Of a stretch of 64,000 nucleotides of DNA, positions 1 through 64,000 are shown piece by piece. A program made the position numbers and the translations under genes. The notes under the pieces are model-generated. The model saw only the letters and a list, made by a program, of their open reading frames with translations. It had not been told where the DNA came from and did no database searches. The stretch is taken from NCBI GenBank assembly GCA_964584745.1, contig CAZPBB010000001.1:55-64054 (forward strand). The letters are read 5' to 3'. The DNA is from an uncultured Bacteroidaceae bacterium. Lineage in GTDB: Bacteria; Bacteroidota; Bacteroidia; Bacteroidales; P3. How positions within the stretch are numbered: the first letter of the stretch is position 1; each line of letters begins with the position of its first letter.

Positions 1-70
1 GAAACCGCCCCACAATGGAGGGCAGTCCGTAAATTACCGTTTGTTTGGCTAAACTCTTCAGTTGCATGGT

Positions 71-1072
71 CTATTCGTAAAGGGTGGCCAGCACCACATC
101 GCCCACAATCTTGAGTGTGGCGGCCGACACGTTTTCCAGATTGTCGTTGCGGGTATGCCAGTGGGGGAAAAAACCGGTACAGGCCCGGTTGTCGTAGTGC
201 ACGATGTCGATGGTGGGGATATGGGCAAGGTCGTTCACAAAAAGGTGGTCGTCTATCAAGGCGTTTGTGGCGAGGTTTTGAAAAATATTGCCGTAGCCCA
301 TCAACGCGGCTTTTTCCCAGACCTTGCGCATGATATCGGGTGCGTAATACATTGAGGTGGCTTCCATCGTGAAACAAGGTTCGTAAGTTCCCACCATATC
401 CAGCAGGATTCCGTAAGATGCCGAATAATCGGGAACAGGCAGGTTTTCGGCCCAGTATTGGGCACCCAGACACCAGGAATATTCATCACCTGGCTTGTGT
501 TTTTCCCATTCGGGGCGGCCGGAATCTTCCAGATCGAACAGCACGATATCAATGCCGGTCTGGGGCGGTCGCTGTTGCAGAATACGGGCGATTTCAAGCA
601 ATACGGCCACACCGCTCGCTCCATCGTTCGCGCCGTCGATAGGTATCGCCTTCGCTTTTTCGTCCGTGTCGCGGTCGGCGTAGGGGCGAGAATCCCAATG
701 GGCGCAGAGCAATATACGCCGCGTCTGTTCGGGATAGAAAGAAGCCATTATGTTGAAACCTTTCAGTTGGGCGTTGTCCCAACGTCTGGCCTCGAATGTT
801 TGTACCCGCACCGTTGCGCCATAGGCTTCCAGTTTATTTTGCAGGTAGGTCGCGCAATTCTGTTGCGCCCTTGAACCGGGCGTTCTCGGGCCGAAGGCTA
901 CTTGTTCGGCCACGAAGCGGAAAAGCGAATCGGCATCGCATACCGGTGCGGTTGCCTGTCCGGTAGAGGTGTTCTTCGTTTGGCCTGTCTTTTGCTCCCT
1001 ACAGGCCGAAACAAGCAGAAACCAGCATAGGAGCGGTAAACACAGCCATAAAGAAAAGCGGGTAGCGCGCAT
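71..1072 (-). CDS. M28-family metallopeptidase-like lipoprotein, glutaminyl-peptide cyclotransferase type
   Basis: 333 aa ORF with ATG at 1070-1072. Lipobox-like N-terminus (LLVSAC). M28/QC-type motifs HWDSRPYAD, DGANDGASGVAVLLEIAR and FDLEDSG. Assigned by eye. Confidence 0.75.
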   Translation of the reverse strand: MRATRFSLWLCLPLLCWFLLVSACREQKTGQTKNTSTGQATAPVCDADSLFRFVAEQVAFGPRTPGSRAQQNCATYLQNKLEAYGATVRVQTFEARRWDNAQLKGFNIMASFYPEQTRRILLCAHWDSRPYADRDTDEKAKAIPIDGANDGASGVAVLLEIARILQQRPPQTGIDIVLFDLEDSGRPEWEKHKPGDEYSWCLGAQYWAENLPVPDYSASYGILLDMVGTYEPCFTMEATSMYYAPDIMRKVWEKAALMGYGNIFQNLATNALIDDHLFVNDLAHIPTIDIVHYDNRACTGFFPHWHTRNDNLENVSAATLKIVGDVVLATLYE

Positions 1073-1084
1073 GATGAGGCGGAT

Positions 1085-2107
1085 TTAAAATTGAGAAAGG
1101 AAACGCACGTCGTTTTCCGAAAAGAGCCGCAGGTCGTTTACCCGGTAGAGCAGGTTGGCGATGCGTTCCACGCCCATGCCGAAAGCGAATCCGCTGTAGG
1201 TCTGCGGGTCGATGCCGCAGTTTTCGAGCACGTTGGGATCCACCATGCCGCAGCCTAAGATTTCCACCCAGCCCGTACCCTTGCACAGCTGGCAACCCTT
1301 GCCCCCGCAGATCGTGCAGGCGATATCCATTTCGGCCGAAGGTTCGGTAAAGGGAAAGTATGAAGGCCGAAGCCGTATCTTGGTGTCGGAACCGAACATC
1401 TCCTTGGCGAAATACAGCAACGTTTCGCGCAAGTCGGCATAGGAAACACCCTTATCCATATACAGGCCTTCCACCTGATGGAAAAAACAGTGGGCGCGCG
1501 CTGAAACCGCTTCGTTGCGATAGACCCTGCCGGGGCAGAGCGTGCGGATGGGCAGTGGCTTTTCCTGCATGGTGCGTATCTGCACCGAAGAAGTATGGGT
1601 GCGCAGCGCCACGTCGTTCATGCCGTTCTTTTCCACAAAAAAAGTGTCCTGCATGTCACGGGCAGGGTGTTCGGGCGCAAAGTTCAAGGCGGTGAACAGA
1701 TGCCAGTCGTCTTCTATTTCCGGGCCGTCCGAAATATCGAATCCGATTTTGCCGAAAATGCGGTAGATCTCCTCGCGGATAAGCGAGAGCGGATGCCGGT
1801 GCCCGATCCGGTTTTCCACAGGACGACTCAAGTCCGGATTTTTTTCTGTGCTGGCCGACAGGTCTTTGCCGAAATCGTCTTTGGCTTTCTGTACGGCTTC
1901 CTGCACAGCGGTTTTGAGTTCGTTGAGCGCTTGACCGATGCTTTTGCGCAGTTCGGGTTCCACTTTCTTGAATTCCTCAAAAAGTTTGTTCATCTCGCCT
2001 TTCTTTCCGAGAAGACGGATGCGGTAGTTTTCCGATTCTTCGAGAGAGGAGAGCTTTATCTTGCGGGCTTCTTCAAGCAGGCTGTCTATTCTTTCCTTGA
2101 GTGCCAT
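1085..2107 (-). CDS. pheS: phenylalanine--tRNA ligase alpha subunit
   Basis: 340 aa. N-terminal helical arm, then class II aaRS core (RPSYFPFTEPSAEMD, GFAFGMGVERIA). Confidence 0.95.
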   Translation of the reverse strand: MALKERIDSLLEEARKIKLSSLEESENYRIRLLGKKGEMNKLFEEFKKVEPELRKSIGQALNELKTAVQEAVQKAKDDFGKDLSASTEKNPDLSRPVENRIGHRHPLSLIREEIYRIFGKIGFDISDGPEIEDDWHLFTALNFAPEHPARDMQDTFFVEKNGMNDVALRTHTSSVQIRTMQEKPLPIRTLCPGRVYRNEAVSARAHCFFHQVEGLYMDKGVSYADLRETLLYFAKEMFGSDTKIRLRPSYFPFTEPSAEMDIACTICGGKGCQLCKGTGWVEILGCGMVDPNVLENCGIDPQTYSGFAFGMGVERIANLLYRVNDLRLFSENDVRFLSQF

Positions 2108-2122
2108 GGTGTGCGGTTTCGG

Positions 2123-2806
2123 TTATTTGAGGGTAATGGTCATCGGAATATCTTCCAGCGGACGGTTGTTGCCGTCGGTGGCTTGGGCGGCGATGCGGTC
2201 GATAACCTCCATGCCGTCGATAACTTCGCCGAATACTGTGTATTGACCATCCAAGTGGGGCGTGCCGCCTACGGTGGTGTAGAGCTTTTCCTGTTCGGGC
2301 GTGAACGGAACGCCATAGCGCGTTTTCAGGATTTCAATTTCCTGAGGCGTGTAGGTACGGCCTTGCACAATGTAGAATTGCGAAGCCGAAGATTCCCGGA
2401 GGGGATTCACGTTGTCGCCTTGACGGGCGGCCGCCAAAGCGCCTTTTTTATGCAGAAGGCCGGGTACGAATTCCGCTGGAACCGTATAGCCGAGGTCTCC
2501 TGTGCCGAGCATCTCTCCAGGTGCCGCATTTTTCGATTTCGGGTCGCCGCCTTGAATCATAAAGTCTTTGATAACGCGGTGGAAAAGCGTGTTGTCGTAC
2601 ATCTGCGCCTTTACCAACTTGATAAAGTTATCCCGGTGTTGCGGTGTCTGGTTGTAAAGTTTAACGGTCATATCGCCGTAGGGCGTATGGATTACCGCGA
2701 TTTGTTCGGATTCGCCCGGATAGGCGGAAGAAGTTTGCGCTTGCATAACGGTAAGGTTTAGGATAAGGGCTGTCAGCAAAGCAACCGCCCGCATCAAGTA
2801 TTTCAT
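2123..2806 (-). CDS. secreted cyclophilin-type peptidyl-prolyl isomerase
   Basis: The track start at 2818 is TTG; the first ATG is at 2806 (MKYLMRAVALL...). Signal peptide ends in MQAQ. Cyclophilin motifs FHRVIKDFMIQGGDP and YTVFGEVIDGMEVIDRI. Confidence 0.9.
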   Translation of the reverse strand: MKYLMRAVALLTALILNLTVMQAQTSSAYPGESEQIAVIHTPYGDMTVKLYNQTPQHRDNFIKLVKAQMYDNTLFHRVIKDFMIQGGDPKSKNAAPGEMLGTGDLGYTVPAEFVPGLLHKKGALAAARQGDNVNPLRESSASQFYIVQGRTYTPQEIEILKTRYGVPFTPEQEKLYTTVGGTPHLDGQYTVFGEVIDGMEVIDRIAAQATDGNNRPLEDIPMTITLK

Positions 2807-2957
2807 GGCTTTTGTCAATTTTTTTTATTGCAACCAACAAAGATAATGAAAGTCGGGAGTAGAAGCAAACGGTCGTTTGCTTCTGCCGAGACCGGGACCA
2901 GATTATCTTCAACGGAGTTAAAGATAATGAAAGTCGGGAGTGGAAGCGGACTTTCCC

Positions 2958-3686
2958 TTATACCGGGGCGGCGATTGTAAACACCGATACACGGGCGTCT
3001 GGAATCTGCAGGATTTGGCGGGCGCAGCTCTCCACGGTAGCCCCCGTTGTGAATACATCGTCTATGATCAAGAAATGTTTTCCGGCAAAGCGTGTTTCCT
3101 GCCTGGCGGCATCCGACAGGCAGAACGCTGTCCTTACATTCTCCCAGCGCGATATCCTGTTCTTGCGCGTCTGACTTTCCGAAACTGTCCTTTTTTCCAA
3201 TAGCGTTTTTTCGATGCCTATTTCCGGAAAATGGCTGCCTATGCCCGCTGCGATGCAGAGACTTTGGTTGTAACCCCGTTTTTTCTCCTTCTGGAGATGC
3301 AAGGGAACGGGTACCATGAAATCGGGCATGCTGAACGTGGTCGAAGCCCGAAGCCTTTCGCCGGCGATGTGTCCCAAAAAGACCCCGGTTTCGGCATGCC
3401 CGTTGTATTTGAGTTCGTGGAGCATGTTTTGCACGATGCCTTGTTTTTTAAAGACCAGCATGGCCGCGGCGAATTCCACTTTTACCCGTGCGGCAAGTTC
3501 GGTAAAGACGGGATTGTCAGGCTCGTTTTCGTATCGTGTAAAAGGCAGTTGGGCGGCACATCTACAGCAGAGTATATGCTCGTTTATATTCAGTTCCTTT
3601 CCACAGCCGGCGCATGTTTCGGGGTAGAAAAAACAAACACAGCTGTTTACCATTAATCTAAAATTTGTTAAAAGAGATATTTGCAT
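2958..3686 (-). CDS. ComF-family phosphoribosyltransferase-like protein
   Basis: N-terminal four-Cys region (CAGCG ... CCRC) plus PRTase motif FLIIDDVFTTGATV. Alternative ATG at 3653. Confidence 0.85.
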   Translation of the reverse strand: MQISLLTNFRLMVNSCVCFFYPETCAGCGKELNINEHILCCRCAAQLPFTRYENEPDNPVFTELAARVKVEFAAAMLVFKKQGIVQNMLHELKYNGHAETGVFLGHIAGERLRASTTFSMPDFMVPVPLHLQKEKKRGYNQSLCIAAGIGSHFPEIGIEKTLLEKRTVSESQTRKNRISRWENVRTAFCLSDAARQETRFAGKHFLIIDDVFTTGATVESCARQILQIPDARVSVFTIAAPV

Positions 3687-3747
3687 CTTGCCGAATTTAG
3701 GTTACCTTTGTCCTAAGGCTAAACATCATAAAAGAAAAGGAACAGTC

Positions 3748-4644
3748 ATGGCATCTTCATCACAAAGAAAAGTCAAGGTATTGTACACCATCATTGTTAT
3801 TCTGATTTTGGCAGCGGCCTTTATGGGCTATGGATTGTACAAAGCGGAAGTGGCACGTGAAAAGAGTTTTACGCAAGGCGTGGAACTCAAAAGCGAGCTG
3901 GACAAGGTGATGGATGAGTACACCACCGTCAAAATGGAAAATCAGGATCTTTCCGCGCAAATGTCCGAAAAAGACAGCATCATTTTGGCCAATAAGGCTG
4001 AAATAGAAAAACTGATCGCCACGCAGGCAGACTATAACAAGATCCGTCGCAAACTTGAGCTTCTGCGCAAGATTACGCAGGAATATGTGGTGAGGATAGA
4101 TTCTTTGGTGGTGGCCAATCAGGCGCTTACCGAAGAGAATACACAGATGAAGGAAACCGTTAACCGTTTTCAGGAACAAAACAACCGGTTGGAAGCCGAC
4201 AAGGTACAGTTGCAGGAAAAGATAACGGAGGCTTCGGTGCTTCAGGCCTATGATATTCACGCACAACCGGTGCGGCTTCGTGCCGACGGCAAGGAAATCG
4301 CCACCGATCGGGCCCGCAGGGTAACCCGCATCAGTCTGCGTTTCAACCTGAATGAAAACAAACTTACAGAACCGGGGCTTAGGCCGGTTTATGTGCGGAT
4401 TTCCCGTCCCGACGGTGTGGTGATGACTTTGGGTAGTGATGACATCTACACCTTCAATCTTAAGGGCGAAACCTTGTCTTATACGATGAAGGAGGAAATA
4501 GACTATCGCAATGCAGTGCAGGAAGTGAAGATGCATTGGGATCGCCGTGATACGGAAACGCCGGCCATGTCGGGCCGTTACGAAGTGCGGATATACATGG
4601 ATGGAGAAGAAATCGGCCAAAGTGAATTTACCATCCGTGACTGA
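3748..4644 (+). CDS. hypothetical membrane-anchored coiled-coil protein
   Basis: ATG at 3748 (MASSSQRK). One N-terminal TM helix (VLYTIIVILILAAAFMGYGLY), about 150 aa of heptad-like E/K/Q-rich sequence, then a C-terminal beta-rich domain. No family recognised. Confidence 0.7.
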   Translation: MASSSQRKVKVLYTIIVILILAAAFMGYGLYKAEVAREKSFTQGVELKSELDKVMDEYTTVKMENQDLSAQMSEKDSIILANKAEIEKLIATQADYNKIRRKLELLRKITQEYVVRIDSLVVANQALTEENTQMKETVNRFQEQNNRLEADKVQLQEKITEASVLQAYDIHAQPVRLRADGKEIATDRARRVTRISLRFNLNENKLTEPGLRPVYVRISRPDGVVMTLGSDDIYTFNLKGETLSYTMKEEIDYRNAVQEVKMHWDRRDTETPAMSGRYEVRIYMDGEEIGQSEFTIRD

Positions 4645-4668
4645 TCTGGAATCAATAGTCCTCTTTAG

Positions 4669-5586
4669 ATGCGTTGCGGCGTAGATATAGGCGGAACCAA
4701 TGTCCGGGTGGGCTTGGTGGACGAAACGGGCAACATCGTGGACCACGATGTTGTCCGTTGTTCGCTTTATGAAACGGCAGACGATTTGGTGCTGACCATC
4801 GCCTACACCATTTTGCGCTTGGCCAAAGTAAACGGCGTGAAGGTGAGCGGCATTGGAATAGGATGTCCCAATGCATGCCCTCTCGACGGCACGGTGGAAC
4901 AGGCCACCAATCTGAAATTCAAACAGAAATTTTCGCTCAAGGAACTTTTTCATAAGTACTTTCCCGATATTCCGGTGCGGGTGGACAATGATGCCAATGC
5001 CGCCGCCATCGGTGAGTTGGTCTATGGTAAAGGGCGCGGAGTAAAGGATTTTATTTTCGTTACGCTCGGAACGGGTGTGGGGGGCGGTATCGTGAGCGAT
5101 GGAAAATTGCTTTACGGACACAACGGAAAAGCGGGTGAAATCGGCCATATGATAGTGGAAAACGATGGTCGCCCTTGTGGTTGCGGGCGAAAAGGCTGTC
5201 TGGAACGTTATGTGGCCGCTGCGGGTCTTTGTCAGACTTATGCTGCGTTTTGTGCCGCCGCCTCTCTCCCTTGCACGGCGCAAGACAGTCGTGCCATCTC
5301 CGTCTTGGCGCGGGGCGGCAACGAGCAGGCCTTGCAGACTTATGAAAATGTAGGGCGTTATCTCGGCATCGCGTTGGCCAATGTGGCTTGTGTAACGGCG
5401 CCTTCCCATATCTTTATTTTCGGTGGTGTGGCGCAGGCCGGCGAACTTCTGCTGGCGCCTATCCGCCGCCATTTCAATCAAAATCTGCTTTACTGTTATC
5501 GGGATCAAATCAGGATAGAACTTTCGGGATTGATGTCGAACCAAAACAATGCCGCCATATTGGGTGCGGCCGCGCTGTTGGGATAG
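4669..5586 (+). CDS. ROK-family sugar kinase (glucokinase-like)
   Basis: N-terminal ATP motif GVDIGGTNVRVGLVD. ROK zinc motif GHMIVENDGRPCGCGRKGCLE. Confidence 0.85.
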   Translation: MRCGVDIGGTNVRVGLVDETGNIVDHDVVRCSLYETADDLVLTIAYTILRLAKVNGVKVSGIGIGCPNACPLDGTVEQATNLKFKQKFSLKELFHKYFPDIPVRVDNDANAAAIGELVYGKGRGVKDFIFVTLGTGVGGGIVSDGKLLYGHNGKAGEIGHMIVENDGRPCGCGRKGCLERYVAAAGLCQTYAAFCAAASLPCTAQDSRAISVLARGGNEQALQTYENVGRYLGIALANVACVTAPSHIFIFGGVAQAGELLLAPIRRHFNQNLLYCYRDQIRIELSGLMSNQNNAAILGAAALLG

Positions 5587-5587
5587 A

Positions 5588-5983
5588 TTATCCGCCCAGA
5601 GGCGAAAAGGCATCGGGAATATGTCCCACCACGCGACATTCGTTGCCGTTCCGTTCCACCCATACGATATCAAAACGGATTTCTTCCGACCATCTTTTTT
5701 CGCGCACGTATTTGGCCGCCGCCGAATAAAGAAACATCTGCTTGCGCCTATCCACCGCATAGGGGGCCGACACAAGGCTGTCGGGTGCACGGGTCTTGAC
5801 TTCGACAAACACAAGGGTATTACCTTTCTGTAAGATCAGGTCTATTTCGCGGTGCGCATAACGATAGTTCGAGTCCAACACCTCATAGCCTTTCAGCCGC
5901 AGATAAGTCGCCGCCAGCACTTCTCCCGCCATGCCGGCCCTGTAGGCAGCCACTTTCCTCTTTTTCTTCATAAAGGTTGTCAT
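5588..5983 (-). CDS. YraN-family (UPF0102) endonuclease-like protein
   Basis: About 130 aa. GYEVLDSNYRYAHREIDLI ... LVFVEVKTR is typical of the YraN/PD-(D/E)xK fold. Alternative ATG at 5971. Confidence 0.8.
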   Translation of the reverse strand: MTTFMKKKRKVAAYRAGMAGEVLAATYLRLKGYEVLDSNYRYAHREIDLILQKGNTLVFVEVKTRAPDSLVSAPYAVDRRKQMFLYSAAAKYVREKRWSEEIRFDIVWVERNGNECRVVGHIPDAFSPLGG

Positions 5984-6189
5984 AGATATGTTTCTTGATA
6001 AAACGTTTCAATTGTAAATTATCGGGATTTTGAATGGAAATTTTTTTTAACAAGATAAAAAATAGTTGATAATCAATAACTGTTTAAGGAGGCGTTACTT
6101 CGGATTTCAAAAAAAATGCGTAGATTTGGCTTGCGGTTGCCGTTGTAAGACGAGCGGCATCGCAGATAAACCTTTAAAAATAAAGAATC

Positions 6190-6750
6190 ATGGTTAAGAC
6201 AAAAAAATGGATCTGCACGGTTTGCGGTTTCGTTTATGAAGGCGCAAATCCTCCCGCCAGCTGCCCCCAATGCAAGGCAGGTGCCGATAAGTTCAAGGAA
6301 TTGGTAGAAGACGACAGCGTTCTTTCTTTCGTTACCGAACATCAGATTGGCATCGCCAAGGATTGCGACGAAGAAATGAAGAAAGACCTGAACAACCACT
6401 TTATGGGCGAAGCCACCGAAGTGGGGATGTATCTGGCTATGAGCCGTCAGGCGGATCGCGAAGGCTATCCCGAAGTGGCGGAGGCCTTTAAGCGCTATGC
6501 GTTTGAGGAAGCCGAACACTGCGCCAAATTTGCCGAACTGTTGGGCGAAATGGTATGGGATACCAAGACCAACCTTGAAAAGAGAATGCATGCCGAAGCC
6601 GGTGCCAATGCCGACAAGATGCGCATTGCCAAACGTGCCAAGGAACTGAACCTGGATGCGATTCACGATACGGTTCATGAAATGGCCAAAGACGAAGCCC
6701 GTCACGGACAGGGTTTCGCCGGGTTGTATAACCGGTATTTCAAGAAATAG
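6190..6750 (+). CDS. rbr: rubrerythrin, reverse domain order (N-terminal rubredoxin-like, C-terminal ferritin-like)
   Basis: CTVCG...CPQC at the N-terminus, followed by a four-helix diiron region with ExxH motifs (EEAEH, DEARH). Confidence 0.9.
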
Positions 6751-6973
6751 TTGCTCGTGGCTTCCGCCACTCGTGATTGCTCGTGGCTTCGCCACTTGCT
6801 GGGAATAAGGTTCCCCCCAAAGAATTACTCGAGGCTTCGCCCCTCGTGATTCTTTGGGGGGAGGCTTTACAAAAAGACAGAGGCGAGAAGGTAAAACCTT
6901 CTCGCCTCTGGTATAAAGGGGGAGCGGAAAAATATAAGCCTGCGGCTCATCTTTTCCCACTCCCCCTTTATAC
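6751..6973. repeat. array of short direct repeats and four stem-loops downstream of rubrerythrin
   Basis: Three copies of a TTGCTCGTGGCTTCGCCAC-like unit (6751, 6777, 6825), each holding a small GTGGC-TTC-GCCAC-type hairpin. Inverted repeats: CCCCCCAAAGAAT (6813-6825) with ATTCTTTGGGGGG (6848-6860); CAGAGGCGAGAAGG (6878-6891) with CCTTCTCGCCTCTG (6897-6910); GTATAAAGGGGGAG (6911-6924) with CTCCCCCTTTATAC (6960-6973). Confidence 0.7.
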
Positions 6974-6976
6974 AGC

Positions 6977-7008
6977 AAGCCGCGCATTCGCGCGGCTTGT
7001 TTCTTTTT
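6977..7008 (+). terminator. rho-independent terminator
   Basis: 9-bp GC-rich stem AAGCCGCGC / GCGCGGCTT with a 4-nt loop, followed by GTTTCTTTTT. Confidence 0.75.
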
Positions 7009-7009
7009 G

Positions 7010-7083
7010 TAGCGGGGACGAGAATTGAACTCGTGACCTCCGGGTTATGAATCCGACGCTCTAACCAACTGAGCTACCCCGCC
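7010..7083 (-). tRNA. tRNA with CAT anticodon (Met, or Ile2 if lysidine-modified)
   Basis: The reverse complement reads GGCGGGGTAGCTCAGTTGGTTAGAGCGTCGGATTCATAACCCGGAGGTCACGAGTTCAATTCTCGTCCCCGCTA. It folds by eye into a cloverleaf with anticodon loop TTCATAA and a GTTCAATTC T-loop. Confidence 0.85.
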
Positions 7084-7248
7084 AAGTTTTGAGGGTGCAA
7101 AAGTAATAAAAAAAATCGAACCAGAAACAAAGTGCAATATCTTATAACTGACGTTTTCTCCGGTTTCCGGCTTCGGTATGATCAAAACAATTTGGCTTCT
7201 GCGCCCGACTTTTTGTATCTTTGTTGCTTGATAGTTCGATATTTGGGT

Positions 7249-8436
7249 ATGAAAAGGATAAAGATGCTCGATCTCAGGGCGCAGGATAAACGGTGCCGGA
7301 GAAAGATAAGGAAAGGAATCAAACGGGTTATCAAATCGGTTGACTTCATCAACGGGAAGGAAGTCGGCGTGTTTCAACGGAGGTTGGAAAGTTACCTCGG
7401 TGTAAAGCATGTCATTCCTTGCGGAAACGGTACGGATGCGATACAGATTTCCTTGATGGCATTAGACCTTGTCCCTGGCGATGAGGTGATTGTACCTGCC
7501 TTTACCTTTGTGGCGGCGGCCGAGGCGGTTCGGCTCTTGGGCTTGAAGCCGGTGTTCGCCGACATTGATGTGAACACCTTCAACATTGATCCTGCCGCGG
7601 TGGAACGTGCCGTAACCGACCGTACCCGCGCCATTATTCCGGTTCATCTTTTCGGGCAGTGTGCCGACATGACTTCCATTATGGAGATTGCCGCCAAATA
7701 TCGTCTGTTTGTAATCGAAGATACCTGTCAGGCTTTGGGTTCCGACTATATCATAAGGGAAGGAACCGGCCAGTTGCAGATGGGGCCCTTTACCTACGAT
7801 TATCGTTGCACTGAACATGGCATCCGCAAGAAAGCGGGTACTATCGGCCATATCGGTTGTACCTCGTTCTTTCCGAGCAAGAGTCTGGGTGCATATGGTG
7901 ATGGCGGAGCGGTGTTTACCAACGATGATGAATTGGCCGACCGTATTCGCAAGATCGCGAGCCATGGTGCAGGCAGACGCTACATACACCAATATATCGG
8001 CGTGAATTCCCGATTGGATACCATACAGGCCGTGGTGCTCAATGCCAAGTTGCCGTTTATAAACAGGCATAGTTTAAAGCGTAGCAGGATCGCGGCTTTT
8101 TATGACAAGGAATTTGTGAGTTGCATGCAACTGAAGGTGCCTTCGCGTGCGCCTCATTCCACGCATATTTTCCATCAGTATTGTCTGCTTTGCCGTAGCG
8201 AGCGGGAGCGCAATGCCTTGCAATTCCATTTGGAAAGCTGGGGTATTCCCACACGGGTTTATTACCCGCTTCCTTTGCATCTGCAACAGGCTTTTGTGGG
8301 TTTGGGCTATCGGAAAGGTGATTTCCCGGTGGCGGAAAATGTGGCCAAGCGCATTATGGCCATTCCGATTCATCCTAATCTCAAACGTCGCCAAATCCGC
8401 TATATCAGTAAGGGAATACTGAGTTTTTTTGACTAA
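7249..8436 (+). CDS. DegT/DnrJ/EryC1/StrS-family PLP-dependent sugar aminotransferase
   Basis: ATG at 7249 (MKRIKMLDLRAQ); the track start at 7132 is unlikely. Motifs CGNGTDAIQISL and SFFPSKSLGAYGDGGAV (PLP-Lys region). It has an extra about 25-aa insert before the Lys region. Confidence 0.85.
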   Translation: MKRIKMLDLRAQDKRCRRKIRKGIKRVIKSVDFINGKEVGVFQRRLESYLGVKHVIPCGNGTDAIQISLMALDLVPGDEVIVPAFTFVAAAEAVRLLGLKPVFADIDVNTFNIDPAAVERAVTDRTRAIIPVHLFGQCADMTSIMEIAAKYRLFVIEDTCQALGSDYIIREGTGQLQMGPFTYDYRCTEHGIRKKAGTIGHIGCTSFFPSKSLGAYGDGGAVFTNDDELADRIRKIASHGAGRRYIHQYIGVNSRLDTIQAVVLNAKLPFINRHSLKRSRIAAFYDKEFVSCMQLKVPSRAPHSTHIFHQYCLLCRSERERNALQFHLESWGIPTRVYYPLPLHLQQAFVGLGYRKGDFPVAENVAKRIMAIPIHPNLKRRQIRYISKGILSFFD

Positions 8437-8482
8437 TTTCGCACCTCCGCTTAAGGGAAAGCCTTATGCGCGAAAGGTTGAT

Positions 8483-8554
8483 GGCCCTGTAGTTCAATGG
8501 ATAGAACGGAAGTTTCCTAAACTTTAAATAGGGGTTCGATTCCCCTCGGGGCTA
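8483..8554 (+). tRNA. tRNA-Arg (anticodon CCT)
   Basis: Cloverleaf by eye: acceptor GGCCCTG/CGGGGCT, D arm GTTC/GAAC, anticodon stem GAAGT/ACTTT with loop TTCCTAA, T arm AGGGG-TTCGATT-CCCCT, discriminator A. Confidence 0.9.
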
Positions 8555-8652
8555 CAAGAAACATTGATTGTTAATTTATTAAGACTTAAACACCCAATTT
8601 TACACCCCTATTGTGTAGGATTGGGGTTTTGTTTTATTGGCTAATATACCCA

Positions 8653-8988
8653 TTATTTCCGACCTCCAGTTTTTTTGCCGGCCAAAGCCAAGGCCATATC
8701 CGCGTCCACGATGATTTTACGCCCTATCTGCGTAATGGCTTGGCTTATTTTGCCACTTTGTTTGATACGCTTGGCTGTCGGAACACTGCACCCAAACAAC
8801 CGGGCAATTCCTCCAAGTCCGTACACATATCTTTTTTCAAAAGGAGCAACATTTTGTGTTGCTTCGATTGTTCTGCCCTGTAAAAATTGTTGATTCAGCG
8901 ACAGAAATTCCGCCCCGGTCATCTGCCAAATAGGCTTTTCGAGCAAGTCTTGCACGTCGATGTTCTGAAGGTTGTCGGGCAATGCCAT
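8653..8988 (-). CDS. DUF3853-like helix-turn-helix protein
   Basis: 111 aa. YVYGLGGIARLFGCSVPTAKRIKQSGKISQAITQIGRKIIVDADMALALAG matches the DUF3853 pattern I remember from Bacteroidales mobile elements. Confidence 0.7.
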   Translation of the reverse strand: MALPDNLQNIDVQDLLEKPIWQMTGAEFLSLNQQFLQGRTIEATQNVAPFEKRYVYGLGGIARLFGCSVPTAKRIKQSGKISQAITQIGRKIIVDADMALALAGKKTGGRK

Positions 8989-9009
8989 AGTCGTATCTTT
9001 TGCGTGGGG

Positions 9010-9402
9010 TTACAAAATATTATCTGTCATGATCGAATACAATCCGTTTTCGTCGGCGGTGGTCGCCACCAGACATTTGTAGGTATTGTATTCTTTTATC
9101 GCGGAGTCATGGATTTCCAGTACGGCAAACAGTTGCCGGCAGAAAGCGAGGTGGTTGCACACCAGGCTTTGGCCGCCGGGAACACGGCGCAGGCGTGTCT
9201 TGCCGGCCGCCTGGCCATAGGTGCGCAGGAAAAACCGCGATTCTCCTTCTTTTGTCTCGGTCAGGAACCAGATGGGGTCGCCGGCATCCAGGCGCAGGCG
9301 TTCCACCACCGCTCTGGAGAAGAACACCTGTCCGTTTCTTCGTATGCGGACAAAGGCTTCCCATGTGTTCATGGTCGATTGTATTTCTGTTAAGGCCTCC
9401 AT
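9010..9402 (-). CDS. hypothetical protein
   Basis: The ATG at 9400-9402 shares one nt with the stop of the upstream gene (TGATG); the track start at 9405 is TTG. No family recognised. Confidence 0.55.
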   Translation of the reverse strand: MEALTEIQSTMNTWEAFVRIRRNGQVFFSRAVVERLRLDAGDPIWFLTETKEGESRFFLRTYGQAAGKTRLRRVPGGQSLVCNHLAFCRQLFAVLEIHDSAIKEYNTYKCLVATTADENGLYSIMTDNIL

Positions 9403-9812
9403 CAAAACTCCCGGTAAAAGGTTTTATCCGGTTCCTGTTCCGGCTCCGCCGACGGCGCGGCGGCCGGTTGGTCGTTGTCCTCGTTTTTCCGGACGGCGGC
9501 GGTATGCAGTATCTTGAGTTCGTTCACGGTGATGTCGAGCGATATTTTGGTGTCCTCCTGTGCCGTGCGGTAGGTGTGGGCCGACAGCCTGCCGCGCACG
9601 AACACCTCCGTGCCGGCCTGTAGGTATTCGGTGATTTTGGGAGGTGCGTCGAACCAGATGCAGGAAACCCACAGCACTTCGGGCGGTGTGCCGTTGCGTG
9701 CCTGGGTGAGGTTATGCGCCACCGAGAACGTGAGGTACCGGCGTTCCTGTCCGTACCATCTGGCCGGCTGTCCGAGGCGGCCGACCAGTTCCGCTGCCAA
9801 GAATCCTGCCAT
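9402..9812 (-). CDS. OB-fold single-stranded DNA-binding protein-like
   Basis: 136 aa. SSB-like core pattern (ELVGRLGQPARW ... FSVAHN ... WVSCIWFD ... LQAGTEVFVRGRLSAHTY) with an acidic/Pro-rich tail. Assigned by eye only. Confidence 0.6.
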   Translation of the reverse strand: MAGFLAAELVGRLGQPARWYGQERRYLTFSVAHNLTQARNGTPPEVLWVSCIWFDAPPKITEYLQAGTEVFVRGRLSAHTYRTAQEDTKISLDITVNELKILHTAAVRKNEDNDQPAAAPSAEPEQEPDKTFYREF

Positions 9813-9814
9813 GG

Positions 9815-10273
9815 CTATCGGTCGGATTGTTTCTCCGCCTGTTTCCCGTTGTATTTCGGAAAATCCATCATGTTCAGGATGCTTCCGAAATCCGGCATCC
9901 TGGAGATGTCGAAACGCGGATCCAACGAATCAAACCGTTCCTGCACCTGTCGCACGAACCTTTCGGCCTCCAGGGAGTCGTCGGGCAGAAATTTCCGTAC
10001 CAGGCTGTCAAGCCGTGCGGAAGCGTTCTCGATGGATTCGAAGAAGCCGGCCGGGAGAAAATCCATGTTTTCCTGTACATTCTCCTCAAGCGTGTGCTTT
10101 CGGGGCACGAAGGTGTTGTACAGGGATATGAGCAATGCCGCCGCCATGACGGGCAGCATGACGTACAGAGTCAGGTTGCGTTGTCTCGCCCGGCGATGCT
10201 CGCGCCGTGCCTGACGGTAGCGGCGGTAGCCGGTGCCGTTATCGTGGGGTTCGGGATGGAAAGGATTGTCCAT
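9815..10273 (-). CDS. hypothetical membrane protein
   Basis: 152 aa with one TM helix (LYVMLPVMAAALLISLY). Tightly packed in the same operon. Confidence 0.55.
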   Translation of the reverse strand: MDNPFHPEPHDNGTGYRRYRQARREHRRARQRNLTLYVMLPVMAAALLISLYNTFVPRKHTLEENVQENMDFLPAGFFESIENASARLDSLVRKFLPDDSLEAERFVRQVQERFDSLDPRFDISRMPDFGSILNMMDFPKYNGKQAEKQSDR

Positions 10274-10284
10274 GATGAAGTTCT

Positions 10285-11301
10285 TTAAAGTTTATGAGAG
10301 AATGATTTTTTATGGTTCGTCTTGTGTATCGGTCTCGTTACGGGCGGAAAGGTGCCGTTCTGCATCGGTGCCGCCTGCCGCACCTCCTCCCTCCGTGCCG
10401 CCTCTCCGTTGCCGGTGGCTTGCAGGTAATCGTTCAGGTCGTTGTGGGCGGCGTATTCGCCCCGTCCGTCCTTTACCCGGCAGTTCGGAGCGCTTTGGGC
10501 AAGGCGGGCGGTGAGTTCGGCCGTCTTTTCGTTGCCGGCGGCATCGTTGTCCAGCAGCAGGGTCACTTCCCTGCATCCGTGCAGGACGGGCACGGCGTGC
10601 GCCGCCAGGGCGGTGGAATTGAGAATGACCGCCATGCCGTTGAATTCCGGATGCAGCTGGCGGTAGGACAGGTAATCGATGAATCCCTCGAATACCGCCG
10701 CCACCGACGGATCTTTGGATGTGATGGTGGTGATGGCTTTGTTGCCGATCGTACCCTTGAAGTAAGGATTGCGGATTTCATAGCCGCCGCTGTCGTTCGG
10801 GAAGCCGAGCGCGAAGCATCGGCGCCCCTGAGTATTGAGGTAATAGACTTCCTGCAGGCCGTAGCGTGCCGCCACGGTCGGATCTATGTGCCGTTGACGG
10901 ACATAATCGCCCAGCCGTTGGTTGGAGCCGAAAGGCTTTACTTTGAGCAGCGAGAACGACCGGGGCGTGACGGCGGTATCGCCGGGAGCGCAGCGCAGTT
11001 CCGGAATGGCCGGCGTGTATCGTTTGGCCTCGGGTGCGAAGTCCGATAGGGCCTGGATGGTCTCAAGATAAGGACGTTGATCCAGGGATATCGCCAGATC
11101 GATGAGGCTGCCGCCCTCTCCGGAAGAGAAATCCTTCCAGAAGTTGGAGTTGCGGTGCACCACGAAGGAGGGTGTGCGGTCGCCCTCGCGCAGGGGAGAA
11201 TGATACCATAGGTCGTGGCCGCTCTGTCGTACCGGCTCGATGCCGCGTGCGGTAAGCCAGGCTTCGATGGGTATCTGCCGGATAAGGTGTACGTCAATCA
11301 T
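10285..11301 (-). CDS. toprim-domain primase-like protein
   Basis: The ATG at 11301 (MIDVHLIRQIPIEAWL) overlaps the upstream stop by 8 nt. N-terminal primase-type region (degenerate zinc-finger position). C-terminal toprim motif VTLLLDNDAAGNEKT. Confidence 0.75.
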   Translation of the reverse strand: MIDVHLIRQIPIEAWLTARGIEPVRQSGHDLWYHSPLREGDRTPSFVVHRNSNFWKDFSSGEGGSLIDLAISLDQRPYLETIQALSDFAPEAKRYTPAIPELRCAPGDTAVTPRSFSLLKVKPFGSNQRLGDYVRQRHIDPTVAARYGLQEVYYLNTQGRRCFALGFPNDSGGYEIRNPYFKGTIGNKAITTITSKDPSVAAVFEGFIDYLSYRQLHPEFNGMAVILNSTALAAHAVPVLHGCREVTLLLDNDAAGNEKTAELTARLAQSAPNCRVKDGRGEYAAHNDLNDYLQATGNGEAARREEVRQAAPMQNGTFPPVTRPIHKTNHKKSFSHKL

Positions 11302-11662
11302 GGTTTTCGTTTTTGGAGTTTTGGGGATGTTGCAACGCTTGGCGGTGGCGTTCCGCGTTCTTCTGCAGCAGCTGCAGGGCCAGATCGCCGTCAAGCATGT
11401 AGCGTTTTCTGTCTTTGCCGGTAAGGACGGCGGGCTTCAGCGTCGTTTCCATCTGCTTTAAGGCCGTCGGCCGGGAGCAATGCAGGAATCCGCAGATTTC
11501 ATTCAGTCCGACTAGAAAGCCTACGGACGACAGCCTGGGGCTGGTCTGGAAGGAACGCCGGGCATTGGCGTACATGATGCGCAGATGCCGGTCAATCACT
11601 TTTTCGACCACTTGCTGCACTACGGCGGTCAGTTCTTCTCGGGTGGTGTTTATTTGGGTCAT
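11294..11662 (-). CDS. excisionase/MerR-type HTH DNA-binding protein
   Basis: 122 aa. NEICGFLHCSRPTALKQ ... KDRKRYMLDGDLALQLL resembles excisionase-type HTH proteins of Bacteroidales elements. Confidence 0.55.
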   Translation of the reverse strand: MTQINTTREELTAVVQQVVEKVIDRHLRIMYANARRSFQTSPRLSSVGFLVGLNEICGFLHCSRPTALKQMETTLKPAVLTGKDRKRYMLDGDLALQLLQKNAERHRQALQHPQNSKNENHD

Positions 11663-11664
11663 GG

Positions 11665-11919
11665 CTATGATCGTTTGATGAGATTGAAAGCACGTTCGTT
11701 TGTGGTGGCGGTAGCCGTGGCCGACAGGATGCCGGGCGTGAGGGGAAGGCCGTCGAAATGCACGTTGTTGCCGTCCTTGCGCTCGTCGAAGCGGCAGGCA
11801 AGGGTGCTACAGATGGCGGGCTGCCCGCTGAAGGCGCAACGGTGGCATCCTCCGCCGGGACATACCCGGTAGGTCGCCCCGAACTTGCTGAAATTTTCGC
11901 CTATCCGAAAGTCTTTCAT
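11665..11919 (-). CDS. hypothetical Cys-rich small protein
   Basis: 84 aa with an ATG start. First gene of the minus-strand operon. Five Cys residues (CPGGGCHRC ... C ... C). Confidence 0.45.
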   Translation of the reverse strand: MKDFRIGENFSKFGATYRVCPGGGCHRCAFSGQPAICSTLACRFDERKDGNNVHFDGLPLTPGILSATATATTNERAFNLIKRS

Positions 11920-11925
11920 GTTTGT

Positions 11926-11933
11926 TATATTTG
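11926..11933 (+). promoter_or_regulatory. candidate Bacteroidota -7 promoter box (TAnnTTTG)
   Basis: TATATTTG lies in the divergent intergenic region. A mirror box TATATTTG sits on the minus strand at 12000-12007. Confidence 0.35.
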
Positions 11934-12023
11934 CGTAACTAATTGTTTGTTTGTTTGTTTTGTAAACTAAATGATGATTTTTGAATAATCATTCAGTTGC
12001 AAATATAATAAAATAATGATGTC

Positions 12024-12629
12024 ATGAAAAACGATAAAGCGCAAACCGAAAAAAGTAATCGATTTCGGGCAGTTTGTGAATATTTGGTAGGTCAAACTGT
12101 TGCAAAAACATATAGAGAATTGAGTGTGTTATTTGGATATAAATCGTATCCTACATTTTGGAATATACTGAGTGGAAGGAATCCTTTGCCTCAAAAGTTG
12201 TTAGATAAGGTGAAAGTAATGGATCCTAAAATTAATATAGATTGGGTGCTTACAGGAGAAGGGGAAATGTTGTATAAACGTGGAGAGATTGAAGAGCGGA
12301 AAGAGATGCGGAAGGTGGATCGCTTCGTAACATTCCTATATTCGGAAAATATTCATATCAAAGTGGCCTTGGAACAGTTGAAATGGGGGCGCCGGGCTTA
12401 CGACAAAGCACTGAGGGAAGATCTGACGTTGCAGCAACTGGCGGACATCGAGGCGGCATATCCGCAGCTGAATATGGAATGGGTTCTGAACGGCAAGGGA
12501 GGTATGTTGAAGCAGGAGGAAGTGGTTTCGCTTAGGATGATGAAAAAGTTACAGATGGAACACGAGGCTTTGAAAGCCAAAGTGAATAGGTTGGAGAAGT
12601 ATATCAAGAAACGGCTTGGCGATAAATAA
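12024..12629 (+). CDS. tandem phage CI-repressor-type HTH protein
   Basis: Two internal copies of the CI-type signature (NIDWVLTGEGEML and NMEWVLNGKGGML), followed by a C-terminal coiled coil. Confidence 0.75.
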   Translation: MKNDKAQTEKSNRFRAVCEYLVGQTVAKTYRELSVLFGYKSYPTFWNILSGRNPLPQKLLDKVKVMDPKINIDWVLTGEGEMLYKRGEIEERKEMRKVDRFVTFLYSENIHIKVALEQLKWGRRAYDKALREDLTLQQLADIEAAYPQLNMEWVLNGKGGMLKQEEVVSLRMMKKLQMEHEALKAKVNRLEKYIKKRLGDK

Positions 12630-12632
12630 GTA

Positions 12633-12675
12633 AAAGGGCAGACATCCTTGCGGTTGCCTGCCCTTTCTCTTTTGC
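12633..12675. terminator. bidirectional hairpin terminator between convergent genes
   Basis: Stem AAAGGGCAG (12633-12641) / CTGCCCTTT (12658-12666), followed by CTCTTTTG. Confidence 0.6.
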
Positions 12676-12688
12676 AATCCTGAATATA

Positions 12689-13495
12689 CTATTTCTTTAA
12701 GTAATAGATTCGATGGGTTGATGCTGTTTTACCATTCGATTTATTTGTTAGATAAATGGCGGATATAAAACCATCTTTAGTAAATTCGTAAGTGTAATTG
12801 TATTCTCCGTCTTCTGCAGGAATTCCTTGACATTTATTACCGAGAAATCCTTCCGAAAATCCCCAAAAAAGACTTATACATGGGATGTTATGTAAAGGTT
12901 CATTTTCTGAATTGTAATGACGCCATGTGTGAAAATATTCGCTCCAATCCATGTTGGATAAATGGGATTGATTGGTGTAAGTTACTTCTTCATTGAATAT
13001 ATTGCCATCTTCCCATTTGAACGATCGGATCACTTCATCACCGTCGAATATATTGTATAGGTATTTTCCACTTTCATCGTAAGTTAGGCGATAGTTTTTA
13101 TTGCCTTTCCAACCTCTGTCAAGTATAATCAGGCCGTTTTCATTTAAATCAAAGGATGTTTCATTGATGATATCTTGGAGTTCGCTATCAAGCAGGAATT
13201 TTTCTTCATCGCGCATGTATATTGTTGTGTTTTTTCTCTCAAATGCAAATATGCGAGAGTATTCTTCGTTAGAAGTTCTTGTGATGGCCTTGAGAGAACC
13301 ATTGCTGTTATAGGAAAGATGCTCAAGTACGGTATCGCTATAATCATCGTAAACATAAATAGAGAGTATCTTTTCCACCAATCGTTCCCCGGCTTTGTTG
13401 GTGGCGTAGGTGGTTTGTTTGTCGTCAGGATCCTTGCAGGAGGTGGCGAGCAGCAGGCAGCCCAAAGCCGCCAAAAGAGTCAGTTTGAGTTTCAT
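12689..13495 (-). CDS. hypothetical lipoprotein
   Basis: 268 aa. Signal peptide with lipobox (LLATSC). AT-rich codon usage unlike the flanking DNA. A TAnnTTTG-type box on the minus strand at 13562-13569. Confidence 0.7.
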   Translation of the reverse strand: MKLKLTLLAALGCLLLATSCKDPDDKQTTYATNKAGERLVEKILSIYVYDDYSDTVLEHLSYNSNGSLKAITRTSNEEYSRIFAFERKNTTIYMRDEEKFLLDSELQDIINETSFDLNENGLIILDRGWKGNKNYRLTYDESGKYLYNIFDGDEVIRSFKWEDGNIFNEEVTYTNQSHLSNMDWSEYFHTWRHYNSENEPLHNIPCISLFWGFSEGFLGNKCQGIPAEDGEYNYTYEFTKDGFISAIYLTNKSNGKTASTHRIYYLKK

Positions 13496-13580
13496 AATAT
13501 TTGAGTTTTTATAATTTGTATTATAATAAGTGGCTGTTCTTTAATTTGTTGTAATTGGTTACAAAGATATGCAAAATTGA

Positions 13581-14306
13581 TTAATCCGGCATTTCTTGAA
13601 CGATTTGACCTTTCAGGAGTTTCCCGTTGGCATGTTTGTTGCGTTTGATGCCATCAGCACCCCATGTGCCCCATTGCTTAAAAAAGAATCGTGCGCCTTG
13701 AAGTTCGGTCTGTTGGCGGATATTGAGTACCCATTTTTCCTGCATGGGGCGTGCTTGAAATCCACTTTCTCCACCCACGATAACCCAATCTATTCCGTTA
13801 AGGTTCAGTTTGCCCAAGTCTTCAACCAAGGGTTCGCAGGAAAGGAACTTTACAGGAGCGGGCAATCCTCGTAGGCAATCGATTCTAAACCGTGAACTTT
13901 TGGCTTCCACCGTCACGCCCAACCATACGTTACCAGGAATGGGATGTTGTTCGAAATATTCCGCCATACGCTCTGCCCGTTTGGTCAGAATCTGATACCG
14001 GTGTTGCGGGGTCTGTTCTATGGCATGGAATACTCGTTCAATAAAGGAGAAGGGAACCTTTTCATGAAAAAGGTCACTCATGGAACAGACAAAGATATTG
14101 TGTGCCCCTCTCCAGCTCAAGGGTTCGGCAAGACACTCTTCGTGAAGGGTGATGGCAAAACCATTGGCGTACTTTTTCTGTCCCATCGCTTTGAGCCTAC
14201 GCGCCATCACTTCGGCATAGCAATGTTGGCATCCCGTGGATTTCTTGGTACATCCGGTTATCGGATTCCAAGTCTTATCGGTCCATTCTATTTTTGTTGT
14301 TTTCAT
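13581..14306 (-). CDS. phage Gp37/Gp68-family protein (DUF5131, three-Cys motif)
   Basis: KIEWTDKTWNPITGCTKKSTGCQHCYAEVMARRL at the N-terminus, with a later CEPL motif. The start overlaps the tcmP stop (ATGA). Confidence 0.85.
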   Translation of the reverse strand: MKTTKIEWTDKTWNPITGCTKKSTGCQHCYAEVMARRLKAMGQKKYANGFAITLHEECLAEPLSWRGAHNIFVCSMSDLFHEKVPFSFIERVFHAIEQTPQHRYQILTKRAERMAEYFEQHPIPGNVWLGVTVEAKSSRFRIDCLRGLPAPVKFLSCEPLVEDLGKLNLNGIDWVIVGGESGFQARPMQEKWVLNIRQQTELQGARFFFKQWGTWGADGIKRNKHANGKLLKGQIVQEMPD

Positions 14307-15481
14307 TTCTTTAGTCTAATAGTGATACGATCTCCTTCTTTCCTGCTAAGGTAAAAGGCGTTAGGAAGAATAGGTTTTGTTTGCGGAATATGTGATATTT
14401 CCAGTCTTCCTTCAGTTTGCAATTTCGAAAGAACTGCACCCATATGTTTGGGTAGATATTCGTTTGTTATTGCAAACATGTAAAGTTGGCCGTTGGTTTT
14501 CACTCCGTTAGCAAGATAGGAAATTGTCGAGTTATATAATTTATTAAATATTTCTTTTTTGTGTTCTTCTTTGTCAACTTCGTCAAATAGTGTGGCTGGC
14601 TTGGGGAGGTGAAATCCATTGCCATCGTTTTCATCAAGTTTCCACTTCGTTTCCAAAATCTTTTCAAAACCAGCGATATTTGAGGTTATGAAGAATAGAG
14701 CAAAATAGTTGTTTTGAGAACGTTCTATGTGGTATGATGTTGAATAATATTTATTAAATCGTAATGCATGTGTTAAATAGGATATATAGTCGATATGGCT
14801 CATTGGGTCGCCTTTGGTTATAGGGTGGTTGGAGGGAAAGAAACTTTTAACAAAGTCGCACAAAGGTTTGAACATTGCAACATCTTCATTATCGAGCGCA
14901 TATTTGGTAAAGCGGTTCATGAAAGAGATTGGTAAAAAGATTATAATCTCTGTTTTTCCGTTTTGCATTAATTTTTCAATCACATCTTTTTTGATTTCCT
15001 TGTATCCATATGGATCAATGAAAATCAGATTTCGTGTTTTTGTAGGTGTTGAGGCAAGGCTATTGGCAAGATTTTTGAGCAACTCTTCGCTGTCAATGTT
15101 GTTGTCGTAAAACGTGAAATTTTGAAGGGAACCTGGATATGTTTCCTGTATGTAATGTTTTACGGTGTTGATTCTTTTGGGACTTTTGTCATTAACATGC
15201 AAGTTGACCCGTGTGGGGGATGGAAAGTTGGTCAGGATTTTCCGAATGACATCGTATGCCACGATAGGGCTGCCTTTGCCCCCATCCTTATAAATCCCCA
15301 TGCCACAAAAGACATCATAAATATCTACAACATCAATATGTTTGGAATTGCATAGGATTCTCAAGTAGAGGTCAAGATAAGTTCTGTAAAAGTTTACTTT
15401 AGCCCTGGAGTGAGGAAGCATTACGTCTTTTGAGTTGACTTTCTTGTCTATTGTAACCGTTCTCTTGAAATCGGCATCCAT
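14303..15481 (-). CDS. tcmP: three-Cys-motif partner protein TcmP
   Basis: 392 aa, immediately upstream of and overlapping the Gp37/Gp68 gene. The length and context match the TcmP family as I remember it. Contains DVFCGMG and IFIDPYGY motifs. Confidence 0.75.
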   Translation of the reverse strand: MDADFKRTVTIDKKVNSKDVMLPHSRAKVNFYRTYLDLYLRILCNSKHIDVVDIYDVFCGMGIYKDGGKGSPIVAYDVIRKILTNFPSPTRVNLHVNDKSPKRINTVKHYIQETYPGSLQNFTFYDNNIDSEELLKNLANSLASTPTKTRNLIFIDPYGYKEIKKDVIEKLMQNGKTEIIIFLPISFMNRFTKYALDNEDVAMFKPLCDFVKSFFPSNHPITKGDPMSHIDYISYLTHALRFNKYYSTSYHIERSQNNYFALFFITSNIAGFEKILETKWKLDENDGNGFHLPKPATLFDEVDKEEHKKEIFNKLYNSTISYLANGVKTNGQLYMFAITNEYLPKHMGAVLSKLQTEGRLEISHIPQTKPILPNAFYLSRKEGDRITIRLKK

Positions 15482-15522
15482 TACATTAAACCATTTTTAA
15501 TACATTGTTTTGCAAAGTTAAT

Positions 15523-15530
15523 GAAATCTT
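15523..15530 (-). promoter_or_regulatory. candidate -7 promoter box for the tcmP operon
   Basis: CAAAGTTA on the plus strand equals TAACTTTG on the minus strand, 42 nt upstream of the tcmP ATG. Confidence 0.4.
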
Positions 15531-15597
15531 GAAGAATGGAATTTCATTTAAGGCAAAGGGTATCTCTTTCCTCGGAGTGTCATTACCTCAATCCTTT

Positions 15598-15846
15598 TCA
15601 TTGTGCGAAAATTACACGTGAGTGAAAGGTTTGTGTATAGGCGGCCGTGCCGGCAGTGCATTCCTGAATCAAGAACGTACCCAATTCCAATCCCATTTCT
15701 TCGGTTTTGGCAAGCGCGTCGTCGAAAGTGGGGGCAGTGACAACCACCTTGCAGTTTTGGATAACCACAAACTGATTGGGATATTCTTTGAGGATCTTAT
15801 CATGGTTGCTGATGAAGTACTCAAAGTTTTTGTCTAATTTGTCCAT
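15598..15846 (-). CDS. hypothetical small protein
   Basis: 82 aa with an ATG start and AT-rich codon usage consistent with its neighbours. No family confidently recognised. Confidence 0.5.
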   Translation of the reverse strand: MDKLDKNFEYFISNHDKILKEYPNQFVVIQNCKVVVTAPTFDDALAKTEEMGLELGTFLIQECTAGTAAYTQTFHSRVIFAQ

Positions 15847-15935
15847 GGCTTGGGGTTTTGTTTAAAGCGAAATTACGTAAAAAAAAACTCGAAATCCAAA
15901 GAGCGAAATGTGTCCAACGCCTCGCGATATAAAAG

Positions 15936-15978
15936 AACGAGGTCGTACAGCGAATGTACGACCTCGTTGTCCCTTTTT
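15936..15978. terminator. hairpin terminator downstream of the toxin gene
   Basis: Perfect 13-bp stem AACGAGGTCGTAC (15936-15948) / GTACGACCTCGTT (15956-15968), with T-rich runs on both sides. Confidence 0.6.
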
Positions 15979-16087
15979 AAGTGTTGGCATTAAGCATAAA
16001 GTCAATACCGGCACTGTGACTGCAAAGATAGGTCTTATTTTCTTTAAATCTATGGCAGTCGTTGCAAGGTTTTCTGTTTATAAAAGA

Positions 16088-16558
16088 CTATTTGCTATGT
16101 TTTTCCAATGATTTTTCTATCATCGGAAGAAATCTCCCATTGGTATGCGGACTTCGATACATGGCGTAGAGCAAGTCAACAAATTCTTTATTGTTCATGA
16201 CGCAGACGGTTTCTCTATCCGTCGGGTCGGTTCGTTGTTCAAACTTCTCCAAGGTTCCGACCTGAAAGCAATAGTCGAACGTCACTATCGTCCGTTTGGG
16301 GAAAGAAAAAGGTTTGTCGGTCTTGGGAGATATTCCGATTACTTTATCTTTTTCGAAGACATAGGCCACGGGCGCGCCATTCTTTCTGACCACACCATGC
16401 CGTACATCTTCCGGATTAGAGGGGATGCGGTGTTGTGATGTCGTGAAACAGGCCACAACGTTCAACTCCTGGTCCCGATAAAGAGTGATGAGGAACTTTT
16501 TCTTGGGAGGATGGATGTCCTTGATAAAAGCCAATATGATTTCCCGCTCTTGAAACAT
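16088..16558 (-). CDS. candidate toxin partner of the Panacea-domain antitoxin
   Basis: The ATG at 16558 (MFQEREIILAFIKD) lies 10 nt after the upstream stop; the longer track ORF overlaps the antitoxin and is unlikely. 156 aa, family not recognised. Confidence 0.6.
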   Translation of the reverse strand: MFQEREIILAFIKDIHPPKKKFLITLYRDQELNVVACFTTSQHRIPSNPEDVRHGVVRKNGAPVAYVFEKDKVIGISPKTDKPFSFPKRTIVTFDYCFQVGTLEKFEQRTDPTDRETVCVMNNKEFVDLLYAMYRSPHTNGRFLPMIEKSLEKHSK

Positions 16559-16568
16559 ACTGCCTATA

Positions 16569-17156
16569 TCATTGAAGCAGGTTCTGGAACTCCATATTCC
16601 ATTTGGCATCCGCATAGACATCCATAAGCCGTTCATCGCTTTGGATAAGGCGTGTGAGCGGAATCTCCACATCCGATTGCTTATGCTTTTCGTCAAAGAC
16701 AAGACCGGATTCCTCAACAATCTGCGACCAAAGGGAACCGGGTTGATGGGTCAAGGCTGTCAGTTCATCGGCGGACAAGTCCGCGTATCTGTCCAGCAGG
16801 GCGTCGATAGCGTTGATTTCTACCGCGCTGAAGTCTAACATCTTCCAATTGGAGAAAGGTTCCCGGACATGGACAATCCATTTGGGTTTTTCTTCGGTGG
16901 AAAGCGTTTCCTGATGTGCGGTGACGTATTCAGAAAAACAACCGTTCTTGATATTATATACCTCCTTGGCAACCGGACCTTTGGCCCATGCGTAGTAATT
17001 GAACCAGGTCAACGGATAGCCGCGCTCCTGTATAAAGGCCTCGTCCAGCAGAAACACCAGTTTGAGCAGTTTCCTTAAGTTGATGTTGGGAACCCGGTTG
17101 GCGATATAGGCCAGCAGCATTCCGTTTTTCGAGTTGTAAACTCCTCCGTTTGTCAT
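16569..17156 (-). CDS. Panacea-domain (DUF4065, SocA-like) antitoxin
   Basis: LRKLLKLVFLLDEAFIQERGYPLTWFNYYAWAKGPVAKEVY matches the DUF4065 core pattern. Confidence 0.75.
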   Translation of the reverse strand: MTNGGVYNSKNGMLLAYIANRVPNINLRKLLKLVFLLDEAFIQERGYPLTWFNYYAWAKGPVAKEVYNIKNGCFSEYVTAHQETLSTEEKPKWIVHVREPFSNWKMLDFSAVEINAIDALLDRYADLSADELTALTHQPGSLWSQIVEESGLVFDEKHKQSDVEIPLTRLIQSDERLMDVYADAKWNMEFQNLLQ

Positions 17157-17180
17157 TTCTCCATTTCCGTTTTATGCAAA

Positions 17181-17188
17181 CAAAGATA
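17181..17188 (-). promoter_or_regulatory. candidate -7 promoter box for the Panacea TA operon
   Basis: CAAAGATA on the plus strand equals TATCTTTG on the minus strand, 25 nt upstream of the ATG at 17156. Confidence 0.4.
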
Positions 17189-17333
17189 TAAAATTGTTAC
17201 GATACGTTTTCTGTTCATATCTTTTTCTTCGCTTTCCGTAAACGGCCTGATTTCGTTCGCATTGTGTGTGAATTTCCGATATCAACATTTATTTGCGCCA
17301 AAAGAAAGAAATCCCCCGCTCCCCCTTAGAAAG

Positions 17334-17383
17334 AATAACGTTATAAAACATTATAACGTTATATAATATATTATAACGTTATA
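17334..17383. promoter_or_regulatory. three copies of the palindrome (T)ATAACGTTAT(A), operator-like
   Basis: AATAACGTTATA at 17334-17345, TATAACGTTATA at 17352-17363 and TATAACGTTATA at 17372-17383. All lie in a 380-bp non-coding region. Confidence 0.6.
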
Positions 17384-17535
17384 AACTTTATAAAATAATT
17401 ATATCCTTCTATAGGCGCGGAAACGTCGTTTTTTGAACATTTTTCGGTCGGAAAAAGAAGAAATCTGATGGTCGGGAATGGCAATGAGAGAAGAGTGGCA
17501 AGAAATGATTATTTTTGCATAATTTATATTGTGTG

Positions 17536-18543
17536 ATGGATAAATTAGGCAAGTCAATGGTGAACCGCTACGGCGGTTTCGTCTATGGCATGTATTTGGT
17601 TTACAAGCAGAATCGTTCACGCATTGCGCTGAATGTGCCGGCGGTGCGGTCGTTTTTCATGGATTTCGGCTACGAAAAGGTGTCGAAGACCCGGGCGCTG
17701 GCACTCATCCGCTTGGTGCGGCAGTACGACGGTGACCCGATGATAGTGCCGCGCCTCCCCTTGAAGCGCGGTCGGCCGAAAAAGGGAGAGCCGCCCCGGC
17801 CGCCCAAGCCCAAACGTCCGCGCAGACCCCGGCAGCTGGTGCTGCCGTTTTTTGACAGGAGCACGCCGTCCGTGCGCGTGGCCAGGGATCTGACCGTGCG
17901 CGAGAATATCGAGAACTGTCAGAAGGCTACGGAATGGCTCGAGTTCGTGGCGGAGATCACCTACAGCACCGTGCCCTATGTCCGGGCCAAGCTCAACGAG
18001 TTCCGTGTCCACCTGGGCGCTTATGCGCTCGACACCCCGCGTCCGGCGCGGGAGTTCAAGAAGCACTTCGTGAACTGGCTCAAAGGGGAACGCCGTAGGC
18101 CTGCCTGCCGCATCCCCCGTATCCTGCCGGCATCGGCCCTCGACCTGTACGACCTCCGTATGGGGCGTGCCGATCCTAACCGTATCAATAATTCCCGAGG
18201 CATAATGATTACACGAGACAATGATATGCGTATCGCATACGCCGCGCTCAAGAGCGCATGGATACATGATGGGACTTACCGCGATACCTCGCAGGCGTTC
18301 TACGCCATCATGCGGCTCGACCTGTTTGCCGTGCTCGGCTACACGCGGGAGCAGATGAAGCAGGATGCGATGCGGATGGCATACAACAGGTCTTATTCGG
18401 AACTGGATGTGAATTCAGAACACATCAGGCTCTTTATCCACCGCATTCGGTTGCAGGGAAAGACTGTGGAGGATGTGATGACGGCCTACATGGCGCACCT
18501 CATTCGGGAAGGGGATGCGAAGCACCGTCGGATGGTGGTGTAA
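17536..18543 (+). CDS. hypothetical protein with basic Pro/Arg/Lys-rich linker
   Basis: The first ATG is at 17536 (the track start at 17515 is TTG). About 335 aa. Contains RGRPKKGEPPRPPKPKRPRRPR. No tyrosine- or serine-recombinase motifs found. Confidence 0.6.
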   Translation: MDKLGKSMVNRYGGFVYGMYLVYKQNRSRIALNVPAVRSFFMDFGYEKVSKTRALALIRLVRQYDGDPMIVPRLPLKRGRPKKGEPPRPPKPKRPRRPRQLVLPFFDRSTPSVRVARDLTVRENIENCQKATEWLEFVAEITYSTVPYVRAKLNEFRVHLGAYALDTPRPAREFKKHFVNWLKGERRRPACRIPRILPASALDLYDLRMGRADPNRINNSRGIMITRDNDMRIAYAALKSAWIHDGTYRDTSQAFYAIMRLDLFAVLGYTREQMKQDAMRMAYNRSYSELDVNSEHIRLFIHRIRLQGKTVEDVMTAYMAHLIREGDAKHRRMVV

Positions 18544-18607
18544 TCCACAACGGTTTGTTGGTAAAATTTTTATCGACCCCTTGTTTTTGACGTTCGATTT
18601 TTATTAA

Positions 18608-18615
18608 TATATTTG
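18608..18615 (+). promoter_or_regulatory. candidate -7 promoter box
   Basis: TATATTTG, 22 nt upstream of the ATG at 18637. Confidence 0.35.
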
Positions 18616-18636
18616 CGGCCGTAAAAACGGCTACAA

Positions 18637-19032
18637 ATGAAGACTCAAACGATCATCGACAAAGGGCTTGCCCTGGACTTTGGCCTCAGGAATGGAAAGA
18701 GGACGGTTGACCGGACTCCGGATTGGTTCCTGGAACATGCCCACTACAGTTATGAATGGTACCATACGGGCAAGGGAAATCCTTTCCGGCATCGGCGTGG
18801 CCGCTGCTTAAGGATGTCGGTTCCCGAACGGCTCGACCTGGCCTTGGAACTTCTGGATCTGTCCGAGGTGCAGTTGTGGGCGGAACTGGGTTGGGATGCC
18901 GAGGTCATCAACCTGGCTTCCCTCAAGGCCGGTTCCCTCCGCCTCTCCGAAGAACACCTCTCCGCCATCGCCACCGCCTTGGCCCTCAACCCCGATTGGC
19001 TCCGCATGGGAGTTGGACGTATGCTCCATTAA
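18637..19032 (+). CDS. CI-repressor-type HTH protein
   Basis: 131 aa. The C-terminal NPDWLRMGVGRML matches the CI-type signature also seen twice in 12024-12629. Confidence 0.6.
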   Translation: MKTQTIIDKGLALDFGLRNGKRTVDRTPDWFLEHAHYSYEWYHTGKGNPFRHRRGRCLRMSVPERLDLALELLDLSEVQLWAELGWDAEVINLASLKAGSLRLSEEHLSAIATALALNPDWLRMGVGRMLH

Positions 19033-19086
19033 GGCTTCATGAGGAGGCTTCGGCTTCCTCCGTTCTATATTTTTACTTACGAGCCG

Positions 19087-20175
19087 ATGCCGTTTGTAGA
19101 AAACTATGCTTGTTTATTGCGCGTTCTCGCCGCCCCGTTCACGCCTTTCTATGCCTTGGCCACGGCGGTGCGCAACCTGTTGTACGACCGCGGACGGCTT
19201 GCCTCCGCCAGTTTTCCGTTTCCGGTTATCTGCGTGGGCAACCTCTGCGCCGGGGGCAGCGGCAAGACCCCGATGACCGAATACCTGGTGCGCCTGCTCT
19301 CCGATACCTGCCATGTGGGCGTGGTGAGCCGCGGCTACGGGCGCAAGACCCAAGGCAACCTGCTGGCGCAGGAAGGCATGACGGCCACGCAGACCGGCGA
19401 CGAACCGATGCAGTACCTGCAGAAATTCGCGCGCCTGCCGCATGGATTCTCGCTCTATCTGGCCGCCGACCGCCGGGAGGGCATCAACGAGCTCAAAGCC
19501 CTTGAACCCGGTTGCGGCGTGGTTATTTTGGACGATGCCTACCAGCACCGCTCCGTGCGTGCCGGGCTCAATATCCTGCTAACCGAATATCAAAAGCCCT
19601 ATTTCCGCGATGGTTCGCTGCCTTTGGGCAATCTGCGCGAAAGCCGGAAAGGAGCGCGGCGCGCCCGGATCATCGTGGCCACCAAATGCCCCGACACGCT
19701 CTCGGAATCGCAACGGCAGGATTTCATCAAGAGATGCCGGCCCTTGCCGGGGCAAGAGGTGTATTTTAGCCGTATCGCCTACGATGAGATAATGCCCGTC
19801 AATACTGACCGCGCCTTTTCCGGAAGGGATGAGGTGGTGCTCTTTACCGGCATCGCCCATCCCGAGCCGCTCGAAAGGCACCTGCAGGAGAAAGGCATCG
19901 CGCTGCGGCGGCATTTCCGTTTCGGCGACCACCACGCCTATACCCAAGACGACCTTGCCCGCCTGGCGCGCGCCTGCCGGCAAACCGATAAGGGAACCGC
20001 CTGCCTGCTCACCACGCAAAAGGATTGGGCGCGCCTGGCAGGGCATCCCCACTTGGGTCTGTTGGCGGACATTCCGCTCTATGTGCTGCCCGTGCGCACC
20101 GAATTCCTGTTTGGTCAAGGGGAGGTGTTCGACCGCCGCATCAGGGAATACGTGCAAAGCAAGAAGAATAGATAA
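19087..20175 (+). CDS. lpxK: tetraacyldisaccharide 4'-kinase
   Basis: ATG at 19087 (MPFVENY). P-loop VGNLCAGGSGKTPMTEYL. Length and overall pattern are typical of LpxK. Confidence 0.9.
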   Translation: MPFVENYACLLRVLAAPFTPFYALATAVRNLLYDRGRLASASFPFPVICVGNLCAGGSGKTPMTEYLVRLLSDTCHVGVVSRGYGRKTQGNLLAQEGMTATQTGDEPMQYLQKFARLPHGFSLYLAADRREGINELKALEPGCGVVILDDAYQHRSVRAGLNILLTEYQKPYFRDGSLPLGNLRESRKGARRARIIVATKCPDTLSESQRQDFIKRCRPLPGQEVYFSRIAYDEIMPVNTDRAFSGRDEVVLFTGIAHPEPLERHLQEKGIALRRHFRFGDHHAYTQDDLARLARACRQTDKGTACLLTTQKDWARLAGHPHLGLLADIPLYVLPVRTEFLFGQGEVFDRRIREYVQSKKNR

Positions 20176-20366
20176 ACATAAAACGATACAAGAGGACCTT
20201 TCCGCTTCTCCGATGAACAGATCTCCGCCAGCTCCGCCACCCAAGCCTCAACCCCGACTGACTCTGCATTGTCCACTACACAAAGGAAATCCTTTGATGT
20301 AATATTTATGATATCATATATTTACATAAAAATCAATATTCTATTTGCGGATTACACAAAAAGCTT

Positions 20367-20374
20367 TATCTTTG
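20367..20374 (+). promoter_or_regulatory. candidate -7 promoter box
   Basis: TATCTTTG, 80 nt upstream of the ATG at 20455. Confidence 0.4.
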
Positions 20375-20400
20375 TGCCCTTGAATCGAAAAGCATAATTG

Positions 20401-20433
20401 ACACAACTAAAAAGTTTTAATTTTTAGTTGTGT
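20401..20433 (+). promoter_or_regulatory. perfect 13-bp stem-loop in the leader of the membrane-protein gene
   Basis: ACACAACTAAAAA - GTTTTAA - TTTTTAGTTGTGT. It lies between the -7 box and the start codon. Confidence 0.6.
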
Positions 20434-20454
20434 TCGTTTTGCAGAATATGGCTA

Positions 20455-20937
20455 ATGGAATTGAGGGAATTTTCGCCAGATAGGCTAGATAGAGTTAGGC
20501 ACAGAAACGAATGGAAACATCGTTTTTTCATTCCGTTTTTGCATACGGTGTTATGGACTGCAACTTTGTTTGTTGCTGTATTCCCCAATGTGTTATCGAA
20601 TGAGCAAGAAGGGTTAGACCCTTTAATTTCAGTTTTAGTCATACTTTGTGCCTTTATGCTTGAGTGCGCACTTATATCTTGGAATTTGAGGATTACGCAT
20701 ATTGAGAAAGTAGTGGAGGTTCGGGTCATCGTTTTCCAGCCGGGAATTTTTGTAATATTGTCCATTATTTTGGTTAGTGTAGTTATGTCATTGTTAGGAT
20801 ACCGCAGTATTGCAACGATAATTATGCTTATATCGGCTGGAATTTTTAAGTATGTGATGTGCCGTATGCCGATATTAATGGAAAAGGCGACAGTTCCTTT
20901 TCAGCGAAGGACGTATGATTTAACACCTTTAGAATAG
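20455..20937 (+). CDS. hypothetical polytopic membrane protein
   Basis: The first in-frame ATG is at 20455 (the track start at 20428 is TTG). About four hydrophobic helices. AT-rich codon usage. Confidence 0.6.
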   Translation: MELREFSPDRLDRVRHRNEWKHRFFIPFLHTVLWTATLFVAVFPNVLSNEQEGLDPLISVLVILCAFMLECALISWNLRITHIEKVVEVRVIVFQPGIFVILSIILVSVVMSLLGYRSIATIIMLISAGIFKYVMCRMPILMEKATVPFQRRTYDLTPLE

Positions 20938-20942
20938 AAATT

Positions 20943-21686
20943 ATGGAAACGATGCAGTCTATAGTTCTTGGTATAGGAATACCATTGTTTGGGATTTTTT
21001 TGGTATTATATACTATAGGGGTAACTTCAAGTAAAAAGGAAGTTAAATATCTTCAGGCATGGATTGGATGTGATAACTTGAAGACTGCCTGTGCAGGATC
21101 TCATTATGAAGATATTCCCGCTGTGGAACGAAGTGTTTCTTTAGCACATAATGGTTTTAAAACTCCAGCAGGAAAGGTGTTGGATACAAGTGCTTATGAT
21201 GGTTATGTGGTGAAAGGCAACTCAATGCAGTTTTGCAATATTCATACTGATGATTTGGCCTTTGTTAGGAAGGATTTTCGTATTTCCGATTTGAAGAAAT
21301 TCCCTTCAGTTGTGGTTATTCGAAATACGGCAGCGAAAAAGGATGAATGCCAACATAAAGTACGTCGAGCTTGGGCTATTTTGCAAGGTTCAGTATCGGA
21401 TGAAGAAATCAAGAACTGTGTTAATACAATAATGACTACATCAAAATATGATGAGTTAAGGCAGAGGCTTGGAGATAAATATGAAAGCGATGAAGTTATG
21501 ATATCTGATATGATGGAGAGATGGAACAAGTTTAAGGGGACGCATTCAGACTCATTGAGAGAAGATATTGTTATATCTACAACATATGATGTAGATAAAC
21601 AGCGGATACATTTCTCTGTACATCGGGCATCTTCGATTATTGGAGTTGTTGAATTTAGAACTGACTTAAAGTCGATTGCGGCATAA
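20943..21686 (+). CDS. membrane-anchored S24 (LexA/signal-peptidase-like) peptidase-domain protein
   Basis: N-terminal TM helix (IVLGIGIPLFGIFLVLYTIGV). S24-like Ser motif GYVVKGNSMQF..I..DDLAFV and a downstream Lys region (HKVRRAW). Assigned by eye. Confidence 0.55.
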   Translation: METMQSIVLGIGIPLFGIFLVLYTIGVTSSKKEVKYLQAWIGCDNLKTACAGSHYEDIPAVERSVSLAHNGFKTPAGKVLDTSAYDGYVVKGNSMQFCNIHTDDLAFVRKDFRISDLKKFPSVVVIRNTAAKKDECQHKVRRAWAILQGSVSDEEIKNCVNTIMTTSKYDELRQRLGDKYESDEVMISDMMERWNKFKGTHSDSLREDIVISTTYDVDKQRIHFSVHRASSIIGVVEFRTDLKSIAA

Positions 21687-21710
21687 AATAATAGATTTGT
21701 AATCGAAGTC

Positions 21711-21752
21711 AAGAGCCTCGCATTTCATCAGAAAGCGAGGCTCTTTTGTTTG
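21711..21752. terminator. bidirectional hairpin terminator
   Basis: 11-bp stem AAGAGCCTCGC (21711-21721) / GCGAGGCTCTT (21735-21745), followed by TTGTTTG. It sits between convergent genes. Confidence 0.7.
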
Positions 21753-21764
21753 CGGACATTGTGG

Positions 21765-23123
21765 TTATTCCCTCACCAACGTCACATACATCTTCCCTTT
21801 CCCTCCGGTGGTCGTCGGCAAATAGTATTCCACTTCGAAGACCAGCGTGTCGCGTGTGAGATACTCCGCCGCCGCGCTGATGCGGAAGTTGTCCACATAG
21901 ACATCCACTAGGCTGTTGCCAGCCGGAATCCTTACCGAAGTCGGTTGCGTGCTGTTGCCGGTGGCGTTGGACACCATCACACGCGTCTTATACGACCGCT
22001 TTAGTTGCGCCACCGCCGTCAGGTTCGTGAACAGGTCGCAGGACTTCGTCTGCTTCAAGATTTTCATTTCCGGCATGGAAAACAGTTCTGTCGTAGGAAT
22101 CGGCGCGGTGTAGATGCCCCGCAGCTGGTCGTTCGCCTCACATACGTTCTGCTCCTTGCCCGCCACCTTGCCGATGCTGTCCCATAGCAACCTCTCTTCC
22201 TGAATCCGGGTGTCGCTCTCCTGAAACAGGAGGGCTTCCAGTGCCTCGATATCCTTGCCCAGCAAGACATCGGTTTCCAGACGTCTCTGCCGTTCCGCCG
22301 TCAACGAATCCAGCACAAGCCGCACGTCCGCCGTCTCGGTCTGCCGGAGGGCGGCCAGACTGTCCCAAATGCGTTTATCCTCCGCCATACGGCGCTTGGT
22401 CTCCGCCATCAGGCTGTCCAAGATGCGCAGGTCCTCTTCCTTACGCTTGATGGCTTCTTTGAGGATGGCCGTATGATCCATGGAACCCGAATCCGGATGG
22501 AAATGCTCGATCTCCTGATGGAAAAGACGTATCATCTTAGAGGCCGAGTAGTAGATGTCGCTGGCGGGATCCTGGTTGTCATCGAATACTTTCCCCTCCA
22601 GGCCCTGGGCTGTGACGGCCTGCTGCGCCGTTTCGGCCGTCGTTGCGTGCGCTGCCGTTTCCGCCTCCTTGGCCGACAGGGCGGTGGCGGCTTCTTCCGC
22701 CGTTTGCGCCCTGTGCGCATAGAGCGCGGTCGGGACGGCCGTGATCGGGACAACCGCCAGTTCGGAGGCACCGTCAAGCACCCTCAAGGTGGCGGCACGG
22801 CTCCAATCGATGGTATCGAAACGACCGTTGACGGGCGTTCCGTCGCCCAGATACACGTGTACTTGGCCGAGCGCATCGGTCGTTACCGCATGGCGTTCCT
22901 TGTAAATGGTCGTGCCCTCCTGTTGCAGTTCGAGCGTGAGGGTCAGTGCTTCATCGGCACGCACATAGCCGCGCTCATCACGCAGCACGGCCTGGTATTT
23001 CACCGTCCGTGCGGTGGCCGTGTTCTCGATGGCCTTCTTGCCACCCATTGCCGGGGCGGCCACCGCCATGCCGATCGAGCACAATAGGCTCAGCATCGGC
23101 AAAAGCAATCTTTTTCTTTTCAT
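21765..23123 (-). CDS. secreted fibre-like protein with central coiled coil (last gene of the fibre module)
   Basis: 452 aa. Signal peptide. N-terminal beta domain (VKYQAVLRDERGYV ... IDWSRAATLRV). An Ala/Glu-rich and heptad region, then a C-terminal beta domain. Confidence 0.7.
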   Translation of the reverse strand: MKRKRLLLPMLSLLCSIGMAVAAPAMGGKKAIENTATARTVKYQAVLRDERGYVRADEALTLTLELQQEGTTIYKERHAVTTDALGQVHVYLGDGTPVNGRFDTIDWSRAATLRVLDGASELAVVPITAVPTALYAHRAQTAEEAATALSAKEAETAAHATTAETAQQAVTAQGLEGKVFDDNQDPASDIYYSASKMIRLFHQEIEHFHPDSGSMDHTAILKEAIKRKEEDLRILDSLMAETKRRMAEDKRIWDSLAALRQTETADVRLVLDSLTAERQRRLETDVLLGKDIEALEALLFQESDTRIQEERLLWDSIGKVAGKEQNVCEANDQLRGIYTAPIPTTELFSMPEMKILKQTKSCDLFTNLTAVAQLKRSYKTRVMVSNATGNSTQPTSVRIPAGNSLVDVYVDNFRISAAAEYLTRDTLVFEVEYYLPTTTGGKGKMYVTLVRE

Positions 23124-23173
23124 GATATGGTCTTTTGTATTTCAATTGTTTGTTTTGTCGCTTCTTTCCTTGC

Positions 23174-24106
23174 CTACAGGCGTTTTTTCTTGTGAGGCAG
23201 GGCGACTTGGAACGTCAGGTGATGGGCGGCCACCCCTGCCATGATGCCGTTGAAGCGGAACGGCATCAGGAAGCGGTAGCCGAGGTGGCAGCACTTGCCG
23301 AAGTCAAATCCTATGCCGAGACCGGCCGTCTGCACGTCTTTCGTGCCACGGTAGAGAATATCTGCGTGGAAGAACCCGTAACGGGCGTTCAGCCCCGCTG
23401 TCACCGTGTGGCCGGTATGGTCGTAGGCGTAATAGGTATAGTTGAGATACGGCAGGAGAGTCGCCATTCGGCTGCGGTCGTGGGTGTAGGCTCCCAGATG
23501 TTGTTCGTAGAAGAACGTGCCGCCTACCGAGAAATCATTACCCGGCAAAGCGGCGGCACCTGTGGCGGCGAAGCCGAGGCGGTAATCCTCCCGTGCCTGA
23601 TAGACGAAGCCCAACGATACCGCCGGTGTGTGGAAGTATCGGTTGTAGTTTATGTCGGCGTAGTCCGGGTGTTCCGTGACTACATCGTGGAAAGCATAGT
23701 ACCGATAACCGAAATCATAGGTTAGGTTGGCGAGCAGCTGCCAGTCCGGGGCGACACGGAGGTTGGCCGTCAGTCCCACGGCACCGTGCACGTCATAACG
23801 AAAGCCGCTATGGGTGCTATATACGTCGCCGTGGAACGTCAGGGCGGCATGGTCGTAGGTCAGGGCGGTCGGCGTGCCGGCCAGCGACAGGTGATAGGTC
23901 TGCGGATGCCCTTTGATGGACATGTACTGTTGGGTCGTGTTCAGTTCCGCGCGGAAACGGCTTGCCTGTACCACATGGAACAACGGCGAAAGATCCGCCA
24001 GACGGGCGGTGGGCAAGGAGGGAAGAACAAAATCCTGTGCCGGGCTCAAAAACGGCAGAAACAGGCTTGAAATCGCTGATAGGAATATTTTGACGGTCTT
24101 CTTCAT
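23174..24106 (-). CDS. PorP/SprF-like outer-membrane beta-barrel protein (second copy)
   Basis: ATG at 24106 (MKKTVKIFL). Signal peptide ends in SPAQ. About 310 aa, with an alternating beta pattern and a C-terminal AAHHLTFQVAL motif similar to the other copy. It sits directly downstream of a CTD-like protein. Confidence 0.55.
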   Translation of the reverse strand: MKKTVKIFLSAISSLFLPFLSPAQDFVLPSLPTARLADLSPLFHVVQASRFRAELNTTQQYMSIKGHPQTYHLSLAGTPTALTYDHAALTFHGDVYSTHSGFRYDVHGAVGLTANLRVAPDWQLLANLTYDFGYRYYAFHDVVTEHPDYADINYNRYFHTPAVSLGFVYQAREDYRLGFAATGAAALPGNDFSVGGTFFYEQHLGAYTHDRSRMATLLPYLNYTYYAYDHTGHTVTAGLNARYGFFHADILYRGTKDVQTAGLGIGFDFGKCCHLGYRFLMPFRFNGIMAGVAAHHLTFQVALPHKKKRL

Positions 24107-24113
24107 CGTAACA

Positions 24114-24830
24114 TTATTTACGTTCCAATACTTCCACAAAACCCTCCTGACGGATTATCGTGCTGCCGCGGTGCAGCGCGACCCGGTAATAGTATGTGTC
24201 GGGTTTTCGTTGGGAAAAATCGAAGTCATTGCGGTAGTCTTGGCTGTGGTAGATGACTCGGCCGCTGCGGTCGAACAGGGTCGCTTCCGCACGCTCGAAG
24301 TCGGCGAGGTTCAGGATTTTGAAGCGGCTCAGGTCGTGGCCGTCCAGTACCACCAGATTCACGATGCTGGCGGTGGATGCCTGGGGAGGAACCGGCGGCT
24401 TGGGCAGGGTCGTATCTCCCGGTGTGATGGGCAAATCCGGAGGCGTGGGTATGTCGGGAACGGAATCGGAAAGGAACCGCACAAAGAGGGAATCGGTACG
24501 GAGGCCTTTATGGTAAGGCTCGCGCACGTGGTAGCGGTACCAGCCGCTCCGGGTGGCCACCGCCGTGTCGAATTGGAACGGCGCGTAGAAACTGGCCGCT
24601 TCGTGGGTGTCGAAGACGAAGGTGTCCGCGTCCTCTATCTCCACGGTGTCCACGATGGGAGGATTCACCCACAGGTTCGGCTGCTGGTAGCCGCTCGTCA
24701 GGCCGGGTGCGCCGTCGGCCGGGGCACTCAACGACTGGAAATCGCCGAAATTGGACATCGTGCGTTGGGCGAAAACCGGTAAACACGCCCCTATGATATA
24801 AAGTGTTGTCAGAATTTTGTTTGTTCTCAT
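24114..24830 (-). CDS. secreted protein with degenerate T9SS type-B C-terminal-domain-like end
   Basis: ATG at 24830 (MRTNKILTTLY). The C-terminus, FKILNLADFERAEATLFDRSGRVIYHSQDYRNDFDF...DTYYYRV...GFVEVLERK, resembles the type-B CTD but lacks the NGDGxND motif. Confidence 0.5.
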   Translation of the reverse strand: MRTNKILTTLYIIGACLPVFAQRTMSNFGDFQSLSAPADGAPGLTSGYQQPNLWVNPPIVDTVEIEDADTFVFDTHEAASFYAPFQFDTAVATRSGWYRYHVREPYHKGLRTDSLFVRFLSDSVPDIPTPPDLPITPGDTTLPKPPVPPQASTASIVNLVVLDGHDLSRFKILNLADFERAEATLFDRSGRVIYHSQDYRNDFDFSQRKPDTYYYRVALHRGSTIIRQEGFVEVLERK

Positions 24831-24834
24831 CTTT

Positions 24835-26343
24835 TTACCAGCCAAAATATGAGTTGTATTTGAACGCAAGCACGATAAAGTCAAAGGCACAGTCCGTGAG
24901 GTTTCCTGATTGATCATACAAGTAAACGTTTAAAGAACCACTGGATTTGCCGCCAATTGAGGCTGTGACGCCCTGTGTGGTAGGAATAGGGATAAATATG
25001 TTGTCTATTTGGCCGGAGATACTCGCAAATCTATAGACTCCTGTACGCGATCTATAAACACTTGCTATATACCCAGCGGATAAAGTAAGTGTTCCGTCTG
25101 CCGCTACATGTCCGCCGGCAACGAGATAGGGCATATGAGAAAAACGATTATTAATGTCGTCAAGGTCGATGCCGAGATTAGTTCGTGCTGCCGCCGCCGT
25201 GGTGGCTCCCGTGCCTCCTTGATTTACGGGCAGAGGATTTTCGGAAGCGGTGCCCATCCCTGTAAAATGTACGCTTCTGGCATGGATTTCTATGAGGTCG
25301 TCCACAGGTTCGGATACATAGACATAATCCCCGTCCCCGAAATTCAGTTTGTTGCCGTAAGCACTTGAACCTTTCAGGCGCAGGTTTCCTGTTATGGTCG
25401 GGTCTCCATTTAAAGTGACGGAGCTCTTGATGGTGGGATTGGGATACGTCCCGGTCAGGTCGCCTCCGGCAGTGCCCGTCGGGGTACGGCTGTCCGTCAG
25501 TCGGCTGTCGCTCGAGGTTACGTAGTTGGATAGGTTGCTCTTGACGTATGCCGTGGTGGCTATCCTTGTGCTGTTGGTGGCTGTGGTTGGAGTCGGAGCC
25601 GTGGGGCTTCCCGTCAGAGCCACAGAACTCTTGATGGTCGGGTTCGGATACGTCCCGGTCAGGTCGCCTCCGGCAGTGCCCGTCGGGGTACGGCTGTCCG
25701 TCAGTCGGCTGTCGCTCGAGGTTACGTAGTTGGATAGGTTGCTCTTGACGTATGCCGTGGTGGCTATCCGCGTGCTGTTGGTGGATGCCGCCGGAGTCGG
25801 TGCGGTTGGGCTGCCGGTTAAGGTCACGGAGCTCTTGATGGTCGGATTGGGATAGGTCCCTGTCAAATCGCCTCCGGCAGTTCCCGTCGGGGTACGGCTG
25901 TCCGTCAGTCGGCTGTCACTCGTGGTTACATAGTTGGTCAGATTACTCTTTACATACGCCGTGGAGGCTATCTTGGCGGAACTGTCCGTAGATGTCGGGG
26001 TCGGCGCGGTCGGGCTTCCCGTCAAGGCTACTGAACTCTTGAGGGTGGGATTGGGATAGGTCCCTTTCAAATCGCCTCCGGCATTGCCTTTGGGAACACG
26101 GCTGTCCGTCAGGCGGCTGTCGGTATTGGTCACGTAGTTCTCGATAACATAGGTCTTGGTGGCCATCAAGCGCATGCTGTCGCGCAATTGGGCGATGGTG
26201 TCGCGCATGCGGGCGGCCAGCAGGCTGTCTTCGACAAAACGTGTCCGCTCCTCCTTGGCCAGACGTGTCTGTTGCTGATTTTGGGCGGCCAATCCGCTGC
26301 ACAGGATGCCAAGCAGCAGGCCGATGTAAAGGATTCTTTTCAT
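24835..26343 (-). CDS. secreted phage-tail-fibre-like repeat protein
   Basis: 502 aa. Signal peptide. 3.5 tandem 68-aa repeats containing GSPTAPTP..NSTRIATTAYVKSNL. A later NQGGTGATTAAAARTNLG motif. Both are motifs I recognise from phage tail fibres. Confidence 0.8.
   Translation of the reverse strand: MKRILYIGLLLGILCSGLAAQNQQQTRLAKEERTRFVEDSLLAARMRDTIAQLRDSMRLMATKTYVIENYVTNTDSRLTDSRVPKGNAGGDLKGTYPNPTLKSSVALTGSPTAPTPTSTDSSAKIASTAYVKSNLTNYVTTSDSRLTDSRTPTGTAGGDLTGTYPNPTIKSSVTLTGSPTAPTPAASTNSTRIATTAYVKSNLSNYVTSSDSRLTDSRTPTGTAGGDLTGTYPNPTIKSSVALTGSPTAPTPTTATNSTRIATTAYVKSNLSNYVTSSDSRLTDSRTPTGTAGGDLTGTYPNPTIKSSVTLNGDPTITGNLRLKGSSAYGNKLNFGDGDYVYVSEPVDDLIEIHARSVHFTGMGTASENPLPVNQGGTGATTAAAARTNLGIDLDDINNRFSHMPYLVAGGHVAADGTLTLSAGYIASVYRSRTGVYRFASISGQIDNIFIPIPTTQGVTASIGGKSSGSLNVYLYDQSGNLTDCAFDFIVLAFKYNSYFGW
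25399..26157. repeat. 204-bp tandem repeat, about 3.5-4 copies, inside the fibre gene
   Basis: The marker TCGGCTGTC recurs at 25501, 25705 and 25909, with a degenerate copy near 26113 (period 204 bp). Long stretches between copies are identical. Confidence 0.85.
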
Positions 26344-26355
26344 GATATACTATAT

Positions 26356-27264
26356 TTAATTTCTGTAATAATCGTAATCGCGGTCTTTGTCATTGCGTTT
26401 GAAGATGAGGCTCAGGCGTATCTGATGCGATAGGAACTGCGTGCCGGCGCGTTGGATCCGGAAAGCCGTGAAGCCGCATTGGTAACCTAATTCCACCGCC
26501 TCCTTGATGTGGACGGAGGCACCGAGGTGCAGCCGGTTGCGGCTGTCGTAATCCACATCGAGCCCGAGGAAGCGGAAGAAGATGCCGCTCAACCGGAGTT
26601 GCCCGTATAGGCCTTGGTAAGATCCGGCGGCGGTATAGGAACCGTATCCGGATACCGCCAAGCAGGCTTTACGAGTGGGGTCGGTGCGGTAGCCGGCGCT
26701 CACCGCCACGGGCGTTTCGGCGAAGCGCTGCGCCAGGCGCGGTGAGAACACCGACACCGAAAACCGCTCGTTATGCAGCGCAAGCCCCACCGACCCGGCG
26801 AAACGGTATCGGTTGGGGGCGAGGTCGTTCAGGAATGGGTCGCCGCCGTTTTCCAGCAACCGCGCCATATCGATATGGTCGTATTCCAACCCGGCGCCCA
26901 GAGCGGCGGTCAGATACAGGGCACCGGCACGGCGGCCGTGGCCGACCTGAAAGCGCAATCCATAGCGCAGCTGGGCGGAAAACGAATTTTCGATGTTGAA
27001 GTAGGTGTTGGAGGCACGCAGGGCGGCGAACATATAGCGTCCCGCCGCCTGAAAGGGTACGGCGATATGGAGGTCTGCATCTTTCTGGGCACCGCTGAAC
27101 CCGAGGTTATGCAGCTCCACGACGGCATCGGCGGAGGCGTGCTGCCGTTCCCCCATCGTGGCGGGGTTCAGGTGGCGCAGACGGGCATCCGATTGGGCGA
27201 GGCCTGCACCGGGCACAACAAGCAGCGCCCACAACGGCAGCAGGGCTATCTTCTTTCTCTTCAT
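26356..27264 (-). CDS. PorP/SprF-family T9SS-associated outer-membrane protein
   Basis: 302 aa. Signal peptide ends in GLAQ. LNPATMG near the N-terminus. Beta-barrel-like alternation and a C-terminal LSHQIRLSLIF motif. It sits directly downstream of the type-B CTD protein. Confidence 0.7.
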   Translation of the reverse strand: MKRKKIALLPLWALLVVPGAGLAQSDARLRHLNPATMGERQHASADAVVELHNLGFSGAQKDADLHIAVPFQAAGRYMFAALRASNTYFNIENSFSAQLRYGLRFQVGHGRRAGALYLTAALGAGLEYDHIDMARLLENGGDPFLNDLAPNRYRFAGSVGLALHNERFSVSVFSPRLAQRFAETPVAVSAGYRTDPTRKACLAVSGYGSYTAAGSYQGLYGQLRLSGIFFRFLGLDVDYDSRNRLHLGASVHIKEAVELGYQCGFTAFRIQRAGTQFLSHQIRLSLIFKRNDKDRDYDYYRN

Positions 27265-27269
27265 GGCCT

Positions 27270-28235
27270 TTATCTTAAAATGGTGAGCGTGGCGCGGCGG
27301 TACGGCTCGCCGTTCTTGGTGGTGTAGAAAACATAGTAGTAGGTGCCGGCGGGAAGCCCCTCTCCGTCGAAGTCGTTAAGATAGGGGCTCTTGTCATAGA
27401 CCGTCTTGCCGTGGGTGTTCAGCACCAGCAGGCGGCTGTCGGGGTAGTTCTTGGCCGTTGGGACTTCGAAGCAGTCGTTGATGCCGTCGCCGTTGGGCGT
27501 GATGGCCGCCGGAAAGTAGATGGAGGGCTCCTCAAACGCCGTCAGAGCCTCCACGCGCGGCAGGGCGGTGGCGGAAAGGAGGCCGTCGGCATAGGTACTC
27601 GCTTCGGCGGGACGGAAGTTCTCGTCCTGGTAGGTGCTGTAGTAGAGGTAGGGACGGGCCAGGTCGCCGCGGTGGTTGTCGGGCAGGGACATGGCGGCGG
27701 CACGCAGGGGAACGGCTTGCTCGAGCAGCAGCACCCGGTCGGCGGAGGCTTTGCCCTGCCGGTAGGAGGGGCGGAAAGCCAGCGAGAGCGTCTGTGTGTG
27801 CGCCTCGTCCGCCTGCAAGGAAAAACCAAGGCCTGTCTCGATGGACAGGGCCGGCGAGAGGCTTACCTGTTTGGTAAGCAGGCTGCCGTTGGAGGACGTG
27901 AGTTCGCCGCCTGTTTCGTACAGGTTGCCGCCGAGGGCAGCAGTGGCGAGCAGATCGGAAATACCCTCCACGCAGTAGAGGTTGGCCGCTTCGGACAAGT
28001 AGAGGTCGTTGCCGCCGTACAGGCGCAGGTTGCTCACCGCCGGCATATGTAGCACGGTGCGGGTCAAATCCATATAAGACAGGGGCGATACTTGCAGGCT
28101 GTCGGCTTCCGCTTCCATGCCCGAGAGGCAGAGGGCGGTGTGGTCGCCCACAGACACCGGGAGCGTGATGCGCAGCTGGGCGTAAGCTGTGGCTGTGGCG
28201 ATGGCTAAGAGGCAGGAGAAGAGGATTCTTTTCAT
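27270..28235 (-). CDS. T9SS type-B sorting-domain (gliding-motility-associated C-terminal domain) protein
   Basis: The ATG at 28235 (MKRILFSCLL) is 1 nt after the upstream stop. C-terminus: ITPNGDGINDCFEVP ... LLVLNTHGKTVYDKS ... LPAGTYYYVFY ... ATLTILR. Confidence 0.8.
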   Translation of the reverse strand: MKRILFSCLLAIATATAYAQLRITLPVSVGDHTALCLSGMEAEADSLQVSPLSYMDLTRTVLHMPAVSNLRLYGGNDLYLSEAANLYCVEGISDLLATAALGGNLYETGGELTSSNGSLLTKQVSLSPALSIETGLGFSLQADEAHTQTLSLAFRPSYRQGKASADRVLLLEQAVPLRAAAMSLPDNHRGDLARPYLYYSTYQDENFRPAEASTYADGLLSATALPRVEALTAFEEPSIYFPAAITPNGDGINDCFEVPTAKNYPDSRLLVLNTHGKTVYDKSPYLNDFDGEGLPAGTYYYVFYTTKNGEPYRRATLTILR

Positions 28236-28236
28236 G

Positions 28237-30441
28237 TTAGTAGTGGCAATAGGATTTAGACTTGATGATGAAATAGACCGCATGGAAAGGAGGACGGTTC
28301 TCGTGGGATTGGCTGCCGCCGGTCTCTCCGAGGAAGGTGTTGGTGTAATGTCCATTTGTAAGATTGGTGGTTCTTTCCTCTTCTGTAAGTACTGGAGGCC
28401 AACAAGCTCCACCGCCCCCAATTTGGTTTACTTTCCTTGAACGATAGACCTTATGACGATGTTTAGGCATCTGGTCGATGGTCAGGGTCACTTCTTTTGC
28501 GCCACCGGTGGCACCGTTGACATACTGTTCCAGTTCGGAGTTGCCGTTGTCGATGCCGGCGTTGACCGCTACGGGAAAGCGGTTCTGCATTTGGGTGAAG
28601 TAGCACCAGCCGGCGGCTTTCATTTCCTGGGTCAGTCCATTTCTACCGGTAATCAGTACCGTGCCTTCGGGATAGGCGGTGGTGGTGGCGGCCTGGTAGG
28701 CTTGATCCATCGCCTTGAGGTTGCCTACCGTCGGGATACGGTTCGAGGCGCTGGGTGTGCCGGGTGGGTACGGGGTATTTTCCGAGAGCAGCAATCCGCT
28801 GGGGAAGACCGCGTTGCCTTTCAGGTGTAGGGAGGGTTCGTCCCAGCTGCCGACCACATCGTTCGGGCAGCGGTCTTCGGAATAGTTGCCGGTACCTTTG
28901 TAGAAGTTATGGATGTCGGTGTAGGCTTCCTTCTCCTCAACGGATACATGCACCGATTGATTGTCGGCATTCAGGTCGTACAGGTAGGTGGGGCGACCTT
29001 TCAGGTCATGGTAGCTGCCTGTGCGCGCCGCCTGCGAAAAATCGGGATGGCCGGGAACATCGTTCAGCGAACAGCTCAGCCACAGCCGCGGCCAGGAGGT
29101 GGGCGCGTTCTGGAGGTCGTTCAGCTGGTTGCTCTCGATAAAGGTCCGCTGGAAGTCGGGTTTGTCCTGCAAATCGTCGTAATTGCCTGTATAGACCACT
29201 TCCGCATAGTCGGGGCGGTCGGTGAGCAGGTTGAAATCGTTCTTTTGGGCGGCCGCGTGCAGCGTGTCTTCCAGATATTCCGCCGCCGTGTTCCAGTTGT
29301 ATTTGTCGTTCTCGCTCACCAGTTGGTAGTAGCCCGAGGCCGCGTTGATGGAGTTTGCGTAGTCGGCCAGGCTTGTCTTGATGCCGGTGGCGGCGTAGGT
29401 GTTGTATTGGTTCAGTTCGGCCTGGGTCAGGGTCTGGTGGTCGGGGTCGGTCTTGAGGTCTTTCAGCGCGGTGGCGATGACGGGCTGGTTGCGCAGGTCG
29501 TTGTAACTGCCCGAGAAGTGCCCCATGGCGGAGGCCCTGTCCCAGCGGAGGATGGCTTCGTCGCTTACCAATTGGGCGGTATAGGTCTGTTGCAGGTCGG
29601 CCAGCCGTGCCGGAATCGGGGTGGCGGCATGGTCATCCCACGCCTGCCGATCGGCCAGGGTGGTATAGAGATAGTATTCGTCGGTCTGGAAATCGCTTAC
29701 CTTGGTCGGGATGGCGGTGTTGGCGTGGGCGGTGTAGCGGGTGGCCTGTGTTTCGGTAAGCAGCCTATGCAGGCTGTCCTGTTCCAGCTCGCGCAGGGCG
29801 GAGGGCAGGTAACGTTCCGTCATGGCGTTCCACCGCGTTTTGTCGGCATCCGACACGGTGCGGTAGAACTCATCCTGTTCCGCCTCGCTCAGGCTGGTCG
29901 GTAGGTAGGGCTTCTCCGCCAGGTCTTCGTAGCGGCCCGTCACCGCCACGGCTTTGAGCCCCTGCAGGGCTTGCGGCAGTTCGGGCAGGTTCTTCAGGTC
30001 GTTGTAGTCGCCCGTGGTGGCCACCTTGGCGAACGATACCGCCTCGCCGCCCGGGGTGTTGTCGGGCAGGGTGGGGCGGTTGGCCAGGTCGTTGTAGTTG
30101 CCCGTCACGGCCACGGTGGCGAACCGCAGCTGGCGGCCGGTATCGGACAGCACGATGGAGGGATTGAGGTATATCCACTGCCCGCCGTCCCAGCTGTAGA
30201 GGCCGGCGAGGGAATCGGTCTGATAGACCAGCAGCCCCTCGCAGATAGCGTCCGTCCGCAGGAGGTTTCTTTGGGCGGCGGTCAGACGGGGCAGCAGGAT
30301 GCCTTTTTGGGTGGAACGGATTTCCACGGCCGCCGCGTGGGGCGGCGTGATATGGCTGGTGCCGTCGGCGTTGAAGCCGATTTGCTGGGCAAGGGCGGCA
30401 AAGGGGAGGAAGCCGATAAGGAAGAGGAGTATCTTTTTCAT
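28237..30441 (-). CDS. secreted tail-fibre-like protein with C-terminal phage tail-collar-type domain (paralog 3)
   Basis: ATG at 30441 (MKKILLFLIGFLPFAALAQQ). Conserved N-domain. (T/S)GxYxDLxN(R/L)P repeats. C-terminal PEGTVL...AGWCYF...RFPV...GGAKEVTLTIDQMPKHRH...HENRPPFHAVYFI. Confidence 0.85.
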   Translation of the reverse strand: MKKILLFLIGFLPFAALAQQIGFNADGTSHITPPHAAAVEIRSTQKGILLPRLTAAQRNLLRTDAICEGLLVYQTDSLAGLYSWDGGQWIYLNPSIVLSDTGRQLRFATVAVTGNYNDLANRPTLPDNTPGGEAVSFAKVATTGDYNDLKNLPELPQALQGLKAVAVTGRYEDLAEKPYLPTSLSEAEQDEFYRTVSDADKTRWNAMTERYLPSALRELEQDSLHRLLTETQATRYTAHANTAIPTKVSDFQTDEYYLYTTLADRQAWDDHAATPIPARLADLQQTYTAQLVSDEAILRWDRASAMGHFSGSYNDLRNQPVIATALKDLKTDPDHQTLTQAELNQYNTYAATGIKTSLADYANSINAASGYYQLVSENDKYNWNTAAEYLEDTLHAAAQKNDFNLLTDRPDYAEVVYTGNYDDLQDKPDFQRTFIESNQLNDLQNAPTSWPRLWLSCSLNDVPGHPDFSQAARTGSYHDLKGRPTYLYDLNADNQSVHVSVEEKEAYTDIHNFYKGTGNYSEDRCPNDVVGSWDEPSLHLKGNAVFPSGLLLSENTPYPPGTPSASNRIPTVGNLKAMDQAYQAATTTAYPEGTVLITGRNGLTQEMKAAGWCYFTQMQNRFPVAVNAGIDNGNSELEQYVNGATGGAKEVTLTIDQMPKHRHKVYRSRKVNQIGGGGACWPPVLTEEERTTNLTNGHYTNTFLGETGGSQSHENRPPFHAVYFIIKSKSYCHY

Positions 30442-30448
30442 AGGATTG

Positions 30449-32602
30449 TTATTTATTGGAACGGCAGGCGTCTTTGCTTTTCTTGAGGATATAGAGGGCG
30501 AAGTAGGGGGGACGGTTCTCGTGGGCTTGGTTGCCGCCGACGGGTATGATGGCAATGTCAGAATAAATAGTACTGTTTTCATTCCCATTTCTACCTGGAA
30601 TACGAGATAAATATCCTGTTCCTCCATCTTTCACACGCACCTTTATTGTATTATTAGCGGTCTCATGTATATGTGCCGGCAGTTCCTTGCCGGTCAACAC
30701 GTGTGTTTCCTCGCCGCCGGTGGCACCGAGGCTGCCGAAAGTGCCGTTGCCCAATCCTACGGGAAAACGTCCGGCGATGCCTTCCAGCGGCTCCCAGCAG
30801 TCGGGAATGCCCGTATTGTTGACATCATACCAGAAGATGATGCTGCCCTCCGGCACCAAGGCATCGGCGAAGGAATCGACGGTGGCCTGGGCTTTCTTGT
30901 CCAGTTCGGCGGCGAGCTTGAAGGTGGCGATGGCCTCGGGATTGTCGGGATGGTAGTTGCCGGTGCTGATGGTGGGCTGTCCTTGCAGGATGATGCCCCC
31001 TTTCAATTTCAGTTTTTTGTAAGAACCTTGGAAATCACTGCCGGAGCGGGCGGCTGTGCTGTTGAGCGTGGAGTGAAGCTCCTGCAGGTTGTCGTGCAAG
31101 GTCTTGGAGACATGCACGGCATAGGTGTTTTCCTTGTAGTGGCTCATCTTTCCAAATTCGGCCGCATCGTCCAGATCGTCGAAGTTGCCCGTCACGGCTA
31201 CCTTGGTATACTCAGGTGTGTCGGCCAGTTGCTGGAAGGTGATGCTGTCGCGGCCTTTGTAGAGTTCATCCGGGCGGCCGTTCAGGTCTTCGTAGCGGCC
31301 CGTCACCGCCACGGGGGCCCAGGTGGGATAGTCGGTCGACAGGGAGTTGATGTACTCGAACTTGCCCGTGGTGGCCAAATCCTTGCTGTAGACTTGGTAT
31401 TTGTACGAAGACGGCAGGTCTTCGTAGCTGCCCGTGCGGGCGGCGCGGGAAATAGCCGGATACTCGCGGGCGGCACCCGCGTTCCAGTTGTTCACCTGGC
31501 GGGTGGTGGGTATCTGATGGTCGGCATCCGACACCAGGTCGGTGAGGTAAGGGCGCGACACACGCCCCGTCATGGAACTCCACCGCGCCTTGTCGTCGGC
31601 CGAAACGGTCTGATAGAAATCGTCGCTCAGGATTTGAGAGAGCGAATCGGGAATGACGGGGGTATTGACCAAATCGTTGTAATCGCCGCTGAAACCTACG
31701 GCGGTAACGCTCGCGTCCCAGGAGGAGGCTTCCTGTTCGGTCACGATAAGGTGGCTGTAGTCGGTGGCGAGGTCGGACACATAGACCGGGATATGGCGGT
31801 TGGCGGCTTCGGTAAAGGTGGCGATCTGGGTGTGGGTGAGGGTGCGGTGCGCGCTGTCCTGGATCAGTTCGCGCAGTTGGGTCGGGATATACCGGTCGGC
31901 GGCGGCTTCCCAACGCCGTATGTCGGCATCGGTGACGCTCTGATGCGTGTAGTCTTCGCTCAGGTCGGCAATCCGGGTCGGCACGGCCTGCCGGGTGGCA
32001 GTCTCCCATACCTTGACCGTGGCCGAATCGGTGAGCATGTAATACATATCGCTCTCAAAGTCCTTCAAGTGGGTGCGGATTTCCGGAAATCCGCTCAAAT
32101 CGGTGTAGGAGCCGCTGTACGCCACCTGGTGCAGGGTGGGGATATCGGTAAGGATGACGGGCAGGTTCTTTAGGTCGTTGTAGTCGCCCGTCACCGCTAC
32201 GGGGGCGAAGGCCAGGGGCTCGCCGTGGCTGCCGGCAAGGATGACGGGACGGTTCTTCAAATCGTTGTAATCGCCCGAGAAAGCCACCTCGGCAAAGTTT
32301 GTTGCCGAAAGGCTGTCGCCGTTTCCGCTCCCAATCGGCATCAGGTTCATCCACGCCCGGCCGTCCCACAGATAGAAACCGGCGCGCTGGTCGGTCTGAT
32401 AGACCGTCAGCCCGGCCAGCGTGGAGTCGGCGGCGAGCAGGCATTTCTGGGCATAGGTCATACGGGGGATCAGGATGCCTTTGGGAATTTGTATATCCAC
32501 GGCCACCGCCTCGTGCTGTGGGGCGGTGCGATACCCTACCGTCATCTGGGCGGTGGCAGCAAAAGGCAGGAAACCGATAAGGAAGAGAAGTGTCTTTTTC
32601 AT
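30449..32602 (-). CDS. secreted tail-fibre-like protein with C-terminal phage tail-collar-type domain (paralog 2)
   Basis: 717 aa. Its signal peptide is nearly identical to that of paralog 3. C-terminal PEGSIIFW...DCWEPL...RFPVG...GGEETHVLTGKELPAHIH...HENRPPYFALYIL. Confidence 0.85.
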   Translation of the reverse strand: MKKTLLFLIGFLPFAATAQMTVGYRTAPQHEAVAVDIQIPKGILIPRMTYAQKCLLAADSTLAGLTVYQTDQRAGFYLWDGRAWMNLMPIGSGNGDSLSATNFAEVAFSGDYNDLKNRPVILAGSHGEPLAFAPVAVTGDYNDLKNLPVILTDIPTLHQVAYSGSYTDLSGFPEIRTHLKDFESDMYYMLTDSATVKVWETATRQAVPTRIADLSEDYTHQSVTDADIRRWEAAADRYIPTQLRELIQDSAHRTLTHTQIATFTEAANRHIPVYVSDLATDYSHLIVTEQEASSWDASVTAVGFSGDYNDLVNTPVIPDSLSQILSDDFYQTVSADDKARWSSMTGRVSRPYLTDLVSDADHQIPTTRQVNNWNAGAAREYPAISRAARTGSYEDLPSSYKYQVYSKDLATTGKFEYINSLSTDYPTWAPVAVTGRYEDLNGRPDELYKGRDSITFQQLADTPEYTKVAVTGNFDDLDDAAEFGKMSHYKENTYAVHVSKTLHDNLQELHSTLNSTAARSGSDFQGSYKKLKLKGGIILQGQPTISTGNYHPDNPEAIATFKLAAELDKKAQATVDSFADALVPEGSIIFWYDVNNTGIPDCWEPLEGIAGRFPVGLGNGTFGSLGATGGEETHVLTGKELPAHIHETANNTIKVRVKDGGTGYLSRIPGRNGNENSTIYSDIAIIPVGGNQAHENRPPYFALYILKKSKDACRSNK

Positions 32603-32616
32603 GGGTCAGTTTGGAG

Positions 32617-34959
32617 TTAGTTGTTGGGACAGTTGTCGTGGGTGTAGTAGATGAAATTGATGACGTAATAAGGAGGCAGGTTGTTGTGAGGGGCGGTGGG
32701 GTAGCCGGTGGTGAAGGGTTGTTCTCCGTAGTAGGAATATTCTCCGTTTTCTTCTCCGATGGAGTTGTAACTGACAGCTCCAATGTCTTCGTATTCGTCA
32801 TATACACGATTTGGATCAGGAGGATTGTCTGATCCGCCAGGAGAAGGAACGTTATAAGCATTGGGATTTTTATCACTCTTATGAATTACGGCTTGATGCC
32901 GATGTTTGGGCATCTGGTCGATGGTCAGGGTCACTTCTTCCGCGCCTCCCTCGGTGTTGTAATCTACTTGCGGTAGTATATAAGGGCTCATTTTCGCACC
33001 AACGGGGAATCTGCCTTGAAGTTCTGTGAACAATTTCCAGCAGCCATCGTGCACGTCTTTGCCACGGGGCGGGTCGTTGCTGCCCCACATCATCACCGTA
33101 CCCTCCGGAATGATTTCCATGTTGGCTTTGGCTTGTTCGACGGCGAGCCTGTCCAGTTCGGCGGCGATCTGTATGGTGGGAACATGGGCATCTTGGCCAG
33201 TGGAGTTGAAATATTCCGCGGCAAGAGCTTCGGGGTCTTTGTCGGGGGGGCGGATGGTCGGCACACCCTCCAAGGCGATGCCGGTGGCGAGTTTCAGGGT
33301 GTTGAAGGTGCCCTGCACGTTATGGCTGCTGTATTCGGAGGGCGCATAAAGACCGCTTTCCAGCAGGGTCTGTTTGGCCGCGCGCCAGTTGCGGCGGTCG
33401 GTGCCGCTTACATAGACGGCCTTGCCGTCGGCATCCTGCAGGAAATCGCTCAGGTATTCGGGGGTGTCGCTCATATCTTCGGCCTTGCCGCTGCTGACGA
33501 AGTTCGACAGGCTCGGTTTGTCAAAAAGCAGGTCGTTATACGACAGCGACGACAGGAAACCGCTGTTGGCGGCCTGCAGCTTCGGTACGGAGGCTTCGTC
33601 CAGGTCGGCGTAGTTGCCCGTCACCGGGGCGGTGCTGGGCGAGAAGGTGGGGCGGTTCACCAGGCTCGACCACGTGCCTTGCCGCCCGAAAGCGGAGATA
33701 GACCGGTAGTTGTCCATATGGGTGGGGTCGCCGTGCAGGATGAAGGCGTGCTCGTTGTCGTCCTCATAGGTGGGGATGGGGCGTACCGTCATCGAATCCC
33801 AGCGCGCGATCTCGGTCTGGGACACAAGACGGTAATTCATGTTGTCGTCCTTGAGCTCGCTCAGTTTGGTGGGCACCGTGCGCCGGTAGGCCGAATCCCA
33901 GTCGTCGCGTTCCTTGTAGGAGATGATCTGATGCAGTTCGTCGGTCGTGAACTGGCTCAGGTGACGGGGAATGTCGGGCAGGTCGGACAGGTCGGCATAG
34001 TTGCCGTCGAACGCCATGGCCGCCGCATGGGTCGTCCAACGATTATATTGCTGTTCGTTGATGGTGCGGTGCGTGCTGTCTTCCTCCAGATCGCGCAGCA
34101 TGGTGGGGATGGTTCTCGCGGAGGCGGCCTCCCAACGCCGTATGTCGGCATCACCCACCAGCTGCCCGAACTCGTCCCATTCCAGTTGGGCGGTATGGGT
34201 GGGGATGATGCGGGTGGCGGCCTCGTCGTAGCCGTACCGCTGCACATAGGATACGGTCTGACGGAACTCATCCGTCTCCAGGTCGGACAGGGCGGTGGGC
34301 ACCTTGCGGGCCGCGCCCGTGTTCCAATAGGCGATTTCATCGGTCGTGAGGGTGCGGTGCGCGCTGTCCTGTGCCAGCTCGCGTAACCGGGTCGGCAGAA
34401 ACGGCTTCTCCGCCAGGTCTTCGTAGTTGCCCGTATAGGCCACCCGTGCGATGTCGCCCAAGTCGGAGATGATGACAGGACGGTTGATAAGGTCGTTGTA
34501 ATCGCCGCTGGTGGCCACCTTGGCGAAGGAGGTGGTGTCGTCCTCGCTGCCGGAGGGCAGTTCCGGGCGGTTCATCAGGTCGTAATAGTCGCCGCTGTAG
34601 GCCACTTTGGCGAAAGCGAGAGGTTCGTCCGAGGTGCCGGCATCAGGTATCAGGATGGGATTGAGGAACAGCCATTGGCCGCCTTGCACCAGGTAGTAGC
34701 CCAGGTTGCGGTCGGTCTGGAACACCAGCAGGCCGTCCAAGGTGGAATCCACCTTCATCTTCATCCGCTGCATATACGTCAGCCGGGGCGTGAGCACCCC
34801 TTTGTCGGACGCCTGGATCTCGATGACCGCCGCCTCGTGCGGCGTGATATACCCTGTGCCGTCGGCGTTGAAGCCGATGCCCTGTTGGGCGTGGGCGGCC
34901 GTTCCCGGCAACAGCGGAAGGAACAGCAGGGCAAAAAGCAAGCGTTTCTCTTTATTCAT
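32617..34959 (-). CDS. secreted tail-fibre-like protein with C-terminal phage tail-collar-type domain (paralog 1)
   Basis: 780 aa. The ATG at 34957-34959 overlaps the last 8 nt of traQ. C-terminal PEGTVMMW...GCWKLF...RFPVG...GGAEEVTLTIDQMPKHRH... a long insert ...HNNLPPYYVINFI. Confidence 0.85.
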   Translation of the reverse strand: MNKEKRLLFALLFLPLLPGTAAHAQQGIGFNADGTGYITPHEAAVIEIQASDKGVLTPRLTYMQRMKMKVDSTLDGLLVFQTDRNLGYYLVQGGQWLFLNPILIPDAGTSDEPLAFAKVAYSGDYYDLMNRPELPSGSEDDTTSFAKVATSGDYNDLINRPVIISDLGDIARVAYTGNYEDLAEKPFLPTRLRELAQDSAHRTLTTDEIAYWNTGAARKVPTALSDLETDEFRQTVSYVQRYGYDEAATRIIPTHTAQLEWDEFGQLVGDADIRRWEAASARTIPTMLRDLEEDSTHRTINEQQYNRWTTHAAAMAFDGNYADLSDLPDIPRHLSQFTTDELHQIISYKERDDWDSAYRRTVPTKLSELKDDNMNYRLVSQTEIARWDSMTVRPIPTYEDDNEHAFILHGDPTHMDNYRSISAFGRQGTWSSLVNRPTFSPSTAPVTGNYADLDEASVPKLQAANSGFLSSLSYNDLLFDKPSLSNFVSSGKAEDMSDTPEYLSDFLQDADGKAVYVSGTDRRNWRAAKQTLLESGLYAPSEYSSHNVQGTFNTLKLATGIALEGVPTIRPPDKDPEALAAEYFNSTGQDAHVPTIQIAAELDRLAVEQAKANMEIIPEGTVMMWGSNDPPRGKDVHDGCWKLFTELQGRFPVGAKMSPYILPQVDYNTEGGAEEVTLTIDQMPKHRHQAVIHKSDKNPNAYNVPSPGGSDNPPDPNRVYDEYEDIGAVSYNSIGEENGEYSYYGEQPFTTGYPTAPHNNLPPYYVINFIYYTHDNCPNN

Positions 34960-35425
34960 GGTCGGTTAGGGTGTTATCGTCCTTGTCTTCTTCTTTTTTG
35001 TTGAACTGCAAGGTGGTTTCTTGCGTATGCCCCCAGCTATCCATAAAGGTGAGGGAGAGCGTGTGCTGGGCGGTGGCCGTGCCCCAGTCGGGCAGGTAAT
35101 GCATCCGGAAGCGGAGACCCGACAGGAGGTATGGGTCGTTCGGCACCAGGGCGGTGTCCTGTCCCACCCGGAGCGCGCCGCTGCCGGAAGTCGGAAAATA
35201 ACGCACGTAATAACGGGTGCAGTCGCATAGGTAGCCGTCCTCTCCGGGCAGGATCTCAAAGCGCACTTCGGCGGCGTGTCCCTCCGTCAGGATATTGCTG
35301 TAGGGCAGGTTCTGCACCGAAAAGTCAAAATCCTGCTTCACGTCGATAGCCGCGCAGCCACCCAGGATAAGCAGGGGGACGAGTCCGGAAAACAAGGCTC
35401 TTTTCTTTCTCAATGTCCTTTTCAT
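34952..35425 (-). CDS. traQ: conjugative transposon lipoprotein TraQ (DUF3872-like)
   Basis: 157 aa. Lipobox ILGGC. YYVRYFPTSGSGALRV...PNDPY...FRMHY matches my memory of the TraQ/DUF3872 pattern. ATGA overlap with the traO stop. Confidence 0.7.
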   Translation of the reverse strand: MKRTLRKKRALFSGLVPLLILGGCAAIDVKQDFDFSVQNLPYSNILTEGHAAEVRFEILPGEDGYLCDCTRYYVRYFPTSGSGALRVGQDTALVPNDPYLLSGLRFRMHYLPDWGTATAQHTLSLTFMDSWGHTQETTLQFNKKEEDKDDNTLTDHE

Positions 35426-35976
35426 CGTATCATGATTTTAAGACCCAGGCCGGCTTCGGTATGGAACCAGCCCACGGTACTGTTGCCGAGCACTTTCTCA
35501 CGCACCCGGAGTAGCAGCACGTAACGGTCGTTCAGATAATATTCCATTTCTACACCCAGTGCACCGCCGAACACGAACCTCGACCGGTCGAGGATTCTTG
35601 CCCCGTCGGACAGGCGGTAGCGGCTCCAGTTGACCCACTCATAGCCGAGGATGCCGTCAAGTCCCACCGAGAGGTAAAAGGAACGGCGCGGCCCCTGTAG
35701 GAGACGCAGGTAAAAACCGCCTTCGGCCGTCAGCTCCGACAGGGGCAGTTTCTGCGCATAGTACCGGTCGGTGTTCTGCAGGTAGTTCAGGCCGAAATTC
35801 CAGTGGTGCTTCCTTTTGGTGTAGGTGCTGTAGCCGGCATTCACGAAAAAGCCCGTCTTTTCGGTGATGCCCGCCGTGGCCGTGATGCCGCCCATGCGCG
35901 GCAGGTAACGCTGGCCGTGGGCGGTGGCGCATACGAAAAGCAAGGCGAGCAGGGGGATAAGGTGTTTCGCTTTCAT
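35422..35976 (-). CDS. traO: conjugative transposon protein TraO
   Basis: 184 aa. Signal peptide, small beta-barrel-like composition, and a position between traN and traQ. Confidence 0.7.
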   Translation of the reverse strand: MKAKHLIPLLALLFVCATAHGQRYLPRMGGITATAGITEKTGFFVNAGYSTYTKRKHHWNFGLNYLQNTDRYYAQKLPLSELTAEGGFYLRLLQGPRRSFYLSVGLDGILGYEWVNWSRYRLSDGARILDRSRFVFGGALGVEMEYYLNDRYVLLLRVREKVLGNSTVGWFHTEAGLGLKIMIR

Positions 35977-35994
35977 CTTCTCTTCAAGGTCTTT

Positions 35995-36999
35995 TTATTG
36001 CACGACGAATTCCGTCAGGCGGCGCGCCCGGATCAGGTCGTCGTTCTCGATCGTCATCCACTGATGACGGCCGCCGTCTTTTTCGTGCAGGTCTATCTTG
36101 AGCAGCTTTTCCTTGGGCAGCGTGAAGATCGGGAAGCAGAACACGCTCCGCTGCACATCGTTGCCCTCCACGCGCGTGACGTAGTTGTAGGCACGCACCG
36201 GCTGCAGCACGATTTCCTGCGTGGTGGTGCGTTTCACCAGCTTCTTATCCACCATCTTGAACGACAGATAGTCGATGTTGTAGGGAACGGCCGTGTTGTT
36301 GCGCAGTTCGGTATGCACATACAGCAGGTCGTTGTGCGTGTAGATGCCTTTCACCAGATACTGCACCCCCAGCAGCTTGCTGCCGATATGGCGCAGGCGG
36401 CGGATGTTCTGTTGGTGTATCGACTGCATGATCATGCGCACCAGGGTGGGGCTCTCCTGGTCGAGTTCCTTGAGAAACACTTCCATCGAGTTGTTGGGAC
36501 GGTTCTGCGCCGAGCCGTCGTTGAGAAAGTCTTTCATCTCGATGTTGAGTTTGAGAGGCTCCCGCTCGAAGCGCACGTTGAACGAGTAGAAAGAACCGTC
36601 CTCTGTGATGACGGCAAGATTCGTCTCGCCGGGGAAATAAGCCGATGCGGACTTGAGGCGCAACACGTTCTGCGCGTCCCCGGCCTTGCCGGCGATGACG
36701 TTGGCGTTGCCCAAATCCACATAGCGGATATTCGACGGAAAGATGATGTGGGTGGTCTTCTCATAGCACACCTCCAGGGCGTAGGGCGGTATCATCCTGT
36801 CCCAGCTGAGGGTCTTGGAATAACCGTCGAAGTAATCGCCGCTCCGGTTGTCGTCGGCTTCATAGGCGTTGTCATAGACACGGAGCGGAAGAGCCGAGGC
36901 ACTGTCGGTCAACAGGCTCACCCCCGCCTGGTTTATCTGGGCGGTGGCCGGCAAACCCAAGGCTATGCTTAGTAAGATGATGAATCGGATGCGTTTCAT
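35995..36999 (-). CDS. traN: conjugative transposon protein TraN
   Basis: 334 aa with a signal peptide. Size and synteny (after traM) are typical of CTnDOT-family TraN. Confidence 0.8.
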   Translation of the reverse strand: MKRIRFIILLSIALGLPATAQINQAGVSLLTDSASALPLRVYDNAYEADDNRSGDYFDGYSKTLSWDRMIPPYALEVCYEKTTHIIFPSNIRYVDLGNANVIAGKAGDAQNVLRLKSASAYFPGETNLAVITEDGSFYSFNVRFEREPLKLNIEMKDFLNDGSAQNRPNNSMEVFLKELDQESPTLVRMIMQSIHQQNIRRLRHIGSKLLGVQYLVKGIYTHNDLLYVHTELRNNTAVPYNIDYLSFKMVDKKLVKRTTTQEIVLQPVRAYNYVTRVEGNDVQRSVFCFPIFTLPKEKLLKIDLHEKDGGRHQWMTIENDDLIRARRLTEFVVQ

Positions 37000-37014
37000 G
37001 GTATAGGGTTATGT

Positions 37015-38301
37015 TTAATGGTTACTGGGGAATAACAATACTTTGTGGTCGGCCTGGATGGTGATGCGGATTTCTTCGAGTTTCTTCTGCGCGAAGCGGC
37101 TCACGCCCTGTATCGCGCCACGCGCCAGGTCGGTCTTGAGGCGTTCGGCGGCGCTTTGATTGTTGACAAACGACGACACGCTCTGTTCGCTCGTGCTGGC
37201 CAGAGAACTGGCCAAGTCGCGTCCCAACTCGCGCAGCGCCTCCTGCTCCAGGCTGCCGGGAACGAAGATGCCCCGCTGGCCGTCCAGGTCATACGCTTCC
37301 AGCGACACAGGCGTCAACACCTGGTTGTACTCGATGGAGGTGATGGCGATATACAGCCTATCCACACCCACCGTGCCGGTGCCGGTCAGGATGCTGCCCG
37401 GCAGCAATACCTGTGTGCCCACCATCATGGGCTCTTCCAGCCGCAGGCGTACCTGCTGGCCGCTCATGATGACCTGCTTGCCATAGACGCTCGCCGCGAT
37501 GGTGTTCTTGTTCACCACCGCTCCCCCCATGCCGTAGAACGAGGCGCATCGGTGCTCGGTGAGCGAGCTCACGAGGCCTTCCTCTCCGGCATCGGCCAAA
37601 GGGGATACGTTGGTGCGCGCTATCTCCTGCTGGTTCTTCCGCTCTTCGACCTTGCGGCTGTGGTTGTTCTCTTTCTCTTCGGTAATCTCTCCGGCGATGC
37701 GGCGGCTCTCCTCCAGGATGGAGGCTACGGCGGCATCCGCCTTCTCCTTGGCGTTCTGCCGAATCTTCAAGGCCTCCAACTCCGCCTCCAGTTCTTTCTC
37801 ACGTTCGCTCGGTTCCGGCGTGGCGGATTCCTCCATCATCTCCTGCCGCTTTTGGGTCAACGATTTAGAAAAATCTTCGATGCTCTGCTGGGTGGAGGTC
37901 AGTGAGGCGTCGAATTCGGCATAGGGGTCATAGGGGGCTTTGTCAGGCACGTTGACGTCCTCTAGGTCATCTTTGCTGAACGCGGTGGCGAAAATATCCT
38001 CAAAACCACGGTTGTCGTAGGAGGAACCGCCGCTGGGATCCAGATAGGTGTCCTGCTTGTTCTCCAACTGCTGCCGTTCCGCCGCCGGATCCGGCAACTC
38101 CGTATTGGCTCCGCCCGTCTGGCGCTCGCCCGGCTTGCCGAAGAACTTCATTAGGATGATGACCACGATGATCGCCGCGATGGTGTAGGCGATATACATG
38201 ATCATTTTATTCTTCAATTTTTGCTTTTGCTGCGCCTCGGTCGGCGCGGCGGCACTCTTCTGCTCCGGCTTGGAGGCCGTTGTATTTTTCTTCTCTTCCA
38301 T
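37015..38301 (-). CDS. traM: conjugative transposon protein TraM
   Basis: 428 aa. N-terminal TM helix, a charged low-complexity region, and a conserved C-terminal domain. Synteny traK-traL-traM-traN. Confidence 0.8.
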   Translation of the reverse strand: MEEKKNTTASKPEQKSAAAPTEAQQKQKLKNKMIMYIAYTIAAIIVVIILMKFFGKPGERQTGGANTELPDPAAERQQLENKQDTYLDPSGGSSYDNRGFEDIFATAFSKDDLEDVNVPDKAPYDPYAEFDASLTSTQQSIEDFSKSLTQKRQEMMEESATPEPSEREKELEAELEALKIRQNAKEKADAAVASILEESRRIAGEITEEKENNHSRKVEERKNQQEIARTNVSPLADAGEEGLVSSLTEHRCASFYGMGGAVVNKNTIAASVYGKQVIMSGQQVRLRLEEPMMVGTQVLLPGSILTGTGTVGVDRLYIAITSIEYNQVLTPVSLEAYDLDGQRGIFVPGSLEQEALRELGRDLASSLASTSEQSVSSFVNNQSAAERLKTDLARGAIQGVSRFAQKKLEEIRITIQADHKVLLFPSNH

Positions 38302-38310
38302 GGTCTTTTG

Positions 38311-38481
38311 CTATATAAAAGGATAGATGATGGCGAGCACGCTGCACGCCAAAAGCACCGACAGGCATCCCAGCACGATGTACAGCTGCTGCTTGTTGCT
38401 CTTGCGCGACATGTAGTCGGCAATCGACTTGCGCAGGGTCGATTGCTTGATGACGGGCAGTCTAAGTCTAACGGTTCTCAT
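38311..38481 (-). CDS. traL: small membrane protein in the TraL position (DUF3989-like)
   Basis: ATG at 38481 (MRTVRLRL...), with a single C-terminal TM helix. An alternative ATG at 38544 would overlap traK by 77 nt. Confidence 0.5.
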   Translation of the reverse strand: MRTVRLRLPVIKQSTLRKSIADYMSRKSNKQQLYIVLGCLSVLLACSVLAIIYPFI

Positions 38482-39103
38482 TTTCCAATTCTTTGTTTTC
38501 GATGATGACGTAGTTCTGCAGGAGGAAGCCATGCGGGTTGGCATCCGAGCGCGGCACGTTCACCAGTTCGCAGGTGCTCATCAGGCTCCGTTTCGATACC
38601 TTGCTGTCGCGCAGCAGGGTGATGGTGGCATAGGTGGCCGCCGTGTAGGGGTAGGCATCCATATCGCAGACGATGCTGTCGATGGCGATGCTCTGTATCG
38701 TGTTGGTGCTCATCAGCCGCCGGTAGAAGCCGGCTTCGGCCAAGTCCACGTAGTAGTTGTATGCGCTCTTATCCGACAGATCCAGGGCACGCTGGATATT
38801 GCTCTTGATGGCGGCGTTGTCCGGCGGCAGGTTGAAGAAGAACGTGTGGAACATACGCACATGGTCGCGCGCCTCCACGGGACGGTTGGTGGTCAGGTCT
38901 TGCTGCAAGGCCAGGATAAGGCTACGGCCGTGATCCAGCACGTAGATCTTCTCACGCTCCCTGGCCACCATACGCAGGCAATAGGCACTGACGAAGCAGG
39001 CCATCACCACCGCGCACACGATGACGATCACGCTCAGCGAGCGTGAGAAGTTGAAGGTTTTCTGTATGTTGTTCAGTGTTTTGAAGGGGCTGTTGTTAGG
39101 CAT
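38468..39103 (-). CDS. traK: conjugative transposon protein TraK
   Basis: The ATG at 39103 (MPNNSPFKTLNNIQ) overlaps the traJ end by 8 nt. 211 aa with an N-terminal TM helix. Typical TraK size and position. Confidence 0.8.
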   Translation of the reverse strand: MPNNSPFKTLNNIQKTFNFSRSLSVIVIVCAVVMACFVSAYCLRMVAREREKIYVLDHGRSLILALQQDLTTNRPVEARDHVRMFHTFFFNLPPDNAAIKSNIQRALDLSDKSAYNYYVDLAEAGFYRRLMSTNTIQSIAIDSIVCDMDAYPYTAATYATITLLRDSKVSKRSLMSTCELVNVPRSDANPHGFLLQNYVIIENKELENENR

Positions 39104-41147
39104 TTTTTCCTCCTTTCTTGGTCTGCAGTAACTGAATCGCCAGGGTGGCGGTTTCGGCATAGCCGTATTTGGCGGCACGTTTGAGCAGGCTGGGGCTGAT
39201 GCGGCTGTTTTTCAGGGCTGCCTGCTGCACGGATTTGTCGGGGTCGGCGATGGCTTTCTTGAGCACCCCTTTCGTGATGTAGGGATCCTGCGCCGCGTGG
39301 TAGCGTTGGAGGGCGTTGCCATGCTTCATGATATGGTTCAATTTGGGGCGGCGCAACTGCTTGCCCACCCATTCCAAGGTGGTGCCGCTGACTTGGCGGA
39401 ACTTGGAAACGGACGGTTTTTCGGCCGAACGGTGGGGTGTTTCCTGAAATGGCGCGACGGTTTTCCCCGGGACGTTACCGACCGGGATGTTGGCGTTGAA
39501 CACCTGTTGTATGCCGGGTGTCGCTTTGCCGCCTTGCCTGTCTTGCAATAGACGGGCTGCCTGCGTGGCGGTCTCGGCATAGCCGTATTTCATGGCTCGC
39601 TGGAGCAGTTTGGGGCTGATGTTGCCGTTCTTCAGGGCGGCTTGCTGTACGAAAATGTTGGGGTCATCGATGGCCTTCTTGAGCACCCCTTTCGTGATGT
39701 AGGGATCCTGCGCCGCGTGGTAGCGTTGGAGGGCGTTGCCATGCTTCATGATATGGTTCAATTTGGGGCGGCGCAACTGCTTGCCCACCCATTCCAAGGT
39801 GGTGCCGCTGACTTGGCGGAACTTGGAAACGGGCAGCTCCGGCGTGACGGCATCCGTGGCACTCGGGGCATCTGAAAACCCTCCATCCCGCAGGCGGAGA
39901 TTCGCGGTGGTGGGGTCGGGTGAGGCTGCCGCGCTTGCGGTGTGGAAACCGACAGGTGTCTTGACGGGCGCGTCCATGGGACCTGCCCCCATGCCGTTGA
40001 CCGGGAGGCCTCCGTTGCCTCCGCCACCCCCTCCGGCGGTTTTCCCGGCAATCTTTTGGCCGGCTTTGGCAAGCCCTTTGCCGGCGGCTGCACCGCCGCC
40101 ACGGGCAAGGGCCGCTCCACCTTTCAGGATACCGCCACCTATAACAGTGGCCGCCATACCGGTATACATGGCTGTATTGACGGCGAACCCGGCCACGGAA
40201 GATAACTGACCGCTGGCATCGCCGCCGGCGATGATCCAGCTCGCAAGTGTAGGAACGGACTTATACAGGGCGGCGGTCAGCAGCGAGATCAAGGCACCGA
40301 CAATGGCCAGGTTGGCCTGGATACCCTGCAAACGGAATGAGATATACTCCACACCACCGCCGGTGGCTTTCGCTTCGGCTACCAAAGAGGAAATCTGTCC
40401 CACCATCGCCTTCCCAATCTCCAGTGTGACGGTATTGATGAAGATATCGACCAGATGAAACAACGGGATCCACATATAGATGCACACGAAACGCGCTATC
40501 CATTGCGATATGCCTTGTTTGTAACCAGGAAAGATGGAGATGGCAAACACAAGCGGCCCCAGGATGCACATCACCGACATACTGAAACATCGGGTAAAGG
40601 CGAGTACGAACTTGGTCAGGGCGGCTAATAGTTCCGCAATCCATCCGATGAGCCAGGCAAAAGCGATAAAAAGCCCATTTTTTGCTTTCTGCCACATATT
40701 GTTAAAGGCTCGTCTGATGGCTTTCCCAACGCCGACACCTTCGTCTTCTTCATTTCCTTCTTCTTCCAGCTGTTTCTGTAGGTCATCCGCTTCCTGTCGC
40801 ACTTTCTTCAGCTCCGCGTTCAATTCGCTTTTAACGTTGGCGGCGCTTGTCTTCATCTCCATATCTTTGAAATAATCGCATACGGGATCGGCTAAACCAC
40901 GGATGCCGCCAACTACCACAACGTTAAAGTTCGCACAAATCAGTCCTATCACGAATGGGCGCAGCAAAGGGTAGATCTCGATGCTCTCGCCGCGGCTGTA
41001 ATTTCCCCACACCTTAGATCCGATATAGAACAGGGCGGCCAGCCCGCACAAACCACCCAATACGCCCGCTATCTTGTCGGAATATACGAGCATGGCATCA
41101 AAAAAATTGTCGATATTCTCGACACAGCTATCAACAAACTCTCGCAT
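39096..41147 (-). CDS. traJ: TraJ (VirB6-like polytopic channel protein) fused to a long Gly-rich linker and a duplicated C-terminal domain
   Basis: 683 aa. The first about 345 aa are polytopic, as in TraJ. A poly-Gly/Ala linker (GGGGGGNGG) follows, then two 140-aa repeats that share an identical 52-aa core. Confidence 0.8.
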   Translation of the reverse strand: MREFVDSCVENIDNFFDAMLVYSDKIAGVLGGLCGLAALFYIGSKVWGNYSRGESIEIYPLLRPFVIGLICANFNVVVVGGIRGLADPVCDYFKDMEMKTSAANVKSELNAELKKVRQEADDLQKQLEEEGNEEDEGVGVGKAIRRAFNNMWQKAKNGLFIAFAWLIGWIAELLAALTKFVLAFTRCFSMSVMCILGPLVFAISIFPGYKQGISQWIARFVCIYMWIPLFHLVDIFINTVTLEIGKAMVGQISSLVAEAKATGGGVEYISFRLQGIQANLAIVGALISLLTAALYKSVPTLASWIIAGGDASGQLSSVAGFAVNTAMYTGMAATVIGGGILKGGAALARGGGAAAGKGLAKAGQKIAGKTAGGGGGGNGGLPVNGMGAGPMDAPVKTPVGFHTASAAASPDPTTANLRLRDGGFSDAPSATDAVTPELPVSKFRQVSGTTLEWVGKQLRRPKLNHIMKHGNALQRYHAAQDPYITKGVLKKAIDDPNIFVQQAALKNGNISPKLLQRAMKYGYAETATQAARLLQDRQGGKATPGIQQVFNANIPVGNVPGKTVAPFQETPHRSAEKPSVSKFRQVSGTTLEWVGKQLRRPKLNHIMKHGNALQRYHAAQDPYITKGVLKKAIADPDKSVQQAALKNSRISPSLLKRAAKYGYAETATLAIQLLQTKKGGKNA
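39100..39842. repeat. 420-bp tandem duplication inside the traJ 3' extension, with a 157-bp perfectly identical core
   Basis: 39256-39412 is identical to 39676-39832. The flanking parts of the two units are similar but diverged. Confidence 0.9.
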
Positions 41148-41160
41148 GATCTATCGTTGA

Positions 41161-42162
41161 TTAATTGAAGAAGAATTGCACGAGGATCCCGACAAGCAAC
41201 AGAAAGAGGCTCGTTCCACCCCAAGCTACGATAGCCTTGCTGATGTCGTTGCCCTGATTGAAAATCTGCAAGACACGCAACGCGCCGATAATGGCGATAA
41301 TCGCCGAAATGGTATAAAACAGTTTGACCGCAGGGCTACTGACGGCTCTGTAGTTTGTCTGGATGTCTTTTTCGCTCGTAGTGGTGGTTATCTCCGGTTT
41401 GAATGAGTTTTCATTGAACGAAAGTACCGGAAAGGGGGAGGAGGAAACGTCGTATTTATCAGGAACGGCAAGTTTGCCCTCAGGATCCATCGGTTGCGCC
41501 TGACCGACGATATTGGATACGGTCTTCATCAGGTCGCGTGTTTGGGTCTGTTTGAGTGATCTGGACATATTTTCGCGCAATTCGGTTTCCCGTTGAACGC
41601 GGAAACTGATGCTTGCGACATCTTCATCAAGGGCTATCATTTCCTTCTTTTCCTCTTTGACTCCATCCTCACGTTCCTTTTCCGTTTTTTTTGTTCCACT
41701 TTCTATTCCGTAAGCGTCTTTAAAGTCGGAAACAAGTTTCTTCGTACTCATAATACAGGCGTTGACCTGACGGAGTTTGGAGGAATACAAATCCAATATG
41801 AATTGTATTTCATAAGGTTGAAGCTCTCCGCTTGAGATGGCCTTTACACCGTTGGTGATACCTTGGATCGTGTGGGTGGCCAGCCTGGCGATATCCTCCA
41901 GCTCTCTCATCAGATAGATGGCTTTGGATACCTGTTCTGTGCCCTTGCGAATATCATCAAGGACTTTCCATTGCTCTTTAGTGTTGGTGATGAGCTGGAA
42001 GAACTGCTGAGTCTGTGTCAACGCCTCCTCCAGTTGTTGCCCGAAGCCAGCCACATTCGACCCCATATGCACGGGATCGTGTACGACTGCCTGCCCCTGT
42101 ACGGGCGAGAGGGCCACCAAGGCCGCCCACACCAGACTGATGATGATTTTATATTTTTTCAT
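41161..42162 (-). CDS. TraI-like (DUF4141-type, VirB5-position) secreted protein with C-terminal TM helices
   Basis: 333 aa. Signal peptide ends in VQGQ. An N-terminal helical region (AVVHDPVHMGSN...QQLEEALTQTQQF) resembles the TraI family. It is longer than the TraI I remember, with a hydrophobic tail. Confidence 0.55.
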   Translation of the reverse strand: MKKYKIIISLVWAALVALSPVQGQAVVHDPVHMGSNVAGFGQQLEEALTQTQQFFQLITNTKEQWKVLDDIRKGTEQVSKAIYLMRELEDIARLATHTIQGITNGVKAISSGELQPYEIQFILDLYSSKLRQVNACIMSTKKLVSDFKDAYGIESGTKKTEKEREDGVKEEKKEMIALDEDVASISFRVQRETELRENMSRSLKQTQTRDLMKTVSNIVGQAQPMDPEGKLAVPDKYDVSSSPFPVLSFNENSFKPEITTTTSEKDIQTNYRAVSSPAVKLFYTISAIIAIIGALRVLQIFNQGNDISKAIVAWGGTSLFLLLVGILVQFFFN

Positions 42163-42168
42163 GATGTC

Positions 42169-44664
42169 TTATTTTTTCTCTTTCGCCTCCATGCCCATCT
42201 CACGGATGGCGTTCTCGATGTTGCCGCCATACTTCGCGGCTCGTTCGAACACCTGCTGTTTTTCCGTCTGCTCGGTGGTATAGGTCAGATACTCTTCCCA
42301 GCTTACTTCCGTGGCATAGACACAGCTGTGCTGCCCTCCCAGGTCGATATACACTTCCTTGTACCGGTAGGCTGGGTTCAGGTTCTGATTGATGGAGAGC
42401 ACCTGTGCTTTCTGTTTGTCCGTAAGCCCGAGCATGGACTGGATGCCGTCGAATTTGTTCATGTATTTGCGCTGGTCGAGCAGTATCTTGCAATCCGAGT
42501 TGTTGATGATGGATTCCTTGACGATGGGCGAGGACAGGATGTCCTCCACTTCCTGTGTCACGACCACCGCCTCTCCGAAGTGCTTGCGGACAGTCTTGAA
42601 CAAGTATTTAATGAAGTCGGCCATGCCGCTCTTGGCGATGGCTTTCCAGGCCTCTTCAATCAAAATCATCTTGCGGATGCCGGTGAGCTTGCGCATCTTG
42701 TTGATGAAGGCCTCCATAATGATGATGGTGACCACAGGGAAGAGGATCTTGTGGTCCTTGATGTTGTCGAGCTCGAACACGACAAACCGCTTAGTAAGCA
42801 GGTCGAGGTTGTCGGTGGCGTTCAGAAGATAGTCGTATTGGCCGCCTCGGTAATAGGGGCGCAGCACGAGGAGGAAGTTCGTCAGGTCGAACTCCTTTTC
42901 CCGGACACCGGCGTTTTTCAGTTTGGCGTCGAATTCGGTCTCCAGATATTCGTAGAAGTGGTTGAAGGACGGCTCTATCGTCGGGTCGTTCTCGATCAGG
43001 CGGGTATAGTCATACACGGCTTCCGACACCTTCGTTTCCTCGCTCCGTGTGATATACTCGTCTTCTTTCTTCCATAGAGTGAGCAGCAGGGTGGCGATGG
43101 ATTCCCTCTTCTCCACGTCAAATTTGCGGTCGTCGGTAAAGAAGGGGTTGAACGTAATCGGCTTTTCTTCTGTATAGGTATAATAGATGCCGTCTTCGCC
43201 GCCGGTCTTCTGCTGTACCCACTGGCATAGGCCCAGATAACTGTTTCCGGTGTCGACCATGATGATGTGCGTGCCTTGTTCCCAATACTGGCGTACCAGA
43301 TGGTTTGTAAAGAAGGATTTTCCCGAACCGGAGGGTCCCAGAACGAACTTGTTTCGGTTGGTGGTGATGCCGCGCTTCATGGGCTCATCGGAGATGTCCA
43401 CGTGCAGGGGCACATTGGAGAAGCGGTCCACGAGCTTGATGCCGAAAGGCGAATCCGAAGAGACGTAATTCGTCTCGCTGTTGAAGAAACAGGTGGCGCT
43501 CTCGGCGAACTGGATAAAGGTGTCTTCGGACGGGAAGTCCGCTCCGTTGCCGGGCACGCCCGACCAGAAGAAGACCGGAGCGTCGGCGGTGATCTGCCGG
43601 GGGCGCACGTCCATCAACGACAGGGCGGCCGCCACGTCGTTGCGCAGCTGGTCGTAGTTATCTTCCGTGTCCCAGGCCACGACGTTCATATGCGCCCGGC
43701 AGGGCAACATGCTTTCCTCGTGATACAGAGACAGGAAGTCTTCGATATACTGGGCGTTGATGGTGTTCTCGCGCGAGAGCTTGGACAGCGACTGCATCTG
43801 CTTGCTCCGCTGGGCGAGTTTGTGGGTCATTTCCTTTACGTCGTCGACGAAGATATACTGGTTGTAGATGTGGCTGTGCCCCAACAGCTGCCCGATGGGA
43901 GCCGAGTAACTCAGGTGGCAGTCCGAGCGGTCGGTCGACAGGGCATCGTGCCGCCGGGTCGGGGATACCTGCATGGGCAGGTCGTCCACGTCGGAGATGG
44001 CATACACGCAGGCACGCAGGGTCCCGTGTGTGATGCTGTCGGGCTTCAGTTCGTAGTCCGCCACCGCGGGTGTGGATTCGAAGAAGTTGAAATATCGGTC
44101 CAACAGACCCTCATGGCTGTCGTCGCCCAGCAGGTCGGTTTCTGTCAGGCGGCGGATGGTGACAAAGGAGGATGCTTCGAGGATGGCGCGGAACTGGTTT
44201 ACGGCTTCCATGAACTGGCTCAGCGTGGTTTCGTTGTGGATTTCGGCCGGGACAAGCCTTCCCCGGCAGAGGGAGGTGAACAGCGACCGCTTGCGGCTGT
44301 TCTGCTTGCAGGTCTTGGTCAGGTACAGATAACAGCGGTGCGACAGATGCGGCCGTTCGGCGAAATGCAACTGGAAGCTTTTGTTGAGGAACGACAGCTC
44401 CTCCATGTTGGGATTGGGTTTATACTTTTCCTGAATATATACGTCCTGCTTGTGCAGCACGCAGTATTCGGGCAGCCCTTTGATGGCTTTCACCCACGCA
44501 TCGTGCAGGTTCCAGTATTCCTGTTCGGTCAGGGTGAAGATTTCCGGCAGCTGCAATTCGAACGCCACGGTATAATCGCCCTGTTTGGAGAGGATGCAGT
44601 CATTCTCGATGGCAAGAATCGGGTTGAGCCGTTCCAGGGTGGAGGTGGATGCGCTGTTTATCAT
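42169..44664 (-). CDS. traG: TraG-family conjugative transposon ATPase (VirB4-like)
   Basis: 831 aa. Walker A GPSGSGKSFFTNHL. ATGA overlap with the traF stop. Confidence 0.95.
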   Translation of the reverse strand: MINSASTSTLERLNPILAIENDCILSKQGDYTVAFELQLPEIFTLTEQEYWNLHDAWVKAIKGLPEYCVLHKQDVYIQEKYKPNPNMEELSFLNKSFQLHFAERPHLSHRCYLYLTKTCKQNSRKRSLFTSLCRGRLVPAEIHNETTLSQFMEAVNQFRAILEASSFVTIRRLTETDLLGDDSHEGLLDRYFNFFESTPAVADYELKPDSITHGTLRACVYAISDVDDLPMQVSPTRRHDALSTDRSDCHLSYSAPIGQLLGHSHIYNQYIFVDDVKEMTHKLAQRSKQMQSLSKLSRENTINAQYIEDFLSLYHEESMLPCRAHMNVVAWDTEDNYDQLRNDVAAALSLMDVRPRQITADAPVFFWSGVPGNGADFPSEDTFIQFAESATCFFNSETNYVSSDSPFGIKLVDRFSNVPLHVDISDEPMKRGITTNRNKFVLGPSGSGKSFFTNHLVRQYWEQGTHIIMVDTGNSYLGLCQWVQQKTGGEDGIYYTYTEEKPITFNPFFTDDRKFDVEKRESIATLLLTLWKKEDEYITRSEETKVSEAVYDYTRLIENDPTIEPSFNHFYEYLETEFDAKLKNAGVREKEFDLTNFLLVLRPYYRGGQYDYLLNATDNLDLLTKRFVVFELDNIKDHKILFPVVTIIIMEAFINKMRKLTGIRKMILIEEAWKAIAKSGMADFIKYLFKTVRKHFGEAVVVTQEVEDILSSPIVKESIINNSDCKILLDQRKYMNKFDGIQSMLGLTDKQKAQVLSINQNLNPAYRYKEVYIDLGGQHSCVYATEVSWEEYLTYTTEQTEKQQVFERAAKYGGNIENAIREMGMEAKEKK

Positions 44665-44984
44665 GCTTTCTTGGATTGGAGGAGGGTGCGGAAAGTGCGG
44701 CGGTGCAGGATGAATCGAGGCAGGCTTCGCGAAGCCTGCATCTTTTCCAGCCCGAACCGCCCGTACTTCTTGCTCATCTTATAGATGTAGCCGATACCGA
44801 TAAAGCCGCCGCCACCCACGATAGCCACGATGATATAGACCGGAGCCCCGGCGAACTGGAGGATGAAGAAAAGCAAGAACAACGATACCCCAACCATCAA
44901 AAGGTATTTGATGTACTGTGCTTTGAGCCCCTTGAACTCCACGGTCTTGCCGGTGCCCCGGTTGATGCTGTAATAGGCTATCAT
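44661..44984 (-). CDS. traF: TraF (DUF4133, VirB3-like) membrane protein
   Basis: 107 aa, two TM helices, position between traE and traG. Confidence 0.75.
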   Translation of the reverse strand: MIAYYSINRGTGKTVEFKGLKAQYIKYLLMVGVSLFLLFFILQFAGAPVYIIVAIVGGGGFIGIGYIYKMSKKYGRFGLEKMQASRSLPRFILHRRTFRTLLQSKKA

Positions 44985-45000
44985 GGCGGTGGCGATGAGG

Positions 45001-45312
45001 CTAAAGGAAGAACGCCTTGATGACGATACCGATGGCCAGGCTCACGAACATGATGCCTCCGAACCAGCCGCCGATGGTCTTGGCCGCCTGCTGGTCTCCC
45101 GCCTGGATCTTGGCGAATACCATGATGACACCCACGATGGCCATGACCCCGGCGATAACGAGAGCCAGGTTCGACACCGTGTCGAAGATGCCGGTGAGTT
45201 CCGAGTTCACTTTGGTCAACGCGCTCTTGGCCTGCGAGCCGCTCTGCGCCCACGAGAATGCCGGTAAGGCGGCTATGGCCGCCACGGCGAAGAATTTCAT
45301 TCTTGTTTTCAT
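45001..45312 (-). CDS. traE: TraE (DUF4134, VirB2/pilin-like) membrane protein
   Basis: 103 aa. Signal peptide ends in SWAQ, followed by two hydrophobic helices. Confidence 0.75.
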   Translation of the reverse strand: MKTRMKFFAVAAIAALPAFSWAQSGSQAKSALTKVNSELTGIFDTVSNLALVIAGVMAIVGVIMVFAKIQAGDQQAAKTIGGWFGGIMFVSLAIGIVIKAFFL

Positions 45313-45324
45313 TCTATTTGATTT

Positions 45325-46077
45325 TTAAAAGTTGTTTAAAAAGTCATTCATCATGTCGGGAGAGGCTTCCGCCGCTTCCGTTCCTTTTCCCTCCCGGCCT
45401 TCTTCCTCCGCGCCGCTTTCCGCAGTGTCCGTTTCGACCTTGTTTTCTGCCTCCATGCCCGTGGCATCCAACGGTGCTTCTTCTGGCAACGGTTCGGGAA
45501 ACGGCGGCAGCGGATACTTCGCCAGGATCTCCTGAGTGCGCAGACGGGCATCCTCCCGGAGCGCGTTGAATACCTCGTAGGTCTGCAAGGAATGCAGTTC
45601 ATCGGCGATACGCCGGTCTTCCGCTTCGGAACGGAACGGCTCGCGCAGGTCGTGTTCCACTTCCTGCAGTTGTTTTTCCTCGAGGAGGCTCTGTTGCATG
45701 TCGGCTTCTTCGAAAGCCCATTCATCCGGATCCTCTTCATCGGCAGGCACCACTTCCATGCTGCTTGGCTCGGCCGCCATGTAGAATGGAAGTTCCTCCG
45801 CTGTCTCTTCCGCCGTCGGGATAGACGGCGGCACGGAAGCCACCGCCACGGGCTCCGGTGTCATAGGCTCCGCCGGTTCCGGCAAAGGTTTGGCGGCTTT
45901 CGCCACCGACGACTGTTTGGACGCGCCCAGACAATCCTCGATATTGATTTCTCCGCTTTCGGAAACGCCTCTCTTTCGGCTGCCGCTTCCGGCTATCTCC
46001 TTTCGGAAATAGTAGAGCGTGAACGGTATCCACACCAGGATGGCGAGAAGGACAATCAGGCTATTGCTCATGGTCAT
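45325..46077 (-). CDS. hypothetical membrane-anchored acidic protein (TraC/TraD position)
   Basis: 250 aa. N-terminal TM helix, then a very acidic Glu/Pro/Ala-rich region. Confidence 0.55.
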   Translation of the reverse strand: MTMSNSLIVLLAILVWIPFTLYYFRKEIAGSGSRKRGVSESGEINIEDCLGASKQSSVAKAAKPLPEPAEPMTPEPVAVASVPPSIPTAEETAEELPFYMAAEPSSMEVVPADEEDPDEWAFEEADMQQSLLEEKQLQEVEHDLREPFRSEAEDRRIADELHSLQTYEVFNALREDARLRTQEILAKYPLPPFPEPLPEEAPLDATGMEAENKVETDTAESGAEEEGREGKGTEAAEASPDMMNDFLNNF

Positions 46078-46555
46078 CGTCTTTATCGCGTTCTTCCCAG
46101 CTCAGGGCCGGGCGGGTCAGGGTCTTCAACAGGCCGGCGTAGGTGTCGATATGATGGCGCAGCACATTGTTGAGCAAAGTGGTGAGCGTGATGCCGGTGC
46201 ACGTGGCGATAAACTTGAGGTCGAGGCTGTTGCGCCGGGAGAGCTGCACCCGCAGGCCGCCCATTTCCTCCTCTTTGTTGCGGGTCAGGAATTGGGTGCG
46301 GTAAGCCTCGAAATCCGCCGCCTTGGAGGGCTTGCCTGTGAGCGTAGTCTGTCGTGCCTCTTCTCTCCGTGGCCGTCCCCGTTGTTTTACCGTAACCGGC
46401 GGTGTCGGTTCCGGTCGGGACACGGGCATGGGCTCCGGGAGCGGGGCGGGTTCGGCGGGAACGTCCGGCAGGGGCTGTATGGCGGAGCGGTTCATCTTGG
46501 CCAGCAGGGCCTCCATGCTGTTATGGCTGTTATGGACTATCGGTTGATTTGACAT
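46061..46555 (-). CDS. DUF3408-like protein (TraB/TraC position)
   Basis: The C-terminal pattern FEAYRTQFL...LRVQLSRRNSLDLKFIATCTGITLTTLLNNVLRHHIDTY is typical of DUF3408. ATG at 46555, with an alternative at 46516. Confidence 0.65.
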   Translation of the reverse strand: MSNQPIVHNSHNSMEALLAKMNRSAIQPLPDVPAEPAPLPEPMPVSRPEPTPPVTVKQRGRPRREEARQTTLTGKPSKAADFEAYRTQFLTRNKEEEMGGLRVQLSRRNSLDLKFIATCTGITLTTLLNNVLRHHIDTYAGLLKTLTRPALSWEERDKDDDHEQ

Positions 46556-47301
46556 ATCGACAGGATTTCGTGGGTGAGGGAGCTGATATGGAGCTCGCTG
46601 GCCGCTCCGGGTGTCATCGGCAGGAGCGTGCTGCGATAGACGGCGTTGCCGTCGAGGGTCTCTTTGGAGAACTTCACTGATTTGGGAATCCACGTGTCGA
46701 GGAACACCATGCCGGCATCGGCGAAGGCCTCGCGGTATTGGCCGAGGATTTTGTCCTGTTTGGTGCGGGCGTCCATCTGGTTGAGGAAGTAGTGCACCTC
46801 CTTGAGTTTGCAGCGGTCGGCGAATTTCTCCTGTAGCTGTTGCAGCAGGAAATGGAACGACAGGGTGCTTTCGATCACGACCCGGTCGGGCGTGACGGGC
46901 ACGAAGAAATATTCCACGTCGAGCAGGGTTTCCAAGGTATCCTGTTGGTTCACGCTGCCGGGCAGGTCTATCAGGATGATATCCAGGCCGGCGGTGGGGA
47001 TGTTCGACAGGATGGCGGCGGCCGTGGCGTTGTGCGGCTCCGTGCCGGTGCGGAAGATGGGATAGGTGCCGAAGTCGTGTTTGGCGTAGAAGTTACGGCA
47101 CAAATCGGAGAGGGCAGGTAGCGAGGACAAGGCTTTCTCCTCTCTGTCGCGCAGACCGTAAAGGCTGAGCTGGGGAAAGTCGGCGTCGATGGCCAGGCAG
47201 CGCAAGGCGTGCACATAATGTAGTTGTCCTGCCACCATGCCCGTGAGCGTGGTTTTGCCCACGCCTCCTTTTTGTGTTGCGATGGATATGGTGATTGGCA
47301 T
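46537..47301 (-). CDS. traA: ParA-family ATPase TraA
   Basis: ATG at 47301 (MPITISIATQKGGVGKTT), with a deviant Walker A. First gene of the tra operon. Confidence 0.9.
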   Translation of the reverse strand: MPITISIATQKGGVGKTTLTGMVAGQLHYVHALRCLAIDADFPQLSLYGLRDREEKALSSLPALSDLCRNFYAKHDFGTYPIFRTGTEPHNATAAAILSNIPTAGLDIILIDLPGSVNQQDTLETLLDVEYFFVPVTPDRVVIESTLSFHFLLQQLQEKFADRCKLKEVHYFLNQMDARTKQDKILGQYREAFADAGMVFLDTWIPKSVKFSKETLDGNAVYRSTLLPMTPGAASELHISSLTHEILSICQINR

Positions 47302-47325
47302 AGTCAATCCGTTGTTATTTTGATG

Positions 47326-47333
47326 CAAACATA
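47326..47333 (-). promoter_or_regulatory. candidate -7 promoter box for the tra operon
   Basis: CAAACATA on the plus strand equals TATGTTTG on the minus strand, 25 nt upstream of the traA ATG. Confidence 0.35.
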
Positions 47334-47629
47334 AATGATTATTTTTAAATAATCGAAATTTTTAAAATTTGTATCTTTGCAAAACATTACAAGATTTTCA
47401 CTGATTTTACATCTTGTGAAAAATGATGCTTGTATAATGTTGTTTTTCAGTTGTAAAATTTTTTTAAGGTGATTGTTGATTTTTTGCCATATGTACGGAA
47501 TGACAATGTGTTATTTGTTCGCAAATCCGTATGGATTTTCATCCGTATGGCGATATGTCCATACGTACATCCGTCCGTATGTACACACGGACGGAATACC
47601 GAAATACAAGGAACCTTTAAAGCGAAATA

Positions 47630-48916
47630 ATGAACCTGCTGTATATAGACCTTTTCTGTGGTGCCGGCGGTACGAGCACAGGTGTTGAATCCGCCCGTGT
47701 GAACGGAGAGAAGTGTGCCAAAGTGGTGGCTTGTGTCAACCACGATGCCAACGCTATCGCCAGCCATGCGGCCAACCACCCCGATGCGATGCACTTCATC
47801 GAAGACGTGAGGACGTTGGATCTTAAACCTATCGCCGAGCGGTTGCGCTTGGCCAAGTCGTTTACTCCCGATGCCAAGGTGGTGCTGTGGGCCTCACTCG
47901 AATGCACCAATTTCAGTAGGGCAAAAGGTGGGCAACCGCGTGATCCGGACAGCCGCACGTTGGCCGAACACCTGTTCCGATATATCGAGGTTCTACGCCC
48001 GGATTATCTGCAAATTGAAAATGTGGAGGAATTCATGTCTTGGGGCGATATGGACACACAGGGCAAACCTGTCTCCAAAGACAAAGGGAAGTGTTACGTG
48101 CGTTGGTGTAATCGGGTGATGCGGTATGGTTACGATTTCGAGTACCGTATCCTTAATGCCGCGGATTATGGCGCTTATACGAGCCGCAAACGTTTCTTCG
48201 GGTGTTTTGCCAAGCATGGGCTTCCTATCGTGTGGCCGACCCCAACACATTGCAGACACGGAATCGACAATGGTCTTTTCGGTTCCGTGCCGGCGTGGAA
48301 GCCTGTCAGAGACGTGCTCGATTTCAATGACAGAGGGAAGAGTATTTTCGGCCGCAAGAAGCCTTTATCCGAAAAGACGTTGGAACGCATCTACGAAGGC
48401 TTGCTCAAGTTCGTTCCTGAGGGGAAACAGGCGTTTCTGTCCAAGCAGTATTCCGGGCACCCGTCAAGTAAGAACATCTCCATCGACGAACCGGCCGGTA
48501 CCATCACGACGAAAGACCACCACGCATTCATATTCATTCAGTACGGGAACGGGTATTGTCGGTCGTGCGATATGCCGGCCTCGACCATCACCACGAAACC
48601 CAAGCATTCGCTCGTCACCTGTATGTATTCGTGGAATGCCCAGGTGGTGATCAACGACACGGATAGTTATATGACAAAGAAAATCAAATCCTATATGTTG
48701 CTCCACAATATAATCGACATCCTGATGCGTATGTTCCGCGAATCGGAATTGAAACGCATCATGGGTTTTTCAGAAAACTATGTGTTGTGCGGAACGCAGG
48801 TCGAACGGAACAAGTATATCGGTAACGCGGTGCCTGTCGTCATGGTCAGTGCCATGTGCGAGACGTTGAGCAGCCGCCTGTCGGAGTTCGGACAGCGGGC
48901 TGCTGTCGCGATATAA
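47630..48916 (+). CDS. DNA (cytosine-5)-methyltransferase, orphan (no cognate endonuclease seen)
   Basis: Motif I DLFCGAGG. Catalytic region SLECTNFS (ECT variant of PCQ). ENV motif QIENVEEF. RKRFF. C-terminal GNAVPV. Confidence 0.9.
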   Translation: MNLLYIDLFCGAGGTSTGVESARVNGEKCAKVVACVNHDANAIASHAANHPDAMHFIEDVRTLDLKPIAERLRLAKSFTPDAKVVLWASLECTNFSRAKGGQPRDPDSRTLAEHLFRYIEVLRPDYLQIENVEEFMSWGDMDTQGKPVSKDKGKCYVRWCNRVMRYGYDFEYRILNAADYGAYTSRKRFFGCFAKHGLPIVWPTPTHCRHGIDNGLFGSVPAWKPVRDVLDFNDRGKSIFGRKKPLSEKTLERIYEGLLKFVPEGKQAFLSKQYSGHPSSKNISIDEPAGTITTKDHHAFIFIQYGNGYCRSCDMPASTITTKPKHSLVTCMYSWNAQVVINDTDSYMTKKIKSYMLLHNIIDILMRMFRESELKRIMGFSENYVLCGTQVERNKYIGNAVPVVMVSAMCETLSSRLSEFGQRAAVAI

Positions 48917-48932
48917 GAAAAGATAGAGAACG

Positions 48933-49562
48933 ATGATTCCATTGAGTGAGATAAACCGTCGGTTCAACGAGCAGTTGCGGCGGCAGGCGAATGGGCTTTT
49001 GCCCGGTGGATATATCTATCGGCTGGGCAGACCCGGCGGCATCCTGCAGAGTGCCGGCATTCCCGATTTGCCGATTGAAATGGCTTCCGCCCGTTTGTTG
49101 CATAAATCGAACCAGGAGAACCATCCGTTCGATTTGTCTGAAGTGGAGAACCTGCCGCAGGCCATACAGAACCCGTTGGCGGTGTTCCGCAGTGCCACCC
49201 ATATCGGGAGCAATGTCATCCTTACGGAGTTGCGTCAAAGGGACAAGAACTTCGTGGTGGCTTTGCAGACCAACCGGCAGGAAGGTAAGGTCTTTGTTAA
49301 CAGTGTGCGGAGTGTACATCCACGTCATATGACGAATATTCTTTATTGGATAAATATGGGACTGATGGATTATGCGGATAAGATGAGATTGCCGCAATGG
49401 TTGCAGGAAAAGAAAGAGCCGAGAAACTTTCTAAACAGCAGTATCCCCGCTGACGTTAGAAAGTCGCTCGACTCCGCGGCAAAGATAGTGCAAAATTTTA
49501 AAAACCCGGAAATCATCGTCCGGCAGCGCAAGGTGAAGCGTGTGCGCGGACGGGGATTGTAA
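48933..49562 (+). CDS. stand-alone copy of a polyvalent-protein-type N-terminal domain
   Basis: 209 aa. The N-terminal about 150 aa are clearly homologous to the N-terminus of 59402-61414 (INRRFNEQL..G.IY.LG.PG.IL..AG.PD.PIEMA..RL..K....HPF....V..L...NPLAVF). Confidence 0.65.
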   Translation: MIPLSEINRRFNEQLRRQANGLLPGGYIYRLGRPGGILQSAGIPDLPIEMASARLLHKSNQENHPFDLSEVENLPQAIQNPLAVFRSATHIGSNVILTELRQRDKNFVVALQTNRQEGKVFVNSVRSVHPRHMTNILYWINMGLMDYADKMRLPQWLQEKKEPRNFLNSSIPADVRKSLDSAAKIVQNFKNPEIIVRQRKVKRVRGRGL

Positions 49563-49693
49563 CTTTTCTTTCCATGCCGACCTGGACACAGATACAACCC
49601 TATGTATATACAGCCATATGGACGAATGTGCGGATGTACAAACGTCCGTATGGCAATATGGTTTTTTGTACAAATAATTAAAACACTTATACG

Positions 49694-50416
49694 ATGAAAA
49701 AGTATGAATTGACAGATGAAACCATGACGTTGGGAGAAAGAACACTGTACCGCATCAGGGCATTGCGTGACTTTGCAGACGTGAAAACCGGAGACTTGGG
49801 CGGTTGGATTGAGAAAGAGGAAAATCTTTCTCAGGTTGGGGATTGTTGGGTTGGCGAAGAATCTATGGTATACGAAGATGCCATAGTTTGTAATGATGCT
49901 CAGATTTCCGAACGGGCACAGATTTTTGGCAGAGCTAGGATAATAGATATGGCTGCTGTGAGAGATGAGGCGAAAGTGTATGATTATGCGATTGTTAGCG
50001 GTGAGGCTGAAGTAAGGAATAATGCCAAGGTGTACGGTAGAAGTCATCTGTACGAGAAAGCCTTTGTAATAAACAATGCAGAGGTTTTTGATTCTGTCAG
50101 CGTGGGTGGAGCGATGAATATTGGTGATAGATCTAGATTGTGTGGTAAAGTAAATCTGTATGGTATTGGTCGCATATATGGAGATGCCGTGGTGAAAGAG
50201 CCATCTGACTATATGATTTTCAGAGAATGGTGGAAGAATGAGGACATAGATATTACATGGACGCGATCCAACAATATGTGGACTGTGGAAGATGGCTTTC
50301 ATGGTACAGCAGAGGAACTGATTAAGAAGGCCTATGAGGATTGTGAGAAATCAGGACGTGAATACGAGCGGATAGTCAATTATGTCAATGCAATATTGCA
50401 GGAGGACGAACGATGA
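49694..50416 (+). CDS. YdcK-like left-handed beta-helix protein
   Basis: LYRIRALRDFADVKTGDLGGWIEKEENLSQVGDCWV is followed by about 8 hexapeptide-like turns. It resembles E. coli YdcK as I remember it. Confidence 0.65.
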   Translation: MKKYELTDETMTLGERTLYRIRALRDFADVKTGDLGGWIEKEENLSQVGDCWVGEESMVYEDAIVCNDAQISERAQIFGRARIIDMAAVRDEAKVYDYAIVSGEAEVRNNAKVYGRSHLYEKAFVINNAEVFDSVSVGGAMNIGDRSRLCGKVNLYGIGRIYGDAVVKEPSDYMIFREWWKNEDIDITWTRSNNMWTVEDGFHGTAEELIKKAYEDCEKSGREYERIVNYVNAILQEDER

Positions 50417-50894
50417 ACCACACCTGGGGCACTCTTCTTTCCACGTCCAAACGTCCGTATGGCGATATGGCTTTTTGTACAAATGGCAGAATGTACAAAT
50501 GTACGGATGTACATACGGCTGTATATCCATTCAGCCGTATGTGCGTACAACCCAATGGCTTTACAGCCAAAAGGCAAGACGGCATAATGTACACAAGGAC
50601 TTTTGTACATACGGCATATTGTCCATTTATCCGTATGGCCATACGGCCTAATGGATGCACGGCAGAACGGCCATTCGGCTTTTCAGCCGTACGGCCATAT
50701 GGCCCAATGGCTCACGACATAGAAAGTCGTACACGCAAAAAAAACGGCAAGATGTGTTTTTGTACGTACAAATTGCCATTTGCCCGTACAAAAACCACTT
50801 GCCACCTCAGGCCGGTGGCGGCCGAAACGATTGCTCCCAAGTCGCAATCGGACGGAATAAAGGATGAAAAACCCCATTTAAAACGCTATAAAAA
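50417..50894. promoter_or_regulatory. 478-bp non-coding block dense in GTAC / CCGTATGG-type short palindromes (candidate oriT or operator region upstream of the mob operon)
   Basis: Perfect palindromes CCGTATGGCCATACGG (50631-50646) and GGCCATATGGCC (50693-50704). More than 10 GTAC cores. The conserved box at 50450-50484 is shared with 49641-49675. Confidence 0.5.
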
Positions 50895-51107
50895 ATGACA
50901 GCAGAAAAAGAAGATGTGCTCGGTTTTTTGCGCAATTGGCGCACACCGGGAGAATTGAAAAACCGCTTCGGAATACAAAATCCGGAGGCGTATTTTTCTC
51001 AAATGGAAGCGGATGGTTTCGGTATGAAAAAAGAAAAACGCGAGGTGGGCTTGTTTCAGGTTCTTTGCTACAAGTGGGACGGAACTTGGAAGAAAATAGC
51101 GAAATGA
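50895..51107 (+). CDS. hypothetical small protein
   Basis: 70 aa with an ATG start, upstream of the mob genes on the same strand. Confidence 0.45.
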   Translation: MTAEKEDVLGFLRNWRTPGELKNRFGIQNPEAYFSQMEADGFGMKKEKREVGLFQVLCYKWDGTWKKIAK

Positions 51108-51126
51108 CAATCTAAAAATAGCGGTG

Positions 51127-51315
51127 ATGATTAAGATACTGGAAGCGACCATTGTCAAAAACGGCAAGCCGTTTATGTCGTTCAATGTGGATGAGGAAAT
51201 CAAGGTGGAGAAGTTGGAAGACTACAGGCGGCGTATCAAAAGCCGGTATATACGGCATGTAAAGCCGGCTACGGATGAAATCCAAGTTGATTTACGCTAT
51301 AAAAGAATGGTATAG
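51127..51315 (+). CDS. hypothetical small protein
   Basis: ATG at 51127 (the track start at 51124 is GTG). Its stop is 1 nt before the mobA ATG. Confidence 0.45.
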   Translation: MIKILEATIVKNGKPFMSFNVDEEIKVEKLEDYRRRIKSRYIRHVKPATDEIQVDLRYKRMV

Positions 51316-51316
51316 G

Positions 51317-51721
51317 ATGGAAACGAAAAACAAGAACCGGCGGATTGGAGTCCGGGTGAGTGAAGAGGAATATGTCCGTATCAAATACAATGCGGACAAA
51401 TATCAGGACGGGAATATCGGGGAGTTCCTCCGGCAATTGGCCGTGTATGGTCAGATTACCGTGGTGCAGAAGCCGGCGAAATCCAATCCGAAACAAGCGG
51501 CGATATATGATTTTATAAAGGAATACCGCCGGGTGGGGACGAATTACAATCAGGTGGTGAAGACCATCCATCAACAGACGGTCGGACGGCAGATGCCGGA
51601 ACTGGTGGCGAAGAGCCTGGAACGTCTGGCGGTGCATACCGACCAACTGATAGCCTTGACCAAGGGAATCCAAGAACTTTTTGCAAATGGTGATCAAGAT
51701 AACCAAGTCCACCAAGATTGA
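51317..51721 (+). CDS. mobA: relaxosome accessory protein (MobC-family ribbon-helix-helix; MobA in CTnDOT nomenclature)
   Basis: ATG at 51317 (METKNKNRRIGVRVSEEEYVRIK...GEFLRQLAV). Immediately upstream of, and overlapping, the relaxase gene. Confidence 0.7.
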   Translation: METKNKNRRIGVRVSEEEYVRIKYNADKYQDGNIGEFLRQLAVYGQITVVQKPAKSNPKQAAIYDFIKEYRRVGTNYNQVVKTIHQQTVGRQMPELVAKSLERLAVHTDQLIALTKGIQELFANGDQDNQVHQD

Positions 51722-52997
51722 TGCCGTGGTAGGCTATAATATGGAGAAGGTGGCCAAACAGGAAGCATCCCTGTTGGATAGCCGCCAAATCCCCGTGCAG
51801 TTCAATGAGGATGGTATTCCCTATAAGCAGGAGATGGTGGATGTATTCGATGACCGGCAGCAGCTCAACGCCAGGGTGCGGAACCCGGTTACCCATATCT
51901 CCATGAATCCCGATCCGAAAGACATCCTTTCGGACGAGGTTCTGACCAAGATGGCACATGAACTCTTGGATGAACTGGGATATGGAGACCAACCCTGCGT
52001 AATCTTCAAGCACACCGACATTGAGCGACACCACGTCCATATCGTGGTATCCAACATCGATGAACAGGGGCGGAAGATTAACGACAGCCATGAACGTTAC
52101 CGCGCCAACCGGATCCGTCAGGGGATGGAGAACAAATACGGGCTGCATAAGGCGGAGGAATCCGAGGAGCGGCATACGGAAATCCTTGAGAGAACCAAGG
52201 TGGGGGAACGTGATGTGGCGGGGCAGATAGCCGGCGTGGTGGAACGGGGATTGTCCAATTACCGGTTTACCGGGTTCGGTGAGTTCCGCACCTACATGGA
52301 GGAGTGTGGCGTGAAGATGAATATCGTCGATACCGATAACGGCAAAGGATTATCCTATGCCGTATCGGACGAGAACAACGAGCAGCGTACGCCGTGGGTG
52401 CCGGCATCGGAAATGGGCGATGGTTACCTGTATGATGATGTGGTGCGACGGCTGGAGCAATCCCGCGCACAAGCCAAAGATTATTGTAGGAGGCAGGGGT
52501 TGCGTAAGCTTTTGTCAGACCATCTGCAGGCGGAAGATCTGCAAGAACTCAACAAAAAAGCGGCGGCCGTGGGATTGAGTTACGTCTTCCGTTTTACGCC
52601 GGACGGAAGGCCGTATGGCTGCACGGTCATCGACCACAAGAAGCAGGTGGTGTTCAACGCCTCGCAGGTGCACCGCTCGCTTTCGGCACAAGCCTGGCAG
52701 AAGTTCTTTGACGGGCAGCCGATTCCCGACAAACTGATTGTGGGACGGAAGATAGACCGGGATGTAAGGCAGGATACGGACGTATGGCAGAAGATAGACA
52801 CATTGCTGGAAGGTATTCTGCCGGCGGAGGAAAAACGACGTTACATACCCGCAGGAGGTACGGCCACACCGGTATCGTGGAAGCAAGCAGGCCGCAGCAA
52901 GGCGGTGGCCAAACAGGAAAAAGCCAACACCCATTTCCATTTCGAGGACGAAGAGGAGGAAGAGGAACGTCGCCGCAAGAACCGAAAGAAGTTGTAA
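51687..52997 (+). CDS. mobB: relaxase/mobilisation nuclease (MobB in CTnDOT nomenclature)
   Basis: ATG at 51687. Motifs AVVGYNMEKV, HISMNPDP and HTDIERHHVHIVVSNID (His triad). Confidence 0.9.
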   Translation: MVIKITKSTKIDAVVGYNMEKVAKQEASLLDSRQIPVQFNEDGIPYKQEMVDVFDDRQQLNARVRNPVTHISMNPDPKDILSDEVLTKMAHELLDELGYGDQPCVIFKHTDIERHHVHIVVSNIDEQGRKINDSHERYRANRIRQGMENKYGLHKAEESEERHTEILERTKVGERDVAGQIAGVVERGLSNYRFTGFGEFRTYMEECGVKMNIVDTDNGKGLSYAVSDENNEQRTPWVPASEMGDGYLYDDVVRRLEQSRAQAKDYCRRQGLRKLLSDHLQAEDLQELNKKAAAVGLSYVFRFTPDGRPYGCTVIDHKKQVVFNASQVHRSLSAQAWQKFFDGQPIPDKLIVGRKIDRDVRQDTDVWQKIDTLLEGILPAEEKRRYIPAGGTATPVSWKQAGRSKAVAKQEKANTHFHFEDEEEEEERRRKNRKKL

Positions 52998-53016
52998 ACC
53001 TTATAAATTCAATTTT

Positions 53017-55029
53017 ATGCAAGATACGACAGACGATAAGACCATTGAGAAATTCATGGGGGTGCTGCGGATTATCGCCGTGGTGTTCCTTTTCATACAC
53101 CTCTATTACTTTATGTTTCCCGTATGGAAAGATGCGGGCTTTTTCCACCCTTTCATCAACAAGATACTGTTGCGGTTGCAAAACCTTTACGGTATGTTCA
53201 ACACCACCTGGCCGACCAAGATTATCTGCTTCCTATTCCTGGCAGTCGGCTGCATGGGCACGGCGAGCAAGAAGAAAGAAGACCTGTCATGGCAGGATGT
53301 CTTGTGGCGTATCGTGGTCGGATTCTTCCTGTTTTTCGGTACAGGCATATTCTTTATGCACGGTTACAGGCTGTCGCATACGCTGTATATTATCTATGGA
53401 GTGGTTACGGCCGCAGGCTTTATCTTCCTGATGTGGGGTGGTATCCTGGCCTCGCGCCTGATTCGGGTCAACCTGATGGGCGACCGGTTCAACTTCGAGA
53501 ACGAGAGTTTCGAGCAGGAACGCAAGCGGATGGATAACGAGTATTCGGTAAACATCCCTACGAAGTTCTACTATAAAGGAAAATGGAACAAGGGTTGGAT
53601 TAATGTCGTGAACCCCTTCCGGGCGAGTATGGTGCTCGGAACCCCCGGTTCGGGTAAGTCGTTCGCCATCATCAACAACTATATCAAGCAATGCATCGAA
53701 AAGGGTTTTGCGATGTACATCTACGATTACAAGTTTCCCGACCTGTCGATGATTGCCATCAACCATTACCGCTTGCATCCGAATGGCTATAAGATCCGTC
53801 CGTCGGTCTATGTGCTCAATTTCGATGATCCCCGGCGTTCCCACCGCTGCAATCCCATCAACCCGAAGCTGATGACCGATATGACGGATGCCTATGAGGC
53901 CGCCTATACCATCATGCTGAACCTGAACAAGACCTGGATTCAGAAGCAGGGGGATTTCTTCGTGGAGTCGCCTATAACGCTTGTAACGTCTATCATTTGG
54001 TTTCTGAAGATATATAAGGGTGGTAGGTATTGCACCTTCCCCCATGTTATCCAGTTGTTGAACGAACCCTATACCAACCTTTTCCCCATACTGATGAGTT
54101 ATGGTGAACTGGAAGCCTATCTGTCTCCGTTTATGAATGCTTGGAAAGGTGGTGCCCAGGACCAGTTGCAAGGTCAGTTGGCCTCTGCACAGATTCCTCT
54201 GTCGCGTATGTCCTCTCCGCAACTGTACTGGGTGATGACGGGCGATGATTTCACGCTCGATATCAATAATCCGAAAGAGCCCAAGATCCTCTGTGTAGGC
54301 AACAACCCCGACCGTCAGAACATTTATGGGGCGGCTTTAGGACTTTACAACAGCCGTATTGTCAAGCTCATCAACAAGAAGAAACAGTTGAAGAGTTGTG
54401 TGTTGATCGATGAGTTGCCGACCATCTTCTTCAAGGGGCTGGACAACTTGATTGCGACAGCCCGTAGTAACAAAGTGGCGGTTTGTCTCGGCTTTCAAGA
54501 TTTCTCTCAGCTGAACCGTGACTATGGCGATAAGGAGAGCAAAGTTATTCAAAACACGGTGGGTAACGTGTTCTCGGGTCAGGTGGTGGCGGAAACCGCC
54601 GACATACTGAGCAAACGTTTCGGGAAGGTGCTGCAACGGCGGCAGAGTCTGTCAATCAATAAAAACGACACATCGGTATCCATATCGACGCAGTTGGATT
54701 CCTTGATTCCGGCCTCCAAGATTGCCACCATGACACAGGGTATGTTCGTCGGGGCGGTGGCGGATAACTTCGGGGAAGAGATAAATCAAAAGGTATTCAA
54801 TGCCAAGATTGTCGTGGACGTGAAGAAAGTAGCAGAGGAAGAGAAGAAATACAAGGACATATCCATCATTACAGACTTCACAGATGAGAATGGGGAAGAC
54901 CACATGGAGGAGTTGATTCAGCAGAACTACCGCCGCATCGTGGCCGAAACCAAGCAGCTTGTCAAGGACGAAATTGCCCGCATCGAAGCCGACCCGGATC
55001 TCTGCCATCTACTTGAGGACGCGGAGTAG
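53017..55029 (+). CDS. mobC: type IV secretion coupling protein (TraD/TraG-like; MobC in CTnDOT nomenclature)
   Basis: 670 aa. N-terminal TM helices. Walker A GTPGSGKSF. Walker B-like VLIDELP. Confidence 0.9.
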   Translation: MQDTTDDKTIEKFMGVLRIIAVVFLFIHLYYFMFPVWKDAGFFHPFINKILLRLQNLYGMFNTTWPTKIICFLFLAVGCMGTASKKKEDLSWQDVLWRIVVGFFLFFGTGIFFMHGYRLSHTLYIIYGVVTAAGFIFLMWGGILASRLIRVNLMGDRFNFENESFEQERKRMDNEYSVNIPTKFYYKGKWNKGWINVVNPFRASMVLGTPGSGKSFAIINNYIKQCIEKGFAMYIYDYKFPDLSMIAINHYRLHPNGYKIRPSVYVLNFDDPRRSHRCNPINPKLMTDMTDAYEAAYTIMLNLNKTWIQKQGDFFVESPITLVTSIIWFLKIYKGGRYCTFPHVIQLLNEPYTNLFPILMSYGELEAYLSPFMNAWKGGAQDQLQGQLASAQIPLSRMSSPQLYWVMTGDDFTLDINNPKEPKILCVGNNPDRQNIYGAALGLYNSRIVKLINKKKQLKSCVLIDELPTIFFKGLDNLIATARSNKVAVCLGFQDFSQLNRDYGDKESKVIQNTVGNVFSGQVVAETADILSKRFGKVLQRRQSLSINKNDTSVSISTQLDSLIPASKIATMTQGMFVGAVADNFGEEINQKVFNAKIVVDVKKVAEEEKKYKDISIITDFTDENGEDHMEELIQQNYRRIVAETKQLVKDEIARIEADPDLCHLLEDAE

Positions 55030-55030
55030 A

Positions 55031-56239
55031 TTATTGTTTTATTTTGACAAGATCAAGAATATCTTTACTTGTCTTTTGGTCATAAAACAAAACAATGTTC
55101 TCTTTGGCGCCCATTAAAGAACTTTTGTACTTTAGACCGTCTAACTTTTTACCATCGGGTAGTTTATGAATATATCTAAGATATTCGGTAAACACTTGCG
55201 CTGGAATATATTCTTGATGGATTCTATCGTCCCGTTTTATTTCTTTAGTTATCTCATTATTAAAAGAATGTAGAAATTCGAAACTTTCAAAACCTTCTAA
55301 CCAAAAACTGGTCTCGGGGAGGTTGGTTAAATCTAGGATGGTCAGGTCTTTCGTTGTTCTAAAAATCCCTATGGCATGAGGTAAATCCGAAGGCTTCCCA
55401 TCGGGACTACTTTCAAGAATGGCGGTTTCCTGATCAAATGCACCGTAAAACATGGAGACTCCGGCTGGACTCATGCGATTTTGTTTGGCACACCCGTCAG
55501 GGGGAGATGTTATTTGGTCGAATGTATGGATGGCTTCGTCTTGTTTGAGGAATCGGCATCTGTAAAGAAAGGTTTCTTTGGGAAGTTTAGCGTAAAGTTT
55601 ATGATGGTCAATTCTTGCGCTTAATTCCGTAAGTATATCTGATAATCCGTTGTCGGAATCTATAGGTGCGACGCTTGCGAATTCTGGGCGTTTAAAGAAA
55701 GTGAAGCGCTGTTGATGTTTAACTAATTGAGAGAATTGTTCCCATTGGAAAGAAAGTTCTTGGCTTTCGGAAAGGCTGAATGGAGACACTCTTATCCACC
55801 AATCGTTGAAAAAGCAATTTTCCATATCATTATCAAGTTCTTCATTGTCTGTATATAGATTGATGGCGTCAAATAATTCACGTATACCATTATATTGTTC
55901 TGCATAACAAGGTGCGATATAACAACCAACCCGCTGAAAACCGGGAATTTCCTCTTTTTCATCATCGTAATAAGAACTTCCTAAAGGTAAGTTTTCTTGA
56001 TCCGGATTACTGTAACGAGATGTTATCTTGGCTGCAATATACTCCATTAGTGGGCTAAAATCCATAACAGGATCCCGTTTCCCACAATAACTACATTTTC
56101 CTGGAACCGCTTTATCCTTAATGTACTGTTGGAGATATTGATCCTCAAAATGATTAGCGCAAACATATTTTTCCCCAGGCTCGGGAATTTCGTATCCGCG
56201 TTCTTCGATTTCAATCTGTCGTTGTTTAAAAAAGCCCAT
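55031..56239 (-). CDS. RES-domain protein with N-terminal Cys-containing extension (HEPN/RES-associated NTD type)
   Basis: 402 aa with AT-rich codon usage. N-terminal CANHF...GKCSYCG. C-terminal RES pattern LYRCR...NRMSPAGVSMFYGAFDQETAILE...YKSSL..KENIVLF. Confidence 0.75.
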   Translation of the reverse strand: MGFFKQRQIEIEERGYEIPEPGEKYVCANHFEDQYLQQYIKDKAVPGKCSYCGKRDPVMDFSPLMEYIAAKITSRYSNPDQENLPLGSSYYDDEKEEIPGFQRVGCYIAPCYAEQYNGIRELFDAINLYTDNEELDNDMENCFFNDWWIRVSPFSLSESQELSFQWEQFSQLVKHQQRFTFFKRPEFASVAPIDSDNGLSDILTELSARIDHHKLYAKLPKETFLYRCRFLKQDEAIHTFDQITSPPDGCAKQNRMSPAGVSMFYGAFDQETAILESSPDGKPSDLPHAIGIFRTTKDLTILDLTNLPETSFWLEGFESFEFLHSFNNEITKEIKRDDRIHQEYIPAQVFTEYLRYIHKLPDGKKLDGLKYKSSLMGAKENIVLFYDQKTSKDILDLVKIKQ

Positions 56240-56282
56240 AATATAGTGTTTTGTGTTCGTTCAATAATTTCTTATTGTTTTT

Positions 56283-56290
56283 CAAAGATA
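56283..56290 (-). promoter_or_regulatory. candidate -7 promoter box for the RES gene
   Basis: CAAAGATA on the plus strand equals TATCTTTG on the minus strand, 44 nt upstream of the ATG at 56239. Confidence 0.4.
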
Positions 56291-56337
56291 CAAGATAATC
56301 TAATATAGGTAAAAGAATTAACACTAATGGTGTTTTA

Positions 56338-56408
56338 GAAAAAGCCAAGAAAAGCCAAAGAAGCCAAAAAAGCCAAGAAAAGCCAAAAGAAGCCAAGAAA
56401 AGCCAAAT
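56338..56408. repeat. seven helically phased GCCAA(A/G)A-type repeats (A-tract array)
   Basis: GCCAA starts at 56344, 56354, 56363, 56372, 56382, 56392 and 56402 (spacings 10, 9, 9, 10, 10, 10). Confidence 0.9.
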
Positions 56409-56568
56409 TCAGGCTTTGATATGTATTTGTGTATAATACGCTGATTTATAGCGATGTGTGTTGTTCGGCCGTAAATCTTATGGTCCGAAAATGCAGGTCT
56501 GGCCATTCTTCTCCGATACATTTGTCTCGCTAATTCATTCATTATTTAACCATTTAAAATTAAACAAA

Positions 56569-57525
56569 ATGGACGAATCAATCAAGAACGAAGCGCGGGA
56601 AAAGATGGAGCAGATGGAAACCGGTTCCTACAAACCCCGCGTAAGCGCGGAACAGATGCTGAGCCATCTGGAACAAATGGAAGCCAAAGGCGTCGATATC
56701 AAGACGCTTGTCAGCTCGCAAGACCTGCGGAGGCTGGCGTATGGTAAAATTACAACCAAATTGTACGGCTTTCAAGAAGAGCGCGATGGCAAGGTCTATA
56801 ACGAACAGGGCAAGTTTTACTTGACCGGTGGAGAAAAGCCCGAGCTCAAGGCTCTTACCCTTTACAACAAGGAACAGGACCGTTCCCAGTACAAGGGGCA
56901 TGTCTTTACGGCCGAAGAAAAGAACAACATTTTTCAGAACGGCCAGGCGGGTACCATCATCGAATTGGATGTGAATCACGGCAACAAGGAAGGCTTGGAA
57001 CCCAAAATGGAGAAATGCTATGTTTCTTACGATCGCGATATTAATCGTTTTAGAGCGATTCCTGCCGAAAAGGTTTCGGCAAACACGTTCAAGAAGTTCT
57101 TCGGACATGAATTGTCCGACGACCAGGCCGCGCAGTTGAAAACCGGAAAGCCCGTCATGGTGGAATTGCCCGATGCCAAGGGGAATGTCAGGAAGACAGT
57201 GCTGCAGTTCGATGCCTTTGAATTCGGATTGAAGCAATACGCGGCCGTTTATTTCGCTCCCCGTAAATTTTTGGGCGTGGAACTGACCGATGAGCAGCGC
57301 AAGGCGCTTGGTGAGGGAAAATCTGTTCAGTTGAACGGATTGCAGAAGAAAGACGGCACCAAGTTCAACGCCCGCATCAAACTCAACGGAGAAGCCAAAG
57401 TGGCCTTTGAGCCGAGTGAGAAGAAGGAGGTGAAGAACGCCGTCGCCGCCGTTGAGAAACCCAAGGTGGAAAAGCCTAAGCTGGACAAACCCAAGAAAAA
57501 GAAAGCATCAGGGCAGAAACTCTAA
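56569..57525 (+). CDS. DUF3945-like protein
   Basis: ATG at 56569 (MDESIKNEAREK). Two repeated modules (KFYLTGGEKPELKAL...; FFGHELSDDQAAQLKTGKPV..., FLGVELTDEQRKALGEGKSVQLNGL...KFNARIKLN) and a Lys-rich tail. This is the pattern I associate with DUF3945 of Bacteroidales ICEs. Confidence 0.65.
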   Translation: MDESIKNEAREKMEQMETGSYKPRVSAEQMLSHLEQMEAKGVDIKTLVSSQDLRRLAYGKITTKLYGFQEERDGKVYNEQGKFYLTGGEKPELKALTLYNKEQDRSQYKGHVFTAEEKNNIFQNGQAGTIIELDVNHGNKEGLEPKMEKCYVSYDRDINRFRAIPAEKVSANTFKKFFGHELSDDQAAQLKTGKPVMVELPDAKGNVRKTVLQFDAFEFGLKQYAAVYFAPRKFLGVELTDEQRKALGEGKSVQLNGLQKKDGTKFNARIKLNGEAKVAFEPSEKKEVKNAVAAVEKPKVEKPKLDKPKKKKASGQKL

Positions 57526-57556
57526 TCTGATCCCGTCATTTCGAAGTTATTAATCC

Positions 57557-57588
57557 AAGAGAGGGAACGGCCGTTCCCTCTCTTTTAA
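57557..57588 (+). terminator. rho-independent terminator
   Basis: Perfect 14-bp palindromic stem AAGAGAGGGAACGG/CCGTTCCCTCTCTT, followed by TTAAG. Confidence 0.65.
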
Positions 57589-57600
57589 GTTAGACAGACC

Positions 57601-58347
57601 ATGAAAGAAGAACAGAAAATAGAAGCTGTTGAACCGGCGGCACCGGAACAGATGCAAGAACAGACCGCGGTAGAAGGACAAGCCCAGGAACGAGAGGCGG
57701 CAGATGTGGCTATAGGTCAAAAAACGTCTAAGGTGGGGCTCAAAGAGAGTGTCATTCCGACGGTTCAAAAACCTCAGGTTGACCCGAACAAAACGGAAGG
57801 AGGCATCCTGCTTGATACGATTATTTCCAATGCATATGCGGCTTATCAACGGCGCAAACAAAAAAGGGAGGCGGCACAGAAAGAAGTGCCCGGCAATGCA
57901 CCGGGGGATAAAATCAGCCCGGAGGCGTTCAAGCAACTTATGGATCAACTCCAAAAAGAAGGGATCAATCTTGACCAGTTGCATAAGAGCGGCGATATGG
58001 ATCGTCTCCTGCAAGGTCGAATGACCAAGGAAGTCTATACTCGTACGCCAGTCGGTTCGTGGGTAGAGCGGCGCGGCCCTCTGTTCATCGGCAATGACAA
58101 TCAAATCCATCAGACCTTAATTAAACAGGATAATGTGATGGAGAAAGATCTGACGGCCAAGCAGAACGCGCAATTGCGTAAGGAGGGCGAGGTGCTCAAA
58201 GGCGACACGCTCATCAAACGGAATCCCAAGACCAGAAGAGTACAGCGGATCCCGGCAAGCCAGGCGGCAAAGCAACGCCACCAAAAACAAATCAGCAGGA
58301 AGGTACAGGGTGCTAAAAAGAAGACCATGATGAAACGTGGCCTGTAG
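57601..58347 (+). CDS. hypothetical protein (DUF4099-like region)
   Basis: 248 aa. INLDQLHKSGDMDRLLQGRMTKEVY resembles the DUF4099 motif of ICE proteins. Basic tail. Confidence 0.5.
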   Translation: MKEEQKIEAVEPAAPEQMQEQTAVEGQAQEREAADVAIGQKTSKVGLKESVIPTVQKPQVDPNKTEGGILLDTIISNAYAAYQRRKQKREAAQKEVPGNAPGDKISPEAFKQLMDQLQKEGINLDQLHKSGDMDRLLQGRMTKEVYTRTPVGSWVERRGPLFIGNDNQIHQTLIKQDNVMEKDLTAKQNAQLRKEGEVLKGDTLIKRNPKTRRVQRIPASQAAKQRHQKQISRKVQGAKKKTMMKRGL

Positions 58348-58388
58348 CCGTCTTTAAATCAATAGTAACTCACAATAAAGATAACAAG

Positions 58389-59402
58389 ATGAAATCGTTC
58401 ACTTTTAAAACAGATCCGTCGAAAGCGGAAATTGAAATCCTCGAAGCTCCCGGTCGGACGTTTGAGGACAAAATACAGGTGTTGGAACGCACCATATCAC
58501 CGCGCACCCTGATGGCGGCAGCTAAAAATGAAGATTCGGATATACGTCGTATCGCGGCATCGCATCCGTATGCCACAGAAGATGTGTTGGCCGTGTTGTC
58601 GATGGATTCAAGTCCGGAAGTCCGGTTGCAGGTGGCCTCCAATGACAACGCACGTCAGAATACGCTCGAAATGTTGTTTGCCGATGAATATCTGCCCATC
58701 CGGGAGGCGGCGGCAACCAATGAGAATGCGAGCGAACAAATCTTGATAAAAGTCATCAACGACCCGGAGGTGGAAATGCAGGAGATTGCTGCCGGACACG
58801 CCGGCGCAACAGATTATGTTCTTGACATAGCCATCAAGTCGAAACACGCCGAGGTGCGTGTGGCGGCAGCCGGGAATGAAAATGCCTCGGAAGCCGTTTT
58901 GATGGTGGCTATACAAGACCCCGACATGAATGTACGTAAGGCGGCTGCCATGAATGATGAAGCCACCTTGAAAGTCATCAAAATCGCATTGAAAGACCGC
59001 AACGACGAGGTGCGTGCCGTGGCGGTGATGCACGACACGGTTCCCGGCGAATTGTTGAATGGAATGCGTTCCGATGCCTCCCCGAAAGTGCAACAGGCAA
59101 TCAAGCGGCTGGATACGATAACTCAGCAGATTTCTGACTTCTGTACCATACAGGATCCGGTAGATTCCATTCCCAAATACATCGGCGATAAGAAGCTGAC
59201 TTACGCCCAGCGGCAGCGGCTCGCCGATGGAAAGCTGGTCGAACTCAAGGATGTTACCGACAAGAACGGTGTCAAACGCGACATTAACCTGCGTTCCGAT
59301 GGCAAACGCCTGTTGATTGTCGCCGACAAGAAAAAGCAGGAAGCCGAGAAGAAAGAGCGAGAGAAACGCGAGAAGAAAACCACCCTGAAACACCGCTTCT
59401 AA
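58389..59402 (+). CDS. leucine-rich-repeat-variant (LRV/HEAT-like) repeat protein
   Basis: About 8 repeats of the type xxVRxAAAxNxNAxxxVLxxxxxDxD (e.g. EVRLQVASNDNA, EVRVAAAGNENASEAVL, NVRKAAAMNDEATLKVI). Basic Lys/Glu tail. Confidence 0.7.
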   Translation: MKSFTFKTDPSKAEIEILEAPGRTFEDKIQVLERTISPRTLMAAAKNEDSDIRRIAASHPYATEDVLAVLSMDSSPEVRLQVASNDNARQNTLEMLFADEYLPIREAAATNENASEQILIKVINDPEVEMQEIAAGHAGATDYVLDIAIKSKHAEVRVAAAGNENASEAVLMVAIQDPDMNVRKAAAMNDEATLKVIKIALKDRNDEVRAVAVMHDTVPGELLNGMRSDASPKVQQAIKRLDTITQQISDFCTIQDPVDSIPKYIGDKKLTYAQRQRLADGKLVELKDVTDKNGVKRDINLRSDGKRLLIVADKKKQEAEKKEREKREKKTTLKHRF

Positions 59403-61414
59403 TGGAATCCATCGAAGATGTGAACCGCAGGTTCAACGATGAACTGGAACGGCAAAACAGCGGAACGTTGAAACCTGGGCATATTTATCAACTGGGACAT
59501 CCAGGTGAGATATTGTTGGCTGCCGGCTTTCCTGACGAACCGATAGAGATGGCCGCCTCTCGGTTGGAGCAAAAGGCTGGGCAGGATAAGCATCCGTTCT
59601 CGATAGCCGAAGTGTACGACTTGGTGAAATGCCTCAACGACCCACTGGCTGTATTTAAGTATAGGAAGAACGCCAAGAACACAGTGGTCGGGATTGAACA
59701 CGAAGATAGGCAATTTCTTGTCGGAATACATTTTAACGAATTGCGGCGAGGAATAGAAGTATCGGATGTTAGAGGCATCTTTCCCAAAGACACGCATAAA
59801 TGGTTGAATTGGCTTGTTCAGGGGAAATGTGATTATGTAAATAAAGAAAGAGTCCAGACCCTGATAGACAAACGGCGAACCAATCTCGCCGAGGTTGCCT
59901 ATCTTGATCTGGACTCTGTTGCAAAGATAGTAAAAGATTTCCAAAATCCACCTTTAAAGAATCAAACGACAATGGAAAAGATAGAACAGGAAAGAAAAGA
60001 ATACAGGGATTATTATCCCGATGGCGGCTTGTATAGGGTCGAGGAAAAACGCAATGGGCAGCGTGACGGACTGTATAGGGAGTATTATGTCAATGGTTGT
60101 ATTGCCAGAGAGTTGCATTATAAAGAAGGAAAGTTGGACGGCCTCAATCGGGAATGGAAACCAGACGGCACCCTACAGCACGAGCGCAACTTCAAGAATG
60201 GCCAATTGAATGGGGTATGTAGGCGATATTTCGAGAACGGCCGGATATTTCAGGAGAATAATTACAAGGATGGGAACTTGGAGGGTTTGACTCGTGTCTG
60301 GCATCCGGATGGACGATTTAATTACGAACGGAATTACCAGAATGGGGAGGCTGTTTCCTGCCCGGTAGAGGACAGAAAATACGAGTTTACTGGGGAGACT
60401 CTGCAACACGAAGGACATACGCTGCATCGGATTCGGGCTGTCTATAATTTGCCTGGTGATGCCATGCATGAGATTCCACCCGTAGTGAAAGGCGAGATTG
60501 GAGGCTGGATTGAGAACGAGGAGAATCTATCCCATCGTGGTATTTGTTGGGTGGGAGGAGATGCCAAGGTATGGGGTAACGCACAGGTTCATGATAATGC
60601 ACAAGTACGAGGATGTGCGGAGGTATCCCAAGGGGTAAAGGTGGAAAATACTGCAATAATTGACCACAGAGCAAAGATTTCCGGGAATGCGCAGATTTTC
60701 GGGGATTCTTTTGTTGGAAATGAGGCTGTGGTGAGTGGCAATGCAATGATAGGGGAGAGGGCTTGCATATATGATCATGCTCACATAACAGATGATGCCT
60801 ATGTTTTTGGATCTGCCATAGTAGATGGGGAGGCAATAGTGAAAGAGAAAGCGATGGTAGAAGGAACCACGGTAATAATGGACAAAGCAGAGGTGTCCGG
60901 GAATGCCGTTGTTGCGGGGTTGGCGGAAATTGCAGAAAATGCTTGTGTATCGGAGAACGCAAAAGTATTAGACGATGCACAAATATATGGAAAGGCCAGG
61001 GTGGTGGGATATGCAAGAGTCGAGGGTGGTGTGGTTGAAGCGTCTGATGTCTTGAGTGGCACTATGTGTTTGAAGGGAAAGAAAGAGTGGTATGGACCAG
61101 GAAGAATGGCAAAGACTGTAAACTACCTTGATGGCAAGATGAATGGCATCTATGCAGCATGGTATCCGAATGGCAATACGAAAGAGATTATTAACTATAA
61201 GAATGGCGTAAAGGAGGGGTTATATGAGGCCTGGTATGAGAATAGACAAATGAAGGAACGCGCCTATTATAAGTCGGATCTCCGGCATGGCCTGTATGAA
61301 AGTTGGAATGAGGAGGGGAAACGGATTACCCGCTGTGTCTTCAAGAATGGTGAGGCCATAAAGAATCCCTTGCAGAAGATCTTCACGCCCAAGAAACGTG
61401 GCCTAGGGCTGTAG
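59402..61414 (+). CDS. multidomain protein: polyvalent-type N-domain + MORN/YwqK-like repeats + YdcK-like beta-helix + MORN repeats
   Basis: 670 aa, with a TAATG overlap with the upstream gene. MORN-like units (NGQRDGLYREYYVNG, EGKLDGLNREWKPDG, NGQLNGVCRRYFENG ...). Central hexapeptide-like turns homologous to 49694-50416. Confidence 0.75.
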   Translation: MESIEDVNRRFNDELERQNSGTLKPGHIYQLGHPGEILLAAGFPDEPIEMAASRLEQKAGQDKHPFSIAEVYDLVKCLNDPLAVFKYRKNAKNTVVGIEHEDRQFLVGIHFNELRRGIEVSDVRGIFPKDTHKWLNWLVQGKCDYVNKERVQTLIDKRRTNLAEVAYLDLDSVAKIVKDFQNPPLKNQTTMEKIEQERKEYRDYYPDGGLYRVEEKRNGQRDGLYREYYVNGCIARELHYKEGKLDGLNREWKPDGTLQHERNFKNGQLNGVCRRYFENGRIFQENNYKDGNLEGLTRVWHPDGRFNYERNYQNGEAVSCPVEDRKYEFTGETLQHEGHTLHRIRAVYNLPGDAMHEIPPVVKGEIGGWIENEENLSHRGICWVGGDAKVWGNAQVHDNAQVRGCAEVSQGVKVENTAIIDHRAKISGNAQIFGDSFVGNEAVVSGNAMIGERACIYDHAHITDDAYVFGSAIVDGEAIVKEKAMVEGTTVIMDKAEVSGNAVVAGLAEIAENACVSENAKVLDDAQIYGKARVVGYARVEGGVVEASDVLSGTMCLKGKKEWYGPGRMAKTVNYLDGKMNGIYAAWYPNGNTKEIINYKNGVKEGLYEAWYENRQMKERAYYKSDLRHGLYESWNEEGKRITRCVFKNGEAIKNPLQKIFTPKKRGLGL

Positions 61415-61440
61415 TCACTTTTTACGTAAAAGCAAAAACA

Positions 61441-64000
61441 ATGGCACAAGTGTATAAGCAACTTGATTTGGATTTTGAAGAGCCCGTACAGGAAACTTCG
61501 TATCCGTCTTTACTGGAGCCTGAACCTCTTCGTGAAGGGGTCGAATTTGCTAACGTGCAGCGTGTCTTCGAAGAAAGCCATGCGTTCCAGTTCTCAGCGC
61601 CGAATAAGATAAAGCAACCGCGTGATGTGGCCTATATCTTCAAGCAGTTGGAAACGGCGGCCGTGGAAAATGCATTTGCCGTGTTGGTAAAGGACGGAAA
61701 ACCTACCGTCATCCATCTGGGTATGGGAAAGATGGATAGTACTTTCGCACCGATAGATTCGGTGGTTGCTGCCGACAAAAAGATAAAGGCCGATAAGATA
61801 TATTTTGTTCACAATCATCCGAGTGGAAATCTTCAGGCAAGTCTGCAGGATAGGCAATTGTTTGCATCTTGGAAAAATTTTTTTGGCGACAAGATGCAGC
61901 CTGGGATTATCATCAATACGAGGTCGGGCTTATATGGTGAATTTGATTCATTTCAACCCATGCTGAGTTCCAATGAATTGGTGTCTGGAGAGGAGCAGCG
62001 ATATGCCGTGAAGTTATATTCTTTTTCCAAGCTTGTCTTTGAGAAAGAATATCGAGAAACGGGCAGAATAAGTTGCTCACAGGATGTTGCCCGATTCGTT
62101 TCCGCTCAAAGACTTGGGTTGCGACCCAAGTTGTCTTATTTGGTTGTGTCGAATAGTTGCGACATTCAGGCTAATATACATACACCCCATAGCAGCATAC
62201 AGGTGAAGGATGTAAGTGATTTGTCTAAGCAGATTGTACGGGATGCCGCTATGTTTGGAGGAAAGAATGTAATCAGCTATGGTTCAAGTAAAATCAGCAG
62301 GACGGCAATAACGCTGCTTTCCGAGGAACTCAAAAAGAATGAGATAGGGTTGTTGGATCATATTCAGATCGTCCCGAATGCGAAAAACGCATTGGGATTG
62401 GGAGCGGGGTCTGAGACGTACCAGTATATGTCGGCCAGCGATGAGGGTTGGCTTCGGTATGCGAGGGAACCTGAATTGAAGTACGGCAGGGATAAAAAAC
62501 AGAAAAGTCCGATGCAGGGACTGAATGGTTACACACGGGAAGAAATCAAGGAAATTGTCAGGAACCATATCGAAACCATTATACAAGAAGCAGATATTGA
62601 TGCAGAAGTTGTCGGCTTGGAAATTCATGGAAGCCGGGGACGGGGTGATGCCAGGGCGGATTCCGACCTGGATGTAGTGGTGGAATACAGTGGCGACATG
62701 AAAGAATATGGGATGTTTAACCTGTTGAACGATGATAGCCTGACGATTGATGATATTCGGGTTGATATTAACCCGATTCGTCCACAAGAGACCGGGACAC
62801 TGGAAGAATATATGGAACGTTCAAGAATGTATGACGAAGAACGTGAGATAATAGCCCGTGCCCAAGCTGACGGAACGTATCTGAAAGCCCCCAACGGAAA
62901 GCCGACCAAACTGACGCCGGAACAATGGGTGCAGGTGCGCACCCAGGCGTTCAAGGATTGGTTCGGGGATTGGGAGTTGCAACATAAGATGGTTGAAGAT
63001 GTAGTTGTTGAAGATGATGCAACAACAGACAGGAAGCAAGCTCGGCAGAGATTATTGGAACTCACGCAACCATTCAAGAATGCAGACCAAAATGTTGACA
63101 TCTATGTTAGTCAGGGAGATGCGAAACATTCGTTATCGTTTAGGAATGAAAATCAAGTAAAAGCTCTTTCAAAAGTAAACGAGTTAATAGAAAAGGCCGT
63201 AAAAGTAGGAGAGGTTGAAGTTGATGGTTCTGAAAAGGAAACTACAAAAGCTGTGCATATTTATTATTGTCCTATTAAAATTGACAGCAATCAATACTCG
63301 GCACGACTTGTTGTGAAAGAATATTTCCAAGGGAATCAAGTGCTTGATGAGATGCACTTGTATAACTACCAATTACGCAAAATGGCTTCTTCTGCCCAAA
63401 GCACCTCGCAAACGCTACTTGCTCATCCAGAAAAAGCCATTTCGCGTTACAAAATTAGCGATTTGATTCATTCCACGCAAGCGGGTGATGAAAAATTCTT
63501 GAATAATCACTCCAAAGGCGTGGACGAGAACGGCGAGCCGTTGGTGGTATACCATGGAACGGTAGAGGAATTCAATACCTTTCAATCCAAAAGCGGGATG
63601 TATTGGTTCGCCAAGGAATCGGACTATGCCGAGGCGATGGCGGAGGAGCGAGGTGGTGCGCGTGTTATCGATGCGTACCTGAATATGAAGAATCCGTACC
63701 ATGCCGTGCTGGAGCCGGGCAAGTTCAATGATCCAAACTTTGAGGCTTCTATCATTCAGGCGGCACGGCGAGGGGGATATGATAGCGTTATCTTACAGTC
63801 CAACACAAACAATGAACTGTTGGCCAATACGTCCTACATCGTTTTCCAACCCTCTCAAATCAAGTCTGCCAAAGAGAATGTGGGGACATTCGATATTGAG
63901 AACCCGGATATCCGTTTCCGTATCGATGCAGGGGATAATATATCCGCTTTTGCGAATAAGTATGGTTTTGATGTGGCCGAGGTGACGAAGTATGCGGAAG
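61441..64000 (+). CDS. large polyvalent protein, N-terminal part (RadC-like JAB domain, nucleotidyltransferase domain, further modules); open at the window edge
   Basis: Not in the ORF track because no stop is reached; I translated it by hand. ATG at 61441. HNHPSG at 61810-61827. GSRGRGDARADSDLDVVVEY at 62629-62688. VVYHGT...F.TF module from 63544. The frame stays open to 64000. Confidence 0.8.
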   Translation, partial: MAQVYKQLDLDFEEPVQETSYPSLLEPEPLREGVEFANVQRVFEESHAFQFSAPNKIKQPRDVAYIFKQLETAAVENAFAVLVKDGKPTVIHLGMGKMDSTFAPIDSVVAADKKIKADKIYFVHNHPSGNLQASLQDRQLFASWKNFFGDKMQPGIIINTRSGLYGEFDSFQPMLSSNELVSGEEQRYAVKLYSFSKLVFEKEYRETGRISCSQDVARFVSAQRLGLRPKLSYLVVSNSCDIQANIHTPHSSIQVKDVSDLSKQIVRDAAMFGGKNVISYGSSKISRTAITLLSEELKKNEIGLLDHIQIVPNAKNALGLGAGSETYQYMSASDEGWLRYAREPELKYGRDKKQKSPMQGLNGYTREEIKEIVRNHIETIIQEADIDAEVVGLEIHGSRGRGDARADSDLDVVVEYSGDMKEYGMFNLLNDDSLTIDDIRVDINPIRPQETGTLEEYMERSRMYDEEREIIARAQADGTYLKAPNGKPTKLTPEQWVQVRTQAFKDWFGDWELQHKMVEDVVVEDDATTDRKQARQRLLELTQPFKNADQNVDIYVSQGDAKHSLSFRNENQVKALSKVNELIEKAVKVGEVEVDGSEKETTKAVHIYYCPIKIDSNQYSARLVVKEYFQGNQVLDEMHLYNYQLRKMASSAQSTSQTLLAHPEKAISRYKISDLIHSTQAGDEKFLNNHSKGVDENGEPLVVYHGTVEEFNTFQSKSGMYWFAKESDYAEAMAEERGGARVIDAYLNMKNPYHAVLEPGKFNDPNFEASIIQAARRGGYDSVILQSNTNNELLANTSYIVFQPSQIKSAKENVGTFDIENPDIRFRIDAGDNISAFANKYGFDVAEVTKYAE

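Follow-up and report, generated by a model that had tools for sequence, protein, structure and literature searches.

A putative T9SS-anchored fibre module at the 3' end of the tra operon in a clade of Bacteroidales ICEs

Gene layout beyond traQ

The window, that is, the whole 64,000-nt stretch of DNA analysed, carries a tra operon that continues beyond traQ, its last canonical gene, into nine further genes (g1 to g9, Table 1). The tra operon described in the initial annotation was confirmed, from traQ and TraO through TraN, TraM, TraK, TraJ, TraG and TraF to TraA, and orthologous tra Pfam assignments were obtained for the loci L001, L002, L081 and L083. A 333-aa DUF4134-tailed protein is encoded between TraG and a long TraJ. 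All nine genes lie on one strand, with gaps in the ORF table of 14, 7, 1, 5, 12, 4, 7 and 50 nt. The ATG of g1 (34959-34957) sits within the end of traQ (...GAC CAT GAA TAA), which gives an overlap of 8 nt; the ORF coordinates, this overlap and all eight gaps were reproduced by recomputation. The module is ICE-borne and physically fused to the tra operon.

Table 1. Positions of the module genes and adjoining features in the window
Feature	Position	Strand	Description
Upstream tra operon	35422..47328	-	TraA, (TraB-E), TraF, TraG, TraJ, TraK, TraM, TraN, TraO
traQ	34952..35425	-	157 aa, lipoprotein-like; last canonical tra gene; PF12988 at 2.3e-25
g1, fibre 1	32617..34959	-	780 aa; PTL_trimer, shaft repeats, HxH tip
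g2, fibre 2	30449..32602	-	717 aa; paralogue of g1, ~32% identity
g3, fibre 3	28237..30441	-	734 aa; paralogue of g1, ~34% identity
g4	27270..28235	-	321 aa; signal peptide, all-beta N-terminal region (~215 aa), type-B CTD
g5	26356..27264	-	302 aa; PorP/SprF-like outer-membrane barrel
g6	24835..26343	-	502 aa; phage tail-fibre repeats and distinct C-terminal domain
g7	24114..24830	-	238 aa; second small type-B-CTD protein
g8	23174..24106	-	310 aa; second PorP/SprF-like barrel, very divergent
g9	21765..23123	-	452 aa, secreted; alanine-/heptad-repeat-rich, C-terminal beta region
Terminator-like hairpin at module end	21711..21752	-	-24.4 kcal/mol, z -5.2

Neither a terminator-like site nor a Bacteroidetes-type promoter consensus was found at the junction of traQ and g1, and the -33/-7 consensus is absent between 21.7 and 47 kb. 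Terminator-like sites on both strands of 21000-36000 number 7, against 14.4 expected from shuffles, and none of the 7 falls inside an intergenic gap of the module. The only strong hairpin lies past g9, where it had been placed before; it has a perfect 10-bp stem, extendable to about 15 pairs, and none of 200 shuffles folded equally well. The GC content of the module (57-61%) is the same as that of the tra genes, while cargo islands have 40-47%. The nine ORFs are intact, each with a Sec signal peptide. A Pfam scan of about 50 larger ORFs of the window detected no sheath, tube, capsid or terminase genes, in keeping with the earlier statement that phage structural genes are missing.

Fibre proteins and T9SS-type pairs

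Three secreted fibre paralogues open the module. In g1 a signal peptide is followed by a PTL_trimer domain (~27-105), VAxTGxYxDL shaft repeats, helical repeats and the tip (~590-780). The N-terminal domain of g1-g3 is PTL_trimer (PF26696) and the tip is of the gp10/gp12 HxH type. A profile of the three C-termini matches solved tail-fibre tips (9nxk at 6e-11, 9qgo, T4 gp10 and gp12) as well as PHROG tail-fibre and tail-collar-fibre families. The initial annotation had called this tip a tail-collar-type domain; the PHROG and gp10/gp12 matches bear this out, but Pfam Collar (PF07484) matched none of the fibres; within Pfam, Gp10_C came closest, scoring 19.8-26 bits where its cut-off is 27. Judged by these matches, g1-g3 would be Sec-exported trimeric fibres assembled from phage tail-fibre modules; the AF2 monomer of g1 had a low pLDDT (48) and was not informative. 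Among fibre orthologues, residues 1-480 are 80-98% identical and the tip (last 300 residues) 44-77%, and the tips are the fastest-evolving part of the fibre. PTL_trimer, a curated Pfam entry, occurs widely (4,726 cluster representatives). The best 80 matches in IMG/VR include no full-length relative; the VAxTGxYxDL shaft repeats recur in many phage contigs. No C-terminal T9SS domain (CTD) was detected in g1-g3, so that dependence of the fibres on the T9SS can be argued only indirectly. Ten other sampled PTL_trimer proteins lack a CTD as well.

A fourth fibre protein is encoded by g6, as proposed before: the tail-fibre motifs quoted for it are present in the translation, and it matches tail-fibre PHROGs at 1e-21 and the tail fibre of PDB entry 9k09 at 6e-5. 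Its tandem repeat comprises 3.4 copies of a 204-nt (68-aa) unit (25424-26122).

Two pairs of T9SS-type genes accompany the fibres. The first consists, as had been annotated, of a type-B CTD protein followed by a PorP/SprF-like barrel: g4 has a CHU_C match of 1.2e-18 and, with 35.2 bits, clears the TIGR04131 cut-off of 35, and g5 lies at the cut-off of PF11751 (PorP_SprF; 22.4 against 22.3 bits). PorP_SprF is matched by 6 of 10 members of the g5/g8 family, with a best value of 3e-13. The AF2 model of g4 has a pLDDT of 89; fold searches matched its CTD alone and found no structural relative of the ~215-aa N-terminal region. In this pair g4 would have g5 as its cognate shuttle and anchor. In the second pair, the CTD of g7, the only region in which it resembles g4, is above the Pfam cut-off (CHU_C at 2e-7, 31.5 against 27 bits), while g8 is linked to PorP only through a weak TIGR03519 match (1.8e-5, under the cut-off) and an hhalign comparison with the g5 family (probability 83%, E 9e-6). 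Every examined locus has one CTD/PorP pair per 1-3 fibres. The conserved final gene of the module, g9, encodes the secreted protein recognised earlier as a coiled coil; orthologues follow PorP in L004/L083, L001 and L084.

Distribution among ICE lineages

Co-occurrence downstream of traQ in other ICEs had been suggested as a check, and the linkage is kept: nine diverged ICE lineages, with fibre identities of 29-75%, have a core of fibre, CHU_C and PorP genes 3' of traQ and in its orientation, and in most of them this core follows traQ directly. The order traQ, two to three PTL_trimer fibres, CHU_C, PorP was seen in L001/L003, L004/L083, L002, L081/L082, L084/L085 and L245. The gap between traQ and the fibre is 8-43 nt where gene calls exist, L004 having been read from stop-to-stop ORFs only. 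Linkage is looser in L006 and in L007, where a hypothetical gene and topoisomerase III separate traQ from the fibre. The same order in independent diverged elements argues against a chance arrangement. Compared with L001, identities are 64% for TraQ, 73-75% for the fibres, 69% for g4 and 73% for g5; the values are 50%, 45-48%, 43% and 52% for L004, and 44%, 34-40%, 31% and 37% for L002. By these figures the module has diverged in step with the tra proteins. In the fibre-bearing ICEs examined there is also an unusual DUF4134-tailed protein of 315-374 aa, and TraJ has doubled length in some of them.

The proposed linkage within the CTnDOT family stands for one clade and fails beyond it, as none of 34 classical human-gut CTnDOT-type loci has the module. 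With nine ICE lineages carrying it, this points to a backbone-like accessory of a single ICE clade, to which the module is limited within the family. L010 differs again: there a PorP-CHU_C-fibre trio lies in the chromosome, where housekeeping genes surround it and no tra gene occurs within 10 kb, which suggests that the unit can work without conjugation. Sediminibacterium (L009) offers a distant parallel: TraM and a TraN-like gene precede a small protein that weakly matches Por_Secre_tail, and next comes a PTL_trimer fibre whose tip is of the Peptidase_S74 type.

Possible role and comparison with known systems

The junction, the synteny and the family matches agree with the earlier description of a tra-fused, ICE-borne module of phage-fibre-like proteins and type-B-CTD/PorP pairs. 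Its most plausible role is in mating-pair formation, as an array of adhesins anchored through the T9SS, and it may be how these gut Bacteroidales ICEs grip recipient cells. We hold this tentatively, with confidence a little short of even, in its full form, namely that in one clade of Bacteroidales ICEs of the CTnDOT family (MPF-B) the tra operon runs on at its 3' side into a conserved, backbone-like extension that provides such a fibre array. Upon transfer induction, read-through from the tra promoter would express g1-g9. The host T9SS would then export the CTD proteins, which would remain on their cognate PorP-like barrels if the rule known for SprB/SprF and PG1035/PorP applies here. In the weakest step, the CTD-less fibres would dock through their conserved N-terminal parts on this element-specific surface anchor, either carried out along with it or captured once exported. 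No precedent is known to us in which CTD-less partners ride through a T9SS anchor or dock onto one. The variable tips may finally bind surface structures of other cells, and so establish or stabilise contacts between donor and recipient and bias the recipient range. Besides the lack of a CTD in the fibres, the tra-less L010 trio, the transfer of classical CTnDOT-type ICEs without the module and the experimental dispensability for transfer of an ICE-borne adhesin in Bacteroides all weigh against this reading.

The last of these points, a DGR-diversified pilus tip not needed for conjugation, is also a precedent for a cargo adhesin, by which the fibres and T9SS anchors would help the host adhere to mucus, food particles, host tissue or biofilm partners and have no part in transfer. 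The L010 trio and the wide occurrence of PTL_trimer fibres outside ICEs favour this too. Cargo, however, usually occupies variable hotspots, whereas here the genes keep their place, orientation and close spacing behind traQ in lineages with TraQ identities of only 34-64%; the module and the tra genes co-diverge and have equal GC content, and transfer-induced expression would fit a constitutive colonisation factor badly. We regard this explanation as rather doubtful. Alternatively, the envelope complex of the conjugative T4SS might export or assemble the CTD-less fibres as a pilus substitute or tip, and the co-resident CTD/PorP pairs would have a surface function of their own. In favour of this, no T9SS signal is present in the fibres, their genes adjoin those of the outer-membrane T4SS proteins TraN, TraO and TraQ, and the DUF4134-tailed protein and occasional doubled TraJ accompany them. 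Yet no T4SS is known to export Sec-dependent trimers of 700-900 aa, and a CHU_C/PorP pair follows the fibres in all sufficiently long loci, even in L010, so that fibre, CHU_C and PorP are better seen as one unit; this alternative is unlikely. Surface exclusion or self-recognition, in which the array would mark element-carrying cells and block redundant donor-donor mating like PrgA or TraT, is more improbable still: the module is co-located with tra genes and g9 seems to resemble PrgA in general shape, but the exclusion factors known so far consist of one small protein each, not of three to four receptor-binding-type fibres with fast-diverging tips, and profile searches found no exclusion-protein homology. 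The fibre modules are clearly phage-type, but relics of a decayed prophage or tailocin, or a decoy titrating phages, can hardly be credited given nine intact ORFs in an order kept in many elements, Sec signal peptides that virion proteins lack, the absence of sheath, tube, baseplate, capsid and terminase genes from the scanned ORFs of the window, and no full-length relative among the 80 best IMG/VR matches.

No published description of such a module was found in the literature searched, in line with the initial annotation. Adhesins carried by ICEs have been described before in Bacteroides. The mating-pair array favoured here shares features with several known systems. Type-B CTD cargo with a cognate PorP/SprF-like shuttle and anchor is known from SprB/SprF and PG1035/PorP (PMC9143113, PMC12618676). 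Likewise, in g4/g5 and g7/g8 a type-B CTD gene is immediately followed by a gene for a PorP/SprF-like barrel. The module differs in that its CTD proteins, g4 and g7, are small (238-321 aa), with no adhesin domain recognised in either; the adhesin candidates are separate CTD-less fibres, the likeness of g8 to PorP is marginal, and the genes lie inside a tra operon on a mobile element. With phage tail fibres (T4 gp10, 2fkk; gp12, 1ocy/1pdi; 9nxk; 9qgo) g1-g3 share the HxH tip and the pattern of a conserved proximal and a variable distal part. In contrast to them, the module fibres are Sec-signalled and ICE-encoded, have no accompanying virion genes, and carry PTL_trimer at the N-terminus instead of a baseplate-attachment domain.

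Among conjugation systems, PrgA, PrgB and PrgC of pCF10 are co-transcribed with T4SS genes, F-like TraN pairs with an OMP, and R64 PilV has shufflon-switched tips. The module probably resembles these in placing adhesin and mating-channel genes in one transcription unit, and its three to four fibres recall the alternative PilV tips as several variant binding modules. In sequence and fold it is unrelated to them, and display would use the host T9SS rather than sortase, T4SS or type IV pilus. The mosaic adhesive trimers (MAT) of Bdellovibrio are cell-encoded, phage-fibre-like chimeras with interchangeable tips that recognise other bacteria (PMC10769870). The module fibres would also be cell-encoded, phage-fibre-like trimers, but phylum, export route and genetic context (an ICE tra operon) differ, and a weak match of g9 to Bdello_MAT_N (E 0.007) is the only sequence link. 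Finally, Bacteroides ICEs carry DGR-diversified type V pilus tip adhesins, one of which is dispensable for transfer (10.1101/2024.11.15.621889). These tips and the module fibres are both variable adhesins, or candidates for such, on Bacteroidales ICEs; the former combine type V pili and retroelement mutagenesis in a cargo region, whereas the latter are DGR-free, presumably trimeric fibres fused to the tra operon.

A nine-gene module fused to the tra operon

The tra operon of this apparent CTnDOT-family integrative conjugative element (ICE) is fused at its 3' end to a module of nine minus-strand genes, g1 to g9, which encode fibres and proteins of type IX secretion system (T9SS) kind. The ORF table and translations reproduced exactly the gene layout of the initial annotation. 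The junction sequence shows an 8-nt overlap between the end of traQ and the start of g1, and the other gaps measure 14, 7, 1, 5, 12, 4, 7 and 50 nt, the values given before. The strong hairpin reported at the module end was recovered as well (-24.4 kcal/mol, z = -5.2). Seven terminator-like sites were found in 21000-36000, against 14.4 expected from shuffles, and none of them lies at the traQ/g1 junction or in the intergenic gaps of the module. The Bacteroidetes -33/-7 promoter consensus (TTTG...TAnnTTTG) has seven sites in the whole window and none in 21.7-47 kb, but none lies upstream of traA either, which limits the sensitivity of this search; a sigma-70 promoter scan is not informative for Bacteroidota. 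In their translations all nine module products carry an N-terminal signal peptide, eight of them with the Bacteroidetes-typical site between A and Q.

Features of the module and of the surrounding element
Feature	Position	Strand	Length (aa)	Description
tRNA-Met	7009-7083	-
tRNA-Arg	8483-8555	+
LpxK	19039-20175	+		lipid A 4'-kinase
g9	21765-23123	-	452	coiled-coil protein
g8	23174-24106	-	310	candidate PorP/SprF-like barrel
g7	24114-24830	-	238	type-B-CTD protein
g6	24835-26343	-	502	tail-fibre-repeat protein
g5	26356-27264	-	302	candidate PorP/SprF-like barrel
g4	27270-28235	-	321	type-B-CTD protein
g3	28237-30441	-	734	fibre
g2	30449-32602	-	717	fibre
g1	32617-34959	-	780	fibre
traQ	34952-35425	-	157	last canonical tra gene
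TraJ	39096-41147	-	683	double length
DUF4134-tailed protein	41161-42162	-	333	secreted, helical
Relaxase	51681-52997			6e-26
Coupling protein	53017-55029			YWFCY + T4SS-DNA_transf

The operon upstream of the module is of CTnDOT type and encodes a ParA-like TraA, TraF, TraG, TraK, TraM, TraN, TraO and TraQ (Pfam matches P-loop_TraG 2e-207, Transposon_TraM 1e-35, DUF4138 9e-95, TraO 4e-44 and TraQ 2e-25). The order TraG (VirB4), TraJ, TraK, TraM, TraN, TraO, TraQ, in which TraJ was assigned through its orthologues, is that of a CTnDOT-family (MPF-B) element, as is the presence of a relaxase and a coupling protein, both located to the right of the tra operon. No integrase was seen among the window ORFs scanned, and the element continues past the right end of the window. 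The window starts with chromosomal housekeeping genes (peptidase M28, PheS and cyclophilin). Adjoining the two tRNA genes, near 9 kb, GC content rises from 0.48 to 0.58. These tRNAs and the GC shift suggest the left end of the ICE, with tRNA-Arg as a candidate for both the integration site and that end. On the other side of the module is an accessory region with SSB, primase, DUF5131 and LpxK genes. By these landmarks the module belongs to the interior of the ICE, flanked by the tra operon and the accessory region. The window harbors no T9SS core gene.

Several other genes of the element deserve mention. LpxK is full-length (PF02606, 1e-70) and lies between the fibre module and low-GC cargo, inside the apparent ICE. 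A housekeeping LPS gene is unusual on a mobile element, and this one may be an additional, envelope-modifying copy. TraJ has a C-terminal extension with two direct repeats of about 110 aa (SKFRQVSGTTLEWVGKQLRRPKLNH...). A long TraJ (709-749 aa) is also present in the related loci L001 and L083, and one of normal size (about 360-375 aa) in L002, L081 and L245. At the TraH/TraI position lies the secreted 333-aa protein, whose membrane tail is of DUF4134 (TraE-like) type. All seven fibre-bearing loci checkable at that position have an ORF or gene call of 315-374 aa that bears such a tail, while DUF4134 matches in classical CTnDOT-type loci fall only in ORFs of up to 148 aa. An enlarged TraE was rejected, given the TraH/TraI position of the protein and a normal-sized candidate TraE ORF upstream of TraF. 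Finally, a group of genes in the region of 48933-49562 and 59402-61414 (+) and 55031-56239 (-) includes two MuF_C-domain proteins, one with hexapeptide, beta-solenoid and MORN repeats, a HEPN/RES-domain protein and two DUF3945 proteins, which look like polymorphic-toxin or conflict-type ICE cargo.

Fibres and T9SS-type proteins

The fibres g1-g3 are paralogues with 32-34% identity. Their first ~80 mature residues form a PTL_trimer domain (PF26696); this family is absent from the local Pfam copy, and precomputed matches assign it to g1 and to all its full-length homologues. Residues 27-105 of g1, used as sole query, retrieved only PF26696 proteins, and a profile of the N-terminal domain found nothing among PDB sequences. 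Next come VAxTGxYxDL shaft repeats, which are common to many phage contigs. The initial annotation had proposed a tail-collar-type domain at the C-terminus, and this held in part. A profile built on the C-terminal ~190 residues finds trimeric tail-fibre tips of solved structure (9nxk, 6e-11; 9qgo, 4e-5), with 2fkk (T4 gp10) at 0.13 and T4 gp12 weak, and PHROGs places the proteins in the tail, tail fibre and tail collar fibre classes. However, Pfam Collar (PF07484) gave no match to g1-g3 at E <= 0.1, and Gp10_C (PF21939) scored 26.0, 19.8 and 21.3 bits, all under the cut-off of 27. H686 and H688 (HxH) and a PP motif are invariant in the tip. Orthologues of g1 share 80-98% identity over their N-terminal 480 residues and 44-77% over the C-terminal 300, a pattern that would be expected of a receptor-binding tip. 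The AF2 monomer of g1, built on a 38-sequence alignment, was unusable (pLDDT 48), as expected for an obligate trimer.

The fourth fibre protein proposed, g6, is indeed built of phage tail-fibre repeats. It contains an internal tandem repeat (25424-26122; 3.4 copies of a 204-nt unit, 85% matches) and is longer here than its L001 orthologue (419 aa). With such tandem repeats, fibre length likely varies by repeat number.

The T9SS sorting domain (CTD) of type B in g4 and the second, CTD-like protein g7, both named in the initial annotation, are borne out by domain matches. The CTD of g4 passes the curated cut-offs of PF13585 (CHU_C; 67.5 bits vs 27, 1e-18) and TIGR04131 (35.2 vs 35) and follows an N-terminal signal peptide visible in the sequence, so that g4 is, by its domain matches, a bona fide type-B CTD protein. 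The second, g7, carries CHU_C (31.5 bits vs 27) and has no TIGR04131 match. Each CTD gene is followed by a PorP/SprF-like gene, as first described, with gaps of 5 nt (g4-g5) and 7 nt (g7-g8). Taken alone, g5 is a marginal PorP/SprF-like protein (PF11751 22.4 bits vs 22.3; TIGR03519 27 bits vs a cut-off of 90.6), with PF11751 matched by six of ten members of the g5/g8 family and its orthologues reaching 3e-13. Its counterpart g8 has no Pfam match and 24 bits to TIGR03519, and an hhalign probability of 83% to the g5 family indicates a remote relative. No family was assigned to g9. For type-B CTD cargo, a cognate PorP/SprF-like partner from a neighbouring gene is known to be required, and the cargo remains bound to it (PMC9143113, PMC12618676).

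The AF2 model of g4 is confident (pLDDT 89). Its N-terminal region has no significant match among PDB folds (best E 6e-3, TM 0.18), and against BFVD folds only the CTD was matched; the idea of g4 as an adaptor is thus without structural support. The BFVD search also returned several proteins of ~190-200 aa, annotated on uncultured phages, that share the gliding-motility/type-B CTD fold. Going by these models, Bacteroidota phages may also exploit T9SS signals.

Occurrence of the module in other elements

Full-length homologues of g1 are rare: 5.8 billion clustered proteins include only ~37. Where the context is long enough for a judgement, it nearly always has the order TraO, (TraQ), two to three PTL_trimer fibres, CHU_C, PorP. 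All nine genes are conserved in L001/L003, whose fibre is 75% identical to g1, and fibres with 48%, 34% and 29% identity were found in L004/L083, L002 and L081/L082, respectively. L084/L085 have a second CHU_C set, L245 is a further fibre-bearing lineage and L006 is a fragment. In L007, a hypothetical gene and topoisomerase III separate traQ from the fibre. The recurrence of fibre, CTD and PorP genes downstream of traQ, which the initial annotation had suggested looking for in related ICEs, thus extends to diverged lineages, and synteny of the module with tra is conserved across the gene orders compared. CTD/PorP pairs occur at one per one to three fibres, and their adjacency is also seen in L001, L002, L081, L083, L084, L245, L010 and L008. 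Identities of module proteins drop in parallel with those of the more variable tra proteins; at this level of comparison, the module co-diverges with the tra genes. Its GC content is that of the tra genes, unlike the neighbouring low-GC cargo. The two-fibre lineage has an LPD3-domain gene (PF18798, 332-351 aa) between traO and traQ (L081 8422-9477, L245 8484-9482). The L003 contig, with its 75%-identical Bacteroidales ICE, was deposited as a 'Ruminococcus flavefaciens' MAG, and L008, a fibre-CHU_C-PorP contig, was binned as Bdellovibrionota; mis-binning or mislabelling is probable for both.

The association has limits. A TraO-seeded metagenome scan returned only classical human-gut CTnDOT-type elements (~42% identity). 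Used as a negative control, 34 such loci, mutually redundant and each extending 3 kb or more past TraO, contain no fibre, CHU_C or PorP genes. Most of the 78 loci from a genome scan with eight sequences share only the shaft repeat, because that scan keyed on this generic element. The PTL_trimer domain itself has 4,726 cluster representatives, often with 2-9 copies, and is joined to Peptidase_S74, YadA_head or collagen/Lcl_C modules; none of ten PTL_trimer proteins sampled has a T9SS CTD. L010, from a Bacteroidales MAG, has a PorP-CHU_C-fibre trio amid DnaB, DprA, Rho and PFOR genes and no tra gene within 10 kb. The L246 contig (28-13549) encodes three PTL_trimer fibres and a fragment of PorP together with AbiEii and a replication initiator of Rep3 type; plasmids may therefore carry the module as well. 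In a Chitinophagia element of a Sediminibacterium sp. MAG (L009 917-13724), the gene order is PorV-like, IS605 TnpB, TraM, TraN-like, a small protein matched weakly by Por_Secre_tail (type-A CTD), a PTL_trimer fibre tipped with Peptidase_S74, and a topoisomerase. This distant parallel may represent an independent tra-fibre-T9SS association in another class.

Possible role in conjugation

We know of no pilus or adhesin in MPF-B, the conjugation system of Bacteroidota. A role of the module in conjugation is possible, if a little short of an even chance. Read-through from the tra promoter would transcribe the module, and the host T9SS would export g4 and g7, to be anchored on g5 and g8. The CTD-less fibres would then dock by their conserved N-terminal parts onto this CTD/PorP anchor, and their tips would bind recipient surfaces. 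Docking is the weakest step. The confidently modelled N-terminal region of g4 resembles nothing known, and g1 gave no usable monomer model. More tentatively, and with some doubt, we propose that this ICE clade uses for conjugation a phage-derived array of receptor-binding fibres that it encodes itself, displayed through the host T9SS on private PorP-like anchors, with fast-evolving tips that set recipient range.

The main rival to this proposal is a cargo adhesin that serves the host cell. The L010 trio away from tra genes favors it, and an ICE-borne pilus adhesin of Bacteroides was dispensable by experiment (10.1101/2024.11.15.621889). The fibres may otherwise be exported by the T4SS, or may act in surface exclusion. 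A prophage or tailocin remnant is rejected, since the window ORFs scanned include no sheath, tube, baseplate, capsid or terminase gene, in agreement with the initial annotation, the module ORFs are intact and all have signal peptides, and no full-length relative is among the best IMG/VR matches.

In gut Bacteroidales, antibiotic-resistance and fitness genes travel mainly on Bacteroidota conjugative elements. As a means by which these elements contact recipients and choose among them, the module is a concrete and genetically tractable candidate: one operon combines the transfer genes with three to four fibres, separable and variable at their tips, and with two private T9SS anchor pairs. Confirmation of its function in transfer would connect two secretion systems, the first case of a T4SS conjugation machine functionally coupled to a T9SS. 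Swappable, fast-evolving tips would set recipient range in gut communities. The confirmed function would also account for host-range differences between ICE clades, and engineered conjugative delivery in microbiomes would gain swappable modules for targeting. Should transfer prove not to need the fibres, the module would still be a new two-component display of CTD-less trimeric fibres, relevant to T9SS biology.

Full-text literature searches (conjugation/T9SS/tail fibre; CTnDOT adhesins/mating pair; traQ with T9SS; PF26696) found no description of such a module, in line with the earlier claim of novelty. Its parts are of known kinds, and what is new is their combination and conserved placement in the tra operon. 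Should the fibres act in conjugation, for which the case falls slightly below balance, the module would belong with the conjugation-linked adhesins.
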